In this document: one piece after another, positions 1-64,000 of the stretch
Numbering within the stretch: position 1 is the stretch's first letter
Layout: every line of letters starts with the position of its first letter
Assembly: GCA_018818405.1 (NCBI GenBank)
Contig: JAHIRY010000017.1
Coordinates: 7,563-71,562 of the forward strand
Length of the DNA stretch: 64,000 nucleotides
Direction of reading: 5' to 3'
Source: Patescibacteria group bacterium
Lineage (GTDB): Bacteria; Patescibacteriota; Patescibacteriia; UBA11705; JABHMO01
Notes under the pieces: generated by a model
Databases searched by the model: none
Seen by the model: only the letters and a program-made list of their open reading frames with translations
What the model was told of the DNA's origin: nothing
Program-made: the position numbers and the translations under genes

Positions 1-5
1 ATTGA

Positions 6-362
6 TTGAGTATGACGATTTTTCAAATTATAATTCTCATTTTGATCGCGATCGTTTGTTTCAAAGCGGTGAGAAAGCTATTGAAAAAGGAAATTTCTTT
101 TTTGCTGTTCGCTTCATGGATCGGATTGTGGCTGATTGTCGCTTTGATCGCGATCTTTCCCTCCATTGTCAATCGGCTGGCTGATTTTGTCGGCATCGGC
201 CGCGGAGTTGATCTGATTATTTATCTTTCGATAATTTCCTTGTTCTATATGCTGTTCAAAATAAATTTGCGCCAGAATAAAATCGAAAAAAATATTTCCG
301 AATTGGTGAGAAAGATCGCCATGGAAAATTATCATGACGGGAAAACAAAAGATGATGTATGA
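6..362 (+). CDS. DUF2304-like small membrane protein, the usual partner of a GT2 glycosyltransferase
   Basis: 118 aa with 3-4 hydrophobic helices. MSMTIFQIIILILIAIVCF... pattern typical of DUF2304. Stop overlaps the start of the downstream GT2 gene. Confidence 0.5.
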   Translation: MSMTIFQIIILILIAIVCFKAVRKLLKKEISFLLFASWIGLWLIVALIAIFPSIVNRLADFVGIGRGVDLIIYLSIISLFYMLFKINLRQNKIEKNISELVRKIAMENYHDGKTKDDV

Positions 363-1435
363 AAAAAGTCGGAGTCATATTGATAAATTTCAAGGATTAT
401 GCCAATAGATTTTTGCCCGATTGCCGCGAAAGTCTGATCAGCCAGAGTTATCCCGCGGAAATGACGCGGGTTTATATTGTTGACAATGCTTCCACCGAAG
501 AATCGCGAAAATTTTTGAAAGAAACTTTTTCCTCGGCCGCGGTAATTCCTCGCGCTGATGGAAATTATTCAGCCGGAAACAACGCGGGAATCAAAAAAGC
601 GGCGGAAGAAGGATGTGAATTGTTTGTCATCGCGAACATGGATGTTGTTTATGACAAAGATTGGTTGAGAGAACTTGTTTCAGCGGTTGAATCCGATGAA
701 GAGATCGGTATTGCGCAATCAAAGATTTTGCTTTTTCCAAAAAATAATGAAGAAAAAAAAGATCCGTTGATCAATACGCTCGGCAATGTGATTCATTTCC
801 TCGGATTCGGCTATACTTCCGGCTATGGAAAAAAGAATTCCGAAGCTGCCATTGATAAAATAAAAAAAATCAGCGGTTATGCCAGCGGTTGTTCATTGAT
901 TGTAAAAAAAGAAGTGCTGGACAAAATCGGAAATTACAATGAAGAATATTACATGTATCATGATGATGTGGAGCTTTGTTCCAGGGCAAAGCTGGCGGGC
1001 TATGAAATCGCGCTCGCGCCCGCGTCAGTCATTTTTCACAAATATGAATTTTCCCGCAGTGTCAGAATGGCGTATTTTATGGAAAGAAATCGTTATGTCG
1101 CGGTTTTTTCATTTTATGCGATTCCAACGCTTTTTCTTATTATGCCGGCGCTGGCTTGCATGGAATTTGGATTGCTCGGCTATTCATTGAAAAACGGATT
1201 GCTGGGACAAAAATTCAAAGTTTACCGTTATTTTCTGTTAAAAAAAACTTGGTTGCAAATTCATGAAACAAGAAAGCAAATCAATAAATACAGAAAATTG
1301 CCGGAAAAAGAATTTGTTTCCGAATATTCCGGAAAAATATTATTTCAGGAAATCGACAATTTTATCTTGCGTTATTTTGTGAATCCCATATTTAACGCGT
1401 ATTGGCAAGTGGTAAAAAAAATAATTTATTGGTAA
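359..1435 (+). CDS. Glycosyltransferase family 2
   Basis: N-terminal GT-A fold motifs (VYIVDNAST.E, DxD-like region NMDVVYD) and a C-terminal membrane helix. Start overlaps the upstream stop (ATGA). Confidence 0.8.
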   Translation: MKKVGVILINFKDYANRFLPDCRESLISQSYPAEMTRVYIVDNASTEESRKFLKETFSSAAVIPRADGNYSAGNNAGIKKAAEEGCELFVIANMDVVYDKDWLRELVSAVESDEEIGIAQSKILLFPKNNEEKKDPLINTLGNVIHFLGFGYTSGYGKKNSEAAIDKIKKISGYASGCSLIVKKEVLDKIGNYNEEYYMYHDDVELCSRAKLAGYEIALAPASVIFHKYEFSRSVRMAYFMERNRYVAVFSFYAIPTLFLIMPALACMEFGLLGYSLKNGLLGQKFKVYRYFLLKKTWLQIHETRKQINKYRKLPEKEFVSEYSGKILFQEIDNFILRYFVNPIFNAYWQVVKKIIYW

Positions 1436-1458
1436 GATATTTTAGTTAAACAAACCTT

Positions 1459-2013
1459 ATGAAAAAGAAATTAATTTGGGCGATTTTAGCGGTTTTGATT
1501 GTGGGCGGTCTGGTATATTTCAAAGTTTATTATCCGAATTCCCAATTGCAATTAAAAAACGCGATGAAACACGTCGACGCTTTTGCAGTGGAAAATTATT
1601 TTAATTCCGAAGAAAAAAGCTGCGGAATTTGGTACGAGAGCTATACGGAGGCTGAAACCAAAAACGGCAGAGACAATCAAGCGGTCAAAGATTGCTTTAT
1701 CAAAGCTTTTAGCGGCTGTAGCCGCCGCAGTGTTCTGATCGTGTCCGACAAAAGCCAAACAGCTGAAAGCAAAATCACTTATTCCTTGATTCGCATAATC
1801 AATGATAATGATCGCGGAGAATGCATTGTTCAAAATTCTTATGAGGAACAAAATTTGAATGAACCGAAAAATGAATTGCCGGTCGGATATGTCAATACTT
1901 GCACCGCGTTGAGCGAAGATCTTATTTCCAGCTGCGAGCCGATTTATATCAAGGATGCCAGGGAAAAAGAATCTGAGCCTGAATCGGAAGAAGTTTCGCC
2001 TGAAAATCAATAG
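1459..2013 (+). CDS. Hypothetical membrane-anchored, Cys-containing exported protein
   Basis: N-terminal TM helix (LIWAILAVLIVGGLVYF). No recognisable domain. Embedded in the glycosyltransferase cluster. Confidence 0.4.
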   Translation: MKKKLIWAILAVLIVGGLVYFKVYYPNSQLQLKNAMKHVDAFAVENYFNSEEKSCGIWYESYTEAETKNGRDNQAVKDCFIKAFSGCSRRSVLIVSDKSQTAESKITYSLIRIINDNDRGECIVQNSYEEQNLNEPKNELPVGYVNTCTALSEDLISSCEPIYIKDAREKESEPESEEVSPENQ

Positions 2014-2022
2014 AATAAAAAT

Positions 2023-3156
2023 ATGAAAATCGCACAAATAGTTTGCGTCCTGCCGCCGAAAGGAGGAATCGGCATGGTTGCGCACGCCTATTCCGAACAA
2101 TTGGTGGAGCGCGGACATGATGTCACCGTTTTTATTCCGGAGGAAAAGAATGGCGCGCCAAATGGAATGAAATACAAAATAAAGCAGCTCCGACCGTGTT
2201 TTCGAGCCGGACACGCCGCTTTACTGCCTCAATTTCTCTGGCGGTTAAAAGATTTTGACATTGTTCATTTGCATTTCCCGTTTTTCGGCGCCGCTTTATT
2301 TGTCGCTCTGGCAAAGAAATTCAAAAAGGACAAAATGAAGCTGGTTTTGAGCTATCACATGGATGTGGAGTTCAAAGGATTGCGCGGTTTGTATTGCAAA
2401 TTGTATTGGCGCTATTTTGTTCCGTTTATACTCGATCAAGCGGACAAAATAATCGTTTCTTCCGACGATTACATAGAAAGTTCCGATATTCAAGAATATT
2501 ATTTCAAAAATATAAATAAGTTTGTCGAACTTCCGTTTGGAGTGCCGAAAAAATATCATCCGGAAAAAAAGAACGAAGATCTTTTGCAAAAATACGGATT
2601 GCAAAGTTCTGACAAAATAATCGGATTTGTCGGCGGACTTGATTCGGCTCATTATTTCAAAGGCGTGAATTTCCTGATAAAAGCCATTTCTCTTCTGCCT
2701 GATGAATCAATCAAAGCCTTGGTCGTGGGACGCGGAAATTTGAAACAGGAATATGAAAAATTGGCAAAGGAAATGGGATTGGAATCGCGCGTGAGATTTG
2801 CCGATTCGGTTGAAAGCGCTGATTTGCCTGCGCATTACAATTTGTTTGATTATTTTGTTCTGCCGTCAATCAATAAGTCGGAAGCATTTGGCATTGTTCT
2901 TCTCGAAGCCATGGCTTGCGGCAAGCCGCTGATAGCATCATATTTGAAAGGCGTGCGTTCAGTGGTTGATCAGGGCATAAACGGACTAATGGTGGAACCG
3001 AAAAACAGCAAGGATATTGCGGATAAAATTTCATTTCTCATCAATAATCCGGAAAACGCGCGAAATTTCGGCGAGCGCGGAGTGAAAACCGTCGAAGAAA
3101 AATATCGCTGGTCAAAGATCGCGGCCAAGCTCGAGGAAATTTATAAAAAGTTGTAA
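2023..3156 (+). CDS. Glycosyltransferase family 1 (GT4-type)
   Basis: GT-B fold. C-terminal EAFGIVLLEAMACGKPLIAS... motif characteristic of the Glycos_transf_1 family. Confidence 0.8.
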   Translation: MKIAQIVCVLPPKGGIGMVAHAYSEQLVERGHDVTVFIPEEKNGAPNGMKYKIKQLRPCFRAGHAALLPQFLWRLKDFDIVHLHFPFFGAALFVALAKKFKKDKMKLVLSYHMDVEFKGLRGLYCKLYWRYFVPFILDQADKIIVSSDDYIESSDIQEYYFKNINKFVELPFGVPKKYHPEKKNEDLLQKYGLQSSDKIIGFVGGLDSAHYFKGVNFLIKAISLLPDESIKALVVGRGNLKQEYEKLAKEMGLESRVRFADSVESADLPAHYNLFDYFVLPSINKSEAFGIVLLEAMACGKPLIASYLKGVRSVVDQGINGLMVEPKNSKDIADKISFLINNPENARNFGERGVKTVEEKYRWSKIAAKLEEIYKKL

Positions 3157-3159
3157 AAA

Positions 3160-4323
3160 ATGAAAATCTGCCTCATCAGCAATTTGTACGCGCCGCATTC
3201 CCGCGGAGGAGCGGAAAAAGTCGCGGAATCAATGGCTCGCGGTTTGCGCTCCGCCGGGCAAGATGTTTTCGTAATTTCCACCAAACCGCAATTCGGATTT
3301 AAAAAAGAAATTCTCAATAATATTCCCATATATAGATTCAAACCGTTGAATCTTTTTTATTACTTGAATGATTTTAAACATAACGCGGTTGTTCGTTTGT
3401 TTTGGCATTTTATTGATATGTTCAATATGCATTCCGCATTTGTTGTCAATAAAACATTGAAAAAAGAAAAACCGGATTTTATCATCACGCACAACTTAAA
3501 AGGAATCGGATTGCTGATTCCTCTGATTGTAAAAAAAATAAAAATCAAACATTTGCATATTTTGCATGATGTTCAGCTTTCCGTTCCGTCCGGATTGATA
3601 ATAAAAGGAAATGAAAAAAGTTTTGTGGTTAACGGTCTGCCGACAAAAATTTATGAATTTTTGTGCAAAAAGTTATTCGATTCTCCCGAGTCGGTTGTTT
3701 CTCCGTCGCAATGGCTGATGGATTTTTATGTTGATAAAGGTTTTTTCTTGAATTCGAAAAAAACAATTCTGCGCAATCCGATTGATTTCATTTCCCATGA
3801 ACAAACAAGAATGCGAACAAACAAATTCCTGTTTGCCGGCCAGCTGGAAAAACACAAGGGAATTGAATGGCTGATCGACATTTGGCAAAAAAATAACATT
3901 GCTTCCGAATTGCTGGTCGCCGGAAACGGCAGTTGGTCAGCTGATATTAAAAATGAAAAAATAAAATTTCTCGGCAAATTGAATCAATCGGAATTAAACG
4001 AAGCTTTGGCTCAATCGGATTTTCTTATTTTGCCATCGCTTTGTTATGAGAATTCTCCGACAATTATTCCCATCTCATACGCCAATTCCACGCCGGTTAT
4101 AGCCGCTGATATCGGCGGAACAGCCGAACTTGTTGACGAGGGGAAAACCGGATTCATCTTTACGGCGGGGGACAGTGATTCGTTTTTGAACGCGTTTTCT
4201 CGAGCGAGATCTCTTTCACCGGAAGAGCTGACATTGATGAAAAAAAATAGTTTTGAAAAATCAGCTGATTATGATTTTAAAAAATATATCGCAATTATTT
4301 TAAATCTGCTAAAATGTAATTAG
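3160..4323 (+). CDS. Glycosyltransferase family 1 (GT4-type)
   Basis: N-terminal MKICLISNLYAPHSRGGAEK (Glyco_trans_4-like) and a C-terminal GT1 domain. Starts 4 nt after the upstream stop. Confidence 0.75.
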   Translation: MKICLISNLYAPHSRGGAEKVAESMARGLRSAGQDVFVISTKPQFGFKKEILNNIPIYRFKPLNLFYYLNDFKHNAVVRLFWHFIDMFNMHSAFVVNKTLKKEKPDFIITHNLKGIGLLIPLIVKKIKIKHLHILHDVQLSVPSGLIIKGNEKSFVVNGLPTKIYEFLCKKLFDSPESVVSPSQWLMDFYVDKGFFLNSKKTILRNPIDFISHEQTRMRTNKFLFAGQLEKHKGIEWLIDIWQKNNIASELLVAGNGSWSADIKNEKIKFLGKLNQSELNEALAQSDFLILPSLCYENSPTIIPISYANSTPVIAADIGGTAELVDEGKTGFIFTAGDSDSFLNAFSRARSLSPEELTLMKKNSFEKSADYDFKKYIAIILNLLKCN

Positions 4324-4387
4324 AAATTGTGAAAATTTTTAGGTTTAATGATTTTATCCTTTATTTACTTTAAAAATAAAAACGAAC

Positions 4388-6928
4388 ATGCAAAAGATCA
4401 AAAAAACATTGAGAATTATTTTTAGCCGAGAATTTTGGATAGATAATCGCCGCAATATTTTTGTCGGGATTGGTATTTCTCTTGTAGGATTATTTCTTAT
4501 CGCCGGAATTATTTTTGTAGTGTATTCAAGTTTGTTTACGGAGAAAAGCAATGAACAGACAGCCGTTGAAGCCATTTCGACCGGCGGTCCGAAACTTCTT
4601 TTTCTCGGTCTCGATGGCGCGAATTGGCCGTATGTCGAAGAATTGATCGCCAAAGGACAAATGCCGAATTTCAAAAAATTGCTTGATAACGGAACCATGG
4701 GGCGGGTTAAAACATTCAATCCGCCGGTTTCTCCTCCTCAATGGACATCGGTTGCCACAGGGAAACTGCCGGCGAAACACGGGATCACCAATTTCGTTTC
4801 CACTGCCAATGGCTACAATGAATACGCGCTGGTCGGTTCCAATGACAGGCATGTAAAAGCAATGTGGAATATATTTGAAGAAAAAGGATTTAAAGTCGGT
4901 TTGCTCGGCTGGAACGCTACTTATCCTGTTGAAATGAAAACCGGCTATACTGTTTCAGATATAGCGATCGTCAATCCGAGCAAAGGAATTGAACCGGAAT
5001 CATTGCGCAATGGAATTATTGCCAACACAGCAAAAACTCTCGGTTTTACCACTTTTGCGCAGGGCGTTTCGCTGGACATTCCGGATGCGAAAGATATTAA
5101 TGATGCGGCATATTTCGAGGCTTCGCACAAGAAATTCACTCTTTTCAATGATTTGTTCAACAGTAACAGTTTGTATGCGTTCAAAAAAGAAATGCCCGAT
5201 ATATTGTTTCAAGACGACGGCGTCCTAGACGGAACTCAGCATATTTTCCTGAAATTCAAACGCCCGCAAGAATTCAAAGAATATATTGATCCTGAATTGC
5301 AAGAAAAATACGGCGATTTCGTGGATGAAGTTTATCGCTCAAAAGATAAACTGCTGGGAGAATTCATGAAGCTGTCTACGCCGGATACTCATATCATTGT
5401 ATTTGCGGATTCCGGTTTTTTCGTTGATCCCGTTTCCGGCTGGCGGTTTGATCGCTTGGATATAATTTTGGAAATGATCGGATTGTTGAAAAGAGATGAT
5501 GCGGGAAATATTGATTATTCTCAAACAATCGCTTATGAATGCGGCAATAATGATTTTGATTGGGATCGGCAGTTGTGCATAAATTTGCAAGGCAGGCAAC
5601 CCGAAGGAATTGTTCCGCAGAAAGATTATGACAAAACGGTAAACCAAAATATCGGCAAACTTGAAGCATTGAAAACCACTGACGGCGAAGGATTATTCAA
5701 TTCAATAGGAGAGGCTTTCACTGTCAATGGCGATGTCAGGTATGAAATTAAAAGATCGGTTGTGGACAAAACAGTAATTATAAATAATAAAGAATATCCG
5801 ATAAAAAAGTTTTTAACTTTATCAATAGAATCGGGCGCGCATTATGCCGATCCCGAAGGTCCTCCGGGATTTTTCATCTGGTCCGGTCCGAATATTCGCA
5901 AAGGAAATGTGATCGAAAATATGAGATACATTGATTTTGCGCCGAACATTCTTCATTCTCTCGGTTATCCGATCGGCAGTGACATGGATGGGAAATACAT
6001 TGATCTTTTATATGAGAATCCGACCGAACCGGCGTATATTCCCACATATGAAAACAATCCGAATATCATCAGTCCGATAAATAATGAAATGTTGAGAAGC
6101 AGAGACAATGAAATAGTTCAGGACAATAAGGCGACAATTTTTACCGAGGCCAATCAAACGGACAAATACAAACAATTCTGTTTTCAGTTGGGCAATAAAA
6201 ATACCGCGGTGCAAGTGGATAAAATATTCAAAGTGAATGATCCTGTCGCTTCGATTGCCACATTGCCAAACAATAAATTCGAGCCCATCGATTTTATCAA
6301 AGTTAAGAGAATCTCCGAATTGGAGAAACTTTCAACGACCGTTTTTTTGCCGAAAAATTTTGACATGGGAATAGTAACAGATAAAAGTTTTAATATTTTG
6401 GGATCTCTGGAAATAAATAAACCGACGGAAATGGGAATCTGGACGAATACATCCTTTAATCTAAATTCTCCCGGCAAAGGCGTTTTTCGCCTGATCGCCA
6501 GAGGAATAAGCATGGATGGAGTTTTCCCCATATTGGAATTTTCTCAATCCAGCGGCGTAATTGCCCGGGTAATCATTAATTCAAATGATTATCAACCTTA
6601 TGATGTGATAATTCCAGATGCGGGAAATGTTAAAATCTCATATGTTAATGACGAGTTTAATGACAAGGAAGACAGAAATTTATATATACAAATGATAAAG
6701 TTTTCCGCCAATAATATGTTTGAACCGGCGGAAGACATGGAATTTTTCATGCAGAATGATAATTTGTGTTTTTACAATAGAAATAAAGGTGTTTTCAGAC
6801 TGGAACTTTCATTGGTTCCGCAAAATCAGCCTTCTGAAACGCAGGTTGATCAGGATATCCAAAAAGCGCTTGAATTTTTGCAGACAACCGGTGAAATTAA
6901 TGACACCTCGCCGGAGCCGGCTCCGTAA
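4388..6928 (+). CDS. Membrane-anchored type I phosphodiesterase/nucleotide pyrophosphatase (alkaline phosphatase superfamily) protein with a C-terminal beta-rich domain; paralog 1
   Basis: N-terminal TM helix. LLFLGLDGANWPYVEEL...MPNFKKLLDNGTMG...NPPVSPPQWTSVATGKLPAKHGITNF matches NPP/AlkP-family metal and nucleophile motifs. About 70% identical over its full length to ORF 9123..11675. Confidence 0.7.
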   Translation: MQKIKKTLRIIFSREFWIDNRRNIFVGIGISLVGLFLIAGIIFVVYSSLFTEKSNEQTAVEAISTGGPKLLFLGLDGANWPYVEELIAKGQMPNFKKLLDNGTMGRVKTFNPPVSPPQWTSVATGKLPAKHGITNFVSTANGYNEYALVGSNDRHVKAMWNIFEEKGFKVGLLGWNATYPVEMKTGYTVSDIAIVNPSKGIEPESLRNGIIANTAKTLGFTTFAQGVSLDIPDAKDINDAAYFEASHKKFTLFNDLFNSNSLYAFKKEMPDILFQDDGVLDGTQHIFLKFKRPQEFKEYIDPELQEKYGDFVDEVYRSKDKLLGEFMKLSTPDTHIIVFADSGFFVDPVSGWRFDRLDIILEMIGLLKRDDAGNIDYSQTIAYECGNNDFDWDRQLCINLQGRQPEGIVPQKDYDKTVNQNIGKLEALKTTDGEGLFNSIGEAFTVNGDVRYEIKRSVVDKTVIINNKEYPIKKFLTLSIESGAHYADPEGPPGFFIWSGPNIRKGNVIENMRYIDFAPNILHSLGYPIGSDMDGKYIDLLYENPTEPAYIPTYENNPNIISPINNEMLRSRDNEIVQDNKATIFTEANQTDKYKQFCFQLGNKNTAVQVDKIFKVNDPVASIATLPNNKFEPIDFIKVKRISELEKLSTTVFLPKNFDMGIVTDKSFNILGSLEINKPTEMGIWTNTSFNLNSPGKGVFRLIARGISMDGVFPILEFSQSSGVIARVIINSNDYQPYDVIIPDAGNVKISYVNDEFNDKEDRNLYIQMIKFSANNMFEPAEDMEFFMQNDNLCFYNRNKGVFRLELSLVPQNQPSETQVDQDIQKALEFLQTTGEINDTSPEPAP

Positions 6929-6985
6929 ACGGTTTTGCCAAACAATATTGTTGAAATATTCAAACCAAACATAATACCAACGAAT

Positions 6986-7441
6986 ATGAAGCTGGATAAA
7001 TATGCCAAACGGAGAAATTTTTCAAAAACAACGGAACCTTTGCCCAAAATTAAAACCGGGAAAAAAGAAAAATTGATTTTTGTGATTCATCGTCATGCGG
7101 CGACCCATCTGCATTATGATTTGCGGTTGGAATGGAAGGGAACTCTCATGTCATGGGCTGTTCCGAAACAGCCGGCAAACAAAATCAATGAAAAACGGCT
7201 GGCTGTCAGAGTGGAAGATCATCCGATCGATTATGCCGGTTTTGAAGGAACGATTCCCGCGGGCGAATACGGCGCCGGCAAAGTGAAAATTTGGGACAAG
7301 GGCTGCTGGATTCCTGAAAGCGTAAAAAAAGATAAAATCGTATTTGAATTGGCAGGAAAAAAATTAAAAGGAAAATTCGCGCTGATAAAGTTCAAAAATC
7401 AGCCGAAGAATTGGTTGTTCTTCAAAGCTAAATCCGATTAA
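6986..7441 (+). CDS. Standalone DNA ligase D-type 3'-phosphoesterase (PE) domain protein
   Basis: KLIFVIHRHAATHLHYDLRLEWKGTLMSWAVPKQP...KRLAVRVEDHPIDYAGFEGTIPAGEYGAGKVKIWDKGCW is a near-textbook match to the LigD PE domain (HxHxD...VEDHPLDY...EG.IP.G.YGAG). Track ORF is 6935..7441; the internal Met MKLDKYAKRRNF matches PE N-termini. Confidence 0.8.
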   Translation: MKLDKYAKRRNFSKTTEPLPKIKTGKKEKLIFVIHRHAATHLHYDLRLEWKGTLMSWAVPKQPANKINEKRLAVRVEDHPIDYAGFEGTIPAGEYGAGKVKIWDKGCWIPESVKKDKIVFELAGKKLKGKFALIKFKNQPKNWLFFKAKSD

Positions 7442-7477
7442 AAAGTTTTTGACTCTTATAAAATAAAAACAAAAATT

Positions 7478-9082
7478 ATGAGGCTTGTATTAAAATTAAT
7501 CGCATTTGTTATTGCGATAATAGTCGGTTTTATATTGCTCTTCCTTCTGCTGGTTTTTCTTAATTACAAGTTTAATATCTGGCCGCCGAGTTGCTCCATG
7601 CTGCCGCCGATATCTCAGGCAAAGCGCGTTTGCGAATTTTCAAAGCTGGACAAAGCCAAAGTCGGAACGCAGACAAATGTTCGTTTTGAAGTTTCAGTTC
7701 CGGCGAATACCAATCTGTCGGACAAAATTTATTTGAACATTGCCGGAGAAAATTCCGTTCAAATGGAAAAGACTGCGGATTATTTGTATTCAGCATCAAT
7801 TCCGACGGTTGTCGGAAAAAATCTGACATATTCCTTCTCCAGAAATTCGGAAAGTTCCCGAAGCGAGGAAAAACAATTATCAGTGACGCGGACAAAGAAA
7901 AATGATGTTTTTGATTTTGTTTCTTCCTGGAGCGATTCGAAGCAATCGGCGGCTCTTCCCGCAAAAAAAATCGTGATGATGATGGACACTTGGACAATCA
8001 ATTATAATTTCAATTTGCTCGAAGATACGCGGCATAATATTGATAGTTCAATGAAGCGAATCAAAGCGATGGGCGGAAATCAAATGGATGTTTTTTCTTT
8101 TGTTGAAGTTCTGGGAAATGAAGATTTCTTTTTTCTGGATGAAGTGAAGTCGCCGTTCAAATACATGCGCGATGCGGCAATTACTGAAAAAGACATGAAA
8201 AAATTGGCGGAAACCGGAAAAGAATACGGATTGAATGTGGTTTTGCATTTCAATACCGAAGCTGATTACACTCAATTTTTCAATATGTGGTCACTGAGTT
8301 CTGCGGGCATGGGAGTCGGCGGAGCGGACGCGCACAGTCGCGCGGCAACAAAATTGGGAATAACAAAACCGAAAACAAAAGAATGGATAGATATGTGGTT
8401 CAACGGAATGGAAGATGTTCTGTTGAAATGGGGAGCAAGCGCGGAAAAGGCCGGAATTTACGGAATTGATATAACGCCTCGCTACATGATTCCCAATTTC
8501 GCGCCCGAAGAAAAATACGCTAACCAAAGATATCGGGATTTGATTACCAAACTGCGGCGGGTTTACCATGGAAAAATTTTCGGCTCGAATTTTTCATATT
8601 GGGGCGGAATTTCAAATGAATACATTCCGGAATATGCCAAGGATCTTGACGGCGTTTATATTTATTTCCAATACATAAATGTTCGCGAAAACGCGAGCGC
8701 CGCGGAAATGAAGTCAGCTTATTCAAGTTCTTTCAACCGGCTTGATGCCGAACTGAACGGATTGGACAAAGAATTTTATCTGGTAATGAATCAACCGAGC
8801 TATAAAGGTTCCACCAGCGGAAAATCAAATTTTGAATTCAATGATTATGCGGAAAATTTGGCAAGGGGATATGTCGCGGACTGGAATGAACAAGCGCGGG
8901 CTTATGAAGCTTTTTTTCAATCGTTAAACGGCAGAAAAGGCTGGGCGGGCGTTGCCACTGAAGGATATTGGTATGATGATCTGATGGATCCTGATTACGC
9001 TGATCCGCTGATAAGCATGCATCCGTCGATCCGCAACAAACCGGCGGAAGCGGTCTGGAAGAAATGGATTATAGTGAAATAA
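7478..9082 (+). CDS. Membrane-anchored hypothetical protein, possible CBM-like N-domain plus TIM-barrel hydrolase-like domain
   Basis: N-terminal TM helix, then a beta-sandwich-like segment (VRFEVSVPANTNLSDKIYLNIAGENSVQMEK) and a ~350-aa alpha/beta region. No confident family assignment. Confidence 0.35.
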   Translation: MRLVLKLIAFVIAIIVGFILLFLLLVFLNYKFNIWPPSCSMLPPISQAKRVCEFSKLDKAKVGTQTNVRFEVSVPANTNLSDKIYLNIAGENSVQMEKTADYLYSASIPTVVGKNLTYSFSRNSESSRSEEKQLSVTRTKKNDVFDFVSSWSDSKQSAALPAKKIVMMMDTWTINYNFNLLEDTRHNIDSSMKRIKAMGGNQMDVFSFVEVLGNEDFFFLDEVKSPFKYMRDAAITEKDMKKLAETGKEYGLNVVLHFNTEADYTQFFNMWSLSSAGMGVGGADAHSRAATKLGITKPKTKEWIDMWFNGMEDVLLKWGASAEKAGIYGIDITPRYMIPNFAPEEKYANQRYRDLITKLRRVYHGKIFGSNFSYWGGISNEYIPEYAKDLDGVYIYFQYINVRENASAAEMKSAYSSSFNRLDAELNGLDKEFYLVMNQPSYKGSTSGKSNFEFNDYAENLARGYVADWNEQARAYEAFFQSLNGRKGWAGVATEGYWYDDLMDPDYADPLISMHPSIRNKPAEAVWKKWIIVK

Positions 9083-9122
9083 ATTATTAAAAGATTAATT
9101 TTTCTCATAATAAATAAATAAA

Positions 9123-11675
9123 ATGAACAGCCACATCCAAAAAATTAAAGAAATCTTTGCAAACATCTTCAGCAAAGAATTTTTCATGACAAATCGTCGA
9201 AAGATTTTAATTGCGTCAATTGTTTTCGGCAGCGCAATTATCATTGGTGGAATCGTTATTATCTTTTACTCGAATTCAGTCAATAATAGCGATATTGGCA
9301 CTCCGTTTACTGATGAAACATCTTCCATTACAGGGCCAAAACTGCTTTTCCTCGGACTTGACGGCGCCAATTGGCCGTATGTTGAAGAGTTGATTGCCGA
9401 TGGACAAATGCCGAATTTCAAAAAACTGCTTGATAACGGAACAATGGGAATGATTAAAACATTCAATCCGCCGGTTTCTCCTCCGCAATGGACATCGGTT
9501 GCCACGGGAAAACTTCCGGCAAAACACGGGATCACCAATTTTGTTTCCTCTGCCAATGGATTTAGCGAATATGCTCTGGTAGGTTCAAATGACAGACATG
9601 TAAAAGCTTTGTGGAATATTTTTGAGGAAAAAGGATATAAAGTCGGTTTATTCGGCTGGACCGCAACATATCCGGTTGAATTGAAAACCGGCTACACTGT
9701 CACAGATATTGCCGTTATAAATCCGGTAAAAGGCATTGAACCTGATTCCTTGCGAAATGGAATTATCGCCAATACGGCCAAAACTCTCGGCTTTGCAACT
9801 TTTGCTCAAGGCGTTTCGCTTGACATTCCCGATGCGCAAGATATCAATGATGCGAAATATTTTGAAGCTGCGCACAAAAAATTCACTCTTTTTAATGATT
9901 TGTTCAATGGCAATAGTTTGTATGCTTTCAATCATGAACAACCTGATATTTTATTTCAAGAAGATGATGTTCTGGACGGAACTCAACATATTTTTCTGAA
10001 ATTCAAACGGCCGGAAGAATTCGAAGAACCGATTGAACCCGCTCTGCAGGAAAAATATGGCGATTTTGTGGATGAAATATATCGGGCAAAGGACGAATTG
10101 CTGGGCAAATATATGAAACTTGCTTCGCCTGACACTCATATTATCGTATTTTCCGATTCAGGATTTTTCGTTGATCCTGTTTCCGGCTGGCGGTTTGATA
10201 AAATTGATTCAATTTTGGAATTGCTGGGATTCCTAAAAAGAGATTCGTCCGGCAACATTGATTATTCGCGGACGATTGCTTATGAATGCGGCAATAATAA
10301 TTTTGACTGGGAGCGGCGCTTGTGCATAAATTTGGAAGACCGGCAGGAAAGGGGAATTGTAGCTCAAAAAGATTTTGACAGAACGGTAAAACAAATTATC
10401 TCTGTGTTTAATTCATTGAAAACCACTGATGGTGAAAGCATATTCAAATCGGTCTCGGAAACTTTTTCCGCCAGCGGAGATGTAAAATATGACATCAAAA
10501 GATCGGTTGTGGACAAATCGATTATTCTAAACAACAAGGAATATCCGATCAAAAAGTTTTTAACTTTATCAATAGAATCGGGCGCTCATTATGCCAATCC
10601 GGAAGGTCCGCCGGGATTTTTCATCTGGTCCGGTCCGAATATACGCAAAGGAAATGTGATCGAAAATATGAGATACATTGATTTTGCGCCGAACATTCTT
10701 TATTCACTCGGTTATCCGATCGGCAAAGATATGGACGGAGAATATTTGCAATCTATGTATGTTGAGCCGAAAATGCCGGAATACATTGAAACTTATGAAA
10801 GCAATCCGAACAAACTGAGTTCAAGCAACAATGAAATGTTAAGCGGCAGAGATAATGAAATAATTTCAGAAAACAAAGCGACGATTTTCGATGATATCAG
10901 GGAAACTGATAAATACAAACAGTTTTGTTTTAATCTGGGGAATAAGAATGTCGCTGTTCAAGTCGATAATATATACAAGGTAAATGATCCAAAGGCGGCT
11001 ATCACTACCGCGGTGAACAATGATTTCGAATCCGTTGATTTTATAAAAATAAAAAAGTTGACTGATCTCGAACAAATTTCCACAACAGTAATTTCGCCGG
11101 ACGAATTTAACACCGAAATGTCAAAGGAAAACAGCTTTAATGTTTTGGGCTCGCTGGAAACTAATACTCCGGCGGAAATGGGAATTTGGACGAACATGTC
11201 TTTCACCGTTCAATCGCCCGGCAAAGGCGTTTTCCGATTGATAGCAAAAGGAACGAGCGTGGATGGCGTGTTTCCGACATTGGAATTTTCCGAGGGCGGA
11301 AAGGTTTTTTCTCGGCTTGACATCAATTCAACGGATTATCATCCGTTTGATGTGAAAATTCCAATGGAAGGAGTAATCAATATTGCCTTTGTAAATGACA
11401 AGTATAACGATAATGAAGACAGAAATATCCGCATTCAGATGATTAAATTTTCGCAAACCGGAATGTTTGAACCGGAGCAAGACATGGATTTTTTCATGCA
11501 AAACGATGAATTGTGTTTTTACAATAGACGGAAAGGCACTTACAGACTTGAAATGTCAGTGATTCCGCAAAATATTCCTTCAACCGGCGCTGAAGACAAA
11601 GATATTCAGAAAGCGCTTGAATTTTTGCAAACCACCGGAGAAATAAAAGACACTTCCACGGAATCTGCTCCGTAA
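9123..11675 (+). CDS. Membrane-anchored type I phosphodiesterase/nucleotide pyrophosphatase (alkaline phosphatase superfamily) protein; paralog 2
   Basis: Same architecture and motifs as 4388..6928 (GPKLLFLGLDGANWPYVEELIADGQMPNFKKLLDNGTMG...). Tandem paralog. Confidence 0.7.
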   Translation: MNSHIQKIKEIFANIFSKEFFMTNRRKILIASIVFGSAIIIGGIVIIFYSNSVNNSDIGTPFTDETSSITGPKLLFLGLDGANWPYVEELIADGQMPNFKKLLDNGTMGMIKTFNPPVSPPQWTSVATGKLPAKHGITNFVSSANGFSEYALVGSNDRHVKALWNIFEEKGYKVGLFGWTATYPVELKTGYTVTDIAVINPVKGIEPDSLRNGIIANTAKTLGFATFAQGVSLDIPDAQDINDAKYFEAAHKKFTLFNDLFNGNSLYAFNHEQPDILFQEDDVLDGTQHIFLKFKRPEEFEEPIEPALQEKYGDFVDEIYRAKDELLGKYMKLASPDTHIIVFSDSGFFVDPVSGWRFDKIDSILELLGFLKRDSSGNIDYSRTIAYECGNNNFDWERRLCINLEDRQERGIVAQKDFDRTVKQIISVFNSLKTTDGESIFKSVSETFSASGDVKYDIKRSVVDKSIILNNKEYPIKKFLTLSIESGAHYANPEGPPGFFIWSGPNIRKGNVIENMRYIDFAPNILYSLGYPIGKDMDGEYLQSMYVEPKMPEYIETYESNPNKLSSSNNEMLSGRDNEIISENKATIFDDIRETDKYKQFCFNLGNKNVAVQVDNIYKVNDPKAAITTAVNNDFESVDFIKIKKLTDLEQISTTVISPDEFNTEMSKENSFNVLGSLETNTPAEMGIWTNMSFTVQSPGKGVFRLIAKGTSVDGVFPTLEFSEGGKVFSRLDINSTDYHPFDVKIPMEGVINIAFVNDKYNDNEDRNIRIQMIKFSQTGMFEPEQDMDFFMQNDELCFYNRRKGTYRLEMSVIPQNIPSTGAEDKDIQKALEFLQTTGEIKDTSTESAP

Positions 11676-11706
11676 TTCTGTCCTCAATATATATTTTCAA
11701 TCATTC

Positions 11707-11740
11707 AAAAAAGACGCCAATGGAGCGTCTTTTTTTATTT
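11707..11740. terminator. Bidirectional intrinsic terminator between convergent genes
   Basis: AAAAAAGACGCcaatggaGCGTCTTTTTTT: 6-bp GC stem with A-run upstream and T-run downstream. Confidence 0.6.
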
Positions 11741-11799
11741 TGGTTTGTGGGAATGTCAGAATTGGGAACAATGAATAAACTTTTTACATCCGTTCCATA

Positions 11800-13071
11800 T
11801 TAGAAATAAATATGCCAAAGGCAAATCGCCAGCAAATTTATAACTATTCCTGAAACGGCCAAATATTTTTTGGAATATGTTAGGCTCATTATCCCCATTA
11901 TAATGCTTACAAAACCTATCAATAAAAAGAATAGTTGGCAGTTAAACGAAGCGCACACATTGCCAAACAGTGAAGATGGATAAAGCATTAAATTTTTAAT
12001 AGTTTGAGCGATCGGCCAAAACATGGCGGAAAAACTGAGCGCTAAAATTCCGTTGAAAAGCCCTAAAATAAATGAGCTGATGGCTAATCCTTGCGTGTCA
12101 GTACTTTTTGTATCTTTGGCCGCCTTTCTTTTTTCTTGTTTCAAAAAAATTGCTTTCCGTCTGATGATTATTAAAATAATAGCGAGGATGACTGCGCAAA
12201 TTGTTATAATATTGATAACTTGCTGATCAACCTGTTCAGCGGTTTTTTTCTGCCACCAGCGATCAAGTTTGAAGGCGTCAAACGGTTTCGGATCTTCCGG
12301 CAGACCGCCATGCTTAATGTATGTATATTGTCCGCTCGATACTTCAACTGTTTTTTTGACATTCAAGTCAGATACCATCAATGAACCTTCCAAAACAGTG
12401 ACCGTTGTTCCTGCTTCATTCGTTTCTACGAGGAATTCCGTTCCGGTGATGCCCAAAATTGCGTCCCGCGTTTTAACTTTCCGGCATGCTTGCCTGACTA
12501 GATTTTGTCCGACAATACAATTACCGTCATGAAACGGCTGCCATTGGTATCGGTAGCGGCCAAAAACACTTTGCACTTCATGATCTGAAACCGGAGTAAA
12601 TGTTGAATTGGCGTCAAGTTGTATCAAAGAACCGTCTGGCATAGTAATATCAATCCGTTCATTATCATCCGATTGAATCGGTTTGCCTGAAGGCAGATGG
12701 TCATACTGGAGTTGTTTCAGTTGAAAAGAAGGAGTTGTTGCAAGTTTTCCCTGAGATGCCTGTTGCGTTCTGCCGGTTTGTGAGATGGCCATGCATTGCG
12801 GCCCAAAAACTCGTCCGATGGAAGTGGTGACTTCCAAACAAAAATTATTGCCTGAATCATAAAAATGAGTATAAACAAAAGCATTATTTTCGCCGTTTCT
12901 TACCAAACAATCATTGGACAAGTTTCTTAAAACGGAAAATCCCGGCTGTGCGCCAAAATACTTGCAGGCAGCCAGCGGTGTGGCAAAATCACTGATATTT
13001 TGAGCGTTGGCATTTCCTGCAAATAAAAGAAACGCTATAAACATTACTCCAACAATATATGTTTTTCTCAT
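11800..13071 (-). CDS. Exported FecR-like domain protein with C-terminal multi-pass membrane region
   Basis: Signal peptide (MRKTYIVGVMFIAFLLFAGNANA). Central segment ILGITGTEFLVETNEAGTTVTVLEGSLMV resembles FecR/beta-sandwich sensor domains. About 4 TM helices at the C-terminus. Confidence 0.4.
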   Translation of the reverse strand: MRKTYIVGVMFIAFLLFAGNANAQNISDFATPLAACKYFGAQPGFSVLRNLSNDCLVRNGENNAFVYTHFYDSGNNFCLEVTTSIGRVFGPQCMAISQTGRTQQASQGKLATTPSFQLKQLQYDHLPSGKPIQSDDNERIDITMPDGSLIQLDANSTFTPVSDHEVQSVFGRYRYQWQPFHDGNCIVGQNLVRQACRKVKTRDAILGITGTEFLVETNEAGTTVTVLEGSLMVSDLNVKKTVEVSSGQYTYIKHGGLPEDPKPFDAFKLDRWWQKKTAEQVDQQVINIITICAVILAIILIIIRRKAIFLKQEKRKAAKDTKSTDTQGLAISSFILGLFNGILALSFSAMFWPIAQTIKNLMLYPSSLFGNVCASFNCQLFFLLIGFVSIIMGIMSLTYSKKYLAVSGIVINLLAICLWHIYF

Positions 13072-13133
13072 ATTACTTGATATTAGTTAATGTATATAAA
13101 AAATTATTTAAATTGTCGTTTAAATTTATAGCA

Positions 13134-14726
13134 TTATTTGACGATTCTTTCCGCTTTGTAGAATCCAAGTCCGGCTGACACGGTTCCTACGAATTTACTG
13201 GTATCCTTTATCGCAAACTCCCAGACTATTTGTTTATCCGGAGTGACTTCGATAATTTTTGTTGTAGTTGCGATCAACGTATTTCCATTTGACAAGCGAT
13301 TAACATCTCTGACAGGCCATTGCTGGGGATCTGTCACCGTATATTCCCAAACAACATTTTCATTTTGGTCGATTTCAACCGCTTTTTCCGGAACTCCGTG
13401 GTTTGCAAATAATAAATTACCATTTTCAAGCAAAGCGGGATCATGCTGTTCAATCATGATTTCAGAACCTCGCGTTTTAACCACTGAGCCTTGAGGGTTT
13501 ACTTCCACCACCATATTGAAATTTCTCGGACTCACCAGAGTATTTCCGCTAGCCAATCTGGAAACCGCATTTGTATGCGACCAGCCCTGATTTTGCTCGC
13601 TCAAGTATGGTTCGGCATTGAAATAATTTTTAGCATGCCAAGACCAGACAATTCCTCCCGCGGAATTAACTTCCACCACTTGAGGGTCAGTCATCAGATC
13701 ATTATTTCCGAAAACAAAGATCGTATTCCCGTTTGCCAGTCTGTCGGCATCATGAGAAATTTTTGTCGTCTTGTAAGACCAAACGATTTGTTTGTCTCTG
13801 TTAACTTCATACACTCCGCTACCCGGACAGACAAAAAGAATATTGTCATTTGACAAGCGTTCAACATCAAATCCCGGGTTCGTGTAAGATTTCAAATCAT
13901 CGGGGAGATTATATTCCCAGATAATTTCGCCCAGCATGTTTACCTCGAGTATTCTCGGCTTTGCGGTATTATGATTATCCGCGAACAAAGTCGTTCCATC
14001 CATGACTTTGGTTTTATCGTACACATTTAAACTGAAATCAGGATCAGCCGTGCCGCGTATCATTGTATCTTCCTCGGCAACTTCCGTTTTATCTTCCGAA
14101 GAAAACTTTTCGTTCACCGGAATCAAGTCTAAATTGGCGTTTGTAATGCCCAAACTTAAAAACCTCATAATCTGATATGCGGCTTCTCCGTCTTTCATGT
14201 AATATTTTTTCCCGTCTTTTGGATTCAAATACCAGGATTCTCCGTGCGATTCAACTTGCAATAATATTCTTCCCTTCAATCTATTTATCAAAGCTGTGTC
14301 ATAAACCAATTTTCCTTCTCCCAACGGATTCGTGTTATTTACCAGAACTTCTTGGCCGTCTGATACGGAATCGCCGTCAGTATCCGCTTTGCCGGAATCT
14401 GTTTTCAATCCATCCTCCAATTGATCCGACAATCCGTCGCCATCAGTATCCGTATCGCTGAATCTCGTTTCAACGCCTACCGGTATTTTGTTTAAATCCG
14501 CATTTTTAATACCCAGTCCGAATTCTCTCAGCGCCGAATAAGCAACATCTCCGTCTTTCAAATAACTTCTCAGCAATGTCACCGGATCAACATACCAAGC
14601 TTCGCCGTTTTCTTCGACTTGCAATAAAATACTGCCGCTCAATCTTTGAGCCAATGTCGCGGCCGAAGCAACGGCTGTAATTCCCAATACTCCGACAATA
14701 ATAACCACTAAAAATTTCTTTAGCAT
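13134..14726 (-). CDS. Secreted repeat protein: duplicated N-terminal ~60-aa domain, TSP3-like Ca-binding Asp repeats, C-terminal beta-propeller (ASST/NHL-like)
   Basis: Signal peptide. Two copies of G(S/R)ILLQVE..GE.WY..P.....Y.KDG..AY...R..LGI.NA.L..IPV. DTDGDGLSDQLEDG..DSGKADTDGDSVSDGQE calcium-binding-type repeats. Repeated ..NGNT(L/I)... blades in the C-terminal half. Confidence 0.5.
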   Translation of the reverse strand: MLKKFLVVIIVGVLGITAVASAATLAQRLSGSILLQVEENGEAWYVDPVTLLRSYLKDGDVAYSALREFGLGIKNADLNKIPVGVETRFSDTDTDGDGLSDQLEDGLKTDSGKADTDGDSVSDGQEVLVNNTNPLGEGKLVYDTALINRLKGRILLQVESHGESWYLNPKDGKKYYMKDGEAAYQIMRFLSLGITNANLDLIPVNEKFSSEDKTEVAEEDTMIRGTADPDFSLNVYDKTKVMDGTTLFADNHNTAKPRILEVNMLGEIIWEYNLPDDLKSYTNPGFDVERLSNDNILFVCPGSGVYEVNRDKQIVWSYKTTKISHDADRLANGNTIFVFGNNDLMTDPQVVEVNSAGGIVWSWHAKNYFNAEPYLSEQNQGWSHTNAVSRLASGNTLVSPRNFNMVVEVNPQGSVVKTRGSEIMIEQHDPALLENGNLLFANHGVPEKAVEIDQNENVVWEYTVTDPQQWPVRDVNRLSNGNTLIATTTKIIEVTPDKQIVWEFAIKDTSKFVGTVSAGLGFYKAERIVK

Positions 14727-14796
14727 ATACTTTTTATATTTAGTTTATAGTGATATTGTATCACCAAACAAAACAAAACAAAAATCGCATTGTCCT

Positions 14797-14870
14797 GGCA
14801 GGGGCGGTAGGAATCGAACCTACGCTAAAGGTTTTGGAGACCCTTGTACTGCCACTATACTACGCCCCCG
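14797..14870 (-). tRNA. trnW: tRNA-Trp (anticodon CCA)
   Basis: Minus-strand cloverleaf by hand-folding: acceptor GGGGGCG/CGCCCCU (G1-U72), D-arm GTAT/GTAC, anticodon stem AGGGT/ACCTT with loop CTCCAAA (anticodon CCA), T-arm GTAGG-TTCGATT-CCTAC, encoded CCA 3' end. Possibly 1-2 nt longer at the 5' end. Confidence 0.75.
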
Positions 14871-15007
14871 CGAAAGCAATGCGATTTTTCAATCCTTTTT
14901 ATTACAACTAAATATAAGTTATCATAGATTAATAATTTTTTCAATAATTTAAAAGTTCCAAAAAATCACTTTTTGCGGTATAATGTCTAAGTAAATAATT
15001 CCACAGA

Positions 15008-15484
15008 ATGATCAAACGCAAAAAACCGCTGAGAAAAATCATTAGCTCGAAAATTGCAAAAATAATTTTAATTTCCGGCGGAGTGATTCTTACTTCCAGC
15101 ATGTTTTTTATGTTTTATGTTGTCAGCGCTCATGAATCAACCGAAACAATCAAAGTTTTGGAAACCAGAAATGTCATCGCCACCGCATATTCCAGCACAG
15201 CCGATCAAACGGATTCCAGCCCGTGCATTACAGCCAACGGATTGAATGTTTGCGAAAACAATGAAGAAAATGTCATTGCCGCTAACTTTCTCTTCTTTGG
15301 AACAAAAGTGAAACTGCCTGAACTTTTCGGTGACAGGATTTTCATTGTTCACGATCGCATGCACAGCCGATTCGGCGGAAATCGAATTGACATCTGGATG
15401 ACAGACAGACCAAAAGCAAAAGAATTCGGAGTAAAAAGAACAAAGATGGAAATTATTGAAATTGAGGGCGATGAAATTTATTAA
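15008..15484 (+). CDS. 3D-domain (YuiC/MltA-like) cell-wall-associated protein
   Basis: N-terminal TM helix. TAYSSTADQTDSSPCITANG...GTKVKLPELFGDRIFIVHDRMHSRFGGNRIDIWM matches the 3D-domain pattern (TAY..t...G.TASG......A.D......G..v.i.g.......DtGg.I.G.riDi.). Confidence 0.6.
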   Translation: MIKRKKPLRKIISSKIAKIILISGGVILTSSMFFMFYVVSAHESTETIKVLETRNVIATAYSSTADQTDSSPCITANGLNVCENNEENVIAANFLFFGTKVKLPELFGDRIFIVHDRMHSRFGGNRIDIWMTDRPKAKEFGVKRTKMEIIEIEGDEIY

Positions 15485-15538
15485 ATTTGCAAATAATATT
15501 ACTTTCATTAAAATAATAGAAAAATAAATCAATCTTTT

Positions 15539-16480
15539 ATGCTGGGTACACCATCGATGGAACCGTTGAAACCGACAATCTGCGATTCATCTTCTGGCAA
15601 AAAAATCAAGCCGGATCAAGAATTTTTGTCGGAAAAAGCAGCCGTCAAAGAACAATTATCAGCCGAAGAAATGGAAAAAATATTGGAAACAAGGGAAGTA
15701 ATCAAAGAAATGGCGTTGGACGGCGGAGCGAATAAATCCGTTTGCATCAGATTAAAAGATGATGGGGACGCGATTTTCAAGCCCAAATCCGGAGAGAAAA
15801 TAAAATTGAGATCCGGAATTGAAGCCGGTTCGTATTTTCAAAGGGAACGCGCCGCTTATCTGGTCAGCAAATACATGGGATTTGATTTTGTACCGCCGAC
15901 CGTCATTCGAGAAGTCGGTAATGAGATCGGAAGCAGTCAGGAGTTTATTGCTGATGCGCAATTATATACTGAAAGGGTGAAACAAATTTCCTTTGCATTA
16001 GATTTTGATTATGATGTCGCGGATGAATATTTGTATTCTCAGATGGAGGGACAATTCATCAAATTATGGGTTTATGACATTGTCATTTTTAATAGCGATC
16101 GGCATGGGAATAATTTTTTGATAAAAGATAACAAGATTGTGCCGATTGATCACGGATTGTCCATGGGGGACTCGGGTCTCAAAACTTACTACTCATGTTA
16201 TGATGAGCCAATACCTGCTGATGTGCAGGATCTTTTAGAAAAATTTTCCGAATCGACTGAAAGACAATCGCAATTAAAGCAAGAACTTTTAGAAATTCTG
16301 CCCGAGGAATTGGTGGCAAAATGTTTTGCGCGAATAGACAAAGTCACTCGAATTATAATGGACAAAGGCTGTATCCCGGCGGAAGAGGAGGAAAAGATCG
16401 ATCCGTTTGATATTTCAGAACCATCGGGATTCGACGAGTTGTTTGATCTTGATTCATCTGATCGCGGTTCAATTTATTAA
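15539..16480 (+). CDS. Phosphatidylinositol 3-/4-kinase-like (atypical kinase) domain protein
   Basis: Catalytic-loop-like SDRHGNNFLI and activation-loop-like IDHGLSMG (PI3K/PI4K DRHxxN...DFG pattern). Upstream Gly-rich and Lys segment (GGANKSVCIRLKDDGDAIFKPK). No signal peptide. Confidence 0.5.
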   Translation: MLGTPSMEPLKPTICDSSSGKKIKPDQEFLSEKAAVKEQLSAEEMEKILETREVIKEMALDGGANKSVCIRLKDDGDAIFKPKSGEKIKLRSGIEAGSYFQRERAAYLVSKYMGFDFVPPTVIREVGNEIGSSQEFIADAQLYTERVKQISFALDFDYDVADEYLYSQMEGQFIKLWVYDIVIFNSDRHGNNFLIKDNKIVPIDHGLSMGDSGLKTYYSCYDEPIPADVQDLLEKFSESTERQSQLKQELLEILPEELVAKCFARIDKVTRIIMDKGCIPAEEEEKIDPFDISEPSGFDELFDLDSSDRGSIY

Positions 16481-16491
16481 TTACAAAAAAT

Positions 16492-16749
16492 ATGAAATAC
16501 GTCAAAATCTATCGTCTGCAAAATGGAGGAGAACAAAAAGCAATCGTCGAATGCAAGTTGATTGATAATGAAGTTTCGATTGACGGTGATGCGAGTTTCG
16601 TTGAATCTCTGAAGCACGAAGGCATTATTGATTATTCAGCTGAAACGGGAAAGAAACTTTTTCCGGCTGATGGCTTGAAATTCATGGAACAATTGCAAAA
16701 CAATTTCAAGTCAGGCTATCTGAATGCTTCCGCTGTTTTGGAGGAATAA
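16492..16749 (+). CDS. Hypothetical small protein
   Basis: 85-aa ORF immediately downstream of the kinase-like gene. No recognisable motif. Confidence 0.35.
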   Translation: MKYVKIYRLQNGGEQKAIVECKLIDNEVSIDGDASFVESLKHEGIIDYSAETGKKLFPADGLKFMEQLQNNFKSGYLNASAVLEE

Positions 16750-16832
16750 CCGGTTTGTGCAAAAATAATCCGCACTTGATTTTTTTTGTGAATCGATTTA
16801 TAATTTTATGATAACAAATTCCAATAGCTAAT

Positions 16833-16982
16833 ATGAAATGCATTGTCTGTGAAAAAGAAATTTCAGCCGATGAACTCATTGAAAAACATGATGTGAATTT
16901 TTGCTGTGAGAATTGCGTTTCGGATTATGAGAAAAAGCTGGAAGAATTGTCATCTGTGGTGGATTGGGATAATTGCTGTTAA
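16833..16982 (+). CDS. Possible small zinc-ribbon protein (about 49 aa)
   Basis: ATG...MKCIVCEKEISADELIEKHDVNFCCENCVSDYEKKLEELSSVVDWDNCC with CxxC...CxxC spacing. Below the ORF-track size cutoff. Coordinates approximate (hand-counted). Confidence 0.3.
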   Translation: MKCIVCEKEISADELIEKHDVNFCCENCVSDYEKKLEELSSVVDWDNCC

Positions 16983-17007
16983 TAATTCCCCTCAGTGTTT
17001 CAAGGTT

Positions 17008-17457
17008 ATGAAAAATTTCATTTTGGAAAATAATGACGGAACGCCGTTCGATCTGTATCAATATCAGGGCAATGAAAATTTGCTCATGATTTTTTTTCGC
17101 GGAGCTTGGTGCAATCATTGCAAAAAACAATTGCGGGGAATCAATAATTTGTCCGCCTATTTTGAAAAACTCGGAATGAGGATTGTCGCGGTTTCCTCTG
17201 ACACAAAGTTCAAATCCAGCTTGCTGAAGAATTTTTTAAAACTGAAATTTCCCGTAATTTCGGATTCGAACTTTGAAATTATTGACAGCTTTGATTTGCG
17301 CACTCGCTATAAAGAAGCTGAAGTGGCAAAACCGGCTGTGTTTATATTTTCGCCCAATCATGAAATTTTATTTCATTATATCGGAGAAAATTACGATGAT
17401 CGTCTATCCGGCCGCGCGATTCTGCTGGAAGCGGAAAGATTGCAAAGAAATGGCTAA
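17008..17457 (+). CDS. Thioredoxin-fold peroxiredoxin/redoxin (AhpC/TSA family)
   Basis: MKNFILENNDGTPFDLYQYQGNENLLMIFFRGAWCNHCKKQL: WCxxC redoxin motif. Track ORF 16906..17457 starts at a GTG in the overlap with the zinc-ribbon ORF; the internal ATG is the more likely start. Confidence 0.7.
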   Translation: MKNFILENNDGTPFDLYQYQGNENLLMIFFRGAWCNHCKKQLRGINNLSAYFEKLGMRIVAVSSDTKFKSSLLKNFLKLKFPVISDSNFEIIDSFDLRTRYKEAEVAKPAVFIFSPNHEILFHYIGENYDDRLSGRAILLEAERLQRNG

Positions 17458-17490
17458 AAAAACTAAACTACTGTAATTTCCGCCAAAAGA

Positions 17491-17529
17491 AGGGACAGTG
17501 GGGCAATGCCTTTACTGTCCTTTTTTTTT
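17491..17529 (+). terminator. Intrinsic terminator after redoxin gene
   Basis: GGGACAGTggggcaatgcctttACTGTCC followed by TTTTTTTTT. Confidence 0.65.
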
Positions 17530-17550
17530 GGTTTATAATGATTTAATCCT

Positions 17551-18582
17551 ATGAAATTAAGCCTTTTCAACTACAATCTTCCCGAAGCGCTGATCGCGCA
17601 AAACCCCGCATCGCCTCGAGATCACTCTCGCTTGCTGGTTTATGACAGAAAAAAAGAAAAGATAATTCACGACAATTTTTTCAATCTGCCGAAATATTTA
17701 TCATCCGATGATATTCTCGTTTTCAATGATTCAAAAGTTTTTCCAGCACGGTTAAAGGGAAAAAAGAAAACCGGAGGAAAAGCTGAGATATTATTGCTAA
17801 AAGAATTCTCCGGCGGTGATTGGGAATGTCTGGTCGGCGCGAAAAAACCTAAAATCGGAACAATTATATTGTTCAAAAATAAATTGTCAGCTGAAATTAT
17901 TTCTAAAAATGAAAACAAAAGCTGGAATGTTAAATTCAATTTCAGCGGAAACGAATTGAAAAAAATAATTTATAAGATCGGTGAAATGCCTTTGCCTCCA
18001 TACATTGACTCAAAAAGCAAAAAGTCAAATCTGCAAAAACAATATCAAACGATTTACGCCAAGAAAACCGGATCTGCCGCCGCGCCAACCGCCGGATTGC
18101 ATTTTACCGAAAGATTGATGAAAAAAATAAAAAAAACCGGCTGCCAAACGGAATTTGTCACCTTGCATGTCGGGCTGGGAACATTCAATCCTGTAAATAC
18201 GGAAAACATTGAAGATTACCAAATTCACAAAGAATGGGTGAGCGTTGACAAAAACACAATTAAAAAACTTTTACTTGCGAAAAAATCAGGAAAAAGAATC
18301 GTTGCCGTTGGAACAACTTCGGTTCGAACTTTGGAATCATTGTTTTCCGAAAAACCTGATGTTAATAAAAATTTTGAAAAAAATGTTGATATTTTTATTT
18401 ATCCCGGATACAAATTCAAATTTGTGGACGCAATGATAACCAATTTTCATTTACCGAAATCTTCTCTGCTCATGCTTGTTTCCGCATTTACGGGAAGAGA
18501 ACAAATTTCAAAACTATACAAAAAGGCGATCAAACTGAAATACCGATTTTTCAGTTTTGGCGACGCTATGTTTTTGCAATAA
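17551..18582 (+). CDS. queA: S-adenosylmethionine:tRNA ribosyltransferase-isomerase
   Basis: MKLSLFNYNLPEALIAQNPASPRDHSRLLVYDR...: canonical QueA N-terminus and length. Confidence 0.9.
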   Translation: MKLSLFNYNLPEALIAQNPASPRDHSRLLVYDRKKEKIIHDNFFNLPKYLSSDDILVFNDSKVFPARLKGKKKTGGKAEILLLKEFSGGDWECLVGAKKPKIGTIILFKNKLSAEIISKNENKSWNVKFNFSGNELKKIIYKIGEMPLPPYIDSKSKKSNLQKQYQTIYAKKTGSAAAPTAGLHFTERLMKKIKKTGCQTEFVTLHVGLGTFNPVNTENIEDYQIHKEWVSVDKNTIKKLLLAKKSGKRIVAVGTTSVRTLESLFSEKPDVNKNFEKNVDIFIYPGYKFKFVDAMITNFHLPKSSLLMLVSAFTGREQISKLYKKAIKLKYRFFSFGDAMFLQ

Positions 18583-18590
18583 TGCGACTA

Positions 18591-18619
18591 TTGACAAAAT
18601 TCAATTATCAAGCTATCAT
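18591..18619 (+). promoter_or_regulatory. Sigma70-like promoter (TTGACA-17-TATCAT) followed by a tandem direct repeat TCGGCCATAT x2 (18631..18650) and a strong SD AAGGAGG
   Basis: Read directly: TTGACAaaattcaattatcaagcTATCAT, then tctcggccatattcggccatat, then aaggagggggaaATG. Confidence 0.5.
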
Positions 18620-18662
18620 ATAAAATCGTCTCGGCCATATTCGGCCATATAAGGAGGGGGAA

Positions 18663-19001
18663 ATGTCTAGAATCCTTTTCGTCGACGATTGCGAAGACAC
18701 TTTGGAAATTTACAAAATGCTGTTCGAGCAGGACGGCCGGGAGATTTTCACTGAAATCAATCCGGAAATTGCGTTAAATCGAATTCTTTCGGAAAATTTC
18801 GATCTTGTTGTCACTGATCATGAAATGCCGGGAATGACCGGAGAAGAATTGATCAAAAAAGTTCATTCTGAAAATCCGAATCTTCCATTTATCATGGTTT
18901 CCGGCAATCCGCCGGAAGAAGCTCTTGATTGTCTCGTTTTTTTGAAGCCGGTTTCCATTGAATCGCTTGAAAACGCGATCAAGCGACTTCTCAACGAATA
19001 A
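18663..19001 (+). CDS. Single-domain response regulator (CheY-like receiver)
   Basis: ILFVDDCEDTLEIYKMLF...DLVVTDHEMPGMTGEELIKK...: receiver-domain acidic pocket and phospho-acceptor Asp. No output domain. Confidence 0.75.
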   Translation: MSRILFVDDCEDTLEIYKMLFEQDGREIFTEINPEIALNRILSENFDLVVTDHEMPGMTGEELIKKVHSENPNLPFIMVSGNPPEEALDCLVFLKPVSIESLENAIKRLLNE

Positions 19002-19093
19002 AACCCGAACAGCGGTTCTCCGCGGAGAATCGCTGTATTTAATTTCAAATTTTGATATAATTAACAAAACATCAAAGTTTATTTTAATCATTA

Positions 19094-19453
19094 ATGAAAA
19101 AATTTATGTCGCCGATAATCTGCGTGGATGATCAAATGGGAATAATGCAGGATCGCTATACTGCTATTTGTGAATTTCTGGGCGGAAAATGTCTTTACTT
19201 TGAAAATCCGGAAAAAGCGCTCGAAGAAATAAAAAAAGGCGTTGAAGTTGAATTGGTAATATCTGATTTTACTTTGCCTGAAATGAACGGAAACGAGTTG
19301 ATTGAAAAAATTAAAAAGTTCAATCCTGAAATCAAATGCGTTATTTTTTCCGCCTCTCCGCCCGCACAAAGTCCGGCTGACGCTGTTTTCCAAAAGGCGA
19401 GTGGCGACAGACTCAAGGAAATCGCCGAAGAAATCAAAAAAATGCTAAATTAA
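19094..19453 (+). CDS. Single-domain response regulator (CheY-like receiver), second copy
   Basis: ICVDDQMG...ELVISDFTLPEMNGNELIEKIKK...: receiver-domain pattern. Distant paralog of 18663..19001. Confidence 0.7.
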   Translation: MKKFMSPIICVDDQMGIMQDRYTAICEFLGGKCLYFENPEKALEEIKKGVEVELVISDFTLPEMNGNELIEKIKKFNPEIKCVIFSASPPAQSPADAVFQKASGDRLKEIAEEIKKMLN

Positions 19454-19458
19454 GAAAT

Positions 19459-19505
19459 TAGAGCAATGGAATCGGCCATTGCTCTTTTCTCTCTCTTTTT
19501 GTTAT
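19459..19505 (+). terminator. Intrinsic terminator
   Basis: AGAGCAATGGaatcggCCATTGCTCT followed by TTTCTCTCTCTTTTT. Confidence 0.55.
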
Positions 19506-19535
19506 AATGAACATAGAAAAATTAATTGTTTTTTT

Positions 19536-20072
19536 ATGAATTTTAATGATAGCGAAAAAAGGGAATTGCTGGCTTTCGCGAGGCGAGTTCTCGAAAAAAT
19601 TGTCAAAGAAGGCGACAAATTGGAAGAAGAATGCCTTGATTCTCATTTTATGCAAACTGCGGGCGTTTATGTTTTCCTGTATCAAAACAATGAAACCGTC
19701 GGTTTTGCCGGCTATGTCATTCCAACGGTTTCAATCTGGGACGCGATAGCGGAAAATGTAATTTCCGCCGGCACGCACAATCTGGGGAAAAGCGATATTT
19801 TGCCGGAAGATCTGGCTGGCATCAAAATTGAAATCGCGATTTTATCAGTGCCGAAAGAATGCTCATTCGAAGAAATTGAAGAAAACAAAGATGGTGTAAT
19901 CGTGGAACAAGGCCGATACAAAGCCACTTTTCCGCCGCAATTCTGGAAAGAATTTCCAGCCAAAGAAGAATTCCTAACCAATCTCTGCGAAAAAGCGAAA
20001 ATCGAGCCTGACGCGTGGAAGAACTTTTCAACAAAATTATACAAGTATGGAGCAATTATCTTTAATGAGTAA
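19536..20072 (+). CDS. AMMECR1-domain protein
   Basis: HGVIVEQGRYKATFPPQFW and IEIAILSVP resemble AMMECR1 conserved blocks (HGL....G..GTfLPQVw; LevSVLt). Core Gly motif is divergent (ETVGFAG rather than LRGCIG). Track ORF 19479..20072; the internal Met MNFNDSEKR is the preferred start. Confidence 0.55.
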   Translation: MNFNDSEKRELLAFARRVLEKIVKEGDKLEEECLDSHFMQTAGVYVFLYQNNETVGFAGYVIPTVSIWDAIAENVISAGTHNLGKSDILPEDLAGIKIEIAILSVPKECSFEEIEENKDGVIVEQGRYKATFPPQFWKEFPAKEEFLTNLCEKAKIEPDAWKNFSTKLYKYGAIIFNE

Positions 20073-20091
20073 TCTTTCTTCAAAAAAAACT

Positions 20092-21033
20092 ATGAAAAAC
20101 AATTATATCAAAGATTTGCAATTCAAGGACAAATTGAGTGCAGAACAATTTGCGGTGAAAAATGTGAAAAACGGAAAAACAGCCAATGGCCGCGATTTTA
20201 TGGATTTGATTCTGGTAGACTGGACAGGGGAAATAACCGCGAAAATCTGGGAAGACGCTCTGCCGAATTGCGCGGTTCCAAAGGTTGGCGAGATTGTTGA
20301 AATAAACGGAACAGTGGAAGAATTTCGAGACAAACAGCAATTAAAAATAACTTTTTTGCAAAAAGCGGAAAAATACGATTTGGCGGATTTTCTGCCGAAA
20401 ACGGAAAAAAACATTGAAGAAATGTGGCAAACGGTTCAACAAAAAATAAACGGCATTGAGGACAAGAAAATTAAAGAATTGCTGAAATATTTTTTTGATG
20501 ACAATGAATTGGCCGAAAAATTCAAACAAGCTCCGGCAGCTGAAATGATTCATCACGCTTATGTCGGAGGACTGCTGGATCATTCGTTGGAAATGCTGAC
20601 AATCGCCGAAAGCGTGCAAACCGTTTTTCCGAATTTGAACAATGATTTGCTGACTTGCGGAATTTTGCTTCATGATATCGGAAAGTTGGATGAGCTGGCA
20701 ATGAATCACGTGATTTATCGCACGATTGAAGGAAATTTGCATGGACATATCAGCATCGGCGCGATCATGGTCGGCAAGGCGATCGAAAAAATCGGAAATA
20801 TGAAAGTCGAAACAGCCAATCAAATTATTCATATGATTCTGAGTCATCATGGAGAATTGGAATTCGGCAGTCCGGTAAAACCAATGACAAGAGAAGCGCT
20901 GGCTCTTCACTTTCTGGACAATCTTTCGACAAAAGTGAAAGTCGCTGACAAAATAATTTCCGATAATCAAAATAATGACGCTGATTTTTCCGAGAAAAAT
21001 TTCGCACTTAATTCCAGAGTGTATTTGAAATAA
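20092..21033 (+). CDS. 3'-5' exoribonuclease YhaM-like (OB-fold + HD phosphohydrolase)
   Basis: N-terminal OB-fold segment (KDKLSAEQFAVKNVKNGKTANGRDFMDLILVDWTGEITAKIWED), then HD domain (HHAYVGGLLDHSLEM...GILLHDIGKLDE...HHGELEFGSPV). Track ORF 20047..21033. Confidence 0.7.
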   Translation: MKNNYIKDLQFKDKLSAEQFAVKNVKNGKTANGRDFMDLILVDWTGEITAKIWEDALPNCAVPKVGEIVEINGTVEEFRDKQQLKITFLQKAEKYDLADFLPKTEKNIEEMWQTVQQKINGIEDKKIKELLKYFFDDNELAEKFKQAPAAEMIHHAYVGGLLDHSLEMLTIAESVQTVFPNLNNDLLTCGILLHDIGKLDELAMNHVIYRTIEGNLHGHISIGAIMVGKAIEKIGNMKVETANQIIHMILSHHGELEFGSPVKPMTREALALHFLDNLSTKVKVADKIISDNQNNDADFSEKNFALNSRVYLK

Positions 21034-21035
21034 CT

Positions 21036-22250
21036 ATGCCTGACATTTTCGGTTATGAAAATGAAAAATTGAACATCATCATGCTGAACATGTCAACTTT
21101 TTATGATTGGGAGCATGGAATTTCCAATCGCAATTTGAATATTCTCCGTTCGCTCGAAAAGAACGAACAAATAAACAAAATAATCGCGGTTGATTTCCTG
21201 CCGATGAATTTCCGCAAAGCGGTAAAACATTATTATCAAAATATTTTAAAACAAATACGAACATCGGAAATTGTTTTCGGAGATTTGACGAGCGCGTGTT
21301 ATCAAAAGACGGCCAAAGTTTTCGCTTACACAACGGTTGATTCGATTTTTTCCATGAATATTGTTGTGAAGGAATTGAAAAAAATAATCAAGCGAATGAA
21401 TTTGCAAAATGTAATCATCTGGTCGTACAATCCCATGTTCATTGATTTTATCGGCCGATTGGACGAAAAATTGTTTGTATTCGACACTGTGGACAATTGG
21501 TCTGAACATCCGGGCTACACAAAATTGCTGGCAAAGGAAAAACTTCTGGCCAATTATCGAAAAATCGCGCAGGAAGCTGATGTTATTTTCACGGTTTCCG
21601 AAGAATTGCTGGCGTTTTATGAAAAGATGAACCGCACGCACGATGTTTCCTGGATTCCGAACGGAGTGGATTTGGAACATTTCACAAATATTGAAAACTT
21701 GGAAAAAGAAAATGAATTAACGAAAATCGGAAAACCCATAATCGGTTATCTGGGAACGATTCAGGACAGAATCGACTTTGATCTCATTGCCGAGATCGCG
21801 AGAGAACATCAGGACAAAATAATCGCGCTTTGCGGTCCGGTCTGGGCGACTGTGCAAAAGGAAGTTGATGAAAAATTGAAAAAATTCGACAATATAATTT
21901 TCACCGGAAGAGTGGCTCTGGAAAATGCGCCGAGCTATATCACTCAATTCAGCGTTGCGATAATTCCGCACAAGATCGACGCATTCATAAAATCAACCAA
22001 TCCAATGAAAATGTACGAATATCTCGCCTGCGGCAAGCCGATAGTTTCGACCGAAGGAGCGGGGATTGATATGTTTTCCGATTTTATTTATATCGCTAAA
22101 AATAATTCTCAATTCATTCAATATATCGAGCAAGCGATTTCCGATGATTCCTTCGGCAAACAATCGCTGAGAAAAGAAATTCTAAAAGAACATACTTGGG
22201 AAAAAAGAACGGAGCGAATGATGTTAGAAATAAATGAAAAATTAAAATAA
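21036..22250 (+). CDS. Glycosyltransferase family 1 (GT4-type)
   Basis: C-terminal ...NPMKMYEYLACGKPIVSTEGAGID... typical of the GT1 family. Confidence 0.75.
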   Translation: MPDIFGYENEKLNIIMLNMSTFYDWEHGISNRNLNILRSLEKNEQINKIIAVDFLPMNFRKAVKHYYQNILKQIRTSEIVFGDLTSACYQKTAKVFAYTTVDSIFSMNIVVKELKKIIKRMNLQNVIIWSYNPMFIDFIGRLDEKLFVFDTVDNWSEHPGYTKLLAKEKLLANYRKIAQEADVIFTVSEELLAFYEKMNRTHDVSWIPNGVDLEHFTNIENLEKENELTKIGKPIIGYLGTIQDRIDFDLIAEIAREHQDKIIALCGPVWATVQKEVDEKLKKFDNIIFTGRVALENAPSYITQFSVAIIPHKIDAFIKSTNPMKMYEYLACGKPIVSTEGAGIDMFSDFIYIAKNNSQFIQYIEQAISDDSFGKQSLRKEILKEHTWEKRTERMMLEINEKLK

Positions 22251-22283
22251 AAAAAGTTCGGCTGCGTTGCAGTCGAACCGAAT
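22251..22283. terminator. Bidirectional hairpin terminator (repeat copy 1: AAAAAGTTCGGCTGCGTTGCAGTCGAAC)
   Basis: 10-bp stem with one mismatch and GTT loop, flanked by an A-run and (on the minus strand) a T-run. Nearly the same hairpin recurs at 22774..22803. Confidence 0.55.
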
Positions 22284-22300
22284 CATTTGCGTTCAGCCGG

Positions 22301-22681
22301 CTATTTTTTCAAGGAAAAAACTTTTCTATCCCAGACAAAGAATTCATTATCACCGGTTGTCATATTGAAGACGAATTCGCCGAGAGGTGTTTTTCTCGCC
22401 AGATTTATTCGTCTGAAAATTGGAACTCGCATTCTTTCAGCTGATTCCGACAGAAAAAACTGAGCGCTGTTGACATCATTGAATATGACACTCGTCATGG
22501 AATATATTTCCGTTGCATCGATCATAGTTGTCTGTTCGCCGGTGGCAAGACTTGCCACATGGACTACATTGGGAAATTCCGTATCCTCCTGAATTCTCAT
22601 GAAGGCTTCTGCTGACTTCCCCGGTCGGACATCCCTTCCGCTGACAAAACAATGCGAATTCTCGAGCATTTTGAGCTGCAT
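22301..22681 (-). CDS. Hypothetical protein, tandem paralog A
   Basis: 126 aa. Shares the block GRDVRPGKSAEAF / TKDVNPGVSASVY with 22816..23193. No known domain recognised. Confidence 0.45.
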   Translation of the reverse strand: MQLKMLENSHCFVSGRDVRPGKSAEAFMRIQEDTEFPNVVHVASLATGEQTTMIDATEIYSMTSVIFNDVNSAQFFLSESAERMRVPIFRRINLARKTPLGEFVFNMTTGDNEFFVWDRKVFSLKK

Positions 22682-22773
22682 TACGACCTCCTTGCGCGAG
22701 TGACGAGCGTTATAAGATAATAAAATATGATTGAAATTTTGTCAATCCTTGAATTTTTTACTCTTGTGAAAAT

Positions 22774-22803
22774 AAAAAAAGCCCGACTGCGTTGCAATCG
22801 GAC
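22774..22803 (-). terminator. Hairpin terminator (repeat copy 2: CCGACTGCGTTGCAATCGG) after paralog B
   Basis: Same GCGTTGCA-loop hairpin as at 22256..22278. T-run on the minus strand. Confidence 0.5.
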
Positions 22804-22815
22804 AATCAATTGGAT

Positions 22816-23193
22816 CTATCGGGAAAAAGCCAGAACTTCCGTCTCTGACCGGAAAAGAGCGTAAACTCCCTCGGAAAAATTCCATGCGTTTCTCACGCCA
22901 GCGTTTGTTTTCTCTTTCGACAACTTTCTGAAAAGCGAAGCCGCTTCATGATTTGCAACGACCGACAGCGGTACGAACATTTGCGAATGCTTGACTTCTT
23001 TGAAATTCATTCTTTTCAATGGGAAAACTATAACGCCGCCGAGCATAGCTTCCATTATTCCGTTTGACTGATTTTCAGAGAGAAACCATTTTCCTGAAAT
23101 CTCAAAGAACCGATACACGCTCGCGCTCACTCCCGGATTAACATCTTTCGTTTTGATAAAATAATCTTTAACGGAAAGCTTACGGATTTCCAT
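22816..23193 (-). CDS. Hypothetical protein, tandem paralog B
   Basis: 125 aa. Paralog of 22301..22681. Confidence 0.45.
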   Translation of the reverse strand: MEIRKLSVKDYFIKTKDVNPGVSASVYRFFEISGKWFLSENQSNGIMEAMLGGVIVFPLKRMNFKEVKHSQMFVPLSVVANHEAASLFRKLSKEKTNAGVRNAWNFSEGVYALFRSETEVLAFSR

Positions 23194-23334
23194 TTTTCAC
23201 CTCCCTGAACGCATTGAATCTTAATATAAATTAGCACAACAGATTTGATCTGTCAACCGTAATAAATCGGGTATAATAAAGCAAAAGGCACAAGTATAAT
23301 AGAGTTATAGGAAAAAAACATAACTCAAAAACTT

Positions 23335-24153
23335 ATGCCTAATGCAAAAGCATTATCTCAGTTTCCCAACGAAAAACAAGTTTTGAGGGAACTGCAAAGA
23401 ATTATTTTTGGAAAACATGTTAAATGTCCGCATTGCCAGCGGCAAATATATGTGATTGAGTTAAAAAAAAATCGGCTGTGGCGTTGCCGAAAATGCCGTA
23501 AAAGATTTAGTATTACCAGCGTAAATTGGTTGAAGGGCATGAAGATTTCCGGAACAAAATTATGGATGTTGGTATGGTGCTGGCAACAAAAATTGGGAGT
23601 GCTTCAAGTCTCGGGTTTGTGCTTAACATCCATTCCGACGATTCGAAGATACTATGAGCTATTTCGTGATAATTTACAAATAAATTGTGATGATATTATT
23701 CTCGAAGGCATAGTGCAAATGGATGAAATGTTTGTTAAAGGAGCTTTCATTTTAGGAGCAAAAGACATTATACGAAAACGAATTAAAATGAATGTGGTGT
23801 TTAAGAAATCACCTGAAAAACATGATGCTATGAATATGATATTTCAACATGTAAAACCCGGTTCAACTTTATTTACCGACGGCAGTAAGATTTATCGGAA
23901 AAGTGAAGATTGGTGGCCGATTACGCATAAATCCGAATGTCACAGTAAATTTGAGTTTAGTCAGACTTCGGAAGTGGAAGGAATGTGGGGCGTTCTCAGG
24001 ACTTTTATCAGAAGAATGTATCATCATGTCACACTGAAAAAATTGGTCAAAATTATCGCTGAATTTGAAGCCCGTTTTTCATTCAAAGAATTATTCAAAT
24101 ATGCGCTTAATTTCCTTAAAAACTCATTATCCTCTGTTCCTCTTGCTTTCTAA
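23335..24153 (+). mobile_element. IS1595-family (ISXO2-like) transposase gene
   Basis: N-terminal transposase zinc ribbon (CPHCQRQIYVIELKKNRLWRCRKCRKRFS), then ISXO2-like DDE region (VQMDEMFV...LFTDGSKIYRK...). 272 aa. Terminal inverted repeats not identified by eye. Confidence 0.7.
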
Positions 24154-24187
24154 TACCCAATAAATCAAGAACAATTTTAAAAAAAAT

Positions 24188-25078
24188 ATGAAATTATCAA
24201 TCATTACTGTAAACTGGAATGTGTGCGACCTGTTGTCAAAACTGCTGGATTCGATTTCTTATTTTACCGCCGGAATTGATTATGAAGTGATTGTTGTTGA
24301 CAATGATTCGAAAGACGGATCAGCGGAGCATTTGAAATCCAGATATGCAGACCGGATCGAATCCGGCAAATTGAAAATCATTGAAAATAAATACAACGCC
24401 GGATTCGCCAAAGCGAACAATCAAGGCTTGCATGCGGCAAAAGGGGAATATGTTCTTTTCATGAATCCGGACATGGAACTCCTGGAAAACAGCTTTCCAA
24501 TGCTCGTTGATTTCATGGACGGACACGAACATTGCGGGATTTGCACCTGCAAACTGCTGTACAAAGACAAACAGCTCCAGCCGAATGTGAAGGGTTCGCC
24601 GACTTTGTGCAGTCAAATCTTAATTCTTTTGAAATCGCATCATTTTTTGTCTGACATTACATGTCTGAAAAAATATTTGATGAAAGATTTTAATTATGAA
24701 AAACAGGCTGATGTCGATCAAGTCATGGGCGCGTTTGTGTTTACCAGAAAAAATCTGATGGATTCCATTTCCGGCTGGGATGAGGATTATTGGCTGATGT
24801 GGGAAGATGTCGAGCTCTGCGCAAAAGTGAAAAATCTCGGATATGATATAATTTATTCACCGGCGACCGCTGTCATTCATTATGAAAGCAAATCTTTCGA
24901 ACAAGTGCCGAGTCTCAAAAAACAAAAAAGATTCAATCGCGGAATGCTGATTTATTTCAAAAAGCATCAACCGTTCATCAAATACTTTATTTTAATTTTA
25001 TTCCAGCCGATCAGCTTTTTGCTCGCGGCCATTACACAATTATTAAAAATTAAACAGCGCCCGCAGTCGCGCATTTGA
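24188..25078 (+). CDS. Glycosyltransferase family 2
   Basis: MKLSIITVNWNVCDLLSKLLDSI...YEVIVVDNDSKDGS...YNAGFAKANNQG: GT2 (rhamnosyltransferase-like) motifs. Confidence 0.8.
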   Translation: MKLSIITVNWNVCDLLSKLLDSISYFTAGIDYEVIVVDNDSKDGSAEHLKSRYADRIESGKLKIIENKYNAGFAKANNQGLHAAKGEYVLFMNPDMELLENSFPMLVDFMDGHEHCGICTCKLLYKDKQLQPNVKGSPTLCSQILILLKSHHFLSDITCLKKYLMKDFNYEKQADVDQVMGAFVFTRKNLMDSISGWDEDYWLMWEDVELCAKVKNLGYDIIYSPATAVIHYESKSFEQVPSLKKQKRFNRGMLIYFKKHQPFIKYFILILFQPISFLLAAITQLLKIKQRPQSRI

Positions 25079-25533
25079 AAATTATGCTCATTATCACAAA
25101 CAATCGATTTGATCTGCAGTCAACCGTTGATGTACTCAATCATGACAAACTTCTGCCGGATCTGCTCGAAGCGATTGAAGATTACATTATCAACAGCAAA
25201 GTTGAAGCGGTAATAAACGGAGTGAGAACTCATGTCATGCATGTTTCGGGATTTGCGCAAACGCATCATTTGAATTTGGCGAAATATCTCAATTCCCATG
25301 TCTTGCATGGATACAGCGCGCGAGCGAATATGGCAAAAGGGCATTTTGCCAATTTTCCGCTCCTGCACTATTGGCTGGAAATCGAAAACATGATTTTGGA
25401 TATCGCGATCAGGCAATTCATCGGCAAACCGATTGATTTTCCCGAGCTCATGATTCCGCTCCTCGAACGGCATTGCTTCATTTCCGACAACGAACAAAAT
25501 TTCATTTATCGCCAATATCGGAAAATCCGATGA
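25075..25533 (+). CDS. Hypothetical protein, translationally coupled to flanking glycan genes
   Basis: ATGA overlaps at both ends (25075 and 25530). No recognisable domain. Confidence 0.4.
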   Translation: MKIMLIITNNRFDLQSTVDVLNHDKLLPDLLEAIEDYIINSKVEAVINGVRTHVMHVSGFAQTHHLNLAKYLNSHVLHGYSARANMAKGHFANFPLLHYWLEIENMILDIAIRQFIGKPIDFPELMIPLLERHCFISDNEQNFIYRQYRKIR

Positions 25534-27038
25534 AAAAAATATCAACTCAGGGAAAATATTTTCGTCTGACATCGCTCTTCATTCTTTTGGCTGAATTGCT
25601 TTCTTTTTTTTGTTATTCGCTGAACAATTTTATTGATCTGTATTCAATCGCGTTTGCATTGATTGTTTTGCTCGTTTTTGCCGTCAGCCTGAAAAATCCC
25701 GAATACGGTTTGTTCGCCGCTCTGACAGAACTTTTCATCGGATCAAAAGGCCAGCTTTTCAGCGCAAACATTTTCGGCGCAACCGTTTCAATCCGCATTG
25801 GAATATTTTGCGCGGTTCTAATCGCTTGGATTATTTTCGCGATCAGAAAAGGATTGCTCAAACAAGTAAAACAAATTTTTATTGAAAACAAAATATTGAT
25901 TGTGTTATCGGCAGTTTCCATTTTCGCGGTAGCAATGGCATTGTTCAGAGGTAATTCGCCGACAAATATTTTTTTTGATTTTAACGCGTGGCTGTATTTC
26001 TTGTACATATTTCCTTTACTGACAATTTTCAAAAAACCCGAACAACTAAAAACGCTTTTCCAAATTTTCACCGCTTCAGTCGCTTCGGTTGCAATCAAAT
26101 CATTGATCTTTCTCTATATTTTCTCGCACAATTTTCCGATCATTATTGATTTTTACAAATGGGGGAGAGACACGCGCTGGGGCGAGTTCACGCTTGTTTC
26201 CGGAAATTTTTTTCGCATTTTTTCCCAAGCGCAAATTTTCGCTTTGCTCGGATGCTGTATTTTAATCGGCTATATTATTTTCAAAGAAAAATTTAATTTT
26301 AAAAAAGATTGGTCATATCTGATTGTTATATTGCTGTCAGCGTCAACAATAATTCTCAGCCTTTCGCGCAGTTTCTGGCTCAGCCTGGCCGGCGCTGCTG
26401 CTCTTTTAACTTTTTTCTTTTGGAAATATAAATTTTCATTCAAACGAATAGCCATAAATTTCTCCGGAATAATTTGTCTTGTTGTTTTGGCGATTTTGCT
26501 TGTGTTGGGAATTGTAAACTTTCCTTTGCCAAAAGTTATGTCAGCTGATTCGTCATCGCTCCTCAAAAGCCGGCTGAATATGGATGAATCAGCCGTATCA
26601 TCGCGCCAAAGCCAGCTTTTGCCGCTCTTGCAAGGAATTAAAACTCATCCGGTTGTCGGATCCGGCTGGGGAACGACTGTCACTTATGAAAGTTCTGATC
26701 CGCGCATAAAAACGATTGACAATCCGCTAGGAAAATACACGACTTATTCTTTTGAACTCGGTTATCTGGACATGATTTTAAAAATAGGAATTTTCGGAGT
26801 TCTGGTTTATTTGATTTTCATCTGGTCCATCGCCCGAAAAATTTTTCTTGTCTGGAACAAAAAAACAGACCGCTCAAATCGCGCCCTGCTCGCCGGCTTG
26901 TCCCTCGGATTGGCCGCGCTGGTCATTGTTCATATATTCAGTCCGTATTTGAATCATCCGTTGGGAATCGGCTATTTGCTGTTAATTCTGGTTTTCGTTC
27001 AACTTATTTCTACTGCAAATTCAATCAGTTTAGAATAG
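25530..27038 (+). CDS. O-antigen ligase / Wzy-like polytopic membrane protein
   Basis: About 11 predicted TM helices and the RSFWLSLAGAAALL periplasmic-loop motif typical of the O-antigen ligase (Wzy_C) family. Track ORF 25473..27038; the preferred start MKKISTQGKYF overlaps the upstream stop. Confidence 0.6.
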   Translation: MKKISTQGKYFRLTSLFILLAELLSFFCYSLNNFIDLYSIAFALIVLLVFAVSLKNPEYGLFAALTELFIGSKGQLFSANIFGATVSIRIGIFCAVLIAWIIFAIRKGLLKQVKQIFIENKILIVLSAVSIFAVAMALFRGNSPTNIFFDFNAWLYFLYIFPLLTIFKKPEQLKTLFQIFTASVASVAIKSLIFLYIFSHNFPIIIDFYKWGRDTRWGEFTLVSGNFFRIFSQAQIFALLGCCILIGYIIFKEKFNFKKDWSYLIVILLSASTIILSLSRSFWLSLAGAAALLTFFFWKYKFSFKRIAINFSGIICLVVLAILLVLGIVNFPLPKVMSADSSSLLKSRLNMDESAVSSRQSQLLPLLQGIKTHPVVGSGWGTTVTYESSDPRIKTIDNPLGKYTTYSFELGYLDMILKIGIFGVLVYLIFIWSIARKIFLVWNKKTDRSNRALLAGLSLGLAALVIVHIFSPYLNHPLGIGYLLLILVFVQLISTANSISLE

Positions 27039-27972
27039 CGCCGATGAAATTCCGATATCCATTGATGAAATTTTTTATATTGCACTGATTCTTTCCTTCC
27101 AGTTTCAATTCGAGAATTTCAAGATTTCCGCTTCCGCATTTTACAAATACATTTTTATCTTTTTCAAAAGCTTGTCCGATCGCAATTTCTTTTTTTGTCT
27201 CAAACTCCGCCAGCCGGCAAATCATCAGCTCCAATTTTTTTCCGGAAAAAAAAGTATAACTGCCGGGCCATTTTGCAAACGCGCGAATTTGATTATTGAT
27301 TTCCAAGGCGCTTTTGTTCCAATCTATTTTCCCATCTTCTTTTTTTATCTTTCGGCAGAATGTCGCGCTTTCATTATCTTGTTTTTTCAATTCGATCTCA
27401 TTATTCAAATATTGCGGAATTATTTCCGCTAAATATTCCGCGCTTATTTCCGCCAATCTTTTTGACAAGGAAATAAAATTATCAGTCGCATCAATCTCAA
27501 CTTTTTTTTGCGCCAGAATGTCGCCGCTGTCCATTCCTTCATCCATTATAATTATAGTAATTCCCGTTTCTTTTTCATTTTCCATGAGCGCGGTTTGAAT
27601 CGGCGATGCGCCGCGGTATTTCGGCAGAATTGATGGATGAACATTGATGCATTTGTTTGCCGGCAAATCCAATATTTCCGGCGGCAGAATTTTTCCGTAA
27701 GCCGCGACTACAATCAAATCAGGTTTTAATGATTTTATTTTTTCAATGAATGTTTCATCTATTTTTTTCGGCTGAAAACAAAAAACATTATGTTGCTCGG
27801 CAATGATTTTCGTGGGCGGGGGAGCGAGCTTTCTGTTTCTGCCTTGCTGTTTGTCCGGCTCGGTCGCCAAAGCCAAAACATTGAAGTTTTCAATCAGACG
27901 AATAAAAATCGGAACTGAAAATTCCGTTGAACCGAAAAAAATAATTTTTGTTTTTTCATTGTTTGCTTTCAT
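27025..27972 (-). CDS. fmt: Methionyl-tRNA formyltransferase
   Basis: IIFFGSTEFSVPI...VVAAYGKILP...NVHPSILPKYRGASPIQTALMENEKETGITII: Fmt signature. Confidence 0.9.
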   Translation of the reverse strand: MKANNEKTKIIFFGSTEFSVPIFIRLIENFNVLALATEPDKQQGRNRKLAPPPTKIIAEQHNVFCFQPKKIDETFIEKIKSLKPDLIVVAAYGKILPPEILDLPANKCINVHPSILPKYRGASPIQTALMENEKETGITIIIMDEGMDSGDILAQKKVEIDATDNFISLSKRLAEISAEYLAEIIPQYLNNEIELKKQDNESATFCRKIKKEDGKIDWNKSALEINNQIRAFAKWPGSYTFFSGKKLELMICRLAEFETKKEIAIGQAFEKDKNVFVKCGSGNLEILELKLEGKNQCNIKNFINGYRNFIGAILN

Positions 27973-28444
27973 CTTTTTGCTGTTCTGTTTTTGTAAACTT
28001 TTTCACCTTGTCAATGAATAAAATTCCGTCAAGATGATCAGTCTCATGCTGAATCACTCGCGCCATCAATCCATTGGCTGAAATTTTCATTTTTTCTCCT
28101 TCTTTGTTATAAGCTTCAACCACAATTGAAATATTTCTTTTCACCAGTCCGTAAATTCCGGGAATGCTCAGACAACCTTCTTCTCCCATCTCTTTTCGCC
28201 ATGATCTTTTTTTGATTTCAGGATTGATGAATTCCATGACTCCGTCTTTCAAACTTATTACAAAAATACGAACCGTTTGTCCAATTTGCGGAGCGGCCAG
28301 CCCGATTCCGTCTTTTTTTATCATGGTTTCAGTCAAATCAGAAACAAAAGCCTGAATTTCCTTAGACTTTATTTTATCTAAATTTACTTTTCTCGAAATC
28401 TTTCTTAAAGTTGGATCAGGATTGATTAAAACTTTTCTAATCAT
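27956..28444 (-). CDS. def: Peptide deformylase
   Basis: Motifs GIGLAAPQIG, EGCLSIPG and HETDHLDG. Confidence 0.9.
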   Translation of the reverse strand: MIRKVLINPDPTLRKISRKVNLDKIKSKEIQAFVSDLTETMIKKDGIGLAAPQIGQTVRIFVISLKDGVMEFINPEIKKRSWRKEMGEEGCLSIPGIYGLVKRNISIVVEAYNKEGEKMKISANGLMARVIQHETDHLDGILFIDKVKKFTKTEQQKDESKQ

Positions 28445-28471
28445 AAATTTGGTTACATTAAATCCAGCTTA

Positions 28472-30373
28472 TTATAACAGATTTGCCGGTTCTCTGTCAA
28501 TGCTCCAATGTTGAGGCAAATCAACAAAAATTTCCTTTTCACGCTCTTCCGGCAAATCAGGCAAGAAAATGGCTATTTGATAGCGATATCTTTTTCTGAT
28601 TTTCTTCAGGTAATACAAATACGGTTCAATAATCATTCCTTTTTCCGCTTTTACTTTCGGTTCCAGCAACTGAAAAATCCGTTCCGCTTCTTTTTCGCAA
28701 ACAGACAAATCATGATGCTGGAAAAATATTTTTATCAAATTTCTGAATGGAGGATAATTGAAATCTTTTCTCAGTTCGATCGCGTCCTTGTAAAATTTAG
28801 GAAAACCGTCATTCAAATATTTAAAAGCCGGATTTTCCGTAAAACATGTTTGCACAATCGCTCGAAGCGATCGACCGCAACGGGCGCGCGAAATCAATTC
28901 TGAAATCCAGCTGAATAATTTCCAGCTCGAATTGAAATCAGCCAAGTACGCGAGACTGTCAACATAAACGAGTCCGAGCAACTTTATATTTTTAAGAACA
29001 TCGTTTCTAATGTTCGCGCCGGTGGAAAGAATGATTTGCGCTTCAATCGAAGCATTTCCGTTTTCATCAATTTCAGCGATCGCGCAAGAAAATTTTTCTC
29101 GCAAAATTTTTTTGATCTGATTCAATCCGATTCCCAGAGCTTTCATGTTCGTTCCTCCGCAAGACGGACAGCGCAAATGAATCGGTTCGCTGTGTTTGCA
29201 ATGACGGCAGACCAGCTCTGATTCATTTTCAACGATCAACGGCAGGGAACAATGCGGACATTTCAATTCAAAGGCGCAATCTTTGCAAAAAAAGTAGCTG
29301 AACATTCCTTTTTTGTTTACAATGAGCAATGCTTTTTCTTTTTTCCGCATTGTTTCCTCAATCGCGCCGAGCAAACGATCGCTCAGATAGGTGAATTCAT
29401 TTCTTCTTTCTTCTTTCAAATCAATTATTTCCGCGAAATCATTTTTCAACGCGCCAAGGGAAATGGATTGATATTTTTCTTGCGCCGCTATATATGCGTC
29501 TTCGATTCTGGGAGTAAGACTGCTTAAAATTAATTTACTTCCCGTCAATTCGCTGATTTTCCTTGCCGCGGTTGTCGTCCGATATCGCGGAGTCTGATCC
29601 CATTGTTTGTAATCTTCGCTGTGCGCGTCATCCACAATAATGAATTCAGGCGAATGAAGCGGAGCAAATACAGCGGATCTGGTGCCGAGAATGATTTGCT
29701 TTTCATTATTCTTAATTTTATTCCACATTTCCAAATACAAATTTTTCGAAGTATAAAATTCATTATTCAAAATAACTGTTTGCTTTTTCAATTTCTCATT
29801 CAACATCAAATTAAATTCTTCCAGCTTGAATTTTTGCGGAAATAAAATTAAAATTTGTTTTTTACTTTCCATCGCCCGTTCGCAAAGAGCGAGAAAAAAA
29901 GAAAACTTCAAATTTAAATCATGCGGAAAAAGCAAATAATTTTTATTTTTCGAATCAAAAACTTGTTCAGCCAGCTTCCTTGAATTTTTCCCGATTGTAA
30001 TATTGGTAAATTTCAAATAACTTGTTTTTTCCGTAGCAGAACTTTTTCGCTTCGGTATTTCCGGCAAAATCAATTTCAGGGTTGAAGCCGGAGAATAATA
30101 ATAAAAAGAAGAAAACCATTTTATAAATTCCATTTGAAAGGGGAGCAAGCACCCGATTTTCTTGTCAATTCCAGCAATCTCCTTGGTTGATTCAAATGAA
30201 GTTTTCTCATCAATAAAAGCGACCGCGCCTTTTATCAAACGCGTTTTCATGGGAATATCGACAATCGTGCCGATTGAAATCGCTGATTGCAAATCTGCGG
30301 GAATATAATAATCGAAATATTCGATATTCCGCGGCAATTTCATAAATGGATAAACATGCGCGACTTTTGGCAT
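28472..30373 (-). CDS. priA: Primosomal protein N' (replication restart helicase PriA)
   Basis: DEAH-like IIVDDAHSEDYKQ, Cys4 zinc-binding insert (CKDCAFELKCPHCSLPL...CRHCKHSE...CPSCGG). Track ORF extends to 30571; the internal Met MPKVAHVYPF is preferred. Confidence 0.8.
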   Translation of the reverse strand: MPKVAHVYPFMKLPRNIEYFDYYIPADLQSAISIGTIVDIPMKTRLIKGAVAFIDEKTSFESTKEIAGIDKKIGCLLPFQMEFIKWFSSFYYYSPASTLKLILPEIPKRKSSATEKTSYLKFTNITIGKNSRKLAEQVFDSKNKNYLLFPHDLNLKFSFFLALCERAMESKKQILILFPQKFKLEEFNLMLNEKLKKQTVILNNEFYTSKNLYLEMWNKIKNNEKQIILGTRSAVFAPLHSPEFIIVDDAHSEDYKQWDQTPRYRTTTAARKISELTGSKLILSSLTPRIEDAYIAAQEKYQSISLGALKNDFAEIIDLKEERRNEFTYLSDRLLGAIEETMRKKEKALLIVNKKGMFSYFFCKDCAFELKCPHCSLPLIVENESELVCRHCKHSEPIHLRCPSCGGTNMKALGIGLNQIKKILREKFSCAIAEIDENGNASIEAQIILSTGANIRNDVLKNIKLLGLVYVDSLAYLADFNSSWKLFSWISELISRARCGRSLRAIVQTCFTENPAFKYLNDGFPKFYKDAIELRKDFNYPPFRNLIKIFFQHHDLSVCEKEAERIFQLLEPKVKAEKGMIIEPYLYYLKKIRKRYRYQIAIFLPDLPEEREKEIFVDLPQHWSIDREPANLL

Positions 30374-30518
30374 AAATTTTCTTATTCGAAAATAATCGTT
30401 TCCATCGGTAATGAAAATCATCATAAGGAACAAATATTTTTGTTCCCTGCGATACGATTTCATTTTTATAATATCGACAATCCGACAAAAAAACCGCCAA
30501 ATGGCGGCGGTTTTCATT

Positions 30519-31307
30519 TTATTTGAATTTCGCCTCTGCCACCAGATAACCGACGCCGAACGGCGATTCATAACTCAGCACTTCAAATTCATAATTCATT
30601 TTCTTTATCGCGCCGAGCAAGATTAAAATCGAACGCAATCCGCATTCTGCCGCGTCATCGACAAGATCGGATTCCATATTCATGATTCCATCAACATTTT
30701 TCTTTTTCAAAAATTGAATTATTTTTTTATCGAATTCTTTTGCTTTGGGCGAAAATCCGGCGGGCGCGTTCATTGACAATCGGTGAGAAAGATCGCCGCT
30801 CGCGATAATCGCGCATCGTTTATCCAATGAAAACACCGCTTCTTTTATGGCCTCTCCGAATTCAATATGCTTCTGATTACTTTGATACGAATAATTTATC
30901 GGAACAATTCTCCGACTCGCGTTTTTTCTTGTTAAATAATACAGAGGAATAGAAGCTCCATGATCCAAATTTTCATCGGAAATCAATTGAACCGGCAATT
31001 TTGTTTCGGTTTTGCTTTTCAATTCATTGATAAATTGCAAATCAGCTTTAAATTTCATCTCAGTGCTGAAATCTCCAAATTTTTCAAAGCGCGCAATGTA
31101 ATTCTGATGAGTGTTGATCGTAAATGAATCAAAACTTATTTCTCCATGTGGAGAAATTACAATAATCGTATCAGGCGCCGCCTGATTCAGATCTTCTTCC
31201 AATATATTGAATGCGTTGATTGTTTTGTCCAACTTTGCCATGTTTTCCTTTCCGATTGACGGAATGAGCAATGGCGGATGGGGGACAATGGCGCAAAATA
31301 CCAGCAT
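30519..31307 (-). CDS. LigB-family (class III extradiol dioxygenase subunit B / Memo-like fold) protein
   Basis: N-terminal AIVPHPPLLIP...IIVISPHGE and later HGASIP, DLSHRL: metal-binding His pattern of the LigB/DODA-type family. Confidence 0.5.
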   Translation of the reverse strand: MLVFCAIVPHPPLLIPSIGKENMAKLDKTINAFNILEEDLNQAAPDTIIVISPHGEISFDSFTINTHQNYIARFEKFGDFSTEMKFKADLQFINELKSKTETKLPVQLISDENLDHGASIPLYYLTRKNASRRIVPINYSYQSNQKHIEFGEAIKEAVFSLDKRCAIIASGDLSHRLSMNAPAGFSPKAKEFDKKIIQFLKKKNVDGIMNMESDLVDDAAECGLRSILILLGAIKKMNYEFEVLSYESPFGVGYLVAEAKFK

Positions 31308-31352
31308 ATCAATCCAATTATTTTAATTCATTAACCTCAGATCATCTTGCGC

Positions 31353-32735
31353 TTAATTTTTCAAAAAGTCCAGATCGACCGTATCTCCGAGCGGAATATT
31401 GGTCAATGACTTTGGATCAACCACGCGAATATTTTTCCATTTATATCCCAATTTTTCAAAAACTTCTCCGGAATAAATCGGCCGTTTCGTTTCATTTGAG
31501 ATTACATACACTGTCGCCGCGTCAGTCGGCTTTACCAATTCTCCTTCTTTTATTCTCACGCTCCCGAGCCGCTGATATTTTTCCAATTCTTCCGGAGTCA
31601 CTCGCGTAATCGGATATTTGGGGAAATTAATTTTCAAAATATCTTTGGTAATAATCGGATATTTGTAGCCGTCTTGCACTAAAAATACGCCGCCGGTTAT
31701 TTTGTCCTGAAGCAGAGCGCCTTCCGGATATGAAGTGTCCAGCTTTATCTCTTCTCCGACTTCAAAATTTCCCACTTCAGCCTCTGTAATATCTTCAAAT
31801 TCTTCAGGATTGAATCCCAGCGTTCTGAGCACTTCCTGCGATTCGAATTTTCTCAATTTGTCATCAACTACCAGATACACATTTCCCGACGGTGATTCGA
31901 GAATTGAATAATTTGAAAATTTTATTGATTTTCCGATTTCATATTTTTCCAATTCATTTTTTCCGACAACAATCAATTTTGTAATGTCATATCGGGATGT
32001 GAGCGCGCCCTTGGTTGTGAACGGCCGTCGCTGTCCGCCTTTAATCAGCCAAATTCCTTGTTCGCCTTCAGCCTGCAACAAAGTTCCGTCAGGATAAATC
32101 TGATTGAACCAGCTGTTCCATATTTTCCAAAAATTATAATTGCCGTGAATGTGCGGAGTGAAATTGTACAAATTCGCGGTCGCTTGATTTTTGATTGTCA
32201 CATCATGTCCGTCAATCACATAATTTTTTCCCGGAGTTTTCAGCCATCCGTTGTTCGTATTTTCAATATACCAGCGATTCGCGCCGGCAGTGCTGTCAAC
32301 CTGCGTGCCGAACCCTTTGAACAATAGTATTGCCGGATCATTGACCGAGCAATCATCGCAAACGCCATAACCCATGGCCCAATCGTATTGCGACTGTTTT
32401 GGCGCGGAATCTTCGACAAGGCTTTGTTCTTTTTGCAGCATTGTCAATAAAAATTTCGGACTGATTTTATTTTCCTGTCCCGCTTCCCAGATGATTTCAG
32501 CCGCTGTTTTTACAATGCCGTCCTTGTCCGGCGCGGTAAAAGTCGCCAATGTGCCGGTTCTTCTATCCAAAAATGTCTGAACATCAGTACAGCTCATTGA
32601 TGAATAATCGGTCATATCCAAATCGGAAATAATATACCCATTGTCAAATTCCATGGCAAAAGCGCCAATGCTCGGAATTATTCCAAACATCAGCGAAAAC
32701 GCTAAAATAAAAGAGATTTTTTTGAACTTTTTCAT
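31353..32735 (-). CDS. Secreted hypothetical protein
   Basis: Signal peptide MKKFKKISFILAFSLMFGIIPSIGAFA. 460 aa. No confident domain. Confidence 0.4.
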   Translation of the reverse strand: MKKFKKISFILAFSLMFGIIPSIGAFAMEFDNGYIISDLDMTDYSSMSCTDVQTFLDRRTGTLATFTAPDKDGIVKTAAEIIWEAGQENKISPKFLLTMLQKEQSLVEDSAPKQSQYDWAMGYGVCDDCSVNDPAILLFKGFGTQVDSTAGANRWYIENTNNGWLKTPGKNYVIDGHDVTIKNQATANLYNFTPHIHGNYNFWKIWNSWFNQIYPDGTLLQAEGEQGIWLIKGGQRRPFTTKGALTSRYDITKLIVVGKNELEKYEIGKSIKFSNYSILESPSGNVYLVVDDKLRKFESQEVLRTLGFNPEEFEDITEAEVGNFEVGEEIKLDTSYPEGALLQDKITGGVFLVQDGYKYPIITKDILKINFPKYPITRVTPEELEKYQRLGSVRIKEGELVKPTDAATVYVISNETKRPIYSGEVFEKLGYKWKNIRVVDPKSLTNIPLGDTVDLDFLKN

Positions 32736-32865
32736 ATGTAATTATTATAGCAAAAAGGGGATTGGCGGGCAAGCATTTTCATTCTCTCGAACTCCGAGAG
32801 ATTAGCTTGCAGCTGATTCCCGACGCTGGCGGGATGAATAGCTTCTTAGCTATTTGATATTTTGT

Positions 32866-32900
32866 TACATATAAAAAAACGGCCGTATTTTACGACCGCG
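32866..32900 (-). terminator. Probable intrinsic terminator for gene 32918..33478
   Basis: Minus strand: GGTCGTAaaaTACGGCC followed by TTTTTTT. Confidence 0.45.
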
Positions 32901-32917
32901 CTTTCCGCTTGACTTGA

Positions 32918-33478
32918 TTACAGGTTTGCGGCTTCCGCTTTGCGAAAAAATTCTTCCGCATCTGCCAACGCACTGCAATACGTTCCCATCATTGCCTTCA
33001 CCTCATCTTCGCGATTCTTCTTTCCCGTCAAATATGCGATATCATGGCAGAGTCTGGCCGCGGTTTCAATGCATCTGTCACTTTCCAAAAGCATTCGCCG
33101 GCTGTCGTCGGCAGTTGACGCTCTGGCAACCAAATTGTTGTATTTGTCCACCAGATTGCGAAGATTCCAATCCAGATGAAATTTTTCATCGGTTTTTCGT
33201 TTTTTCAGTCCGATTGTTTCATAGATGAACAAAATGCCAAGAATGAAGGACATGGCAATGATTTCTCCATAAAAAAATTGAATGTCCATATTTCCAGAAA
33301 TGACCAAATGGTATGAAACGAATATCAGCAAAACATAAAGCGCATTGATGACCATCATGTTGATAAAAAAATTCCGCCTCTGCCGGCTCACACCATCTTC
33401 GTTTGTTTTTGTGACCTTTTGAAAATATTCCTTTTTGCGCAAAAACGGATATTCCAGATGCGTATGCGGTGTTTTCAT
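32918..33478 (-). CDS. Hypothetical membrane protein
   Basis: Two central TM helices (MMVINALYVLLIFVSYHLVISG, IIAMSFILGILFIYETIGL). No domain recognised. Confidence 0.4.
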   Translation of the reverse strand: MKTPHTHLEYPFLRKKEYFQKVTKTNEDGVSRQRRNFFINMMVINALYVLLIFVSYHLVISGNMDIQFFYGEIIAMSFILGILFIYETIGLKKRKTDEKFHLDWNLRNLVDKYNNLVARASTADDSRRMLLESDRCIETAARLCHDIAYLTGKKNREDEVKAMMGTYCSALADAEEFFRKAEAANL

Positions 33479-33550
33479 GGCGACCTCCTCGCTTGGGTTG
33501 AAAGATCAATTAACAAAATATATCAGATGCACTTTGTTTTGTCAAGCGTT

Positions 33551-33580
33551 AAAAAATCCGGCGGCTAGCCGGATTTTTTG
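33551..33580. terminator. Bidirectional intrinsic terminator downstream of clpB
   Basis: AAAAAATCCGGCggctaGCCGGATTTTTT. Confidence 0.65.
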
Positions 33581-33583
33581 CGA

Positions 33584-36205
33584 TTAATTCTGTTGAAATA
33601 TTACTTTGCCATTATAATCCACCAAAACTTTGTCTTTTATTTTTCCCTGAACAATGCGCATTGCCAATTCATCGAGAATTTTATTTTGAATTACACGCTT
33701 TAGCGGGCGAGCGCCGAACTGCGGATCATATCCTTCGTTTGCCAGCATTTCTCTCGTCTCTTTTGAAAATTCAATTTCAATATCTTTTTTCGCCGCACGC
33801 TCCGCCACTTTTTCCAATTGCAAATCAACGATTTTTCTGATTTCGTTTTTGCCGAGAGCTTCGAAAATTATCACTTCATCGATTCGATTCAAAAATTCGG
33901 GACGGAAATTGTCCTTTAATATTTTCAAAATTTTATCATCATTTTTTTCTTTGATGGAAATTTCATCCGAACCAAAACCAATGTCGCTCTTGTTCAGCGA
34001 ATTGAGAATCACATCGCTTCCTATATTTGATGTCATTATAATTATTGTGTTTTTGAAATTAACGGTTCTGCCTTTCGCGTCAGTCAATCGTCCGTCATCG
34101 AGCAGTTGCAATAAAACATTGAAAACTTCCGGATGCGCTTTTTCAATTTCATCAAACAAAACAACAGAATACGGACGCCGGCGAATCTGCTCGGTCAGCT
34201 GTCCTCCATCGTCAAATCCGACATAACCCGGAGGAGAGCCGATCAGTTTTGAAACCGAATGTTTTTCCATGAATTCCGACATGTCAACCCGGACAATCGA
34301 TTCTTCATTGTTGAACATGAATTCAGCCAGCGCTTTTGCCAATTCGGTTTTTCCCACTCCGGTAGGACCGAGAAAAATGAAAGATCCGATCGGACGATTT
34401 TCTTCGGAAAGTCCGGCGCGCGATCGCCGCAAAGCATTGGCAACCGCTGTGATTGATTTTTTTTGTCCGATGACGCGAAGCGCCAATTCTTTTTCAATAA
34501 ACGCCAATTTTTCCATTTCGCTTTGCAGCATTTTCGATACCGGAATTCCGGTCCAGCGCGCCACCACGTTTGCAATGTCCTCGGCAGTCACTTCTTCCTT
34601 TAAAATCTGCCGTCCGCCCGGACCGCTCTGAACTGTTTTTAATTTTTCCTGAAACTCTTTTATTATTTTTTCATTTTCCGGAATTCGGCCGAAACGGATT
34701 TCCGCCACGCGGTCATATTCTGATTTTCTTTCCAGAATATCAGCTTCTTGTTTCAATCGGTCAATTTCTTTTTTCGCGTCATGAATTTTCCCGATGATTT
34801 CTTTTTCTTTGCGCCAATGTATTTCCAAACGGTTTGACTGCTCCTTCAATTCTTCCAATTCTTTTTCAATTTCACGAATCTTGTGTTCGGTTGTTTCCGT
34901 TTTTTCTCTGGCAATGGCTTGCTTTTCAATTTCCAGCTTCATGATTTTTCTTTTGAATTGATCAAGCTCGGTCGGCAAACTGTTCAATTCGATTCGAAGA
35001 GCGGAAGTAGCTTCGTCAACAAGATCAATCGCTTTGTCCGGCAAAAATCTCTCGGTAATATATCGTTCGGAAAGATTGGCCGCTTCCACAATCGCTTCAT
35101 CGGTAATGCGCACGCCGTGGTGAACTTCATATTTTTCCTTGATCCCGCGCAAAATCGCGATTGTGTCATCTAGATTCGGTTCGGGAACCAATACCGGCTG
35201 AAATCGTCTTTCCAGTGCCGCGTCTTTTTCAATATATTTTTGATATTCTTTCAATGTTGTCGCGCCAATGCAATGCAAATCTCCGCGCGCCAACGCAGGC
35301 TTCAGCATATTCGAAGCATCGAGCGAACCTTCAATCGCGCCGGCTCCGACAATCGTATGCAATTCATCGATGAAAATAATATATTTTTCTTTGCTTTTTT
35401 GAATTTCCTGCAAAACAGCTCGCATTCTTTCTTCAAATTCTCCGCGAAATTTCGAACCGGCAAGAAGGGAACTGATGTCCAAACTTAAAACTTCTTTGTT
35501 TTTCAAATTGTCAGGCACATCGCCGGCGACAATTCTCTGAGCCAATCCCTCGGCAATCGCGGTTTTTCCCACTCCCGGCTCGCCGATCAGCACCGGATTA
35601 TTTTTTGTTCTGCGCGAGAGAACTTGCAAAACTCTTCTGATCTCATCATCTCTTCCGATAATCGGATCGAATTTTTCTTCCCGCGCTTTTTGAGTCAAAT
35701 TGATAGTGTATTTTTCCAAAACCTGATATTTATTTTCCGGATCAGGCGAATCAACTTTTTGCGTTCCGCGAACTTCAGCCAAAATTTTCAGAACAGAATC
35801 ATAATCAACCTGAAAATGTTCCAAAATAATATTCGCTTCAGAATCGACTTTCAACAAAGATAAAAACAAATGTTCAGTGCTGATAAATTCATCGCCCAAT
35901 TTTTTTGATTCTTTTTCCGCAGTGATCAAAACATAATTCATCTGCGCGGTAATCAATGCTTGCGCGCTGAGATTTCGGTTTTCGCTTTTTGGCAGAGAAC
36001 GCAAAACTTTTTCCACTTCGGAAATAATCGTTTCAATCGGGACTTCCAATTTCTTTAAAATCGAAAGCACCACGCTCTGATCCTGATGCATGAGCGCATG
36101 AAGCAAATGCAGGGGATCGAGCTCCAAATTTTTGTATTCAAAAGCCAAAACCTGAGCTTCTTGCAAAGCTTGCTGGCTATTCGTGGTAAATTTATTGATA
36201 TCCAT
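33584..36205 (-). CDS. clpB: ATP-dependent chaperone ClpB (two AAA+ modules with coiled-coil M domain)
   Basis: N-domain [21 protein letters not shown]. Walker [16 protein letters not shown] and [15 protein letters not shown]. Long coiled coil between the NBDs. 873 aa. Confidence 0.9.
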
Positions 36206-36329
36206 AGATTTATCGGATTAATACTTAGCACTCCCAGTACTTGATTGCTAAATATATTATATGAAAATCAGCATAATTGTCAACTTTCTTTTTTAGCGGT
36301 AATTTGGTAGAATTATATTGATGCGAATT

Positions 36330-36490
36330 CACGAATTATTAGTTTGATGTCACGAATTTACAAATATTACGAATGTTACGAATTATTAGTTGGGTTGATA
36401 CCACCGCAGCGTGCGGGATCCCGTCTCACAGCGGTGATTTAGTATTTAGAATTTTAATTGTGCTACATGTTATATGTTACATGTTACATG
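36330..36490. repeat. Intergenic repeat family, copy A (ACGAATTATTAGTT x2, GGTTGATACCACCGCAGCGTGCGGG stem-loop, TGTGCTACATGTTATATGTTACATG iterons)
   Basis: Shares 25-nt and ~30-nt blocks with 57819..57950 and 58541..58750. Imperfect inverted repeat CACCGCagcgtgCGGGatcCCGtctcacaGCGGTG. Confidence 0.7.
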
Positions 36491-37690
36491 AAAAAAACTA
36501 TGAAACCTCAAGAATTCAAAAACAAAATGACAATACTCGGCGTCAAAATAGACGACCAGCCGATTGAATGGATTATGAATCGCATTGATCATTTTTTGAA
36601 TTCCGAAAACAATCACAAAATATTCACTCCTAATCCGGAAATCTGTCTGCGCGCGGGCAATGATGAACATTACAGAAAATTATTGAACACAGCCGACATC
36701 AACACTCCGGACGGAATCGGATTGAAGCTGGGCGCCAAAATTTTGCGGCAGGAATTGAAAAATCGAGTCACCGGCGCTGATCTGACAAAAGCCATTCTCG
36801 AAAAATACAAATCGCAAAACATTTCCGTTTTCATTGTAATAAAAAGCAATTCGCTCTCAACCGAATCTGACATAAAAAAATTATTCAAAGAAAATTATCC
36901 GCAAATAAAAGTAAAAGTCGGGGTTGTTGACAAAGACGACTGCTTGAATTGCGATAAAGTTCTAAATGATATCAATGATTTCAATCCGCAAATTCTTTTC
37001 ATCGCGCTGGGCGCGCCTGACCAAGAAATCTGGATCAACAAATATTCGAACATTCTAACTTCAGTGCGCGCGTCGCTCGGAGTCGGCGGAAGCTTTGATT
37101 TTCTGACCGGAAAAATGAAACGCGCGCCGGAAATAATTCGAAAGCTCGGAGCTGAGTGGCTCTATAGATTGTATCGGGAACCGAAACGGCTCATGAGAAT
37201 AAAACACGCGACAGCTGATTTTCTAATTCTCTGTCATCAGTGGGAAAAACGAATGGACAATGAATTTCGAATAAATGTTCTCGGCATCATCAAAAATAAA
37301 GAAGGAAAATATTTGATTCAAAAAAACGCGCGATTAAAAGAACATTGGCAATTTCCACAAGGCGGCGTGGATGAAGGCGAAAGGCCGGAAATGGCCGTTG
37401 TTCGTGAAACGGCCGAAGAATTGGGAGCTGAGGAGAGATTATTTAAAGTAATTAAAAAAATTCCCGACGGACATGAATATGTTTGGCCTCGATATGCTCA
37501 GCTTCTCCGCGGATACAAAGGACAAACGCAAACCGCTTTTGTTCTGGAATTCAATGGAAACGATTCTGACTTTCATCCGGAGAAAAGCGATGAAGTGGTG
37601 GCAATCAAATGGGTGGGAAAAACCGAAATTCTAAAAAATTTGCATCCGGTCAGACGGGAATTCGCGAAAAAATTGATTAGATATCTTTAA
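36488..37690 (+). CDS. Fusion protein: WecB/TagA/CpsF-family glycosyltransferase (GT26) + C-terminal NUDIX hydrolase
   Basis: N-terminal half ILGVKIDDQPIEWIMNRI...TPDGIGLKLGAKIL (GT26). C-terminal half carries a Nudix box GGVDEGERPEMAVVRETAEELGAEE. Track ORF starts at 36458 inside the repeat; MKKTMKPQEF is the preferred start. Confidence 0.65.
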   Translation: MKKTMKPQEFKNKMTILGVKIDDQPIEWIMNRIDHFLNSENNHKIFTPNPEICLRAGNDEHYRKLLNTADINTPDGIGLKLGAKILRQELKNRVTGADLTKAILEKYKSQNISVFIVIKSNSLSTESDIKKLFKENYPQIKVKVGVVDKDDCLNCDKVLNDINDFNPQILFIALGAPDQEIWINKYSNILTSVRASLGVGGSFDFLTGKMKRAPEIIRKLGAEWLYRLYREPKRLMRIKHATADFLILCHQWEKRMDNEFRINVLGIIKNKEGKYLIQKNARLKEHWQFPQGGVDEGERPEMAVVRETAEELGAEERLFKVIKKIPDGHEYVWPRYAQLLRGYKGQTQTAFVLEFNGNDSDFHPEKSDEVVAIKWVGKTEILKNLHPVRREFAKKLIRYL

Positions 37691-37775
37691 TCGCGAAAAA
37701 TATTTTTAAAAAAATAAATGCGGCCATCAATGCGATGAGCCGCGTTTTTCTTTCCCCGACATTTTTCCTCGAAAT

Positions 37776-38390
37776 TTAATTGAAAGCCAATGAATCCTGC
37801 ACAATCTCGACTCTGCCATGCGTGGTGGCTCGGATCAAGATCGCCGGCGACAAGCGTACCGAAGCGCCGTCTCTCAACAGACATATCAGATGCAACTGTC
37901 CGCTTTTCTCAAAATACTTTTGATAAAGAACAATATGGTTTTCAGAAAGTCTTTTTATTTCCTTCACTTCCTGACGCGGAACTGAGAAACTCAGAATCTG
38001 AATCTGTCCATCGCTCCAAACCATCCCTTTTTCAGGGAGCCATATCGGATAGATTGCGCACATTTGTTTTGCGCCGGTGTGTTTTTCCCGGATAGTGACA
38101 CCGAGAATGCTCCGCAACTCCGCGTAGGGAATCGGAATTTGTTCGGGATCTGAAATCGGAGTTCCTTTCATTGCAAAATTGAAAACTTTCGAAAGTTCCT
38201 CGACAGATGGAACCGCTGTATTTCCTTCCTCAGGATACACGAAGACGAACTGTCGTCTCTTGTCGCGGTCATTCACGCAGAAACATACGCATTGTCCGAC
38301 AAATGCCGTAATGATTTCCTGTTTGAAAAAAATCGGCCAGAAACTTGCTGGAATTGACAAAAAAAGGCCTTCTCTTTCCACTCGTATCAT
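37776..38390 (-). CDS. Hypothetical protein of intermediate GC (about 48%), part of a compositionally atypical island
   Basis: 204 aa. No motif recognised. GC clearly above the genome background. Confidence 0.4.
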   Translation of the reverse strand: MIRVEREGLFLSIPASFWPIFFKQEIITAFVGQCVCFCVNDRDKRRQFVFVYPEEGNTAVPSVEELSKVFNFAMKGTPISDPEQIPIPYAELRSILGVTIREKHTGAKQMCAIYPIWLPEKGMVWSDGQIQILSFSVPRQEVKEIKRLSENHIVLYQKYFEKSGQLHLICLLRDGASVRLSPAILIRATTHGRVEIVQDSLAFN

Positions 38391-38507
38391 TCGGAACCTC
38401 CTTTCCCCCTATAATCTATTTTATCACAGTTGAATGAACAAATGAATTTATCAAAGCTTAACAATTATCAAATAAGTTGTCAATAACTGATAACAGATGA
38501 ATAATCC

Positions 38508-38550
38508 TTGAAAAAACAAAGACACCTGTGATTCAGAACCACAGGTGTCT
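38508..38550 (-). terminator. Intrinsic terminator for the GC-rich gene
   Basis: Perfect 11-bp inverted repeat AGACACCTGTG...CACAGGTGTCT with a 9-nt loop, followed on the minus strand by TTGTTTTTTC. Confidence 0.6.
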
Positions 38551-38596
38551 AATGCTATTTAGTTTTCAAAGAACTTCCGAGAACGGATGATGACGA

Positions 38597-39862
38597 CTAG
38601 GCGTCGTCACCGTCCTCGGAGTACCGACCCCGCCGCTGCCACCCGCCCTGGCGCTGGGGCGAGCCGCGGCCGAGCCGCTCGGATCCGCGGATACGAGCCC
38701 GGAGCCCCTCGGCCTTCTGGCGCGCCGCCTCTCGCCGCTTGCGATCCTCTTCTCGCTGGACGAACCAGCGCGCGAAGAGAATCGCCTGGACGGCGTTGAA
38801 GGGGGTGAGAACGGAATCACAGTGGATGTCCTGAAGGAGCTTGAAATCCTCCTTCATCACCACCGCGTACGTCGCCTCGTCCCCACTCAGACGCTTCACG
38901 ACGATCGCCTGCCTGGAGAACGGGATGACCCGTCTCGTCCCCTCCGCCGCACCCGCGAGGTAATTGGGGTCTAGCACCTGCTTTACCCACAACCACCAGT
39001 CGCCGGGCGACTCGATGTTTGCGGACTTGACCCGGGTCTCGTAGACCCGGAGGTAGGGGGGAAAGACGCTCTCGAGCGCCGACTTGCTCGGCGCATCGAT
39101 CTCGCCGGCGGCCGGCTTGAGATCGAGCGGGTCGAGCTTCGCGAGTGCCTCGAGGCTCACCCAAGACTGCTCCCAGTCGACCGTCTTGAGGACGGCCAGC
39201 CGTTCGAAGCGCGCCTCCTCCTCCTTGCGGAGGCGGAGGATGCACTCGGTGAGAGCCTCGGGCCTGACCGTGGTGCGCCGCTCCTCGGAGAGGAGCCGGG
39301 CGACCATGGTCGCGTTCGCAGAGCTGAAGAAGCGATCCTTCCCCTCGAACCACACGACGCGAACGTCGTTCGGCTCGAGGTTCATCGGCTCGTCCTCCTC
39401 GGTCGACAGGTAGTCGACGAGGTGGCCGTCCTCGGGCAGGCTGACGGACACATCGAGGCCGAAGCGCTCGATGTAGTGGGGCAGGCTGGAGATGAGGATC
39501 GGGGAGTTGTCCCCGGCGGGGGCGGGCTGGACGGTCTCGGTCTCGGCGGGGTGGGAAACGATGTCGGCGGTCGGGGACTCGGTGGTGGTCGGGATCTCGG
39601 TGGCGGGCTTGGGGGACAGCATGGTAGCCTCCTCGGACTTGTTGGTGTTCTGCTTCTGCTTGCGGATCTCTTCAGCGGCCTTCCGCCTTTCGGCGGCGGC
39701 CGCTTCATTCTTCACCTGCTCGGCACGGCGTGCGGTCTTTCGAACCGCCTGCCGCTCCAGAGCTTCGGCCTTCTTCTGCGCCTTGGCGGCGACAGAAGGG
39801 TCTGGCTTCTTGTCCTTCTTCTTGTTGTCCTTGTTGTTGCCTTCTTCCTTCTTGCGTCCCAT
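38597..39862 (-). CDS. Hypothetical protein encoded in a ~65-70% GC island (charged Lys/Glu/Arg-rich tails, unknown core)
   Basis: 421-aa ORF (by eye far GC-richer than its flanks, roughly two-thirds G+C against ~35% background). N-terminus MGRKKEEGNNKDNKKKDKKPDP, C-terminus RGSPQRQGGWQRRGRYSEDGDDA. Numerous spurious overlapping ORFs on both strands, as expected for stop-poor GC-rich DNA. Confidence 0.45.
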   Translation of the reverse strand: MGRKKEEGNNKDNKKKDKKPDPSVAAKAQKKAEALERQAVRKTARRAEQVKNEAAAAERRKAAEEIRKQKQNTNKSEEATMLSPKPATEIPTTTESPTADIVSHPAETETVQPAPAGDNSPILISSLPHYIERFGLDVSVSLPEDGHLVDYLSTEEDEPMNLEPNDVRVVWFEGKDRFFSSANATMVARLLSEERRTTVRPEALTECILRLRKEEEARFERLAVLKTVDWEQSWVSLEALAKLDPLDLKPAAGEIDAPSKSALESVFPPYLRVYETRVKSANIESPGDWWLWVKQVLDPNYLAGAAEGTRRVIPFSRQAIVVKRLSGDEATYAVVMKEDFKLLQDIHCDSVLTPFNAVQAILFARWFVQREEDRKRREAARQKAEGLRARIRGSERLGRGSPQRQGGWQRRGRYSEDGDDA

Positions 39863-40255
39863 TCTGTACTCCTTATATATGTTTTGAAAACTGTTGACGT
39901 TGTGACACTGCTGCTGCCTATAAATAACACTTGATCCTCGAAACTTTTAATTTCAGATATATTACTTCTTGACCAATCGATACAGGCAGTAGTTGTGTCA
40001 CAACGAGATGAAATGAACGATTAACTGATTATTATAGCAAAAATCGGCAATTTTGTCAACCCACATAAAATCAAAACAACAATATTACGCAATTTTAGCC
40101 AATTAAAATCGTTAATACGGAACAACACTATTTGAATAGGGAAACTCGCGTTCTTTACTATTCAACTCGATTTTTATATAATAAATTCACAGAAACTTAT
40201 CATTATAATAATAAAATCAACAATCGACTTAATAGTCATTATTTTAGCTAATTTT

Positions 40256-41797
40256 ATGGAAAACTTGAATTTAACCAATGTTCGCGTGAGAATAGCGCCC
40301 AGTCCGACCGGATTTGTGCATATCGGCAATCTGAGAACCATTTTGTACAATTATCTGTTCGCAAAGCATTATAAAGGAAAATTCATCATCAGAATCGAAG
40401 ACACTGACCAGAGCCGATTCGTGCCCGGAGCGCTGGAAAATCTGCTCGGAGTTTTGCAGTGGGCGGGCTTTGAAAACGATGAAGGACCTTTTATTACTCC
40501 GGAAAACACATTGGGAGAAAAAGGAGAATTCGGTCCGTATATTCAGTCGGCTCGCCTCAAAATCTACCACGATTACATTCAACAATTGCTCGACAAAAAC
40601 AAAGCCTACTGCTGTTTCTGTCCGAAAGAACGGCTGGAAAAATTAAGAGCAGATCAAGTCGCAAACAAAAAAGCGCCGAAATATGATAACTTTTGCCGTA
40701 ACCTCTCGCGCGAAGAAGTTCAGTCAATGCTCGCCGGCGGAACTCCGCATGTCATCCGATTCAAAATGCCGGAAAACAAGGAAATCATTGTAAAAGACAT
40801 TATTCGCGGAAATATCATTGTCAATTCAAAAGATCTCGACGATTATGTTCTGATGAAGGCGGACGGATTTCCCACATATCATTTCGCCAGCATTGTTGAC
40901 GATCATCTGATGAAAATAACGCATGTCATGCGCGGAGAAGAATGGATCGCCAGCGCGCCGAAACATGTTTTGCTATATGAAGCGTTCAATTGGCAGCCGC
41001 CGCTCTTCGCGCATTTGCCGCAACTTCTCAGCAAATCAAAGAAAAAATTAAGCAAACGAGACGGCGATGCATCAGTCCAAGATTTCATTGAAAAAGGTTA
41101 TCTGAAAAAAGCTTTGCTGAATTTCATCGCACTGCTAGGCTGGAACTCCGGCACTGAACAGGAAATTTATTCCATGGATGAAATGATAAAACAATTCACG
41201 CTGGACAATGTACACAAAGCGGGCGCGGTTTTTGACATTGACAAGCTGGATTGGATCAACGGCGTTTACATCAGAGAATTGTCAATCGATGAATTTTACA
41301 ATGAATGCCTGCCATATCTGGTGAATTCCGATTTGCTTTCAATATCCGGCGAAAAACTGGTGATCAATGAAACAGGGGAGCGAGTGAAGCCCGGATTTGT
41401 CAAAGACATTCTGTCCCTCGAACAAACGCGAATAAAACGGCTGAATGAAATTCCGGAAGCAATCGGTTATTTTTTCCGTCATGAACTTGATTATCAGCCG
41501 GAAGCATTGATCTGGAAAAAATCAGACAGAGAACAAACAATTGAAAATTTGCAAAATTTGATAAAATTACTGAAAAAAATAAAACTTCATGAATTTACAA
41601 AAGAAAATTTGGAAAAACTGATTTTCGAATTCCTCGAGAATAAAAGCATTGATACGGGAAGTATGCTCTGGCCGATGCGATTCGCTCTTTCCGGACAAGC
41701 AAAATCGCCGGGACCGTTTGAAATCGCGGACGCCCTCGGCAGAAAGAAAACCATTGAAAGAATCGAGAGCGCGATCGCCAAACTTCAAAATCAATAA
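40256..41797 (+). CDS. gltX: Glutamyl-tRNA synthetase
   Basis: VRVRIAPSPTGFVHIGNLRT (HIGH region), KLSKRDG (KMSKS), class I Glu/Gln-RS layout. Confidence 0.9.
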   Translation: MENLNLTNVRVRIAPSPTGFVHIGNLRTILYNYLFAKHYKGKFIIRIEDTDQSRFVPGALENLLGVLQWAGFENDEGPFITPENTLGEKGEFGPYIQSARLKIYHDYIQQLLDKNKAYCCFCPKERLEKLRADQVANKKAPKYDNFCRNLSREEVQSMLAGGTPHVIRFKMPENKEIIVKDIIRGNIIVNSKDLDDYVLMKADGFPTYHFASIVDDHLMKITHVMRGEEWIASAPKHVLLYEAFNWQPPLFAHLPQLLSKSKKKLSKRDGDASVQDFIEKGYLKKALLNFIALLGWNSGTEQEIYSMDEMIKQFTLDNVHKAGAVFDIDKLDWINGVYIRELSIDEFYNECLPYLVNSDLLSISGEKLVINETGERVKPGFVKDILSLEQTRIKRLNEIPEAIGYFFRHELDYQPEALIWKKSDREQTIENLQNLIKLLKKIKLHEFTKENLEKLIFEFLENKSIDTGSMLWPMRFALSGQAKSPGPFEIADALGRKKTIERIESAIAKLQNQ

Positions 41798-41867
41798 AAC
41801 AAAAACCGAAAACATAAACGCTTGACTTGCCCGCATGCGCATTAAATTGCTATAATATAGTTGAGCT

Positions 41868-43082
41868 ATGAAAAAACAAACAAAAATAAAATTTGGCATT
41901 ATTTTAATATCGCTTTTATTTTGTTTTATTTTGCCGAATATCAATATTGTACGAGGACAGGAAGTGGATGAATTAAACAAAGAAATTGACGCAAAAAAGA
42001 AAGATGTTGACGCAATAAAACAAAAAATCGCGACTTACCAGAAAAGCATTCAACAAAAACAGAATGAAGCCGCATCACTTTCAAATCAGTTGTCAATTCT
42101 GGAAAATCAAATCGCCAAGGCGGAGCTGGATATCAAAGCGACTTCCATTGAAATAGAACAAACCCAGCTGGAAACGCGCAACATGGAAATAAAAATTGTT
42201 GAAAAGGAAGACAAAATAGAAAAGAAAAAAGATGATCTGTCTGATCTGCTCCAAGAATTGCATCGCGCTGATCAGGAGAATACTTTGCGGATTTTTCTGC
42301 TGAATAATTCTTTTTCCGATTATTTCAACCAATTGGAATATACAAAAGATATTCAAAACGGCGTCCAAGGCGCGTTGAACATCGTGAAAGATGAAAAACA
42401 AGTATTGGTGGATGAAAAAAAAGCGCTTGAAACCAAGCAGGAAAAATTAGCTTCTCTAAAAGAAGAACTTGATATAAAACGATCCGAACTGGACGGTGAA
42501 GTGGATTATAAAAGCACTCTCATAGATGAAACGAAAAAATCAGAAGCAAAATACAATGAACTGTATTTGAAAGCAAAACAAGAACAGAGCGCCATCAGCG
42601 CGGAAATTTCCAATCTGGAAAAAGTAATGAGAGCGAAGCTGGAAAGCATGAAGTCAAGCCAACCGCAGTTGACCGACAGCACTCTGGCTTGGCCGGTTCC
42701 AAACAGGGGAATCACAGCGTTTTTTCATGATCCTGATTATCCGTTTCGCTATCTATTCGAACATCCGGCCATTGATGTCAGATGCGCGCAAGGAAGCAGT
42801 ATAAAAGCGCCGGCAGACGGATATGTTTTGAAAGCAATGGACAATGGAATGGGCTATAGTTATATTGCGTTAATTCATGCGAATGGAATTTCAACGGTTT
42901 ACGGCCATGTCAGCAGAATTTATGTAAGCGAGGATGAATTTGTAAAACGCGGAGATGTGATCGGTCTGAGCGGGGGAATGCCGGGAACGCCCGGAGCGGG
43001 AAGATTGTGCACCGGTCCGCATTTGCATTTTGAAGTTCGTCTGAACGGCATTCCTGTAAATCCGGTAAATTATTTGCCGTAA
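41868..43082 (+). CDS. M23-family peptidoglycan metalloendopeptidase with N-terminal coiled coil (EnvC-like)
   Basis: Signal/TM, ~230-aa coiled coil, then C-terminal M23 motifs HPAIDV...GHVS...GPHLHFEVRLNG. Confidence 0.8.
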   Translation: MKKQTKIKFGIILISLLFCFILPNINIVRGQEVDELNKEIDAKKKDVDAIKQKIATYQKSIQQKQNEAASLSNQLSILENQIAKAELDIKATSIEIEQTQLETRNMEIKIVEKEDKIEKKKDDLSDLLQELHRADQENTLRIFLLNNSFSDYFNQLEYTKDIQNGVQGALNIVKDEKQVLVDEKKALETKQEKLASLKEELDIKRSELDGEVDYKSTLIDETKKSEAKYNELYLKAKQEQSAISAEISNLEKVMRAKLESMKSSQPQLTDSTLAWPVPNRGITAFFHDPDYPFRYLFEHPAIDVRCAQGSSIKAPADGYVLKAMDNGMGYSYIALIHANGISTVYGHVSRIYVSEDEFVKRGDVIGLSGGMPGTPGAGRLCTGPHLHFEVRLNGIPVNPVNYLP

Positions 43083-43140
43083 ATTCAAAATTTATAATAA
43101 TTAAATAAGCTGATAAGGCTTATTTAATTTTCGAAAAATT

Positions 43141-43521
43141 ATGAATGGACATGAAGAGTTGGTAAATTTGATGTTCGAACGAGTTTGCGCTATTTTGAAA
43201 ATCAGTGATGTAAAATTCAAAATAATGAACCGCCAAAAAAGCAAAAGCAATCAATCGTATGTCGCCGGATATATAAATCTCAGAACAAGATTGATTGTGC
43301 TGGATATTTACACGCCAAAAACATTAAAACCGAAAAGTTTGAACGGTTTGATTCGCGTATTGGCGCATGAAATAGCGCATATTCAAAAACCGCCTTATCA
43401 ACAGTTCCATCGCGGCCGCTGGATCGTCAGACAGCATTATCCGGCGTTTTATCAACAAACGGAGCGTAATATCAACAAAATAAAAAAAGATAACATTCTG
43501 GGCGTTCATTTCAAAAGTTAA
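43141..43521 (+). CDS. Putative HExxH zinc-metallohydrolase-like small protein (YgjP/DUF45-like)
   Basis: LIRVLAHEIAHIQKPPYQQFHRGRW: HExxH followed by an aromatic/His segment as in DUF45/SprT-like proteins. Confidence 0.35.
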   Translation: MNGHEELVNLMFERVCAILKISDVKFKIMNRQKSKSNQSYVAGYINLRTRLIVLDIYTPKTLKPKSLNGLIRVLAHEIAHIQKPPYQQFHRGRWIVRQHYPAFYQQTERNINKIKKDNILGVHFKS

Positions 43522-44346
43522 TTTACTTCCTTTGAACAGGGGTAATTATTTCTTATGTGGATAATTAAGAAAGTTTGTTAAATAATTTGTCTTTGTCTAT
43601 TTTTGTTATATAATTAAGATATGACATACAATAAGCAACCAAATAAAAAAGTAGCAAAAGTTCCATCGCTGGGCGGATCAGTTTTAGATGCTGACGATTT
43701 TATAAAAAGCGTAAGGGAAATAAGAGCAATAATGATGAAAAACGATAAAAACGATGAAGAAATTTTTAAAAATAGATTTCAGATAGAAACAAGTGCCAGC
43801 TAACTACTCAACAAACAAGCATATATTGGTAGACACCTGCTTTTTAAGCGGTTTTTTTTTATAATCCAAATCCTTTTGAGGGGTTAATACACAGGTTATT
43901 AAAAGAAGAACATTGTATCTGGTGTATTAATGACCTTATCAAACTGGAATTTATTAGAGTTGCGAAAAATTCAGAAGAAAAAGAGAAAATAGAAAATTTT
44001 TTAGGACCATCAAATTTTTTTGATTTACCTTTAACCGCAGATATTATTAACGAATCCATAATGCTATATCCTTTACTTAACCACTTACCACTTAATAAAA
44101 ATCAAATATCAGTAGTTGATATAATCAGCGTGGCATATCTAAAAAAATTTAATAACAATTTATTATTTTTAACATTAGACAATAACGATTATCCTTTACT
44201 AGACAGAGTAGCGGTCGGTGCAATAGATCTGAAAGGCGACAGCTTAAAAGATAAAGGAATATTAACTTGGGGAATGTATCAATTTAATGAAGCAAAAATT
44301 AATGGCCTGCAAAACAATTTTAATCAATAGTGTATTAGGCAGGGGA

Positions 44347-44381
44347 GAAGCGGTATAAATCAAGCATTACCGCTTTTTTTA
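44347..44381 (+). terminator. Intrinsic terminator
   Basis: AAGCGGTAtaaatcaagcatTACCGCTTTTTTTAT. Confidence 0.55.
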
Positions 44382-44993
44382 TTTATGTGACCCAACGCTC
44401 GGGCGGGAAGGCGAGTGGAAACAAAATTAAATTGAATTTATAGAATTGAAAATATATAGTGTCGCACATTATATCTTATACGACATTAGGCTAAAAATCC
44501 GCCGGAATCCGCATTTTCATGAGTATTATCATTCATGAGATATATGCCTCGATTACAGCGCGATTTTGAGCCTCGTTTTTTATCTAAACTTAGATAATAT
44601 ATGACAATGTTATCTGTGAAATTAGATAAAAATGCATACAAAAACTTTACAAACTTTTTATGATTTTTTTGTATTTTTACATTGTAAAATTTAAAATTAA
44701 TTTTAAACGCAACTTCGCACTCATTTCCCTATTATCATTTTATTCTTCACCAATTGTTCATTTCTCGCGCGCTTCCCTTCTGCAATGTTGCCACTTCACC
44801 AAGTGTCGTAAAATATACACAGCGGTGTGGAAAAGAATAGCGGTGCAAACAAAATAAATTTTGAAATAAAAAAAACCGCTTGATCATCTTTCTGACCAAA
44901 CGAATAAATTTTCACTTCACATCCCAATTACCCGATTTGAACCTCATCCCCTGCCCTTCCAACAAATACAAGCAAGCCAATCATTCTTCCTCG

Positions 44994-45821
44994 TCATTTA
45001 TAATAAATTCTCTCGCCGAAACGAAGGTCAATGTATTTCAATTTGCTCAGTTCTTCTTTCATTTCCGGCTGATTGAGCAGAGCGTCCAGCCGCAGAGCTT
45101 GTTCGTCGAAATTCAGATTGGAATTGAAATAAATTGAAAATCCGTCGTCTGTTTTCAATTCCAGCGAATTGTCCGTTTTCTCATATGCCAGCGGAGTGAA
45201 TTTATCAATCGCGATCATTTGAACTTGAAAATTCAGTTTTATCAGATTGTCCAGCTCTTCCCCGCTGACCGACGCCGGCTCGCCGATTTTCAGCTCTTTG
45301 TTCTTCATGTCCCTTATCGTCAAAAACGCATTGTTGTCCTCGCAATATTCGATCGCCACGCCCGTCAAATCCAGATGATAGCAGAGATCATTTGACAGCC
45401 AATTGATGGCAGATTCTTTTTCCTTCAATTCAATCATAATTTTATCGGGAAACTTTTTTTTGATCGCCAACTCCTCGAACCAATATTTTTCAATGATTTT
45501 GTTTTTCAAATCATTCGGCTTGAAAAGCCAATAATTATTGCGCGAAAAAATAATCATTTTTCTCTGACTGCGATAACTGTCAATTATTTTATCAATGTTT
45601 TCTTTTTTGATTTTTTGCAAACCGTTAATTTCAATATTTTTTATTTGAAAATATTGCGACATGAAAATGAAATAAATTATGCCGCCGATCAAAATAAAAA
45701 CAAACGCCAGCAAAACTTTTAAAATTCTGCTGTGACGGATTTCCTGTTCTTTTTGAAGCCTTGGATTGCGAAAATCAAGGTTTTTGAAATCTTTTTGATA
45801 TTTGGCGCTTATTTTTGACAT
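44994..45821 (-). CDS. ftsQ: Cell division protein FtsQ/DivIB
   Basis: N-terminal cytoplasmic segment, one TM helix, POTRA-like IKNIEINGLQKIKKENI, about 270 aa. Confidence 0.6.
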   Translation of the reverse strand: MSKISAKYQKDFKNLDFRNPRLQKEQEIRHSRILKVLLAFVFILIGGIIYFIFMSQYFQIKNIEINGLQKIKKENIDKIIDSYRSQRKMIIFSRNNYWLFKPNDLKNKIIEKYWFEELAIKKKFPDKIMIELKEKESAINWLSNDLCYHLDLTGVAIEYCEDNNAFLTIRDMKNKELKIGEPASVSGEELDNLIKLNFQVQMIAIDKFTPLAYEKTDNSLELKTDDGFSIYFNSNLNFDEQALRLDALLNQPEMKEELSKLKYIDLRFGERIYYK

Positions 45822-45987
45822 ATTGTCTCTATTATTACCTCGCAGGTGACGGAATATAGAAATTAGAATGCTTGCGGTGACTTAACTTATTTATTTACAA
45901 GCCGGCGCAAAATTTTGCGCCGATACATTTCGTCTCGGCGGATGCAATCCGCCGCTACATTACCTGCTTTCTTGCTTATCTCGCTTT

Positions 45988-47124
45988 CTATCTTACAAAC
46001 CGCTTTACCAACGGATTTATTCTTGTCACAACTTCATAATTGATTGTATTCATTTTTCCGGCTAGTTCTTCCGCTGTTATTTCTTCGTTTTCCTGTCTGC
46101 CGAGAAGAACAACTTCATCTTCCAGCTCAACTTCAGCCAAATGCGTCACATCTACAATTGTCATGTTCATGCAAATTCTTCCCAAAACTTTGCAGCGCTT
46201 TCCGCGGATCAGAACATTTCCAACACTGGAAAGTCCTCGGTCATACCCGTCCCAATATCCGATCGGCAAAATCGCGATTTTCGAATCAATAAAAACTTTT
46301 TCCGTGCAACCGTAGCTCACCGGAGTTCCGGCCGGCAAATTTTTTATTTGCGCGATGCGCGTTTTCCAAGTTAAAATCGGATTCAATTTCATTTCAATGT
46401 TTTTTTCCGTTGCAGTCACTTTTGTTTCTTTTGACGACCACAGACCGTACATGCTTATTCCCACTCGAACAAGATCAAAATGAGTTTCAGAAAATAAAAC
46501 CGCGGCCGCACTGCACGCAGTATGTTTTACAAAATTTTCAAAACCGTTTTCTTTCAAATGAGCGACCGCTTCTTTATATCTTTTCAATTGATTTTCCGCA
46601 TACGAATGATCAGTCGTATCTTCAATATTGGCAAAATGAGTGGACACTCCGGCCAATTCAAGCAAAGAAGATTGCCTGAAAATTTCCACATACTTGTCCA
46701 AGTCGTGAACAAAAATTCCCTGTCGCGAAGTTCCGGTTTCAATCTTCAAATGAACAAACGCTTTTTTTTGCAATCGCGCGGAAATTTTTCCCAAGTCCCT
46801 CAAGGTTTCCAAATTGGCGACAACTTGATGAAATCCGTTTTCAACCGTTTGTTCCAATCTCGACAGCAAAGTGTAGCCGAGAATTAAAATCGGTTTCTCG
46901 CTCCCCCGCTCTCTCAATTTCAATGCCTCGTCAATCGAATCAACCGCAAACAAATCAACATATTTTTCCGCGACCGAACAAACTTCGCAAAATCCATGGC
47001 CGTAAGCGTTTGATTTCACTGTTGCCGCTAATTTCACCGTCTCCCCTATTCTGTTTCTAAATTGCAGCAAATTATCAATCAAATTTTGCTCGGAAATCTC
47101 AACCCAAACTTTTTCATTTATCAT
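45988..47124 (-). CDS. alr: Alanine racemase
   Basis: PLP-lysine motif VKSNAYGHG and a C-terminal beta domain. Track ORF extends to 47199. Confidence 0.85.
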   Translation of the reverse strand: MINEKVWVEISEQNLIDNLLQFRNRIGETVKLAATVKSNAYGHGFCEVCSVAEKYVDLFAVDSIDEALKLRERGSEKPILILGYTLLSRLEQTVENGFHQVVANLETLRDLGKISARLQKKAFVHLKIETGTSRQGIFVHDLDKYVEIFRQSSLLELAGVSTHFANIEDTTDHSYAENQLKRYKEAVAHLKENGFENFVKHTACSAAAVLFSETHFDLVRVGISMYGLWSSKETKVTATEKNIEMKLNPILTWKTRIAQIKNLPAGTPVSYGCTEKVFIDSKIAILPIGYWDGYDRGLSSVGNVLIRGKRCKVLGRICMNMTIVDVTHLAEVELEDEVVLLGRQENEEITAEELAGKMNTINYEVVTRINPLVKRFVR

Positions 47125-47231
47125 AAATATAATTTTCCTTTTATCCTGCGAATATGAATCAATTTTACAATAAATCAAAACATTGAGCAAAAAAAACAAA
47201 CGGCTGATTCGCGCCGTTTGTTTTAAAAGTT

Positions 47232-48497
47232 CTAACCAATCAATTCCTGATTGTCCATGTACGGACGCAAAACCTCCGGAATCGTCACTGTTCCATCTTC
47301 ATTCTGATACATTTCCAAAATGGGAATGAGAATTCTCGGAGTCGCCACGACAGTATTGTTCAAAGTATGACAAAAATTTATTTTTCCTTCTTTCGTCTTA
47401 TAGCGAATGTTCAAACGCCTCGCCTGAAAATCATGCAAAGTTGAACAAGAATGCGTCTCGCCGTAACTTTCTCTACTCGGCATCCAAGTTTCTATATCAT
47501 TCATATAATACTTCCCCTGGCCCATGTCTCCGGTGCAAATATTCAAAACGCGATACGGCAATTTCAAATTCTGCAAAAATTCCTGTGAATTTGACAACAA
47601 TTCTTCATGCAATTCATAGCTCTCTCGGTGGTCATTTTTACAAATTATAAATTGCTCGACTTTCATGAATTGGTGAACGCGATAAAGTCCTTGCGTATCT
47701 TTGCCGTAACTGCCTGCTTCGCGCCGGAAACAAACGGAAAAAGCCGCATAACGCAGAGGCAAATCAGCTTCATTCAAAATTTCATCCGCGTGCATTGAAG
47801 CGATCGCCACTTCCGAAGTTCCTGCCAAATATTTATCATCTTTTTGCAAATAATAAGTTTCTTCTTCCGCTCCGGGAAAATGTCCTGTTCCGTACAATGT
47901 TTGGCGATTTACAATTACGGGAACTGACAGTAATTTATAATTTTTTCGGCTGATGAAATCCTCGGCATATTTTATCAGCGCCGCTTCCAACCTAGCTCCG
48001 TCTCCTTTTAAAATATATGAACGGCTTCCTCCGACTTTCGCGCCTCTTTCCATGTCAATAATATCCAACTCATTGCCGATTTGAATATGGCTCTTTGGAA
48101 CGAATTTGAATTTCGGCGGTTCGAAATTGCGAAAAATTTCCACATTTCCCGATTCATCTATTCCTCTCGGTGTTCGCTCGTCCACAATCATCGGAACGAG
48201 AAACATCAAGTCAGTAAATTCATTTTTTATTTCTTTCAACTCATCCTCGAATTTTTCTTGCGCTTCATCAACTTCTTTCATCTCGCGCAAAGCCGCTGAT
48301 CGCTCGCTCTCGCTCATCATCGGAATTTGCCGAGACGCGACATTTTTCTTTGTTCGCAATTCTTCTATTTTTTGCATCAGCATTCTGCGCTTGTCATCGA
48401 GCTTGATGAGCTTGTCAATATCAACTTTGCAATTTTTTTCGCTCGCGGCTTTTTTTACTGCGTCAATGTTTTCTCTGATAAATTTTATATCCAGCAT
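47232..48497 (-). CDS. serS: Seryl-tRNA synthetase
   Basis: N-terminal coiled coil (MLDIKFIRENIDAVKK...), class II core with RYAAFSVCFRREAG and GTGHFPG-like motifs. Confidence 0.9.
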   Translation of the reverse strand: MLDIKFIRENIDAVKKAASEKNCKVDIDKLIKLDDKRRMLMQKIEELRTKKNVASRQIPMMSESERSAALREMKEVDEAQEKFEDELKEIKNEFTDLMFLVPMIVDERTPRGIDESGNVEIFRNFEPPKFKFVPKSHIQIGNELDIIDMERGAKVGGSRSYILKGDGARLEAALIKYAEDFISRKNYKLLSVPVIVNRQTLYGTGHFPGAEEETYYLQKDDKYLAGTSEVAIASMHADEILNEADLPLRYAAFSVCFRREAGSYGKDTQGLYRVHQFMKVEQFIICKNDHRESYELHEELLSNSQEFLQNLKLPYRVLNICTGDMGQGKYYMNDIETWMPSRESYGETHSCSTLHDFQARRLNIRYKTKEGKINFCHTLNNTVVATPRILIPILEMYQNEDGTVTIPEVLRPYMDNQELIG

Positions 48498-48805
48498 ATT
48501 TGTATTATTTATATTTGTTTATGAAATTCCGAAAAAATAAAAGTTATTCCCCCAACGGGGAGAAAAAACATGACAAAACAAATTTTCCAAAAATAATATT
48601 CATTTTCAAATCATTTACCCTGCATATACATTAAACATCATTTTCAGTCTAATTTCAAATTGTAGTATTTTGTCCCGGACAACTCTTATTTTCGGTCATT
48701 TTCCAAGGCTTAATTTACAACAAATGCTAATTCAACAGCAACAAGTATTGACAAATTATTGATTATATGCTATAATAATAAAGTTTGCATAAAGGAGGAT
48801 TTTCC

Positions 48806-48901
48806 ATGCTCGAGATCATAGGAACCGCCGTCGTAGCGGTGGGATTCCTGGGATACTTCGTGGGAGCCATGCTCCCGCTGTTCCAGGATCTCGCCGACTA
48901 A
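48806..48901 (+). CDS. 31-aa hydrophobic peptide gene with GC-rich composition (possible KdpF-like or other small membrane peptide)
   Basis: Strong SD AAAGGAGG 9 nt upstream of ATG. MLEIIGTAVVAVGFLGYFVGAMLPLFQDLAD is a single TM helix. GC-rich stem plus T-run terminator right after the stop. GC far above flanks. Confidence 0.4.
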   Translation: MLEIIGTAVVAVGFLGYFVGAMLPLFQDLAD

Positions 48902-49014
48902 ACCGCAAACGTTCGCCGCCGTCCGCGCAGCCTAGCTGTCGCGGGCGTTCTTTTTTTATTCAAAAATGCCGTACAAATTCGTCCGGCATTTTTGGGTATA
49001 AACTGAATTTTAAG

Positions 49015-50487
49015 TTATTCCTTTGGTTTCATCAACGGAAACAGCACAACATCGCGCAAATTTTCCTGTCCGGTTAAAATCGTTAAAGTGCGGTCAATTC
49101 CCATTCCCCAGCCGGAAATCGGCGGCATGCCGTATTTCATCGCTTCCACGAATTCATAATCAACTTCCATGGCTTCTTGATCGCCCGCTTTTTTCAATTT
49201 TGCCTGATCCTTGAAACGATTTTCCTGATCAATCGGATCCACCAGCTCGGAATACGCTTTTACCAATTCCCAGCCGTTTACCACCAGCTGAAATTGATCG
49301 ACAATGCGCGGATCTTCATCATTTCTTCTCGCCAACGGCTGAAGTTCGATCGGATAATTGTACAGAAATACCGGACCGGCAATTTTCGGACGGGAAACTT
49401 TTTTGTACAAATTGTCAATCAATGTCGCCAATCCCATTTTTTCCATGTCTTCAATTTTAATATTATTCTCTTTCAAATCAGCAATCAATTTTTTCGCGTC
49501 AGAATATTGCGAAACATCCAGACCGCAATCTTTTTTTATCAAATCAACAAAATTAATTCTCTGCCAAGGCGTGGTAAAATCCACTTCCCTCTTTTCTCCA
49601 TCCTTGCCCGTGACCGATATTTGTCTCGGCAATTTCAATGTATCAAACAAATGATCAAACATTTTTTCCGTAAAAGCCATGTTGTCCTCATAATTCCAAT
49701 AAGAACAATAATGTTCCAGATGCGTGTGCTCCGGCAAATGCGACGGATCAATTCCTTCGTTGCGAAAAGCTTTGCCGATTTCGAATATTTTTTCAAAACC
49801 GCCGACAATCAATTCTTTCAACGGCAATTCGTGGGAAATGCGAAGATAAACATCAATGTCATGCGCGTTGTTGTGCGTAATATACGGCCGAGCGTGAGCG
49901 CCGGTCGCTTTGTGCAAGAGAGTCGGTGTTTCCACTTCCTCAAAACCTTGCTGCCAATAAAATTCTCTGATAGCGCGAATAAAATTTCCGCGCAACTGAA
50001 ATCGTTCCATTGTTTCCCTATTGGAAATGAGATCAAGATAACGCTGGCGATACATTATTTCCGTGTCTTTCAATCCATGCCATTTTTCCGGCATCGGCTT
50101 CAAAGCTTTTCCCAGAAATGTCCATTGATTGACCAGAATGGTTTTCTCTCCTTTGTGCGTGACGAAAATTTCTCCTTCAATTCCCAAGAAATCGCCGAGA
50201 TCTATTATCTTTTGCAATAATTTATAATTCTCCCCGCCCAATACATCCGATTTAAAAGCCACTTGCATTCTGCCGGTATTGTCCTGCAAATGCCCAAACG
50301 CCAATTTTCCCATGTCGCGAAACATCATCAGCCGTCCGGCGGTCTTTGTTTTCTCTCCTTCAGGCAATTCAAAAGCTTCGGCCAATGTCATTTTCTTGTC
50401 AAACTTTTCAGGATAAATTTCAATTCCGGCTTCTTCGGCCATTTTTAATTTTTGCAGACGAATTTGTTCTTCTTTTTGCTCAGGCAT
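49015..50487 (-). CDS. lysS: Lysyl-tRNA synthetase (class II)
   Basis: N-terminal OB anticodon-binding domain, class II motifs (FRNEGID..HLPEHT, GMGIDR). Track ORF extends to 50559. Confidence 0.9.
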   Translation of the reverse strand: MPEQKEEQIRLQKLKMAEEAGIEIYPEKFDKKMTLAEAFELPEGEKTKTAGRLMMFRDMGKLAFGHLQDNTGRMQVAFKSDVLGGENYKLLQKIIDLGDFLGIEGEIFVTHKGEKTILVNQWTFLGKALKPMPEKWHGLKDTEIMYRQRYLDLISNRETMERFQLRGNFIRAIREFYWQQGFEEVETPTLLHKATGAHARPYITHNNAHDIDVYLRISHELPLKELIVGGFEKIFEIGKAFRNEGIDPSHLPEHTHLEHYCSYWNYEDNMAFTEKMFDHLFDTLKLPRQISVTGKDGEKREVDFTTPWQRINFVDLIKKDCGLDVSQYSDAKKLIADLKENNIKIEDMEKMGLATLIDNLYKKVSRPKIAGPVFLYNYPIELQPLARRNDEDPRIVDQFQLVVNGWELVKAYSELVDPIDQENRFKDQAKLKKAGDQEAMEVDYEFVEAMKYGMPPISGWGMGIDRTLTILTGQENLRDVVLFPLMKPKE

Positions 50488-50607
50488 ACTATTTTTCAAA
50501 AAATTAAAGGTAATGCGATATCTAACTTCAATATTACCTAAAATGCGCAAAAAATGCAAAAAATAAAAACACGAGAAAATTCAAGTGTTTTTATTTTGTA
50601 ATTTGAT

Positions 50608-51072
50608 TTATTTTATTTCCAACACTTTGTAAACAATGGCTCCGCGCGGAGCGTCCACTTCCACCGTGTCGCCCGGCTTTTTGTTCATAAATGCTTGCCC
50701 CATTGGAGATTCATTGGAAATCCTGCCGGCACCCGGATCAGCCTCGCTAAAACCGACAAGCGAAAATTCTCTTGCATTTCCAGTCACATCCTCCACAACA
50801 AAAGTGGTACCGATTCTGATTTCTTCTTTTGAAGTGCTGGAATCAACCACCAAACCTTTTTTCAAAACATCTTCAATCTCCGCTATTCGACCGGCAACCA
50901 ATCCTTGTTGTTCTTTGGCGGAATGATATTCAGCGTTTTCAGACAGATCGCCCAATTCTTTTGCTTGTTCAATCTTTTCAATAATATCCGGCATGCGCAC
51001 CTCCTTTAATTCTTTTACCTCTTTTTCCAATTTTTCTTTTCCTTCAATGGTAAGGAGAATTTGATTTGTCAT
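50608..51072 (-). CDS. greA: Transcription elongation factor GreA
   Basis: N-terminal coiled coil plus C-terminal FKBP-like domain. Conserved acidic tip GDLSENAEY. Confidence 0.9.
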   Translation of the reverse strand: MTNQILLTIEGKEKLEKEVKELKEVRMPDIIEKIEQAKELGDLSENAEYHSAKEQQGLVAGRIAEIEDVLKKGLVVDSSTSKEEIRIGTTFVVEDVTGNAREFSLVGFSEADPGAGRISNESPMGQAFMNKKPGDTVEVDAPRGAIVYKVLEIK

Positions 51073-51195
51073 AATATAAATTTAACATTATATATCCAGG
51101 ACTTGTCATCCTAGTAAAATATTATTTAATTTTCAGCTCTTCCTAAATAAGTATAGAACATTTCCCTCGAAACAGCAATAACCATTGAAAATATC

Positions 51196-53232
51196 TCAAT
51201 TAAGTTCCTCTTTTCTATATTGCCGGAAATACCAATCCAAAAATTCATATGCAATCGGAGCGGAAACAGCGCTTCCTTCTCCGGCTTCTTCCACCAGAAT
51301 GGTTATGACAAGTTCCGCGTTTTCATACGGAGCGAACGCGGTAAACCAAGCGTGCGGAGTTTTTCCTTCTTGCCATTGCGCTGTTCCGGTTTTCGCCGCT
51401 GATGTCACTGGAAGAGAATTCAATATTACAGCGCTCCCGCGAGTGACAGCCTGTCGCATTCCTTGCCTGATCACTTCAATAATATAATCGTCTACGATTT
51501 CCGACTGTAAAACCTCCGGATTAACTTTTACCGGCCGTTGCAATTCCTGATTGAAAATACTCTCCACGATTTGCGGTTTAAATAATGTTCCTTTGTTGGC
51601 AAATACGGATGTGAAATTCGCCACTTGCAAAGGAACAACCAACAAATCACCTTGACCGATAGCCGCATGATAAGTGTCGCCGATATACCATTGTTCATCC
51701 TTATATTCTTTTTTCCATTCGGGCGTCGGCAGAAATCCGCTTTGTTCATTCGGCAAATTTATCCCGGTCGGTTTGTTCAATCCGAACTTTTCCGAGTATT
51801 CTTTTATTTTCAACATGCCCAATCCCTTTGTCTCGCCATAACCGCCGCCGACAATGTAGAAAAAAGTGTTTACCGATTCAGCCAGCGCTTTTCTGATATC
51901 AGTGTAGCCGTGTCCGCCCGCTTTCCAATCAGGATAAAACCATTCGCCGATTCTGATTCCTCCGATACTCAAAAACGAAGTTCGTTCAGTAATGATTTTC
52001 TCCGCCAAGGCGGCAGCGCCGATCACCGGTTTTATTGTCGAACCTGACGGATATTCTCCGCTGATCACGCGATTGAACAACGGATTGGCATCATCTTGCA
52101 ACAATTTTTTATAATCTTCATCGGAAATTCCTTTGGCAAAAAGATTATTATCATATCCGGGCAAACTGATGAGCGACAACACTTGTCCGTTTTGCGGATT
52201 CATCACGATTGCCGATGCTTTGCGCAAATTCATTTTTGCCAAACGATTCTGCAATATTGACTCCAGTTTTGCCTGCATTTCCAGATCAATGCTCAGATTG
52301 ACGCTATCGCCTTTTCTCACTTCTTCCTGCGCCAAAATTTTCACCGCTTTTCCGGTGGAATCAACTTCAATTTGCTCTTTTCCGTATTTTCCCCGCATCT
52401 GGCTTTCGTACATTTCCTCAATGCCGGTTTTGCCGAGATCATCATTGAACAAATAGCCGTTCTTTGACAAATTCTTGTATTCCGCCGGACTGATTCGTCC
52501 TTCATAGCCGAGAATATGCCCCAGCGCGGTTGCCGGCTGATTTTTCCAAGTTGTCGCATATTCTCTTTTCGCAATAACCTCGACGGAAATTCCGGGATAA
52601 TTCACGCTCTCGATTCTCATGGCAGCGGCTTTTTCAAAACTCAAATCAGTCACCACCAGAACCGGTTCAAAATATTCTTTTTCACTGGGTTTTATTTTTT
52701 CGATTTTTTCACTTATTCCCGCGAATTCTTCCGGCGCCAAATTCGACTCAAACCATTGCATTGATTTTTCCTTTTCCTCGGCATTGGAATTGAAATCAAA
52801 CGGAACCACAAACAAAGCAAAACTCGGAACATTTTTCACCAGAGGGATTCCATTTCTGTCATAAATGATTCCGCGCGGGGACGGCAAATTTAAAACCCTT
52901 ATTCTGTTTTTTTCCGCGACCGCCAGATAATAATCGCCTTTTACCACCTGCAAATAAAATCCACGGAAAAACAATATTAAAATCGCGAACAATATGACAA
53001 GAAAAAAAGAAATCAAACGACGTTTGCTGATTCCCAATCCCAAATAATTTTTATTCGTGCTGTTCAACTCTTCCTCCGAATAATTCAAATAAGTGTCTTC
53101 CAGCCATTCCAGCCGCAACCGCTCCTTCAAATCTCGGTCATCCAGAGACAATCGGCTGCCCCAAAAAATATTCTCGCTTTCATCCGCCATGTTTTTTTTT
53201 CGAAAAAATTTTTCTTTTATTCCGGGAAACAT
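51196..53232 (-). CDS. mrdA: Penicillin-binding protein 2 (peptidoglycan D,D-transpeptidase), adjacent to mreBCD
   Basis: N-terminal TM, dimerisation domain, transpeptidase motifs SGSTIKP, SxN-like, KTGTA. Confidence 0.85.
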   Translation of the reverse strand: MFPGIKEKFFRKKNMADESENIFWGSRLSLDDRDLKERLRLEWLEDTYLNYSEEELNSTNKNYLGLGISKRRLISFFLVILFAILILFFRGFYLQVVKGDYYLAVAEKNRIRVLNLPSPRGIIYDRNGIPLVKNVPSFALFVVPFDFNSNAEEKEKSMQWFESNLAPEEFAGISEKIEKIKPSEKEYFEPVLVVTDLSFEKAAAMRIESVNYPGISVEVIAKREYATTWKNQPATALGHILGYEGRISPAEYKNLSKNGYLFNDDLGKTGIEEMYESQMRGKYGKEQIEVDSTGKAVKILAQEEVRKGDSVNLSIDLEMQAKLESILQNRLAKMNLRKASAIVMNPQNGQVLSLISLPGYDNNLFAKGISDEDYKKLLQDDANPLFNRVISGEYPSGSTIKPVIGAAALAEKIITERTSFLSIGGIRIGEWFYPDWKAGGHGYTDIRKALAESVNTFFYIVGGGYGETKGLGMLKIKEYSEKFGLNKPTGINLPNEQSGFLPTPEWKKEYKDEQWYIGDTYHAAIGQGDLLVVPLQVANFTSVFANKGTLFKPQIVESIFNQELQRPVKVNPEVLQSEIVDDYIIEVIRQGMRQAVTRGSAVILNSLPVTSAAKTGTAQWQEGKTPHAWFTAFAPYENAELVITILVEEAGEGSAVSAPIAYEFLDWYFRQYRKEELN

Positions 53233-53243
53233 AGAGGAATTAA

Positions 53244-53786
53244 TTATGTTTTTATCGTGTCAACGAAAACAGCATTGAACCTTCGGCTGGAAAAATTAAA
53301 AACCAAAAATAAAACTGAAATTGCCGTGAGATTGATCGCAATTTGCCACAACAAATCATTGGAAGAAAAAATCGCCGTCTGCTTTATCAAAGCCAAATCC
53401 CGAGTTGCGTTAAAAATTCTGACTGACGAATAAACAAAGCATAGCAAATGATAAACAATCGTTGAAATCAGCGCCAAACCGAGCAAAGTATAAAATGATT
53501 TATTGGTAAGCAAATGTTCGAAAACTTTGTACGCCACATACAGCGTCGCCATGAGAGCAACCACAATCGCGGCAAAAGGCAATGGCGAATACAAATCCAA
53601 AACAAATCCCCAGACCATTCCGTAAATTCCCGCCAAATAAAACCGATAAACCGTGGCAATGAAAATCAATGACACCAATATCACATTGAACTTTGCCAAT
53701 GCTCCCGGTAAATTCGGGATCAGCGCTACCTGAATAGCCAGCAATCCGAAAATTATGAAAAAATGCTTAATCGCTTTAATCAACAT
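53244..53786 (-). CDS. mreD: Rod shape-determining protein MreD (polytopic membrane)
   Basis: 180 aa, 5-6 TM helices, positioned between mreC and mrdA. Confidence 0.5.
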   Translation of the reverse strand: MLIKAIKHFFIIFGLLAIQVALIPNLPGALAKFNVILVSLIFIATVYRFYLAGIYGMVWGFVLDLYSPLPFAAIVVALMATLYVAYKVFEHLLTNKSFYTLLGLALISTIVYHLLCFVYSSVRIFNATRDLALIKQTAIFSSNDLLWQIAINLTAISVLFLVFNFSSRRFNAVFVDTIKT

Positions 53787-54591
53787 TTTTTTTCTTTACA
53801 ATGTTTACAAAAGTTATCTTGTCAAATTCAATAAATGATTTTATTGACGCTTCCTGAAAAAGCTCTTCCGGTTCATTCGTTATTCTTTCGACTTGTCCTA
53901 TAATCAATTCAGCTGGCGTATATTTTTCCAGTCCTGATGTCACCACAATGTCTCCTTCGATTATTTTCTCCGTTTTCGGGATCAGCTTCATTTTTATTCC
54001 CAAACCATATTCCCCTTCTACAATTCCACCGGTAGCTGTTTGGTTCTGAATTTTCGCCGCCACTTTTGACAGATCATCATTGATCAGCAGAACAATAGAA
54101 CTGTTGGCGCGCACTTTTACGATTTTCCCGATCAGAACTCCCTTGTCGGTTATTACCGGCTGAGTCAATTTCACTCCGTGTTTTTCTCCCTTGTCCACGA
54201 TGATCGCGTTTTGCGTATTGTCAATGTTTTTTCCGATAACATTCGCCAGCTGATAATCGCAATCATTTTCTTCGAGGAAATTCAATTGCTTGCGCAAAAA
54301 TTCATTTTCTTCCTTTTCCGTACTGCAGACGCTTTTTTCTCGGCTCAGATCGATTATATTGTCGCGCAATTCCTGATTTTCCTTGAGCAGCTTTTGCCGG
54401 GAATCATAATTCAAATACACTGATCCCAGCTCATTTGAAATGCGATATATGCTTATAAATATCGATTTTGACGCTCCGGTGACAATATTTTCCAGCGGAC
54501 TCAGCACTTTGATTACATGCAAAAAAATCAAAAGACAAATAACAATTAAGGCAATCAAAATCAATTTTGATGACTTGTTGGACAATAACAT
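53776..54591 (-). CDS. mreC: Rod shape-determining protein MreC
   Basis: N-terminal TM, coiled coil, C-terminal beta domains (GDIVVTSGLEKYTPAELIIGQV). Confidence 0.8.
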   Translation of the reverse strand: MLLSNKSSKLILIALIVICLLIFLHVIKVLSPLENIVTGASKSIFISIYRISNELGSVYLNYDSRQKLLKENQELRDNIIDLSREKSVCSTEKEENEFLRKQLNFLEENDCDYQLANVIGKNIDNTQNAIIVDKGEKHGVKLTQPVITDKGVLIGKIVKVRANSSIVLLINDDLSKVAAKIQNQTATGGIVEGEYGLGIKMKLIPKTEKIIEGDIVVTSGLEKYTPAELIIGQVERITNEPEELFQEASIKSFIEFDKITFVNIVKKKNVD

Positions 54592-54636
54592 AAATTTATT
54601 TTACTCTGCGAGCAATTTTAAATCGCCGATTTCTAA

Positions 54637-55692
54637 TTATCGCACGACTTTTTCTTCATTGGCGGACGGCAATAAAATTTCTTTCAACAATTTCGTGTCA
54701 TCGAGAAGAAAATTAATTCCTCGAATGGTGCAAGTGGTCGGATCATCGGCGATTCTCACCGGAATTTCCGTATTTTTTGAAATTATTTTTCCTATTCCTT
54801 TCAGCATTGCGCCTCCGCCGCACAGAACAATTCCTTTTTCATATATATCAGCCACCAATTCGGGCGGAGTTATTTCCAAAACGCTTTTTATAGCGTCAAT
54901 GATTGAGTTTATTGAAGAACCAAGCGCTTCCCGCACCTCCTCGTCCTTGATCATGATGGCGCGCGGCAAACCCGTAATCAAATCGCGTCCGCGCATTTCC
55001 ACGGTTATCGCTTCTTCAACTTCCCCGTCGGTTCCGACTTTTATTTTTATTTCTTCGGCGATTCTTTCTCCGATCATCAGATTGAATCTATCTCGCGCGA
55101 ATTGCATTATATTTTTATTCAAATCTTCTCCGGCGATCTTCAATGTTTTGAATGTGACGATTCCTTTCAATGAAATAATCGCAATTTCGGTTTTTCCTCC
55201 GCCAAGATTGACAATCATACTGCCTGACGCGTCCTCCACGGGCAGACGCGCGCCAATGGCGGCTGCCATGATTTCTTCCACCAAATAAACCTTGCCCGCG
55301 CCAGCGCCCAGAGCCGCGTCTTCCACCGCTTTTTTCTCCACTTCAGTCACATCCAATGGAATGCCGATAATCACGCTCGGTCGAGCGGTAAAATTGAAAT
55401 TTTCCTGAAATATTTTGTCAAAAAAATACTTTAACATTTTTTCCGTCACTTCAAAATCGGAAATCACGCCTTTTAACAATGGAAAAGCGATTGTAATATA
55501 GCGCGGATTTTTCCCCACCATTTTCTTCGCGTCTTCGCCCACGGCGATTATCTGATCCATTCGATTGTTGATCGCCACAATTGAAGGCTCGCGAATTATT
55601 ATTCCCTTGTCCTGCAAACACATCACCGTATTTGACGTGCCCAGATCAATGCCGATCTTCTTTGAAAATCTATTTAAAAATTGTCGCAACAT
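54637..55692 (-). CDS. mreB: Rod shape-determining protein MreB (actin homolog)
   Basis: IGIDLGTSNTVMCLQDKGIIIREPSIVAI..., NLGGGKTEIAIISL and GIVLCGGGA are canonical MreB. Confidence 0.95.
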   Translation of the reverse strand: MLRQFLNRFSKKIGIDLGTSNTVMCLQDKGIIIREPSIVAINNRMDQIIAVGEDAKKMVGKNPRYITIAFPLLKGVISDFEVTEKMLKYFFDKIFQENFNFTARPSVIIGIPLDVTEVEKKAVEDAALGAGAGKVYLVEEIMAAAIGARLPVEDASGSMIVNLGGGKTEIAIISLKGIVTFKTLKIAGEDLNKNIMQFARDRFNLMIGERIAEEIKIKVGTDGEVEEAITVEMRGRDLITGLPRAIMIKDEEVREALGSSINSIIDAIKSVLEITPPELVADIYEKGIVLCGGGAMLKGIGKIISKNTEIPVRIADDPTTCTIRGINFLLDDTKLLKEILLPSANEEKVVR

Positions 55693-55776
55693 AATATTAG
55701 AAAATATAAACCGATTTCAAATAAACAAAAACTACAAATTCAAATTAAGCAACCGCTTTGTAGTTTTGTTTTTATT

Positions 55777-57021
55777 TTATTCTTTGATTGTTTCCAACAA
55801 CTTGTCCAATTCCACCAGCTCTGCATTTTCTTCAGCTCTCATTTTTATTTCAGCGCTATTTTTTTCCAATGTTCTATTGCTGATCACGATTCTCATCGGA
55901 ATGCCCAGCAAATCGCTGTCTCCCAGTTTTATTCCGGCTGATTCCTCTCTGTCGTCATATAAAACTTCCATTCCGGCGGAAACCAATTTGTCGTAAAGCT
56001 GATCAGCGGATGAAAATACTTTTTCATCGTTTCCCAGCGCAACCAGATGAACCGCGAACGGCGCGACTTCTTTCGGCCAGATAATTCCCTTGTCATCATG
56101 ACTTACTTCAACGATCGTTCCCATGATTCTCGAGGGTCCAAGTCCGTAACAGCCCATTATCATGGGTTTTCGTTCGCCGTTCTTGTCAGTGAAACAAGCA
56201 TTCATGGCGCCGGAATATTTTGTTTCCAAAGGAAAAATATTTCCCACTTCAATTCCTTTTGATTCAAAAACTTCTCCTCCGCATTTCGGACATTTATCAC
56301 CGACATTCTCTTCGCAAATTTCAATGTTTTGCGCGAAATCGCACTCACGGCAATAATGGATCGTATCTTCTCCGGTTTCGCAGAAAACTTGGAATTCATG
56401 TGAAAACTTTTCAGTGAAAATACCGCCCGAAGCTTCGACAATTTTCGCATCGAGCCCGCAACGTTTGAAAAGTTGCAAATAAGAAAGTTTAACTTCATCG
56501 TAATATTTTTCAAAATCAGATTCAGTCGTATGAAAACTGTACATGTCTTTCATCCAAAACTCGCGGCCTCGGAGCAATCCTGATTTTGCGCGCGGTTCAT
56601 TGCGAAATTTGTCCTGAATTTGATAAAGCGAAACCGGCAATTCTTTGTAAGAAAAAATTCTTTTGCGCACCAAGTCGGTAATCACTTCTTCGTGCGTACA
56701 GCCGAGTCCGATATCCGAATCGCCTCTTCCCTTGAATTGAAACATCACATCTTTCATTCCTTCCCAGCGTCCGGTCTCATCCCAAAGTTCTTTCGGCTGA
56801 AGAGTCGGCATCAAAACCTCCATTGCGCCGGTGGCGTTCATTTCTTCTCTCACAATATTTTTTATTTTATCCAAAACGCGCAAACCGAGCGGAAGATAAC
56901 TGTAAACGCCGGACATTAATTTTTCAACAAATCCGCCGCGATTCAACAGTCTGGCATTGAGACTTATTTCATCTTTTGCCGCTTCTTTTATTGTTTTTCC
57001 GAACAACTTTGATTGTCGCAT
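55777..57021 (-). CDS. proS: Prolyl-tRNA synthetase, short form with a Cys4 zinc-ribbon insert in place of an editing domain
   Basis: N-terminus RLLNRGGFVEKLMSGVYSYLPLGLRVLDKIKNIVREEMNATGAMEVLMPTLQPKELWDETGRW is canonical ProRS. CRECDFAQ...CPKCGG insert. Track ORF 55777..57042. Confidence 0.85.
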   Translation of the reverse strand: MRQSKLFGKTIKEAAKDEISLNARLLNRGGFVEKLMSGVYSYLPLGLRVLDKIKNIVREEMNATGAMEVLMPTLQPKELWDETGRWEGMKDVMFQFKGRGDSDIGLGCTHEEVITDLVRKRIFSYKELPVSLYQIQDKFRNEPRAKSGLLRGREFWMKDMYSFHTTESDFEKYYDEVKLSYLQLFKRCGLDAKIVEASGGIFTEKFSHEFQVFCETGEDTIHYCRECDFAQNIEICEENVGDKCPKCGGEVFESKGIEVGNIFPLETKYSGAMNACFTDKNGERKPMIMGCYGLGPSRIMGTIVEVSHDDKGIIWPKEVAPFAVHLVALGNDEKVFSSADQLYDKLVSAGMEVLYDDREESAGIKLGDSDLLGIPMRIVISNRTLEKNSAEIKMRAEENAELVELDKLLETIKE

Positions 57022-57048
57022 AAATTTTATCTTAAATTTCAAACTGAA

Positions 57049-57432
57049 CTATTTATTTAATTTTCGATAGGAAATAAAAAACAATTCCACGAACGCCGCA
57101 ATGACAATCAGAATCACCAAATTCCACCAGGTCAGCAAACGTTGACTTTGCAAAAAAAATGCAACCAGAATCAAAACAGCGAAAAGAATGGATTGGCGCG
57201 AAGCTATCTTCATGTGCTTGTGCGCCATTTCCTCCTTTGAAAATCGCCAACGCATCAATAATCCGAAAACGGAAAATGTGCCGACCAGCGCAAATCCGAG
57301 GCTGAGATAAAAAAACAGAAAAGCCAAAATTCCGGCTTGAGCCGGGTTTATCATAATAAGAACCGCCAGCCAAGCCAGCCAGCAGACCAATGTACAGCCC
57401 GCTAAAATTAATAAAAATCGATTAACGCTCAT
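57049..57432 (-). CDS. Hypothetical small membrane protein
   Basis: Four predicted TM helices in 127 aa. Confidence 0.4.
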   Translation of the reverse strand: MSVNRFLLILAGCTLVCWLAWLAVLIMINPAQAGILAFLFFYLSLGFALVGTFSVFGLLMRWRFSKEEMAHKHMKIASRQSILFAVLILVAFFLQSQRLLTWWNLVILIVIAAFVELFFISYRKLNK

Positions 57433-57484
57433 GTTTTATCTGTAAACAACGCGCGCAAACGGCTGTCGCGCTAATACCAGTTTA

Positions 57485-57805
57485 TCACCAATCAAGTTGC
57501 TTTTCAACTCCCTTTTGCACGATTTTCAACTTCTCAATGGTATTGCTCCCGAATTTCTCATTTACCAGCCTGATCAGGCTTCTTTCCTTGAAATTCAGCT
57601 CCTGGGCGATAATGGAATTGGCGCAATACAATGTTAAAACGCCATTTTTCAAAGATTGCGCTTTTGCCTGTGTGCTGACCTTATTTCCCCAAATTTCCTT
57701 CAATTTCTCATTGGCGAATTCCACCACCAAACTGGCCTGCACGCGAGCCATTATAGAACCTTTCTTATTAAATTTACCGCTTAACAATTTTCCCAAAGAA
57801 TCCAT
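57485..57805 (-). CDS. DUF721 / DciA-family protein
   Basis: ...AKAQSLKNGVLTLYCANSIIAQELNFKERSLIRLVNEKFG... matches the DUF721 conserved block (..l.nGvL.v.v.ss.wa.EL.f.k..ii.klNe..G). Confidence 0.6.
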   Translation of the reverse strand: MDSLGKLLSGKFNKKGSIMARVQASLVVEFANEKLKEIWGNKVSTQAKAQSLKNGVLTLYCANSIIAQELNFKERSLIRLVNEKFGSNTIEKLKIVQKGVEKQLDW

Positions 57806-57818
57806 ATAGTCATTAACT

Positions 57819-57950
57819 GGTTGCTACCACCGCAGCGTGCGGGGCAGGCGAATTATAATTACGCAATTAAAAATTTATATTTTGTTACATGCTACATGTT
57901 ATGTGCTACATGATTAGTGCTCCTTGCTAAGTGTTCCTTGCTCCCTGCGG
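57819..57950. repeat. Intergenic repeat family, copy B
   Basis: GGTTGCTACCACCGCAGCGTGCGGGG, AATTATAATTACGCAATTAA, TGTTACATGCTACATGTTATGTGCTACATG, TGCTCCTTGCTAAGTGTTCCTTGCTCCCTG. Shared with copies at 36330 and 58541. Confidence 0.7.
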
Positions 57951-57975
57951 ATTACTACACACGATAATTCATTAC

Positions 57976-58002
57976 TTGACAAAACATGATAATTGCTATA
58001 AT
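57976..58002 (+). promoter_or_regulatory. Sigma70-type promoter with extended -10 (TTGACA-15-TGcTATAAT) driving the Cys-rich gene
   Basis: acTTGACAaaacatgataatTGcTATAATatt. Strong SD AAGGAGAG 6 nt before ATG at 58039. Confidence 0.55.
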
Positions 58003-58038
58003 ATTTTCTTTCGGTTCCCCCTAACAAAGGAGAGCATC

Positions 58039-58470
58039 ATGTGCAAGAATTGCGGACATGAAACAAAACAAGGAGAATGGAAATTCAGACATTTCAAGGA
58101 CTCAGAGCATAACTGCAACGATCTCTGGAATCAAGCAATGTTTTTTGTCAGGGACAAAAAATTGGCATTTGATGAATTCAAAATTGCAGTAAATTCAATT
58201 CCCCGTTCGACGACATATTGCGGCGGTCATACCTCCAACTATGTGGAAAACTGTGTAACGGTTGTTTATCTGGATCGAGATTCGGATCAGCTAGTTGCCA
58301 AGTCTGACTGTGAATGCGGCAAACAAATCGACATGGAACCTGCAGATTCGCTTGTTGCGGAAAATCTCGCTCCGACTCGAGAATGTGCCGATAATCTCGA
58401 TAGTGAACCAGTGCCGCTGCATCGGCTTCTCGACAAGTTGGATCGCACAACCCCAAAGAATAGCGTATAA
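58039..58470 (+). CDS. Hypothetical Cys-rich protein (143 aa) flanked by direct copies of the intergenic repeat
   Basis: MCKNCGHETKQGEWKFRHFKDSEHNCNDLW...CGGHTSNYVENC...CECG...: about 10 Cys, N-terminal CxxC. Track ORF 57931..58470 begins inside the repeat; the ATG with SD is preferred. Confidence 0.5.
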   Translation: MCKNCGHETKQGEWKFRHFKDSEHNCNDLWNQAMFFVRDKKLAFDEFKIAVNSIPRSTTYCGGHTSNYVENCVTVVYLDRDSDQLVAKSDCECGKQIDMEPADSLVAENLAPTRECADNLDSEPVPLHRLLDKLDRTTPKNSV

Positions 58471-58540
58471 AAACGCGACTATCTTCAATTATCCGCTTTG
58501 CCCCATGTGGCGAGCGGTCTTTTTTCATTACGAATCTATA

Positions 58541-58750
58541 GGTTGATACCACCGCAGCGTGCGGGGTTCCGCTCACAGCGGGACGAATTATAATTACGCA
58601 ATTAAGGATTTTAATTTGTGATTTGGAATTTCGAATTTATAATTTGTTTCGGATTTCAGATTTCGAACTTAGGATTTTAATTGTGCTACATGTTATATGT
58701 TATGTGCTACATGTTATGTGCTCCTTGCCAAGTGCTCCTTGCTCCCTGTC
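58541..58750. repeat. Intergenic repeat family, copy C (longest; includes an internal ATTTCGAA sub-repeat)
   Basis: GGTTGATACCACCGCAGCGTGCGGGG...AATTATAATTACGCAATTAA...TTTTAATTGTGCTACATGTTATATGTTATGTGCTACATGTTATGTGCTCCTTGCCAAGTGCTCCTTGCTCCCTG. Confidence 0.7.
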
Positions 58751-61697
58751 ACTTCCTAAACTCGCAAATCTCCTTATAAGCGCAATACGGACACAAAAAC
58801 GGATTCGGATTCGGATCGAATTTCTGCGCTCTTATATTTTCAATGTTTTCCAAAAATTTTTCCTTCAACTTTATCTTATCTTTTTCCTTTCCAATAAATG
58901 AAACTTTTTTGTCCCCTTCCAAATAATAATAAGACAACTTTTCCAAATTCAATTTCAACGCTTCCTCAGCCGCGATCTGATAAAACAAAAGCTGGCGGCG
59001 ATCTTCGGTTGAAAGTTTATCATCTTTTGTTTTTCCGGTCTTGTAATCAATAATTTCCGCATTGTCCCCCATCTCATCAATCCGATCAATGCGGCCGGAA
59101 AACAAATAATCTCCGATATGCAAGTGAAAAATTTGCTCCAAATTTTTTACCACCGGTTTTTCCGCCATAAAATTTCCGTAAAAATTTTTTAGCAAAAGTT
59201 TTCCTTTTTCATAATATTCTTCTTTTTGCTTTTTGTCTTCATACCAATCATCGTTCCAATTTTCATCATAAATTTCAAAAAGCCTTTTCAACGACAATTC
59301 CGTTTGATTCGAATTCTCAGGCGCGCCGAACAAATCCGGCTGAATCGAATTGCTATTTCGCAAAACTTCCTCGAGAAATTTCTGCAAAGTCGAATGAATG
59401 GCAGTACCAAAAGAAAAATGCGGACTGCCGAAAGTCGGTATTTTCAAAATATTGGCGAATTTATATTGCAATGGACAATTCTCATAAGTCTGCATCTGGG
59501 AAAAACTGAATTTCTTGGGCAATTCATATTTTATTTTTTTCAGCACAACTTCCGGCGCAACCATAATTTCTCCGTCATCCTTTTTCACCGCTTTTTCCGG
59601 CGCAGAATATCCGAGTTCATGGAGAAATCGAGACAACTTTTTTGCGCGAGCTCCGCCGTAATCTTCGGCTGAAGTGAAATACAATCCCTTTTTCGCGCGC
59701 GTCATGGCAACATAGAAAAGCCGGCGCTCTTCCTCCAAATGAAAGTCGCCTTCCGGCAATTTTTCTTTCAATAACGCAACCGGAATTTCAATCGGTTCCC
59801 TGCGTTCGTCCGTGGGAAATTTTCTGTCCACCAGATTCACAATAAAAACATAATCAAATTCCAAACCCTTTGCGCTGTGAATCGTCAAAATTCTCACCAT
59901 GTCCGGTCCGACGCTCGCGTCAAACGCCAGCTGGCCGGTCTCGCCCGCTTCCTGTTCCATTTTTATCAAATCAAGCAAATCGGAAACACGCGCACCGGGC
60001 GTGTTCGATTCCATTGTTTGCGCTTTTTTGAAAAATTGTTGTAAATAATTGAAATCATCATGCGACGCGCGATCGTCTTTTTGCTTCAAATATTCCAAAT
60101 AACCGCTGCCGTACAAAAAACTCATCAAAATTTCCGTCGGCTTTTTTGTTTTCAAGAGTTGGGAATCCTTGCTTATCTGCGCCAGCAATTTGTTTACTCG
60201 CTGGATATTTTCCGGATTTATTCCCTGCACCGCGGAAATCATTTGCATCGCATCATACAAAACCATTGATTTTTTTTTCGCGTAATGAACCAATTTCACA
60301 ATATCTTCCGCATCAATCTTCAAATGAGTCAAACTCAAAATCCGAAAAACCGCCGCGCTTTCATGATAATTGTCCAGCAATTTCAAATAATTTATCAGAT
60401 CAATCACAATCGGTTTGCAATACAATCCGCGCATGGCCGCGAATTGATACGGAATTCCCGCTTTTTCCAAACAGTTGATAAATATATTCGCGCTGTCATT
60501 CGCTCTGACCAGAATGGCAAAATCCGACCAGCTCGTTTTTTTTTCTTCGGCCAAATTCAAAATTTTCTTTACCACTGTTTCCGCTTCATCTTCCGCTGTC
60601 CGGCAATGCAAATGAGAAACTTCCGCGCCGCTTGAAATTGATTTTAATTTTTTATCGATGCCGAGCTTCACTTCCAGCCGATTCGGATTGTTCCGCCTGA
60701 TAAAGTTGTAAGAAGTGTCGAGAACTTCCTGATGCGATCGATAATTTTCCACGAGAACCACTTTGTCAGCCGCCGGGAAATCTTCCATGAACTTCATTAT
60801 ATTTGTAATGGAAGCGCCTCGGAATTTATAAATAGACTGATCATCATCGCCGACAACGGTAATATTGTTTTTCGGAGCTGCCAACATTTTTATCAATTCA
60901 TATTGAACAAAATTAGTATCTTGAAATTCATCAACCAAAATTTGTTTGAACTGCTGGCGATATTTTTCCAAAATAAGCGGACGTTCTCGAAATAATTTTA
61001 TGGAATAATTTATCAAATCAGCAAAATCCAAACTTTCATTTTCCAGCAACAATCGTTGATAAATATGAAACGCGTTTGCAATTTCTTCCACTCGCATTAT
61101 TTCACTTTTCATCAACTCTTTTCTCTCACCAACGGAAAATCCGGACAAATCAAGTTTTTTCACGAATTCGGTCGCATCATTGTTAAGTTTAATTTCCTCG
61201 GCGTATTGCAGATAATCTTCCGGATAAATTCCTTCATCTTTGCAGCGGGAAAAATGGCGTAAAAGAGCGTGAATGAATTTTGCCGGATTGCTGGCCGGCC
61301 GGTAATAATCGAGATTGAATTTTTCCAAATTTTTTCTGACCAACAGCCAAGTTGCGGTTCCATCCAGCAATTTATAATTATTCGGCAGTCCGATATCCAG
61401 CGCGTGCCGTTTCAGCAATTTGTCGCAAAAAGAATGAAATGTGGAAATCCACAAATCAACATATCCGTACGGCAACATTTGCAGGACGCGATCTTCCATT
61501 TCTTCCGACGCTTTCTCCGTGAAAGTCAGAGCCAGCAATTGATCGACATTCAAATTTTTTTCCAAAATCAACCAAGCGATCCTCGCGGTAATCACTCGAG
61601 TTTTTCCGGTTCCCGCGCCAGCGACAATGAGCTGAGGCCCGTCGCCGTGAGTTATCGCCTGAAGCTGTTCTTTGTTCGATTCGCTGAATAAGCTCAT
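58749..61697 (-). CDS. UvrD/PcrA-type helicase fused to a C-terminal PD-(D/E)xK (RecB/Cas4-like) nuclease domain
   Basis: Walker A AGAGTGKTRVITARIA and UvrD motifs (DEFQDTN, VGDDDQSIY). C-terminal ~250 aa carries nuclease-like motifs with four Cys (CPLQYKF...CPYCAYKEIC). Track ORF extends to 61790. Confidence 0.75.
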   Translation of the reverse strand: MSLFSESNKEQLQAITHGDGPQLIVAGAGTGKTRVITARIAWLILEKNLNVDQLLALTFTEKASEEMEDRVLQMLPYGYVDLWISTFHSFCDKLLKRHALDIGLPNNYKLLDGTATWLLVRKNLEKFNLDYYRPASNPAKFIHALLRHFSRCKDEGIYPEDYLQYAEEIKLNNDATEFVKKLDLSGFSVGERKELMKSEIMRVEEIANAFHIYQRLLLENESLDFADLINYSIKLFRERPLILEKYRQQFKQILVDEFQDTNFVQYELIKMLAAPKNNITVVGDDDQSIYKFRGASITNIMKFMEDFPAADKVVLVENYRSHQEVLDTSYNFIRRNNPNRLEVKLGIDKKLKSISSGAEVSHLHCRTAEDEAETVVKKILNLAEEKKTSWSDFAILVRANDSANIFINCLEKAGIPYQFAAMRGLYCKPIVIDLINYLKLLDNYHESAAVFRILSLTHLKIDAEDIVKLVHYAKKKSMVLYDAMQMISAVQGINPENIQRVNKLLAQISKDSQLLKTKKPTEILMSFLYGSGYLEYLKQKDDRASHDDFNYLQQFFKKAQTMESNTPGARVSDLLDLIKMEQEAGETGQLAFDASVGPDMVRILTIHSAKGLEFDYVFIVNLVDRKFPTDERREPIEIPVALLKEKLPEGDFHLEEERRLFYVAMTRAKKGLYFTSAEDYGGARAKKLSRFLHELGYSAPEKAVKKDDGEIMVAPEVVLKKIKYELPKKFSFSQMQTYENCPLQYKFANILKIPTFGSPHFSFGTAIHSTLQKFLEEVLRNSNSIQPDLFGAPENSNQTELSLKRLFEIYDENWNDDWYEDKKQKEEYYEKGKLLLKNFYGNFMAEKPVVKNLEQIFHLHIGDYLFSGRIDRIDEMGDNAEIIDYKTGKTKDDKLSTEDRRQLLFYQIAAEEALKLNLEKLSYYYLEGDKKVSFIGKEKDKIKLKEKFLENIENIRAQKFDPNPNPFLCPYCAYKEICEFRK

Positions 61698-61865
61698 ACG
61701 CCCAAATTTTATCATAATGCGAGTGAAAAAAAAAGCGCTCCGAAAATTTCCCAAGAAAGCCCTCCGATTCGCCATTATTCTCTTCAACAACCGAACTTGC
61801 GTCTATCCTTGAATATATATAATTTTATTGGTATTATAAAATCACGTTTTTCCTGAGCCAATCAC

Positions 61866-62087
61866 TTGGAGGGTTCAATGTGTCAGAAGGACGGCGTCGG
61901 TGGTAGTCTGTGTCCGTACTGCAAAACAAGGTTGGGAGAAACTCCCAACACTTTCTTTTGCAACAATGATCGATGTGTTGAACTCTATGTGAGGATAAAA
62001 CCTCAGCCGGCAGTGTTCTACACTATTCCGAATGATTCACTGAGCCAGGACGGAAGAAAAATGTTCCCCGCGCATCACGCGGGCTGA
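61866..62087 (+). CDS. Hypothetical small Cys-containing protein (zinc-ribbon-like)
   Basis: MEGSMCQKDGVGGSLCPYCKTRLGETPNTFFCNNDRC: CxxC-type spacing. Followed by a terminator hairpin at 62097..62135 (AGGACG...CGTCCTTTTGTTTTT). Confidence 0.3.
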   Translation: MEGSMCQKDGVGGSLCPYCKTRLGETPNTFFCNNDRCVELYVRIKPQPAVFYTIPNDSLSQDGRKMFPAHHAG

Positions 62088-62253
62088 ACAAAAAAACAGG
62101 ACGTTTTCACGATTGAATTCGTCCTTTTGTTTTTATTAAAATCCCTTGCGTATAAACTTCTCGTTTCCTCAAATCACTGTGGAAAACATTTGTGAAGAAT
62201 GAATAATTTTGCTATTATATTATTAGCGTTAATTCGAATAAAATATAAATTTT

Positions 62254-63426
62254 ATGCAAATCGAAACTTATTTTTTTTATATTCTGCTTTTCGCGATCGC
62301 TACTTTTTTATTGTGGAAATACGGCAAAGACATTTTCCCTCGCCAATCAAGCGACCGATCAAAAAGAGTTCTCAGCCTTTATACGGCAGATCTGACTGAA
62401 AAAGCGAAACAAGGAAAAATCGATCCAGTGGTGGGCAGAGATAAAGAAGTGGAAAATCTCGTCAGGATTCTGAGCAGAAGAAATAAAAACAATCCCCTGC
62501 TTCTCGGCTCGGCCGGAGTCGGAAAAACCGCAATAGTTGAAGGCTTGGCTCTGAGAATTGCCGGCGGAGATGTGCCGAGCGTTCTCTCGGACAAAAAAAT
62601 TCTATCACTGAATATCGCGGACATGATCGGCGGAACAAAATATCGTGGAGAATTTGAAGAAAGAGTGAAAAAATTAGTTGAAGAAATTATTGCCGAGAGA
62701 AGAAGAATAATTTTATTCATTGATGAAATCCACAGCTTGATCCAAACCAAAGGAACGGAAGGATCGCTCAATATCAGCGACATATTAAAACCCGCGCTCG
62801 CCAGGGGCGAACTTCAGACAATCGGCGCTACCACCACGAAGGAATATGAACAATATTTCAAAACCGATGAAGCGCTGTCCCGCCGCTTTCAAATAATACA
62901 AGTGAGCGAACCGACCGCAAAACAAGCGCTGGAAATATTAAAAGGAATCAAAGGCGAATATGAAGCTTATCACAAAGTGGTTTTTTCCGAGAAAGCGTTG
63001 AGCTCGGCGGTAAACCTGTCCGTAAAATACATAAAAGGAAGACTTTTGCCGGACAAAGCAATCGATCTGATGGATGAAACCGGCGCTTTTGTGAATTTAT
63101 ACTCTTACGATCTGCCAAACCACGCGTTAAAATTGATTAGAACGGCAGCCAAAGACATTCACGCGCAAATTAAAAACGCGCCTGAAAAATTAAAAGGACT
63201 GCTCCGAGAATTGGAATCATTGAAAAAAGAAGAAGCCAAAACAAAAGACACTGAATCAAAGGATTCTGTCCAGCAAAGGATAATGGAACTGACAAAGGAA
63301 ATTTCTGATTGGGAAAAAAAAGATGCTCTGTCAAAACAAAAAAACAATCCGCCGGAAGTGACTGAAACTGATATAAAAAAGGTTTTGGCGCAGTGGCTTA
63401 ATATTGATGTAAAAAAAATTAAATAA
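62254..63426 (+). CDS. Membrane-anchored single-AAA+ ClpA/ClpB-NBD1-like ATPase
   Basis: N-terminal TM helix (YFFYILLFAIATFLLW), then DPVVGRDKEVENLVRILSRRNKNNPLLLGSAGVGKTAIVEGLALRI (ClpB D1 signature), sensor/arginine-finger region and a short coiled coil. No N-domain or second AAA module. Confidence 0.6.
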   Translation: MQIETYFFYILLFAIATFLLWKYGKDIFPRQSSDRSKRVLSLYTADLTEKAKQGKIDPVVGRDKEVENLVRILSRRNKNNPLLLGSAGVGKTAIVEGLALRIAGGDVPSVLSDKKILSLNIADMIGGTKYRGEFEERVKKLVEEIIAERRRIILFIDEIHSLIQTKGTEGSLNISDILKPALARGELQTIGATTTKEYEQYFKTDEALSRRFQIIQVSEPTAKQALEILKGIKGEYEAYHKVVFSEKALSSAVNLSVKYIKGRLLPDKAIDLMDETGAFVNLYSYDLPNHALKLIRTAAKDIHAQIKNAPEKLKGLLRELESLKKEEAKTKDTESKDSVQQRIMELTKEISDWEKKDALSKQKNNPPEVTETDIKKVLAQWLNIDVKKIK

Positions 63427-63436
63427 TAAGAAAACT

Positions 63437-63682
63437 ATGAAAACAAAAGTAAAGACTAAGTTAAGTACAAAACAAAAAGTTATGGTCGGCGTGACAGCGG
63501 CGGTATTGCTGTTTGCTGTCGGCGGATTTTTCACTGCGCTGGGAAAATCACAAGGTTTCGGATTCGGCTATCCGATCGTAAAAAGAGTTAAAACTGACGT
63601 AAAAACATTGATAAAAACTCCGACTCCATACAAAACTGCGACATTGAGACTGCCGGAAAGATTTCGCAACATGTTCCGATAA
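63437..63682 (+). CDS. Hypothetical small membrane protein
   Basis: 81 aa with one TM helix (VMVGVTAAVLLFAVGGFFTALG). Confidence 0.35.
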   Translation: MKTKVKTKLSTKQKVMVGVTAAVLLFAVGGFFTALGKSQGFGFGYPIVKRVKTDVKTLIKTPTPYKTATLRLPERFRNMFR

Positions 63683-63685
63683 AGT

Positions 63686-64000
63686 ATGAGCCAGTTTCCG
63701 GAAAAAACTTTTAAATTAGCATTTTTGGGAATGGCCGTTGCCATTCCTTTGCTTTTAAACCCTTTCGGCTTCTTCCCTTTTGAAGCGGACAAGATTTTTC
63801 TTTTTCGAATAATCGTCAGCATAATGCTTTTCGTCTGGCTGTTGAGAATCGGCAGTTTCCAAAATTTGAAAACAAAATTATTGAATTTTTTCGAAGAAGT
63901 TCGCTGGTTGGATTTGCGATTTCTATTCTTGCTATTAACCGCTGTTTACGGATTGTCAATAATTTTTTCCATTGCTCCGGCGGAAAGCTTTTTCGGCTCA
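63686..64000 (+). CDS. Partial (5' end) polytopic membrane protein, O-antigen-ligase-like N-terminus
   Basis: ATG at 63686, open to window end. MSQFPEKTFKLAFLGMAVAIPLLLNPFGFFPFEADKIFLFRIIVSIMLFVWLL resembles N-termini of large O-antigen-ligase/TPR membrane proteins common in Parcubacteria. Confidence 0.35.
   Translation, partial: MSQFPEKTFKLAFLGMAVAIPLLLNPFGFFPFEADKIFLFRIIVSIMLFVWLLRIGSFQNLKTKLLNFFEEVRWLDLRFLFLLLTAVYGLSIIFSIAPAESFFGS

Follow-up and report, generated by a model that had tools for sequence, protein, structure and literature searches.

A minimal type II PI4K-like kinase encoded with a conserved 85-residue partner protein in CPR bacteria

Type II PI4K-like kinases are seen as enzymes of membrane traffic in eukaryotes, and PI4KIIα is anchored to membranes through a CCPCC insert and an aromatic activation-loop segment. 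In HipA/HipB and HipBST, a PI3/4-kinase-like Ser/Thr kinase and a small protein share a single operon. CPR bacteria are episymbionts. PI3/PI4-kinase-like domains also occur in host-associated bacteria; such effectors are reported from Legionella (LepB/LegA5) and Rickettsia (Risk1) (PMC9758233, PMC7298712) and are large secreted proteins of intracellular pathogens. A further bacterial group, the “SCO1664 family,” already has an NCBIfam model (TIGR03843) for its Chloroflexota and Actinomycetota members, and the SCO1664 gene is invariably linked to mshC, a gene of mycothiol (inosityl-glucosamine) biosynthesis (PMC4255298). Our literature search found no characterization of SCO1664, TIGR03843, DUF3090 or a CPR PI-kinase.

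The window, by which we mean the whole 64,000-nt stretch of contig JAHIRY010000017.1 that was analyzed, contains a single copy of a cassette comprising a kinase gene and a small partner gene. The kinase gene and its motifs are as follows.

15539..16480, + strand: kinase gene, an ORF with an ATG start, encoding a 313-aa minimal type II PI4K-like (PF00454) atypical kinase
15716..15733, + strand: Gly-rich loop L60-D-G-G-A-N65, family consensus LxGGxN, from the HMM alignment to 4wtv
15779..15781, + strand: K81 (codon aag), the invariant ATP-anchoring lysine in IFKPK, opposite GVFKPK of PI4KII
16097..16114, + strand: catalytic loop D187-R-H-G-N-N192 (DRHxxN), opposite NTDRGNDN of PI4KII
16148..16156, + strand: D204-H-G, the metal-binding “DFG-equivalent,” with D204 invariant, aligned to 4wtv/9hhm

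The ORF, its start and its motifs are present exactly as the first-pass annotation of this DNA gave them, with SDRHGNNFLI at aa 186-195 and IDHGLSMG at aa 203-210; the activation-loop motif had been placed 10 residues later, however, and IDHG begins 8 residues past the end of SDRHGNNFLI. D187 and D204 are 17 residues apart, close to the DRH-to-DFG spacing of 18 in class I PI3Ks. The CPR origin suspected at that stage is borne out by the protein itself, which is identical to NCBI KKC32_01515, annotated from a “Patescibacteria group bacterium.” Its kinase core extends over approximately aa 42-285 between disordered ends (aa 1-36 and 290-313), and M7 (15557), which is aligned with the start of the homologues, may be an alternative start. 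The protein is acidic (pI 4.56), has a single Trp and no CC motif, and shows no hydrophobic N-terminus and no TM or signal-like segment.

The kinase is a PI3K/PI4K-superfamily atypical kinase and a stripped-down relative of the eukaryotic type II PI4Ks, an assignment that holds because of its PF00454 match, its profile and fold matches to PI4KII, and the invariance of K81, D187, N192 and D204. The match to PF00454 (PI3_PI4_kinase) covers aa 162-250 with 38.5 bits (E=1.6e-9), above the gathering score of 27.1 bits. In a comparison of the family profile with the PDB, the top solved relative was PI4KIIβ (4wtv, E=9.6e-18), with both lobes aligned and GiFKPK, ERAAYLV, DRxxxN and AIDNGL as aligned blocks; LDGGAN (aa 60-65) falls opposite the nucleotide-binding loop GSSGSY of PI4KII, and the family consensus AIDNGLSF follows the same pattern as, and differs little from, AIDNGLAF of PI4KII. 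The structural check against PI4KII agreed: the AF2 model of the kinase (pLDDT 85.3, pTM 0.81) found PI4KIIα as its best Foldseek match (4hnd, E=1e-9, TMq 0.57), the best 12 matches are all PI4KIIα/β, and there were 154 PDB fold matches at E<=0.001, with nearly all of the top 50 listed being PI4K, Fam20, CtkA or PI3K. K81, D187 and D204 are invariant in an alignment with 18 homologues (27-42% identity) and N192 is likewise invariant in a CPR-only alignment; judged by these residues and the fold, the kinase is predicted to be catalytically intact. The proposal of a PI3K/PI4K-like atypical kinase in a CPR bacterium is thus upheld, with the score above the PF00454 cut-off and the invariant residues showing that the motifs are not coincidental. 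Profile searches brought no reassignment to APH or HipA, and in Pfam the kinase matched neither HipA nor Fam20C. Membership of the class I-III PI3Ks or PIKKs was rejected, with marginal matches only (mTOR E=0.13; PI3K folds TMq ~0.33).

The window kinase shares with PI4K2A and PI4K2B (4hnd, 4wtv) a bilobal atypical-kinase fold and an identical order of motifs (Gly-rich loop, FKPK Lys, E-AAYLV helix, DRxxxN and IDNGL Asp), but the two are only ~19% identical and its core is ~250 aa, against ~350 or more in PI4KII. The CCPCC palmitoylation insert is absent, and the aromatic activation-loop segment “YPFHWAWL” of PI4KII faces a gap of 8 residues in the profile alignment. Unlike PI4K2A/B, the window kinase is bacterial, acidic, soluble, and encoded alongside a small partner. 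The next-best relatives, scoring below PI4KII, are FAM20A by sequence profile (E=4e-11) and Fam20A/C (1e-6) and CtkA (3.6e-6) by fold, and the Fam20B xylose kinase also lies within the fold neighborhood in both profile and fold searches. The Fam20 and CtkA matches indicate that this neighborhood acts on proteins and sugars besides lipids; the Fam20/Golgi casein kinases, unlike the window kinase, are secretory-pathway enzymes with extra domains.

The first-pass annotation took kinases of this type to be rare in bacteria and known mostly from effectors of host-associated species. That view does not stand: an exhaustive profile search returned 5,392 representatives (50% identity) at E<=1e-10, 648 of them at E<=1e-30, and at least 6,307 90%-clusters at E<=1e-10, from CPR, Chloroflexota and Actinomycetota genomes, and the NCBIfam model predates our search. 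By sequence comparison the window kinase is the CPR branch of this very large, widespread Terrabacteria family. Against TIGR03843 it scores E=4.4e-24 over aa 56-285, with 85.2 bits falling under the family cut-off of 172.4, and on these values it is homologous to the SCO1664 family but outside the TIGR03843 equivalog. An hhalign comparison of the CPR and SCO1664 clades aligned 206 columns at E=1.2e-43, showing their kinases to be homologous across the entire domain, and a neighbor-joining tree separates the CPR clade, with its 85-aa partner, from the Chloroflexota/Actinomycetota clade, which has DUF3090. Members of both branches are standalone, uncharacterized Terrabacteria proteins of ~250-290 aa; they differ in the catalytic loop (DRHxxN in the window kinase, DRKGGH in the SCO1664 family) and in their companions, which in the CPR is the downstream 85-aa protein and in the Chloroflexota/Actinomycetota loci is His_Phos_1 plus DUF3090, upstream of the kinase. 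DUF3090 is absent from the whole window and from the CPR loci examined. The profile of the CPR clade scores 64.7 bits against PI4KII and that of the SCO1664 clade 29.4 bits; by this measure the CPR kinases are the most PI4KII-like bacterial branch among those compared here. Longer members of the family carry N-terminal extensions with no Pfam match, and in distant giant relatives such kinase domains are fused to GDPD, lipase-like and toxin domains, which makes some family members look like lipid-acting effectors. One giant Nocardia protein contains GDPD and alpha/beta-hydrolase domains fused to its kinase domains, and in polymorphic-toxin-like giants the kinase domains adjoin a glutamine-deamidase toxin domain; a cluster mate bears the annotation RHS core protein.

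Directly downstream of the kinase gene is a gene that does not appear in the first-pass annotation.

16492..16749, + strand: partner gene, 85 aa, 11 nt 3' of the kinase stop
16711..16719, + strand: S74-G75-Y76 of the partner (codons tca ggc tat), invariant in 42 sequences

Of 19 CPR loci, 15 have an 85-aa ORF directly 3' of the kinase, with gaps of -16 to +20 nt; two CPR loci (L008 and L011) have the kinase and no partner nearby. The reverse look-up, starting from the partner, found a PF00454 gene immediately upstream in both of two independent contigs, and next to the kinase no further neighbor is common to more than two loci. The partner forms at least 250 clusters, all of them from the CPR, and is better conserved than the kinase (45-62% versus 35-42% identity), with a mean column identity of 52-59% across CPR classes. 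Its invariant residues are Q15, C21, G32, G44, G61, F64, S74-G75-Y76 and A79. The AF2 model is an alpha/beta structure with a pLDDT of 93.3, in which S74-G75-Y76 sits in the loop after helix 2; the motif is a candidate phospho-acceptor site or docking motif, and the invariance of S74 and Y76 could also be purely structural. The protein is acidic and soluble (pI 4.95), with no TM or signal-like segment.

Searches with 13 partner sequences against Pfam gave scattered single matches only, sequence profiles from the PDB gave a best value of E=0.07, and with Foldseek the best values were E=0.17 against the PDB and E=0.039 against BFVD, with no HTH/RHH-like fold match. As far as these searches and the model go, the partner is a previously unnoticed, structurally novel, CPR-specific protein. 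A shortened DUF3090 was rejected (hhalign probability 0.13%). So was a C21/C30 redox pair tied to the nearby AhpC gene, since C30 is not invariant, being Ile in the window copy, and AhpC is not conserved beside the cassette. Among 158 kinase-family proteins there are no Rosetta-stone fusions of partner and kinase.

The neighborhood holds an AhpC/TSA redoxin (17020-17457) and a TRASH-like Zn-ribbon ORF (16833-16982), both of which had been recognized at first pass; the “3D-domain” cell-wall protein reported with them, the upstream ORF at 15008-15484, is plausible and lacks Pfam support, with no Pfam match at E<=0.01 and PHROG peptidase-like matches only. A consensus scan located two promoter-like sites.

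15487..15514, + strand: promoter-like TTGCAA-16-TAAAAT, 25 nt 5' of the kinase ATG
16776-16804, preceding the next gene: second promoter-like site

These sites would fit, if loosely, a cassette that is its own transcription unit. Across 16 CPR loci the flanks are mostly housekeeping genes (ribosomal proteins, PNPase, PheRS, ClpP, CTP synthase), with no integrases, transposases, or mobile or secretion genes, and no recurring pilus genes. No Pfam family occurs in more than three of the 79 pooled flanking proteins, and a cell-envelope theme (the 3D-like gene here; mreBC/PBP2 or M23 in L081/L083) was unsupported by the pooled Pfam scan. Neither lipid-metabolism nor other metabolic genes recur near the cassette in CPR loci, and no phosphatase is adjacent to it there.

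Pairing with the 85-aa protein points more to an internal module of kinase plus partner than to a weapon against a host. The explanation to which we give roughly an even chance is a cytoplasmic phospho-regulatory module with a housekeeping role, as opposed to a secreted, host-directed lipid kinase. The analysis shows the kinase fold, the residues for ATP binding and catalysis, and the tight genomic pairing. The two genes form a cassette that is probably co-transcribed and translationally coupled, and the adjacency of the genes leads us to propose that the kinase would act inside the CPR cell jointly with the partner. The partner might be the phospho-acceptor, with the S74-G-Y76 loop as candidate site, or it might be a specificity or regulatory subunit that presents another cellular substrate; we divide about equally between the two. 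Also in favor of the module are the lack of TM or signal-like segments, the housekeeping flanks, the absence of a defense-system assignment, and the protein substrates that are common in this fold neighborhood. Against it stand the nearest characterized relatives, which are lipid kinases whether judged by sequence or by fold, the much greater closeness of the CPR clade than of the SCO1664 clade to PI4KII, the absence of an adjacent phosphatase in the CPR, the two CPR loci with the kinase and no partner nearby, the possibly structural role of S74 and Y76, and the giant relatives that look like lipid-acting effectors. A bolder statement, that kinase and partner form a new phospho-signaling pair throughout the CPR, the kinase phosphorylating or being steered by a partner of new fold, or, stronger still, that the kinase is a true PI 4-kinase of prokaryotes whose substrates are inositol lipids, either scavenged or belonging to the host, seems to us improbable.

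The alternative that survives best, though we consider it unlikely, is a prokaryotic type II PI4K that phosphorylates PI or some other inositol or glycerol lipid, either in the membrane of the CPR cell itself (scavenged) or in that of the host, with the partner as a lipid-presenting or membrane-targeting subunit. PI4KIIα/β provide the top sequence and fold matches, down to the near-identical AIDNGL block, and we know of no kinase-generated phosphoinositide in bacteria, which counts against a lipid substrate. The family occurs in Actinomycetota, which make PI (PMC4255298), and their relatives, the giant Nocardia relative combines kinase domains with GDPD and alpha/beta-hydrolase, and synthesis of PI and PI-mannosides has been predicted for at least one Saccharibacterium (PMC6031116). 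However, the membrane devices of PI4KII are missing from this acidic, soluble protein (no CCPCC motif, no “YPFHWAWL” segment, a single Trp), no lipid-metabolism gene recurs by the cassette, and a lipid kinase leaves the conserved partner unexplained.

There is a slim chance that the cassette is a type II toxin-antitoxin or abortive-infection module of the HipA kind, in which the kinase would phosphorylate an essential cellular target and the 85-aa protein would neutralize the kinase. The layout, a kinase and a small protein in a two-gene operon with no conserved wider context, recalls HipA/HipB and HipBST; the fold matches include the HipA-like kinase CtkA, some relatives of the kinase match HipA_2 weakly, and the kinase itself has weak local matches to the candidate defense kinase PADLOC PDC-M03A (E=3.5e-5) and to phrog_3162, a phage family of unknown function. 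The cassette departs from HipA/HipB and HipBST in that its small gene is downstream and encodes an acidic, highly conserved protein with no HTH/RHH-like fold match, and conservation of 52-59% across CPR classes is unlike that of fast-evolving antitoxins. The kinase lacks a HipA match in Pfam, and the single copy in the window and the flanks of core housekeeping genes, which include neither integrases nor transposases, also speak against a toxin-antitoxin pair. A known anti-phage defense system was rejected for want of a full-length match to a PADLOC component: the kinase gave local matches of ~50 aa only, at E>=3.5e-5, and the partner none.

The cytoplasmic module is also easier to reconcile with the evidence than the reading of the first-pass annotation, in which a protein that is secreted, or delivered by contact, serves as an effector on the lipids or proteins of the host during episymbiosis and to which we assign little probability. 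In its favor are the episymbiotic life of the CPR, the giant polymorphic-toxin-like relatives with their glutamine-deamidase domain and RHS-annotated cluster mate, and the existence of PI3/4-kinase-like effectors in Legionella and Rickettsia (PMC9758233, PMC7298712). The window kinase, however, has no secretion features, although a non-classical route of export from CPR cells is conceivable, and no specific similarity to LepB/LegA5 or Risk1 appeared in the searches run here. We found no positive evidence of host interaction: the protein is acidic (pI 4.6) and lacks both a signal peptide and a TM segment, genes for secretion systems or pili do not recur nearby, the flanks in the 16 CPR loci are housekeeping ones, and its tightly linked companion is small, conserved and intracellular-looking. 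The sister gene SCO1664 is found in free-living Streptomyces and in Chloroflexota beside mshC, DUF3090 and a phosphatase, a metabolic or housekeeping setting. Lastly, a kinase for a small molecule (a sugar, an inositol-containing metabolite or an antibiotic), with the partner as carrier or sensor, is hardly probable: Fam20B in the fold neighborhood and the constant mshC linkage of the actinobacterial sister gene favor it, but metabolic genes do not co-occur in the CPR loci, no specific metabolite is indicated, and CPR bacteria to our knowledge lack mycothiol pathways.

Of the thousands of bacterial homologues of the SCO1664/TIGR03843 type, none has a known substrate. Within the family, the CPR branch is a smaller version, nearer to PI4KII than the sister branch, and has a single conserved novel partner; its closeness to PI4KII and that one partner make it a tractable two-protein system in which to approach the role of this bacterial kinase family. 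Should the partner be the substrate, the pair would constitute a new module of phospho-regulation in organisms for which very few regulators are known. Should the substrate be an inositol lipid, prokaryotes would have a phosphoinositide kinase of interest for the evolution of PI signaling in eukaryotes and for lipid exchange between episymbiont and host, and a true PI 4-kinase would mean that ultra-small episymbionts possess a kinase of the phosphoinositide type, with a bearing on how eukaryotic PI4KII originated. If neither holds, the kinase would be an ordinary member of an annotated, uncharacterized family.

The kinase studied here is encoded as follows.

15539..16480, plus strand: kinase ORF, 313 aa

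An NCBI protein identical to it, the hypothetical protein KKC32_01515, comes from a Patescibacteria group bacterium, so the origin of the stretch in the candidate phyla radiation (CPR), claimed in the first-pass annotation, is right; the window has ~39% GC, one tRNA-Trp and no rRNA. The motifs SDRHGNNFLI (aa 186-195) and IDHGLSMG (aa 203-210) follow a Gly-rich LDGGAN (aa 60-65) and an IFKPK segment with K81. The Pfam model PI3_PI4_kinase (PF00454) scores 38.5 bits (E=1.6e-9), over its curated threshold of 27.1 bits, and 18 aligned homologues (27-42% identity) all retain K81, D187 and D204, to which the CPR-only alignment adds N192 as a further invariant residue; the DRHxxN and IDHG motifs noted at first are thus no coincidence. 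A PDB search with the single sequence gave significant scores for type II PI4Ks only (4wtv, E=0.0045), and the family profile matched PI4KIIbeta (E=9.6e-18) and PI4KIIalpha (E=1.8e-14), followed by FAM20 kinases (E ~1e-11 to 1e-6) and, marginally, mTOR (E=0.13). Hallmark segments in the profile alignment are co-linear with PI4KII: GiFKPK/GVFKPK, ERAAYLV/SEAGAYLV, DRhggN/DRGNDN and AIDNGLsF/AIDNGLAF. The AF2 model built from the alignment (pLDDT 85.3, pTM 0.81) shows disorder limited to residues 1-36 and ~290-313, and Foldseek against the PDB places PI4KIIalpha/beta at ranks 1-12 (E=1e-9, TMq 0.57), ahead of Fam20A/C, H. pylori CtkA and class I/III PI3Ks. The Pfam, PDB profile, AF2 and Foldseek results therefore uphold the initial placement in the PI3K/PI4K catalytic family and, more narrowly, identify a minimal type II-PI4K-like kinase, its fold predicted to be PI4KII-like and its catalytic site apparently intact in the conserved residues.

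Such kinases had been called rare in bacteria, and this was not borne out. HMMER, run exhaustively over 1.84 billion representatives, matched 11,226 proteins with E<=1e-3, of which 5,392 reach E<=1e-10 and 648 reach E<=1e-30, mostly standalone and 240-300 aa long; with E<=1e-10 as the limit, a word-indexed profile search yielded no fewer than 6,307 clusters, named only “hypothetical,” “SCO1664 family protein” or “TIGR03843 family.” NCBIfam TIGR03843 (“SCO1664 family protein”) matches aa 56-285 of the kinase at E=4.4e-24, with 85 bits, under the cut-off of 172. The closest relatives in GTDB representative genomes (30-41% identity) belong to the CPR lineages Staskawicz-, Davies-, Azam-, Sung-, Woese- and Saccharibacteria, with Chloroflexota and Actinomycetota next. 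The CPR and SCO1664-type clades are homologous (hhalign E=1.2e-43, 206 columns), but differ in the catalytic loop, which reads DRHxxN in the former and DRKGGH in the latter, and in their score against solved PI4KII, far higher for the former (64.7 versus 29.4 bits). SCO1664 figures as a signature protein of actinobacteria whose linkage to mshC is invariable (PMC4255298); nothing beyond this was found on it in the literature, nor did our literature searches find a paper on the CPR kinase family. Among the bacterial kinases that resemble SCO1664 and PI4KII, a family known but functionally uncharacterised, the present kinase represents the CPR branch.

Clustering of every ORF across 19 CPR loci carrying the kinase yielded two recurring families only, the kinase itself and an ORF of ~85 aa directly 3' of it, missed in the first-pass annotation.

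16492..16749, plus strand (that of the kinase): 85-aa partner ORF, 11 nt past the kinase stop

By tblastn the partner is present in 15 of the 19 loci, on the strand of the kinase and offset by -16 to +20 nt from its stop codon, an obligate, tightly spaced pairing in CPR; a reverse look-up from the partner found a PF00454 gene directly upstream in both of two independent long contigs. No partner gene lies in the sequenced flanks of two CPR loci with a kinase of the same clade (L008 and L011). The partner family comprises 250 clusters at E<=1e-3, each of 83-101 aa, and the few that are source-named are hypothetical proteins from Patescibacteria/CPR lineages. Partner identity (45-62%) exceeds that of the kinase, and Q15, C21, G32, G44, G61, F64, S74-G75-Y76 and A79 are among the invariant residues. 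The predicted structure (pLDDT 93.3) is beta-beta-beta-alpha ... alpha-beta. Neither Pfam nor the PDB was matched by sequence, the fold found nothing significant in the PDB (best E=0.17) or BFVD (best E=0.039), and no partner-kinase fusion proteins were found; the protein is apparently undescribed and without detectable relatives, and it is the feature that distinguishes the CPR kinase within its family. In one CPR genome (L081:2518-4020, on a 523-kb JGI contig) the cassette of kinase and partner has a kinase of 500 aa, with the Pfam-matched stretch near its N-terminus (aa 103-175) and no Pfam match in the remainder; that cassette is flanked by mreB-mreC-(unknown)-archease and by an epimerase, then PBP2.

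The Chloroflexota/Actinomycetota kinases have His_Phos_1 and DUF3090 genes upstream instead; DUF3090 is unrelated to the 85-aa partner, and an NJ tree of the kinases splits the two partner types cleanly. The trio of His_Phos_1 phosphatase, DUF3090 and SCO1664-type kinase is conserved in loci L017-L062 (for example, L019:4653-6723), where the C-terminus of DUF3090 carries an invariant CxxC...HxC pattern that may be a Zn site; the literature searched holds no characterisation of any of the three. Since it is reminiscent of a kinase-substrate-phosphatase set, an analogy and not evidence, we lean to a protein-centred module. Kinase and partner would act together inside the CPR cell, the partner either accepting the phosphate, for which the invariant S74-G-Y76 loop is the obvious candidate site, or serving as a specificity or regulatory subunit; we rate the two options about equally likely.

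A true PI or lipid kinase would fit the similarity to PI4KII and the PI biology of Actinomycetota and some Saccharibacteria (PMC6031116), but this reading leaves the conserved partner unexplained, and the membrane devices of PI4KII are missing: the kinase has no CCPCC motif and one Trp only, and in the profile alignment an 8-residue gap faces the aromatic YPFHWAWL loop segment of PI4KII. No hydrophobic segment occurs in its sequence, which has a pI of 4.56 and is that of a predicted soluble, acidic protein. A small-molecule kinase is another reading.

The genes around the kinase in the window include the following.

11800-13071, minus strand: FecR-domain protein, upstream of the kinase, just 3' of the propeller gene and on its strand
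13134-14726, minus strand: beta-propeller/ASST-like protein, 530 aa, upstream of the kinase
neighbouring the kinase: 158-aa ORF with phage-peptidase-like PHROG matches
downstream of the cassette: TRASH-like Zn ORF, AhpC/TSA, QueA, two receiver-domain proteins, AMMECR1

None of these neighbours is kept beside the cassette in other loci. Promoter-like hexamers, a weak indication, lie 25 nt 5' of the kinase, and others just 5' of the next gene. In the 530-aa protein a hydrophobic segment at the N-terminus is combined with bacterial TSP3 (Ca-binding) repeats and a beta-propeller like that of arylsulfotransferases. Two paralogous proteins of ~850 aa (4388-6928 and 9123-11675, both plus strand) have PF01663 type I phosphodiesterase/nucleotide pyrophosphatase domains, one with a CBM60-like segment as well, and may be large surface or secreted scavengers of nucleotides or phosphoesters. 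A single 421-aa ORF at 38597-39862 (minus strand), with GC of 0.58-0.70 against ~0.39 for the genome, charged termini rich in Lys/Glu/Arg/Ala and no Pfam match, looks like foreign DNA, whether recently acquired by horizontal transfer or joined in by a chimeric assembly.

When 79 cassette-flanking proteins from 16 CPR loci were pooled and scanned with Pfam, the matches pointed to housekeeping genes (PNPase domains, ribosomal proteins S7/S12/L20, PheRS, ClpP, CTP synthase, NifU), with no integrase, transposase or secretion genes and no recurring theme. These surroundings, and the conservation and gene position of the partner, argue against a HipA-like toxin-antitoxin or defence pair. For a secreted effector, as for the host-interaction role suggested at first, there is no positive evidence at this locus. 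Giant proteins with three to four PI4KII-like kinase domains, domains only distantly related to those of the CPR clade, are also among the family matches: P0123 (Nocardia sp., 2892 aa, annotated “alpha/beta hydrolase,” with a cluster mate annotated RHS-associated core protein), which adds GDPD, two Abhydrolase_8 and a papain-fold glutamine-deamidase toxin domain; P0374 (4371 aa); and P0020 (metagenome, 3184 aa), with four kinase domains and DUF4347. They look like polymorphic-toxin-type proteins using the PI4KII-like kinase fold, so that an effector role is still conceivable for other members of the family. The CPR kinase and its partner, whose joint action within the cell is proposed here, make a two-protein system that lends itself readily to testing.

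Follow-up and report, generated by a model that had tools for sequence, protein, structure and literature searches.

The general view of Patescibacteria is that their genomes are extremely streamlined and poor in repeats and mobile DNA. The palindromes of REP and REPIN sequences have GTAG/CTAC next to them, and their cognate RAYT protein is a Y1 transposase of the IS200/IS605 type. Rickettsia palindromic elements and the cyanobacterial small dispersed repeats are very small palindromic insertions. As to the heptanucleotide repeats of cyanobacteria, Xanthomonas, and Beggiatoaceae, we know of no settled account of their origin or function.

The Rickettsia and cyanobacterial palindromes are mentioned in papers on BOX elements and REPINs (PMC3049150, PMC3116915). 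BOX elements are modular and lineage-restricted; they have been judged parasitic, with structure-mediated effects expected on co-transcribed genes (PMC3049150). Among the long simple-sequence repeats of many bacteria, heptamers show the greatest over-representation, for which polymerase slippage has been proposed as the cause (PMC4679880, PMC4692102).

The window, i.e., the whole stretch of 64,000 nucleotides that was analysed, contains three intergenic segments, copies A, B, and C, that share the same blocks, as the original prediction had it. The 18-mer ACCACCGCAGCGTGCGGG occurs at 36400, 57826, and 58548, always on the + strand, with no occurrence in the window expected by chance. Allowing up to three mismatches gives no extra match in the window, and none of 100 shuffles matched. 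A repeat search of the window recovers families D4, D9, and D14. The refined borders are about 36323–36490 for copy A, 57819–57947 for copy B, and 58530–58748 for copy C, with the following parts.

36323–36392, + strand: copy A, 5′ module of (G/A)CGAAT boxes, TTACGAA/TTTACAA type, period about 9
36393–36437, + strand: copy A, core, consisting of GGTTGATACC, hairpin 1, hairpin 2, then TGA
36404–36416, + strand: copy A, hairpin 1, CCGCAGCGTGCGG
36421–36434, + strand: copy A, hairpin 2, CCGTCTCACAGCGG
36438–36460, + strand: copy A, TTTAGTATTTAGAATTTTAATTG, AT-rich: ATTTAGN heptamers plus a linker; the homologue is the ATTTAGA array at L010 9622–9659
36461–36490, + strand: copy A, heptamer array TGCTACA TGTTATA TGTTACA TGTTACA TG
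57819–57848, + strand: copy B, truncated core GGTTGCTACC with hairpin 1 (57830–57842)
57849–57882, + strand: copy B, block GAATTATAATTACGCAATTAA and AT-rich linker; the block is also in copy C and at L075 3846–3870
57883–57947, + strand: copy B, heptamer arrays (TRF rows 57886–57942 and a regex scan)
58039–58470, + strand: orphan gene for a 143-aa Cys-rich protein between copies B and C (context, outside the repeat)
58530–58583, + strand: copy C, one ACGAAT box and the complete core GGTTGATACC (hairpin 1, 58552–58564; hairpin 2, 58569–58581)
58584–58606, + strand: copy C, block ACGAATTATAATTACGCAATTAA
58607–58683, + strand: copy C, AT-rich heptamer arrays (GGATTTT, GATTTGG, AATTTCG, TTCGGAT, and similar; TRF 58613–58677, period 7)
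58684–58748, + strand: copy C, heptamer arrays

Most of the structure originally described is borne out. The hairpin CCGCA-GCG-TGCGG is found in all three copies, and copy A has the outer CACCGC...GCGGTG, which gives its core an alternative fold as a single long imperfect hairpin. GAATTATAATTACGCAATTAA and GTGCTCCTTGCYAAGTGYTCCTTGCTCCCTG are found in copies B and C, TTTTAATTGTGCTACATGTTATATGTTA is identical in A and C, and A and C have 28 identical nt in common. The shared peptide RILIVLHVICY is likewise present in A and C, read from AGR ATT TTA ATT GTG CTA CAT GTT ATA TGT TAY. Three points need correction. By TRF, the supposed iterons are tandem repeats in short arrays, with a period of 7, or of about 9 in the ACGAAT boxes. 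The block order, said to differ between A and B/C, is essentially the same: copy A can be aligned over its whole length with another family copy (L010 9545–9685; single-sequence nhmmer, E = 4e-19), and copy C with L010 9566–9731 (E = 4e-18). The sole difference concerns the ACGAAT-type boxes, which copy A has 5′ of the core and B and C have mainly on its 3′ side. Lastly, the core of copy B is incomplete, its second hairpin having been lost.

By TRF, the 5′ module of copy A includes an array at 36347–36383 with consensus ATGTTACGA (×4.2); the module aligns with the same module at L010 9538–9587. TRF places the 3′ array of copy A at 36464–36490 (period 7, ×3.9), and its final bases (36488–36490) are the first in-frame ATG, frame checked, of a WecG-NUDIX gene. 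The start of copy B is 13 nt away from the start codon of dciA (57805, minus strand), and hairpin 2 is deleted from its core. Its array units are TGTTACA TGCTACA TGTTATG TGCTACA TGATTAG, then TGCTCCT TGCTAAG TGTTCCT TGCTCCC TG. An exact-protein look-up of the window DciA returned no record, a different start-codon call probably being responsible. Copy C begins directly 3′ of the orphan-gene terminator. Its units are TGCTACA TGTTATA TGTTATG TGCTACA TGTTATG, then TGCTCCT TGCCAAG TGCTCCT TGCTCCC TG, and the last of them directly adjoins, with 0 nt between, the stop codon (58749–58751, minus strand) of a gene for an AddA-like helicase-nuclease. The orphan gene has, by scan, a promoter-like site at 57976–58004 and a terminator at 58497–58526; its product (MBU1131956.1) has no homologue but itself among 5.8 billion proteins.

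The family is dispersed, with essentially the same module order at every locus: [TTACGAA]n, a 35-nt double-hairpin palindrome, [ATTTAGR]n, [TGYTAYR]n, and [TGCTCCY]n. Four further loci lie on two more contigs of this metagenome-assembled genome, for a total of seven loci and nine cores in about 107 kb, i.e., about 10% of a roughly 1-Mb genome. Thus, these are structured, modular, multi-copy intergenic repeats rather than the product of a simple local duplication. The extra contigs were found by a JGI metagenome scan with a 22-base pattern that required a TTGNTA prefix; it is specific and misses copies like L010-2 and L011b. The UvrB of L010 is NCBI MBU1132267.1, and it and the orphan protein are both in ENA ERZ27247128. 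About one intergenic gap per 15 kb carries a mosaic repeat of 130–600 nt.

In related genera the gene order is conserved, the GC hairpins are different, and the heptamer types are alike (TACGAAT, TGYTAYR/TGYTCCW, ATTTAGR), with arrays even in intra-operon spacers. The same few types recur in genera whose AddA is just 65–68% identical, a recurrence that neutral slippage alone does not obviously predict. An exact 19-mer search of the GTDB species representatives gave nine matches, about the chance number, all in GC-rich unrelated genomes. In IMG/VR there were 53 matches, against about 56 expected by chance on our own estimate, all of them lying in GC-rich coding regions, and the second hairpin was absent every time.

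The core, ACCACCGCAGCGTGCGGGGTYCCGCTCACAGCGGTGA, is a GC-rich imperfect palindrome of 35 nt that can be drawn as two adjacent hairpins or as one long one; in copy C the two-hairpin fold has −21.3 kcal/mol (z −2.6). All nine cores are intergenic. In the core alignment the nine hairpin pairs are formed in 98% of cells, and CTAC precedes the core in three of the seven aligned copies. The left half is invariant in all seven, and this could reflect sequence-specific recognition by a protein, and hence a function, as easily as recent spread. A 35-nt core variant splits the anticodon loop of a partial tRNA-Tyr copy precisely at the G34/U35 junction, with no duplication of the target site. A second partial tRNA-Tyr copy holds a decayed version of the core, and a third has a single hairpin within its D-loop. 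In the core at L075 3660–3700 the flanks are kept and the inner part fits the model better reversed; this core and its neighbour at 3812 have the same flank orientation, the inner part alone being flipped. L011 has a tandem direct doublet. That is, the core is found alone, flipped, and as a tandem doublet, and from these contexts it behaves as a small unit that would be able to insert by itself.

Two candidates related to the palindrome were rejected. The GAGGCGCAAAATTTTGCGCC palindrome was considered as an in-frame insertion into uvrB, but this is not supported, since the palindrome gives the linker no extra length over that of homologues. GGTTCCCGCAGCGTGCGGGATAAAC, which we take to resemble a type I-E CRISPR repeat, was considered as a solitary CRISPR-like repeat; there is no array, there are no cas genes, and the hairpin occurs in a tRNA pseudo-copy.

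The arrays are intergenic and are dominated by period 7, which with its multiples leads the TRF output; in a strict 21-nt autocorrelation scan, it stands far above all other periods in L010 and in two relatives. Arrays hold from 2 to about 10 heptamers of four types, TACGAAT, TGYTAYR, TGCTCCY, and ATTTAGR. None of the published units TAACTGA, GGGAATC, and GGGGAYT is among them. The arrays reach into reading frames: UvrB reads on through [CAGGGAG]5 and so exceeds seven homologues by about 15 residues, and two further ORFs terminate within a CATAACA array. A 59-codon ORF that spans the L011 element was rejected as coding, its frame not being kept in other copies.

On balance, we think the segments are probably lineage-specific mosaic extragenic repeats, in which an insertion-competent palindrome lies within heptanucleotide arrays generated by slippage, the whole being mostly co-transcribed as 3′UTR or intercistronic RNA. 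At five of the seven loci on which this orientation bias is based, a gene runs directly into the TGCTCCY end with no terminator between. The element would there be transcribed antisense (CAGGGAGCA...CATAACA...core) as a long 3′UTR or intercistronic spacer. The AT-rich heptamer arrays are most plausibly made and resized through replication slippage. Recombination, gene conversion, or template switching may carry copies of the whole mosaic from one intergenic gap to another; alternatively, a putative hairpin-recognising enzyme may do so in trans. We infer that the elements are tolerated because they are located outside coding sequence. Their effect is likely generic and due to hairpin structure: the 3′ end of the mRNA would be stabilised or attenuated, as with REP/BIME and BOX. 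Nothing points to a role dedicated to regulation, and no particular function of the family is demonstrable. Two population assemblies, at 99.99% identity over the 13 kb compared, without gaps and with reads possibly shared, show neither array-length nor insertion/empty-site polymorphism.

None of the four mechanisms offered in the original prediction holds as worded. A mobile remnant comes nearest: the apparent mobile unit is the 35-nt palindrome, and the iterons are heptanucleotide simple-sequence arrays. A shared regulatory module is at odds with the placement of the copies, which occupy convergent, divergent, and intercistronic gaps beside unrelated housekeeping genes.

A different account makes the elements functional RNA modules, either cis-acting UTR elements or a small-RNA family; we consider it unlikely. 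The arrays read AAGGAG/AGGGAG, which is Shine-Dalgarno-like, in one sense and CUCCUU/CUCCC, which is anti-Shine-Dalgarno-like, in the other. They might thus titrate ribosomes or an RNA-binding protein with a 7-nt register, or complementary arrays might pair in trans. Copy C folds better as + strand RNA (−59 kcal/mol, z −2.3) than as minus strand RNA (−42 kcal/mol, z −0.7) because of G-U pairs, its AT-rich arrays forming a single long hairpin with many such pairs. Heptamer arrays in the relative L013 give long hairpins between cistrons (z −3 to −7), and for two of these the mRNA-sense fold is clearly the stronger. The start codon adjoining the copy A array lacks a Shine-Dalgarno sequence, and the TAACTGA heptamers of Beggiatoaceae have a like placement (PMC4679880). 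If A is the wecG leader and C is the addA 3′UTR, the two RNAs would be perfectly complementary over the 28 nt that they share. However, the full-length element that follows uvrB has, on both strands, a fold no more stable than those of shuffled controls (z +1.3). In Rfam, tRNA alone reaches the gathering score, with nothing relevant at E up to 10. The promoter and terminator scan found promoter-like sites that are inconsistent between copies and no terminator after the element. The covariation score on the aligned copies is zero, which is uninformative rather than negative because the stem pairs never vary. On the Rfam, promoter, and terminator results, a small-RNA gene family is not supported.

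Quite unlikely, in our judgment, is that the elements act at the DNA level, with the palindrome and the boxes (TTACGAA, TGTTACA) as putative dimer or oligomer sites for a nucleoid-associated, transcription, or replication/segregation factor; such sites would correspond to the iterons of the original prediction. Sixteen core positions are invariant overall in the seven aligned copies, beyond what a hairpin requires, and four related genomes have TACGAAT-type arrays in gaps that are not orthologous. But a 7-bp period puts successive sites off a single helix face, copies also lie in convergent gaps and within operons rather than just near promoters, and the core is present in dead tRNA copies too. 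No DnaA-box-like or parS-like consensus is recognised by eye. Copies B and C do adjoin dciA, where the cumulative GC skew is at its minimum, but the skew trend tracks gene orientation. A replication origin at this place, suggested by the skew minimum and the iterons, was rejected on that ground and also because the third copy is 21 kb off and the family occurs on other contigs.

A bolder proposal, very unlikely when its parts are taken jointly, is that the heptamer arrays, instead of being debris of slippage, are a readable code for a genome-wide post-transcriptional network and that the palindrome is its mobile seed. AAGGAG/AGGGAG strings would stand directly after stop codons in one transcript sense, with CUCCUU/CUCCC motifs, and UGUUACA repeats near start codons, in the other. 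What makes a network conceivable is that the same arrays are present in both transcript senses across many loci. It might work by RNA–RNA pairing, e.g., of the wecG leader with the addA 3′UTR, or else by titration of ribosomes or of a protein reading a 7-nt register, and the palindrome would spread by an undescribed hairpin-specific mechanism that leaves no target-site duplication. Such a network, if true, would operate in ultra-small bacteria encoding very few classical regulators.

Classical MITEs or integrase attachment sites, both offered in the original prediction, are largely refuted, and there is scarcely any chance that B and C are the ends of an inserted orphan-gene cassette. B and C are direct repeats enclosing a gene without homologues, the relatives L016 and L071 have addA and dciA adjacent with no gene between, and the window has an IS1595-family transposase; but terminal inverted repeats are absent (first 35 nt against the reverse complement of the last 35, local score at most 6 at all seven loci), there are no consistent target-site duplications (the longest flank-shared words are 3–4 nt and differ between loci), no integrase/recombinase, RAYT, or Y1 transposase is among the approximately 50 window ORFs scanned or annotated, and phages and plasmids give no blastn match for copy C. 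The IS1595 transposase, the one mobile-element gene found in the window, lies about 12 kb from copy A and is unrelated, and a link to the element was rejected, the IS1595 end repeats being unrelated to it. B and C bound merely a 0.43-kb gene. The relative L013 has a weakly similar small ORF in the same position and orientation (pairwise E = 9e-4), and other relatives carry other small ORFs between addA and dciA; therefore, the gap is a general hotspot and not a cassette site.

Read as mosaic extragenic repeats, these sequences are an independent, very-small-genome case of the heptanucleotide-repeat phenomenon of cyanobacteria, Xanthomonas, and Beggiatoaceae. They create spurious ORFs and lengthen real ones, as in UvrB, and in genomes of this kind they are where assemblies are likely to break and binning to go wrong. 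Should an action on mRNA be borne out, the elements would join the few regulatory devices identified in the phylum.

By analogy, the family resembles REP/BIME, BOX, and the cyanobacterial heptamer repeats, and it shares one habit with the Rickettsia palindromic elements and cyanobacterial small dispersed repeats: a tiny GC-rich hairpin lies precisely inside RNA-gene copies, here tRNA-Tyr pseudo-copies, and a related palindrome is in frame in the variable linker of UvrB. In contrast to those insertions, the tRNA copies bearing the unit here are partial and presumably dead.

Like REP/BIME of enterobacteria and the REPINs of Pseudomonas (PMC3116915), the core is a short (20–40 nt there), GC-rich, imperfect extragenic palindrome. 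It often occupies the gap between two converging genes, or the stretch from a stop codon to a terminator; it is grouped with other short motifs into mosaics, both internal orientations are seen, and its action would be expected through hairpins in co-transcribed RNA. The differences are as follows. A REPIN is an inverted doublet, whereas the L011 doublet is direct and the L075 pair is flipped in its inner part alone. A GTAG/CTAC tetranucleotide does not look conserved (CTAC precedes three of the seven aligned cores), and no RAYT gene was seen in the window (the contigs surveyed being about 10% of the genome). Heptamer arrays surround the palindrome here, and REP/BIME are without them.

With the BOX elements of Streptococcus pneumoniae and S. 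suis (PMC3049150), the family has in common a composite build with fixed end modules and a variable count of internal tandem modules, restriction to one lineage, nesting with other repeats, and overlap or extension of ORFs. A conserved module order with variable internal tandems, as in BOX/BIME-type mosaics, is what the TRF maps and nhmmer alignments give. Internal modules are about 45 nt in BOX and 7 nt here, and the boxA/boxC ends of BOX are complementary, like terminal inverted repeats, a feature absent here. Sequence relatedness to BOX is not expected because the host phylum differs.

The heptamer systems, i.e., the STRR repeats of the cyanobacteria Calothrix/Nostoc, GGGAATC of Xanthomonas, and TAACTGA of Beggiatoaceae (PMC4692102, PMC4679880), are likewise intergenic 7-nt tandem arrays. 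In both cases a few unit types are found at many loci and in related genera, slippage is the proposed origin, and some arrays lie just upstream of start codons without a canonical ribosome-binding site. Their unit sequences differ from those described here, where the arrays are short (2–10 units) and degenerate. What sets the present family apart is its architecture and its host: the arrays are strung in a fixed order round a GC palindrome, as a dispersed composite, in a streamlined genome of about 1 Mb.

The three repeat segments of the original prediction can be read directly from the sequence, as can their four shared block types and the common peptide RILIVLHVICY. The 18-mer ACCACCGCAGCGTGCGGG matches the window at 36400, 57826, and 58548, always on the + strand. 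No extra match appears in the window when up to 3 mismatches are allowed, and 100 dinucleotide-preserving shuffles of the window yielded 0 matches. The blocks common to the copies were also recovered independently, as families D4, D9, and D14, in a repeat search of the window. All three copies are intergenic, as follows.

Copy A, about 36323-36490: gap between clpB (minus, 33584-36205) and a WecG-NUDIX fusion gene (plus, first in-frame ATG 36488)
Copy B, 57819-57947: gap between dciA (minus, start 57805) and a 143-aa orphan gene (plus, 58039-58470)
Copy C, 58530-58748: gap between the orphan-gene terminator (58497-58526) and the stop codon (minus, 58749-58751) of an AddA-like helicase-nuclease gene

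In the forward direction, i.e., along the + strand of the original prediction, the modules of the element are ordered as follows.

Module 1: [TTACGAA(T/G)]n, period about 8-9
Module 2: GGTTGMTACC
Module 3: 35-nt core, with hairpin 1 (CCGCA-GCG-TGCGG) and hairpin 2 (CCGC-TCACA-GCGG)
Module 4: [ATTTAGR/GGATTTN]n
Module 5: GC palindromes, optional
Module 6: [TGYTAYR]n
Module 7: [TGCTCCY]n, terminating in GCTCCCTG

The core can alternatively fold as a single long imperfect hairpin, CACCGC...GCGGTG. The repeats first described as iterons are present, but Tandem Repeats Finder resolves them into short, degenerate tandem arrays with a period of 7 in nearly every case. Block order, originally thought to differ between copy A and copies B and C, is the same in all copies apart from three variations. 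Hairpin 2 is missing from copy B; copies B and C carry an additional block, ACGAATTATAATTACGCAATTAA, 3′ of the core; and the [TGYTAYR] array is the last module of copy A, where its bases include the first ATG of the gene that follows.

The product of the orphan gene has the NCBI accession MBU1131956.1 (locus tag KKC32_01730, 'Patescibacteria group bacterium') and is encoded on ENA ERZ27247128 contig k141_731505. The nearest AddA homologues, labeled Falkowbacteria or Kuenenbacteria, show just 65-68% identity. By coordinate arithmetic, the end of k141_731505 would fall at about window position 38115, close to a lone 421-aa ORF (minus, 38597-39862) with Lys/Glu/Arg-rich ends, no Pfam match, and 60-73% GC (38600-39800) as against about 39% for the genome. 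Given a contig end at that point, this stretch could be either a join made in assembly or a chimera adjacent to a horizontally acquired gene.

Exact scans of 185,579 species-representative genomes and of IMG/VR gave chance matches only, those in the former being in GC-rich genomes, and exact matching would miss diverged copies in both; phage and plasmid collections gave no match to the element. Two contigs, L010 and L011, came from a JGI metagenome scan (strict pattern, exact match). The identity of L010 to ENA ERZ27247128 contig k141_323230 (hereafter L075) is 99.99%, the two assemblies being perhaps not independent. L010 encodes UvrB MBU1132267.1, whose accession number differs by about 310 from those of the window proteins; L010 is therefore part of the window genome. 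L011 is treated as belonging to it because it shares the JGI metagenome of L010 and the repeat family, not by an accession link. The further elements are these.

L075 12021-12222: element downstream of uvrB
L075 20496-20720: element in the spacer from a radical-SAM gene to mazG
L075 3558-4146: 590-nt compound element with two cores, filling the PSP1-pheS spacer
L011 6852-7141: element with a tandem double core

In about 107 kb, roughly a tenth of the genome, the family thus has 9 cores spread over 7 loci, and element-versus-element alignments keep one module order (nhmmer, E 1e-12 to 1e-23). So far, it is known in the window genome only. A purely local origin, the simple duplication that had been held up against the original prediction, is ruled out at the level of the family; copies B and C may be partly local duplicates, since both contain a 31-nt block absent elsewhere.

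Repeats of other types and a pair of paralogous genes were also seen in this genome. L011 1-218, downstream of a 958-aa ORF and reaching the contig end, is a tandem array of 15-nt period (TTTCGCAATTCAACG x14.6, super-period 89 nt), a type different from the window family. In the window, a terminator-like hairpin, AAAATAAAAAAAG-YYCGRCTGCGTTGCARTCGRAC, occurs in two copies of 86% identity (22244-22278 and 22769-22803), occupying the gaps around small minus-strand genes at 22301-22681 and 22816-23193. Paralogous genes of the type I phosphodiesterase family (4388-6928 and 9123-11675; 846 and 850 aa) are 70-87% identical in DNA at a spacing of 4747 nt, with a LigD-phosphoesterase-domain gene and a 534-aa ORF lacking a Pfam match between them.

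The tRNA-Tyr gene on L075 is adjoined by three partial tRNA-Tyr copies. In copy 1, a variant of the core, 35 nt long (hairpin 1, an altered hairpin 2, and TGG), sits precisely between anticodon G34 and U35, with no duplication at the insertion. Copy 2 has a decayed core at the same site, with a further GC palindrome in its T arm, and the D-loop of copy 3 holds hairpin 1 without the rest. The cluster (L075 8250-8965, overlapping L010 12798-12994) has a duplicated unit that extends into the beginning of a small gene lying downstream, whose putative product, judged by eye, is a GIY-YIG-type nuclease. One core of the compound element between pheS and PSP1 retains the outer flanks, ACCACCGC...GCGGGACGAAT, while its inner part fits the model better in reversed orientation, the expected outcome of a flip between the arms of the palindrome. 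These cases, with the direct tandem core doublet of L011, establish the core as a separate unit: it can undergo insertion, inversion, and duplication without the arrays.

At the core end, three loci (C, uvrB, L011) adjoin the canonical terminator hairpin of a gene co-directional with the element; at three others (B/dciA and the loci of mazG and pheS), a divergent gene has its start codon 1-15 nt away. On the TGCTCCY side, a gene runs directly into the element at 5 of 7 loci, with no terminator between these five genes and the element. The addA stop lies 0 nt from copy C and the PSP1 stop 22 nt from its element; uvrB, the radical-SAM gene, and a 753-aa L011 ORF stop within the arrays, via the TAA of a CATAACA unit. 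The uvrB ORF crosses five CAGGGAG units (L075 12021-12070), and by ending inside the arrays it gives UvrB about 15 residues more than seven homologues have. As genes run into the element with no intervening terminator, the arrangement at the seven loci suggests that its transcripts would be largely reverse-sense, forming a 3′ UTR or intercistronic spacer. A near-perfect palindrome, GAGGCGCAAAATTTTGCGCCTA, is a module of two element copies and also occurs within uvrB (L075 11819-11840), in frame in a hypervariable linker, encoding EAQNFAPT.

A dedicated RNA function of the elements is unlikely. Whole-element folds are inconsistent between copies: G-U pairing lets copy C fold well as a + strand RNA (z -2.3), but for the uvrB copy neither strand gives a better fold than shuffled sequence does. 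The 7-copy core alignment has 16 consecutive invariant positions. All core hairpin pairs are formed and none varies, so the covariation score is 0, which is neutral on RNA structure. The small-RNA gene family once proposed finds no Rfam match and no terminator 3′ of the element, and the promoter-like hexamers in its AT-rich arrays differ between copies. That the elements are a DNA-binding module is quite doubtful. A MITE or an integrase/recombinase attachment site, both raised originally, is highly improbable, with no terminal inverted repeats at any of the 7 loci, no consistent target-site duplication at any copy border, and neither an integrase nor a Y1 transposase encoded in the window. The window's genes are housekeeping genes plus one IS1595-family transposase (23335-24153; 27-nt imperfect inverted repeats at 23266-23292 and 24135-24161), and a link between this copy and the element was rejected, its end repeats being unrelated to the family.

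Four related genomes keep the gene order addA-dciA-(proS-like)-mreBCD-PBP2-greA, with variable content in the addA-dciA gap.

L071 7407-7436: empty
L016 5308-5510: about 200 nt of repeats
L013 13151-13569: small opposite-strand ORF and repeats
L072 9853-11419: two unrelated ORFs

This gap (window 57806-58748) is a hotspot for lineage-specific small opposite-strand ORFs; the 143-aa orphan and the 78-aa L013 ORF in the same place show weak pairwise resemblance (E = 9e-4, 21% identity). The window core is absent from all four genomes. L013 and L016 have their own common GC hairpin (AATTCGCCCGCCTTGCC...), flanked by ATTCGTA/ATTTGTA heptamers, and L016 and L071 contain TACGAAT-type arrays as well. 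In L013, period-7 arrays occupy nearly all spacers, including those of the ATP-synthase operon, and many form complementary arms of long hairpins (z -3 to -7; 1125-1220, 1630-1730, 7655-7740, 18465-18560, 21650-21748). In this genome (AddA 67% identical), hairpins with heptamer arms AGTCAAA/TTTGACT and TGGAGCA/TGCTCCA lie inside and between operons. Strict autocorrelation of five sequences places period 7 far above other periods for high-identity array sequence in L010, L013, and L016, with mainly intergenic matches. Since relatives carry heptamer arrays and GC hairpins of their own, the window family is one local version of a clade-wide intergenic habit of heptamer arrays and lineage-specific GC palindromes.

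We read the family, with moderate confidence, as a lineage-specific mosaic extragenic repeat: an insertion-competent GC palindrome in heptanucleotide simple-sequence arrays. The arrays would arise and change through slippage, and the composite may be copied from gap to gap by recombination, template switching, or an enzyme. Effects on genes, if any, would come via hairpin structure within co-transcribed UTRs.

A full-text literature search found no account of such repeats in Patescibacteria. The element would work like REP/BIME and pneumococcal BOX elements (PMC3116915, PMC3049150), but differs from them in having no REPIN doublets, no inverted-repeat ends, and no conserved GTAG/CTAC tetranucleotide (CTAC precedes the core in 3 of 7 aligned copies); a RAYT gene was not seen in the window. 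Over-represented intergenic heptamers are reported from Xanthomonas, Beggiatoaceae, and cyanobacteria (in Calothrix, three heptanucleotides); slippage is their proposed cause, and no function has been assigned to them (PMC4692102, PMC4679880). The arrays described here share this phenomenon, with unit sequences that differ from the published ones.
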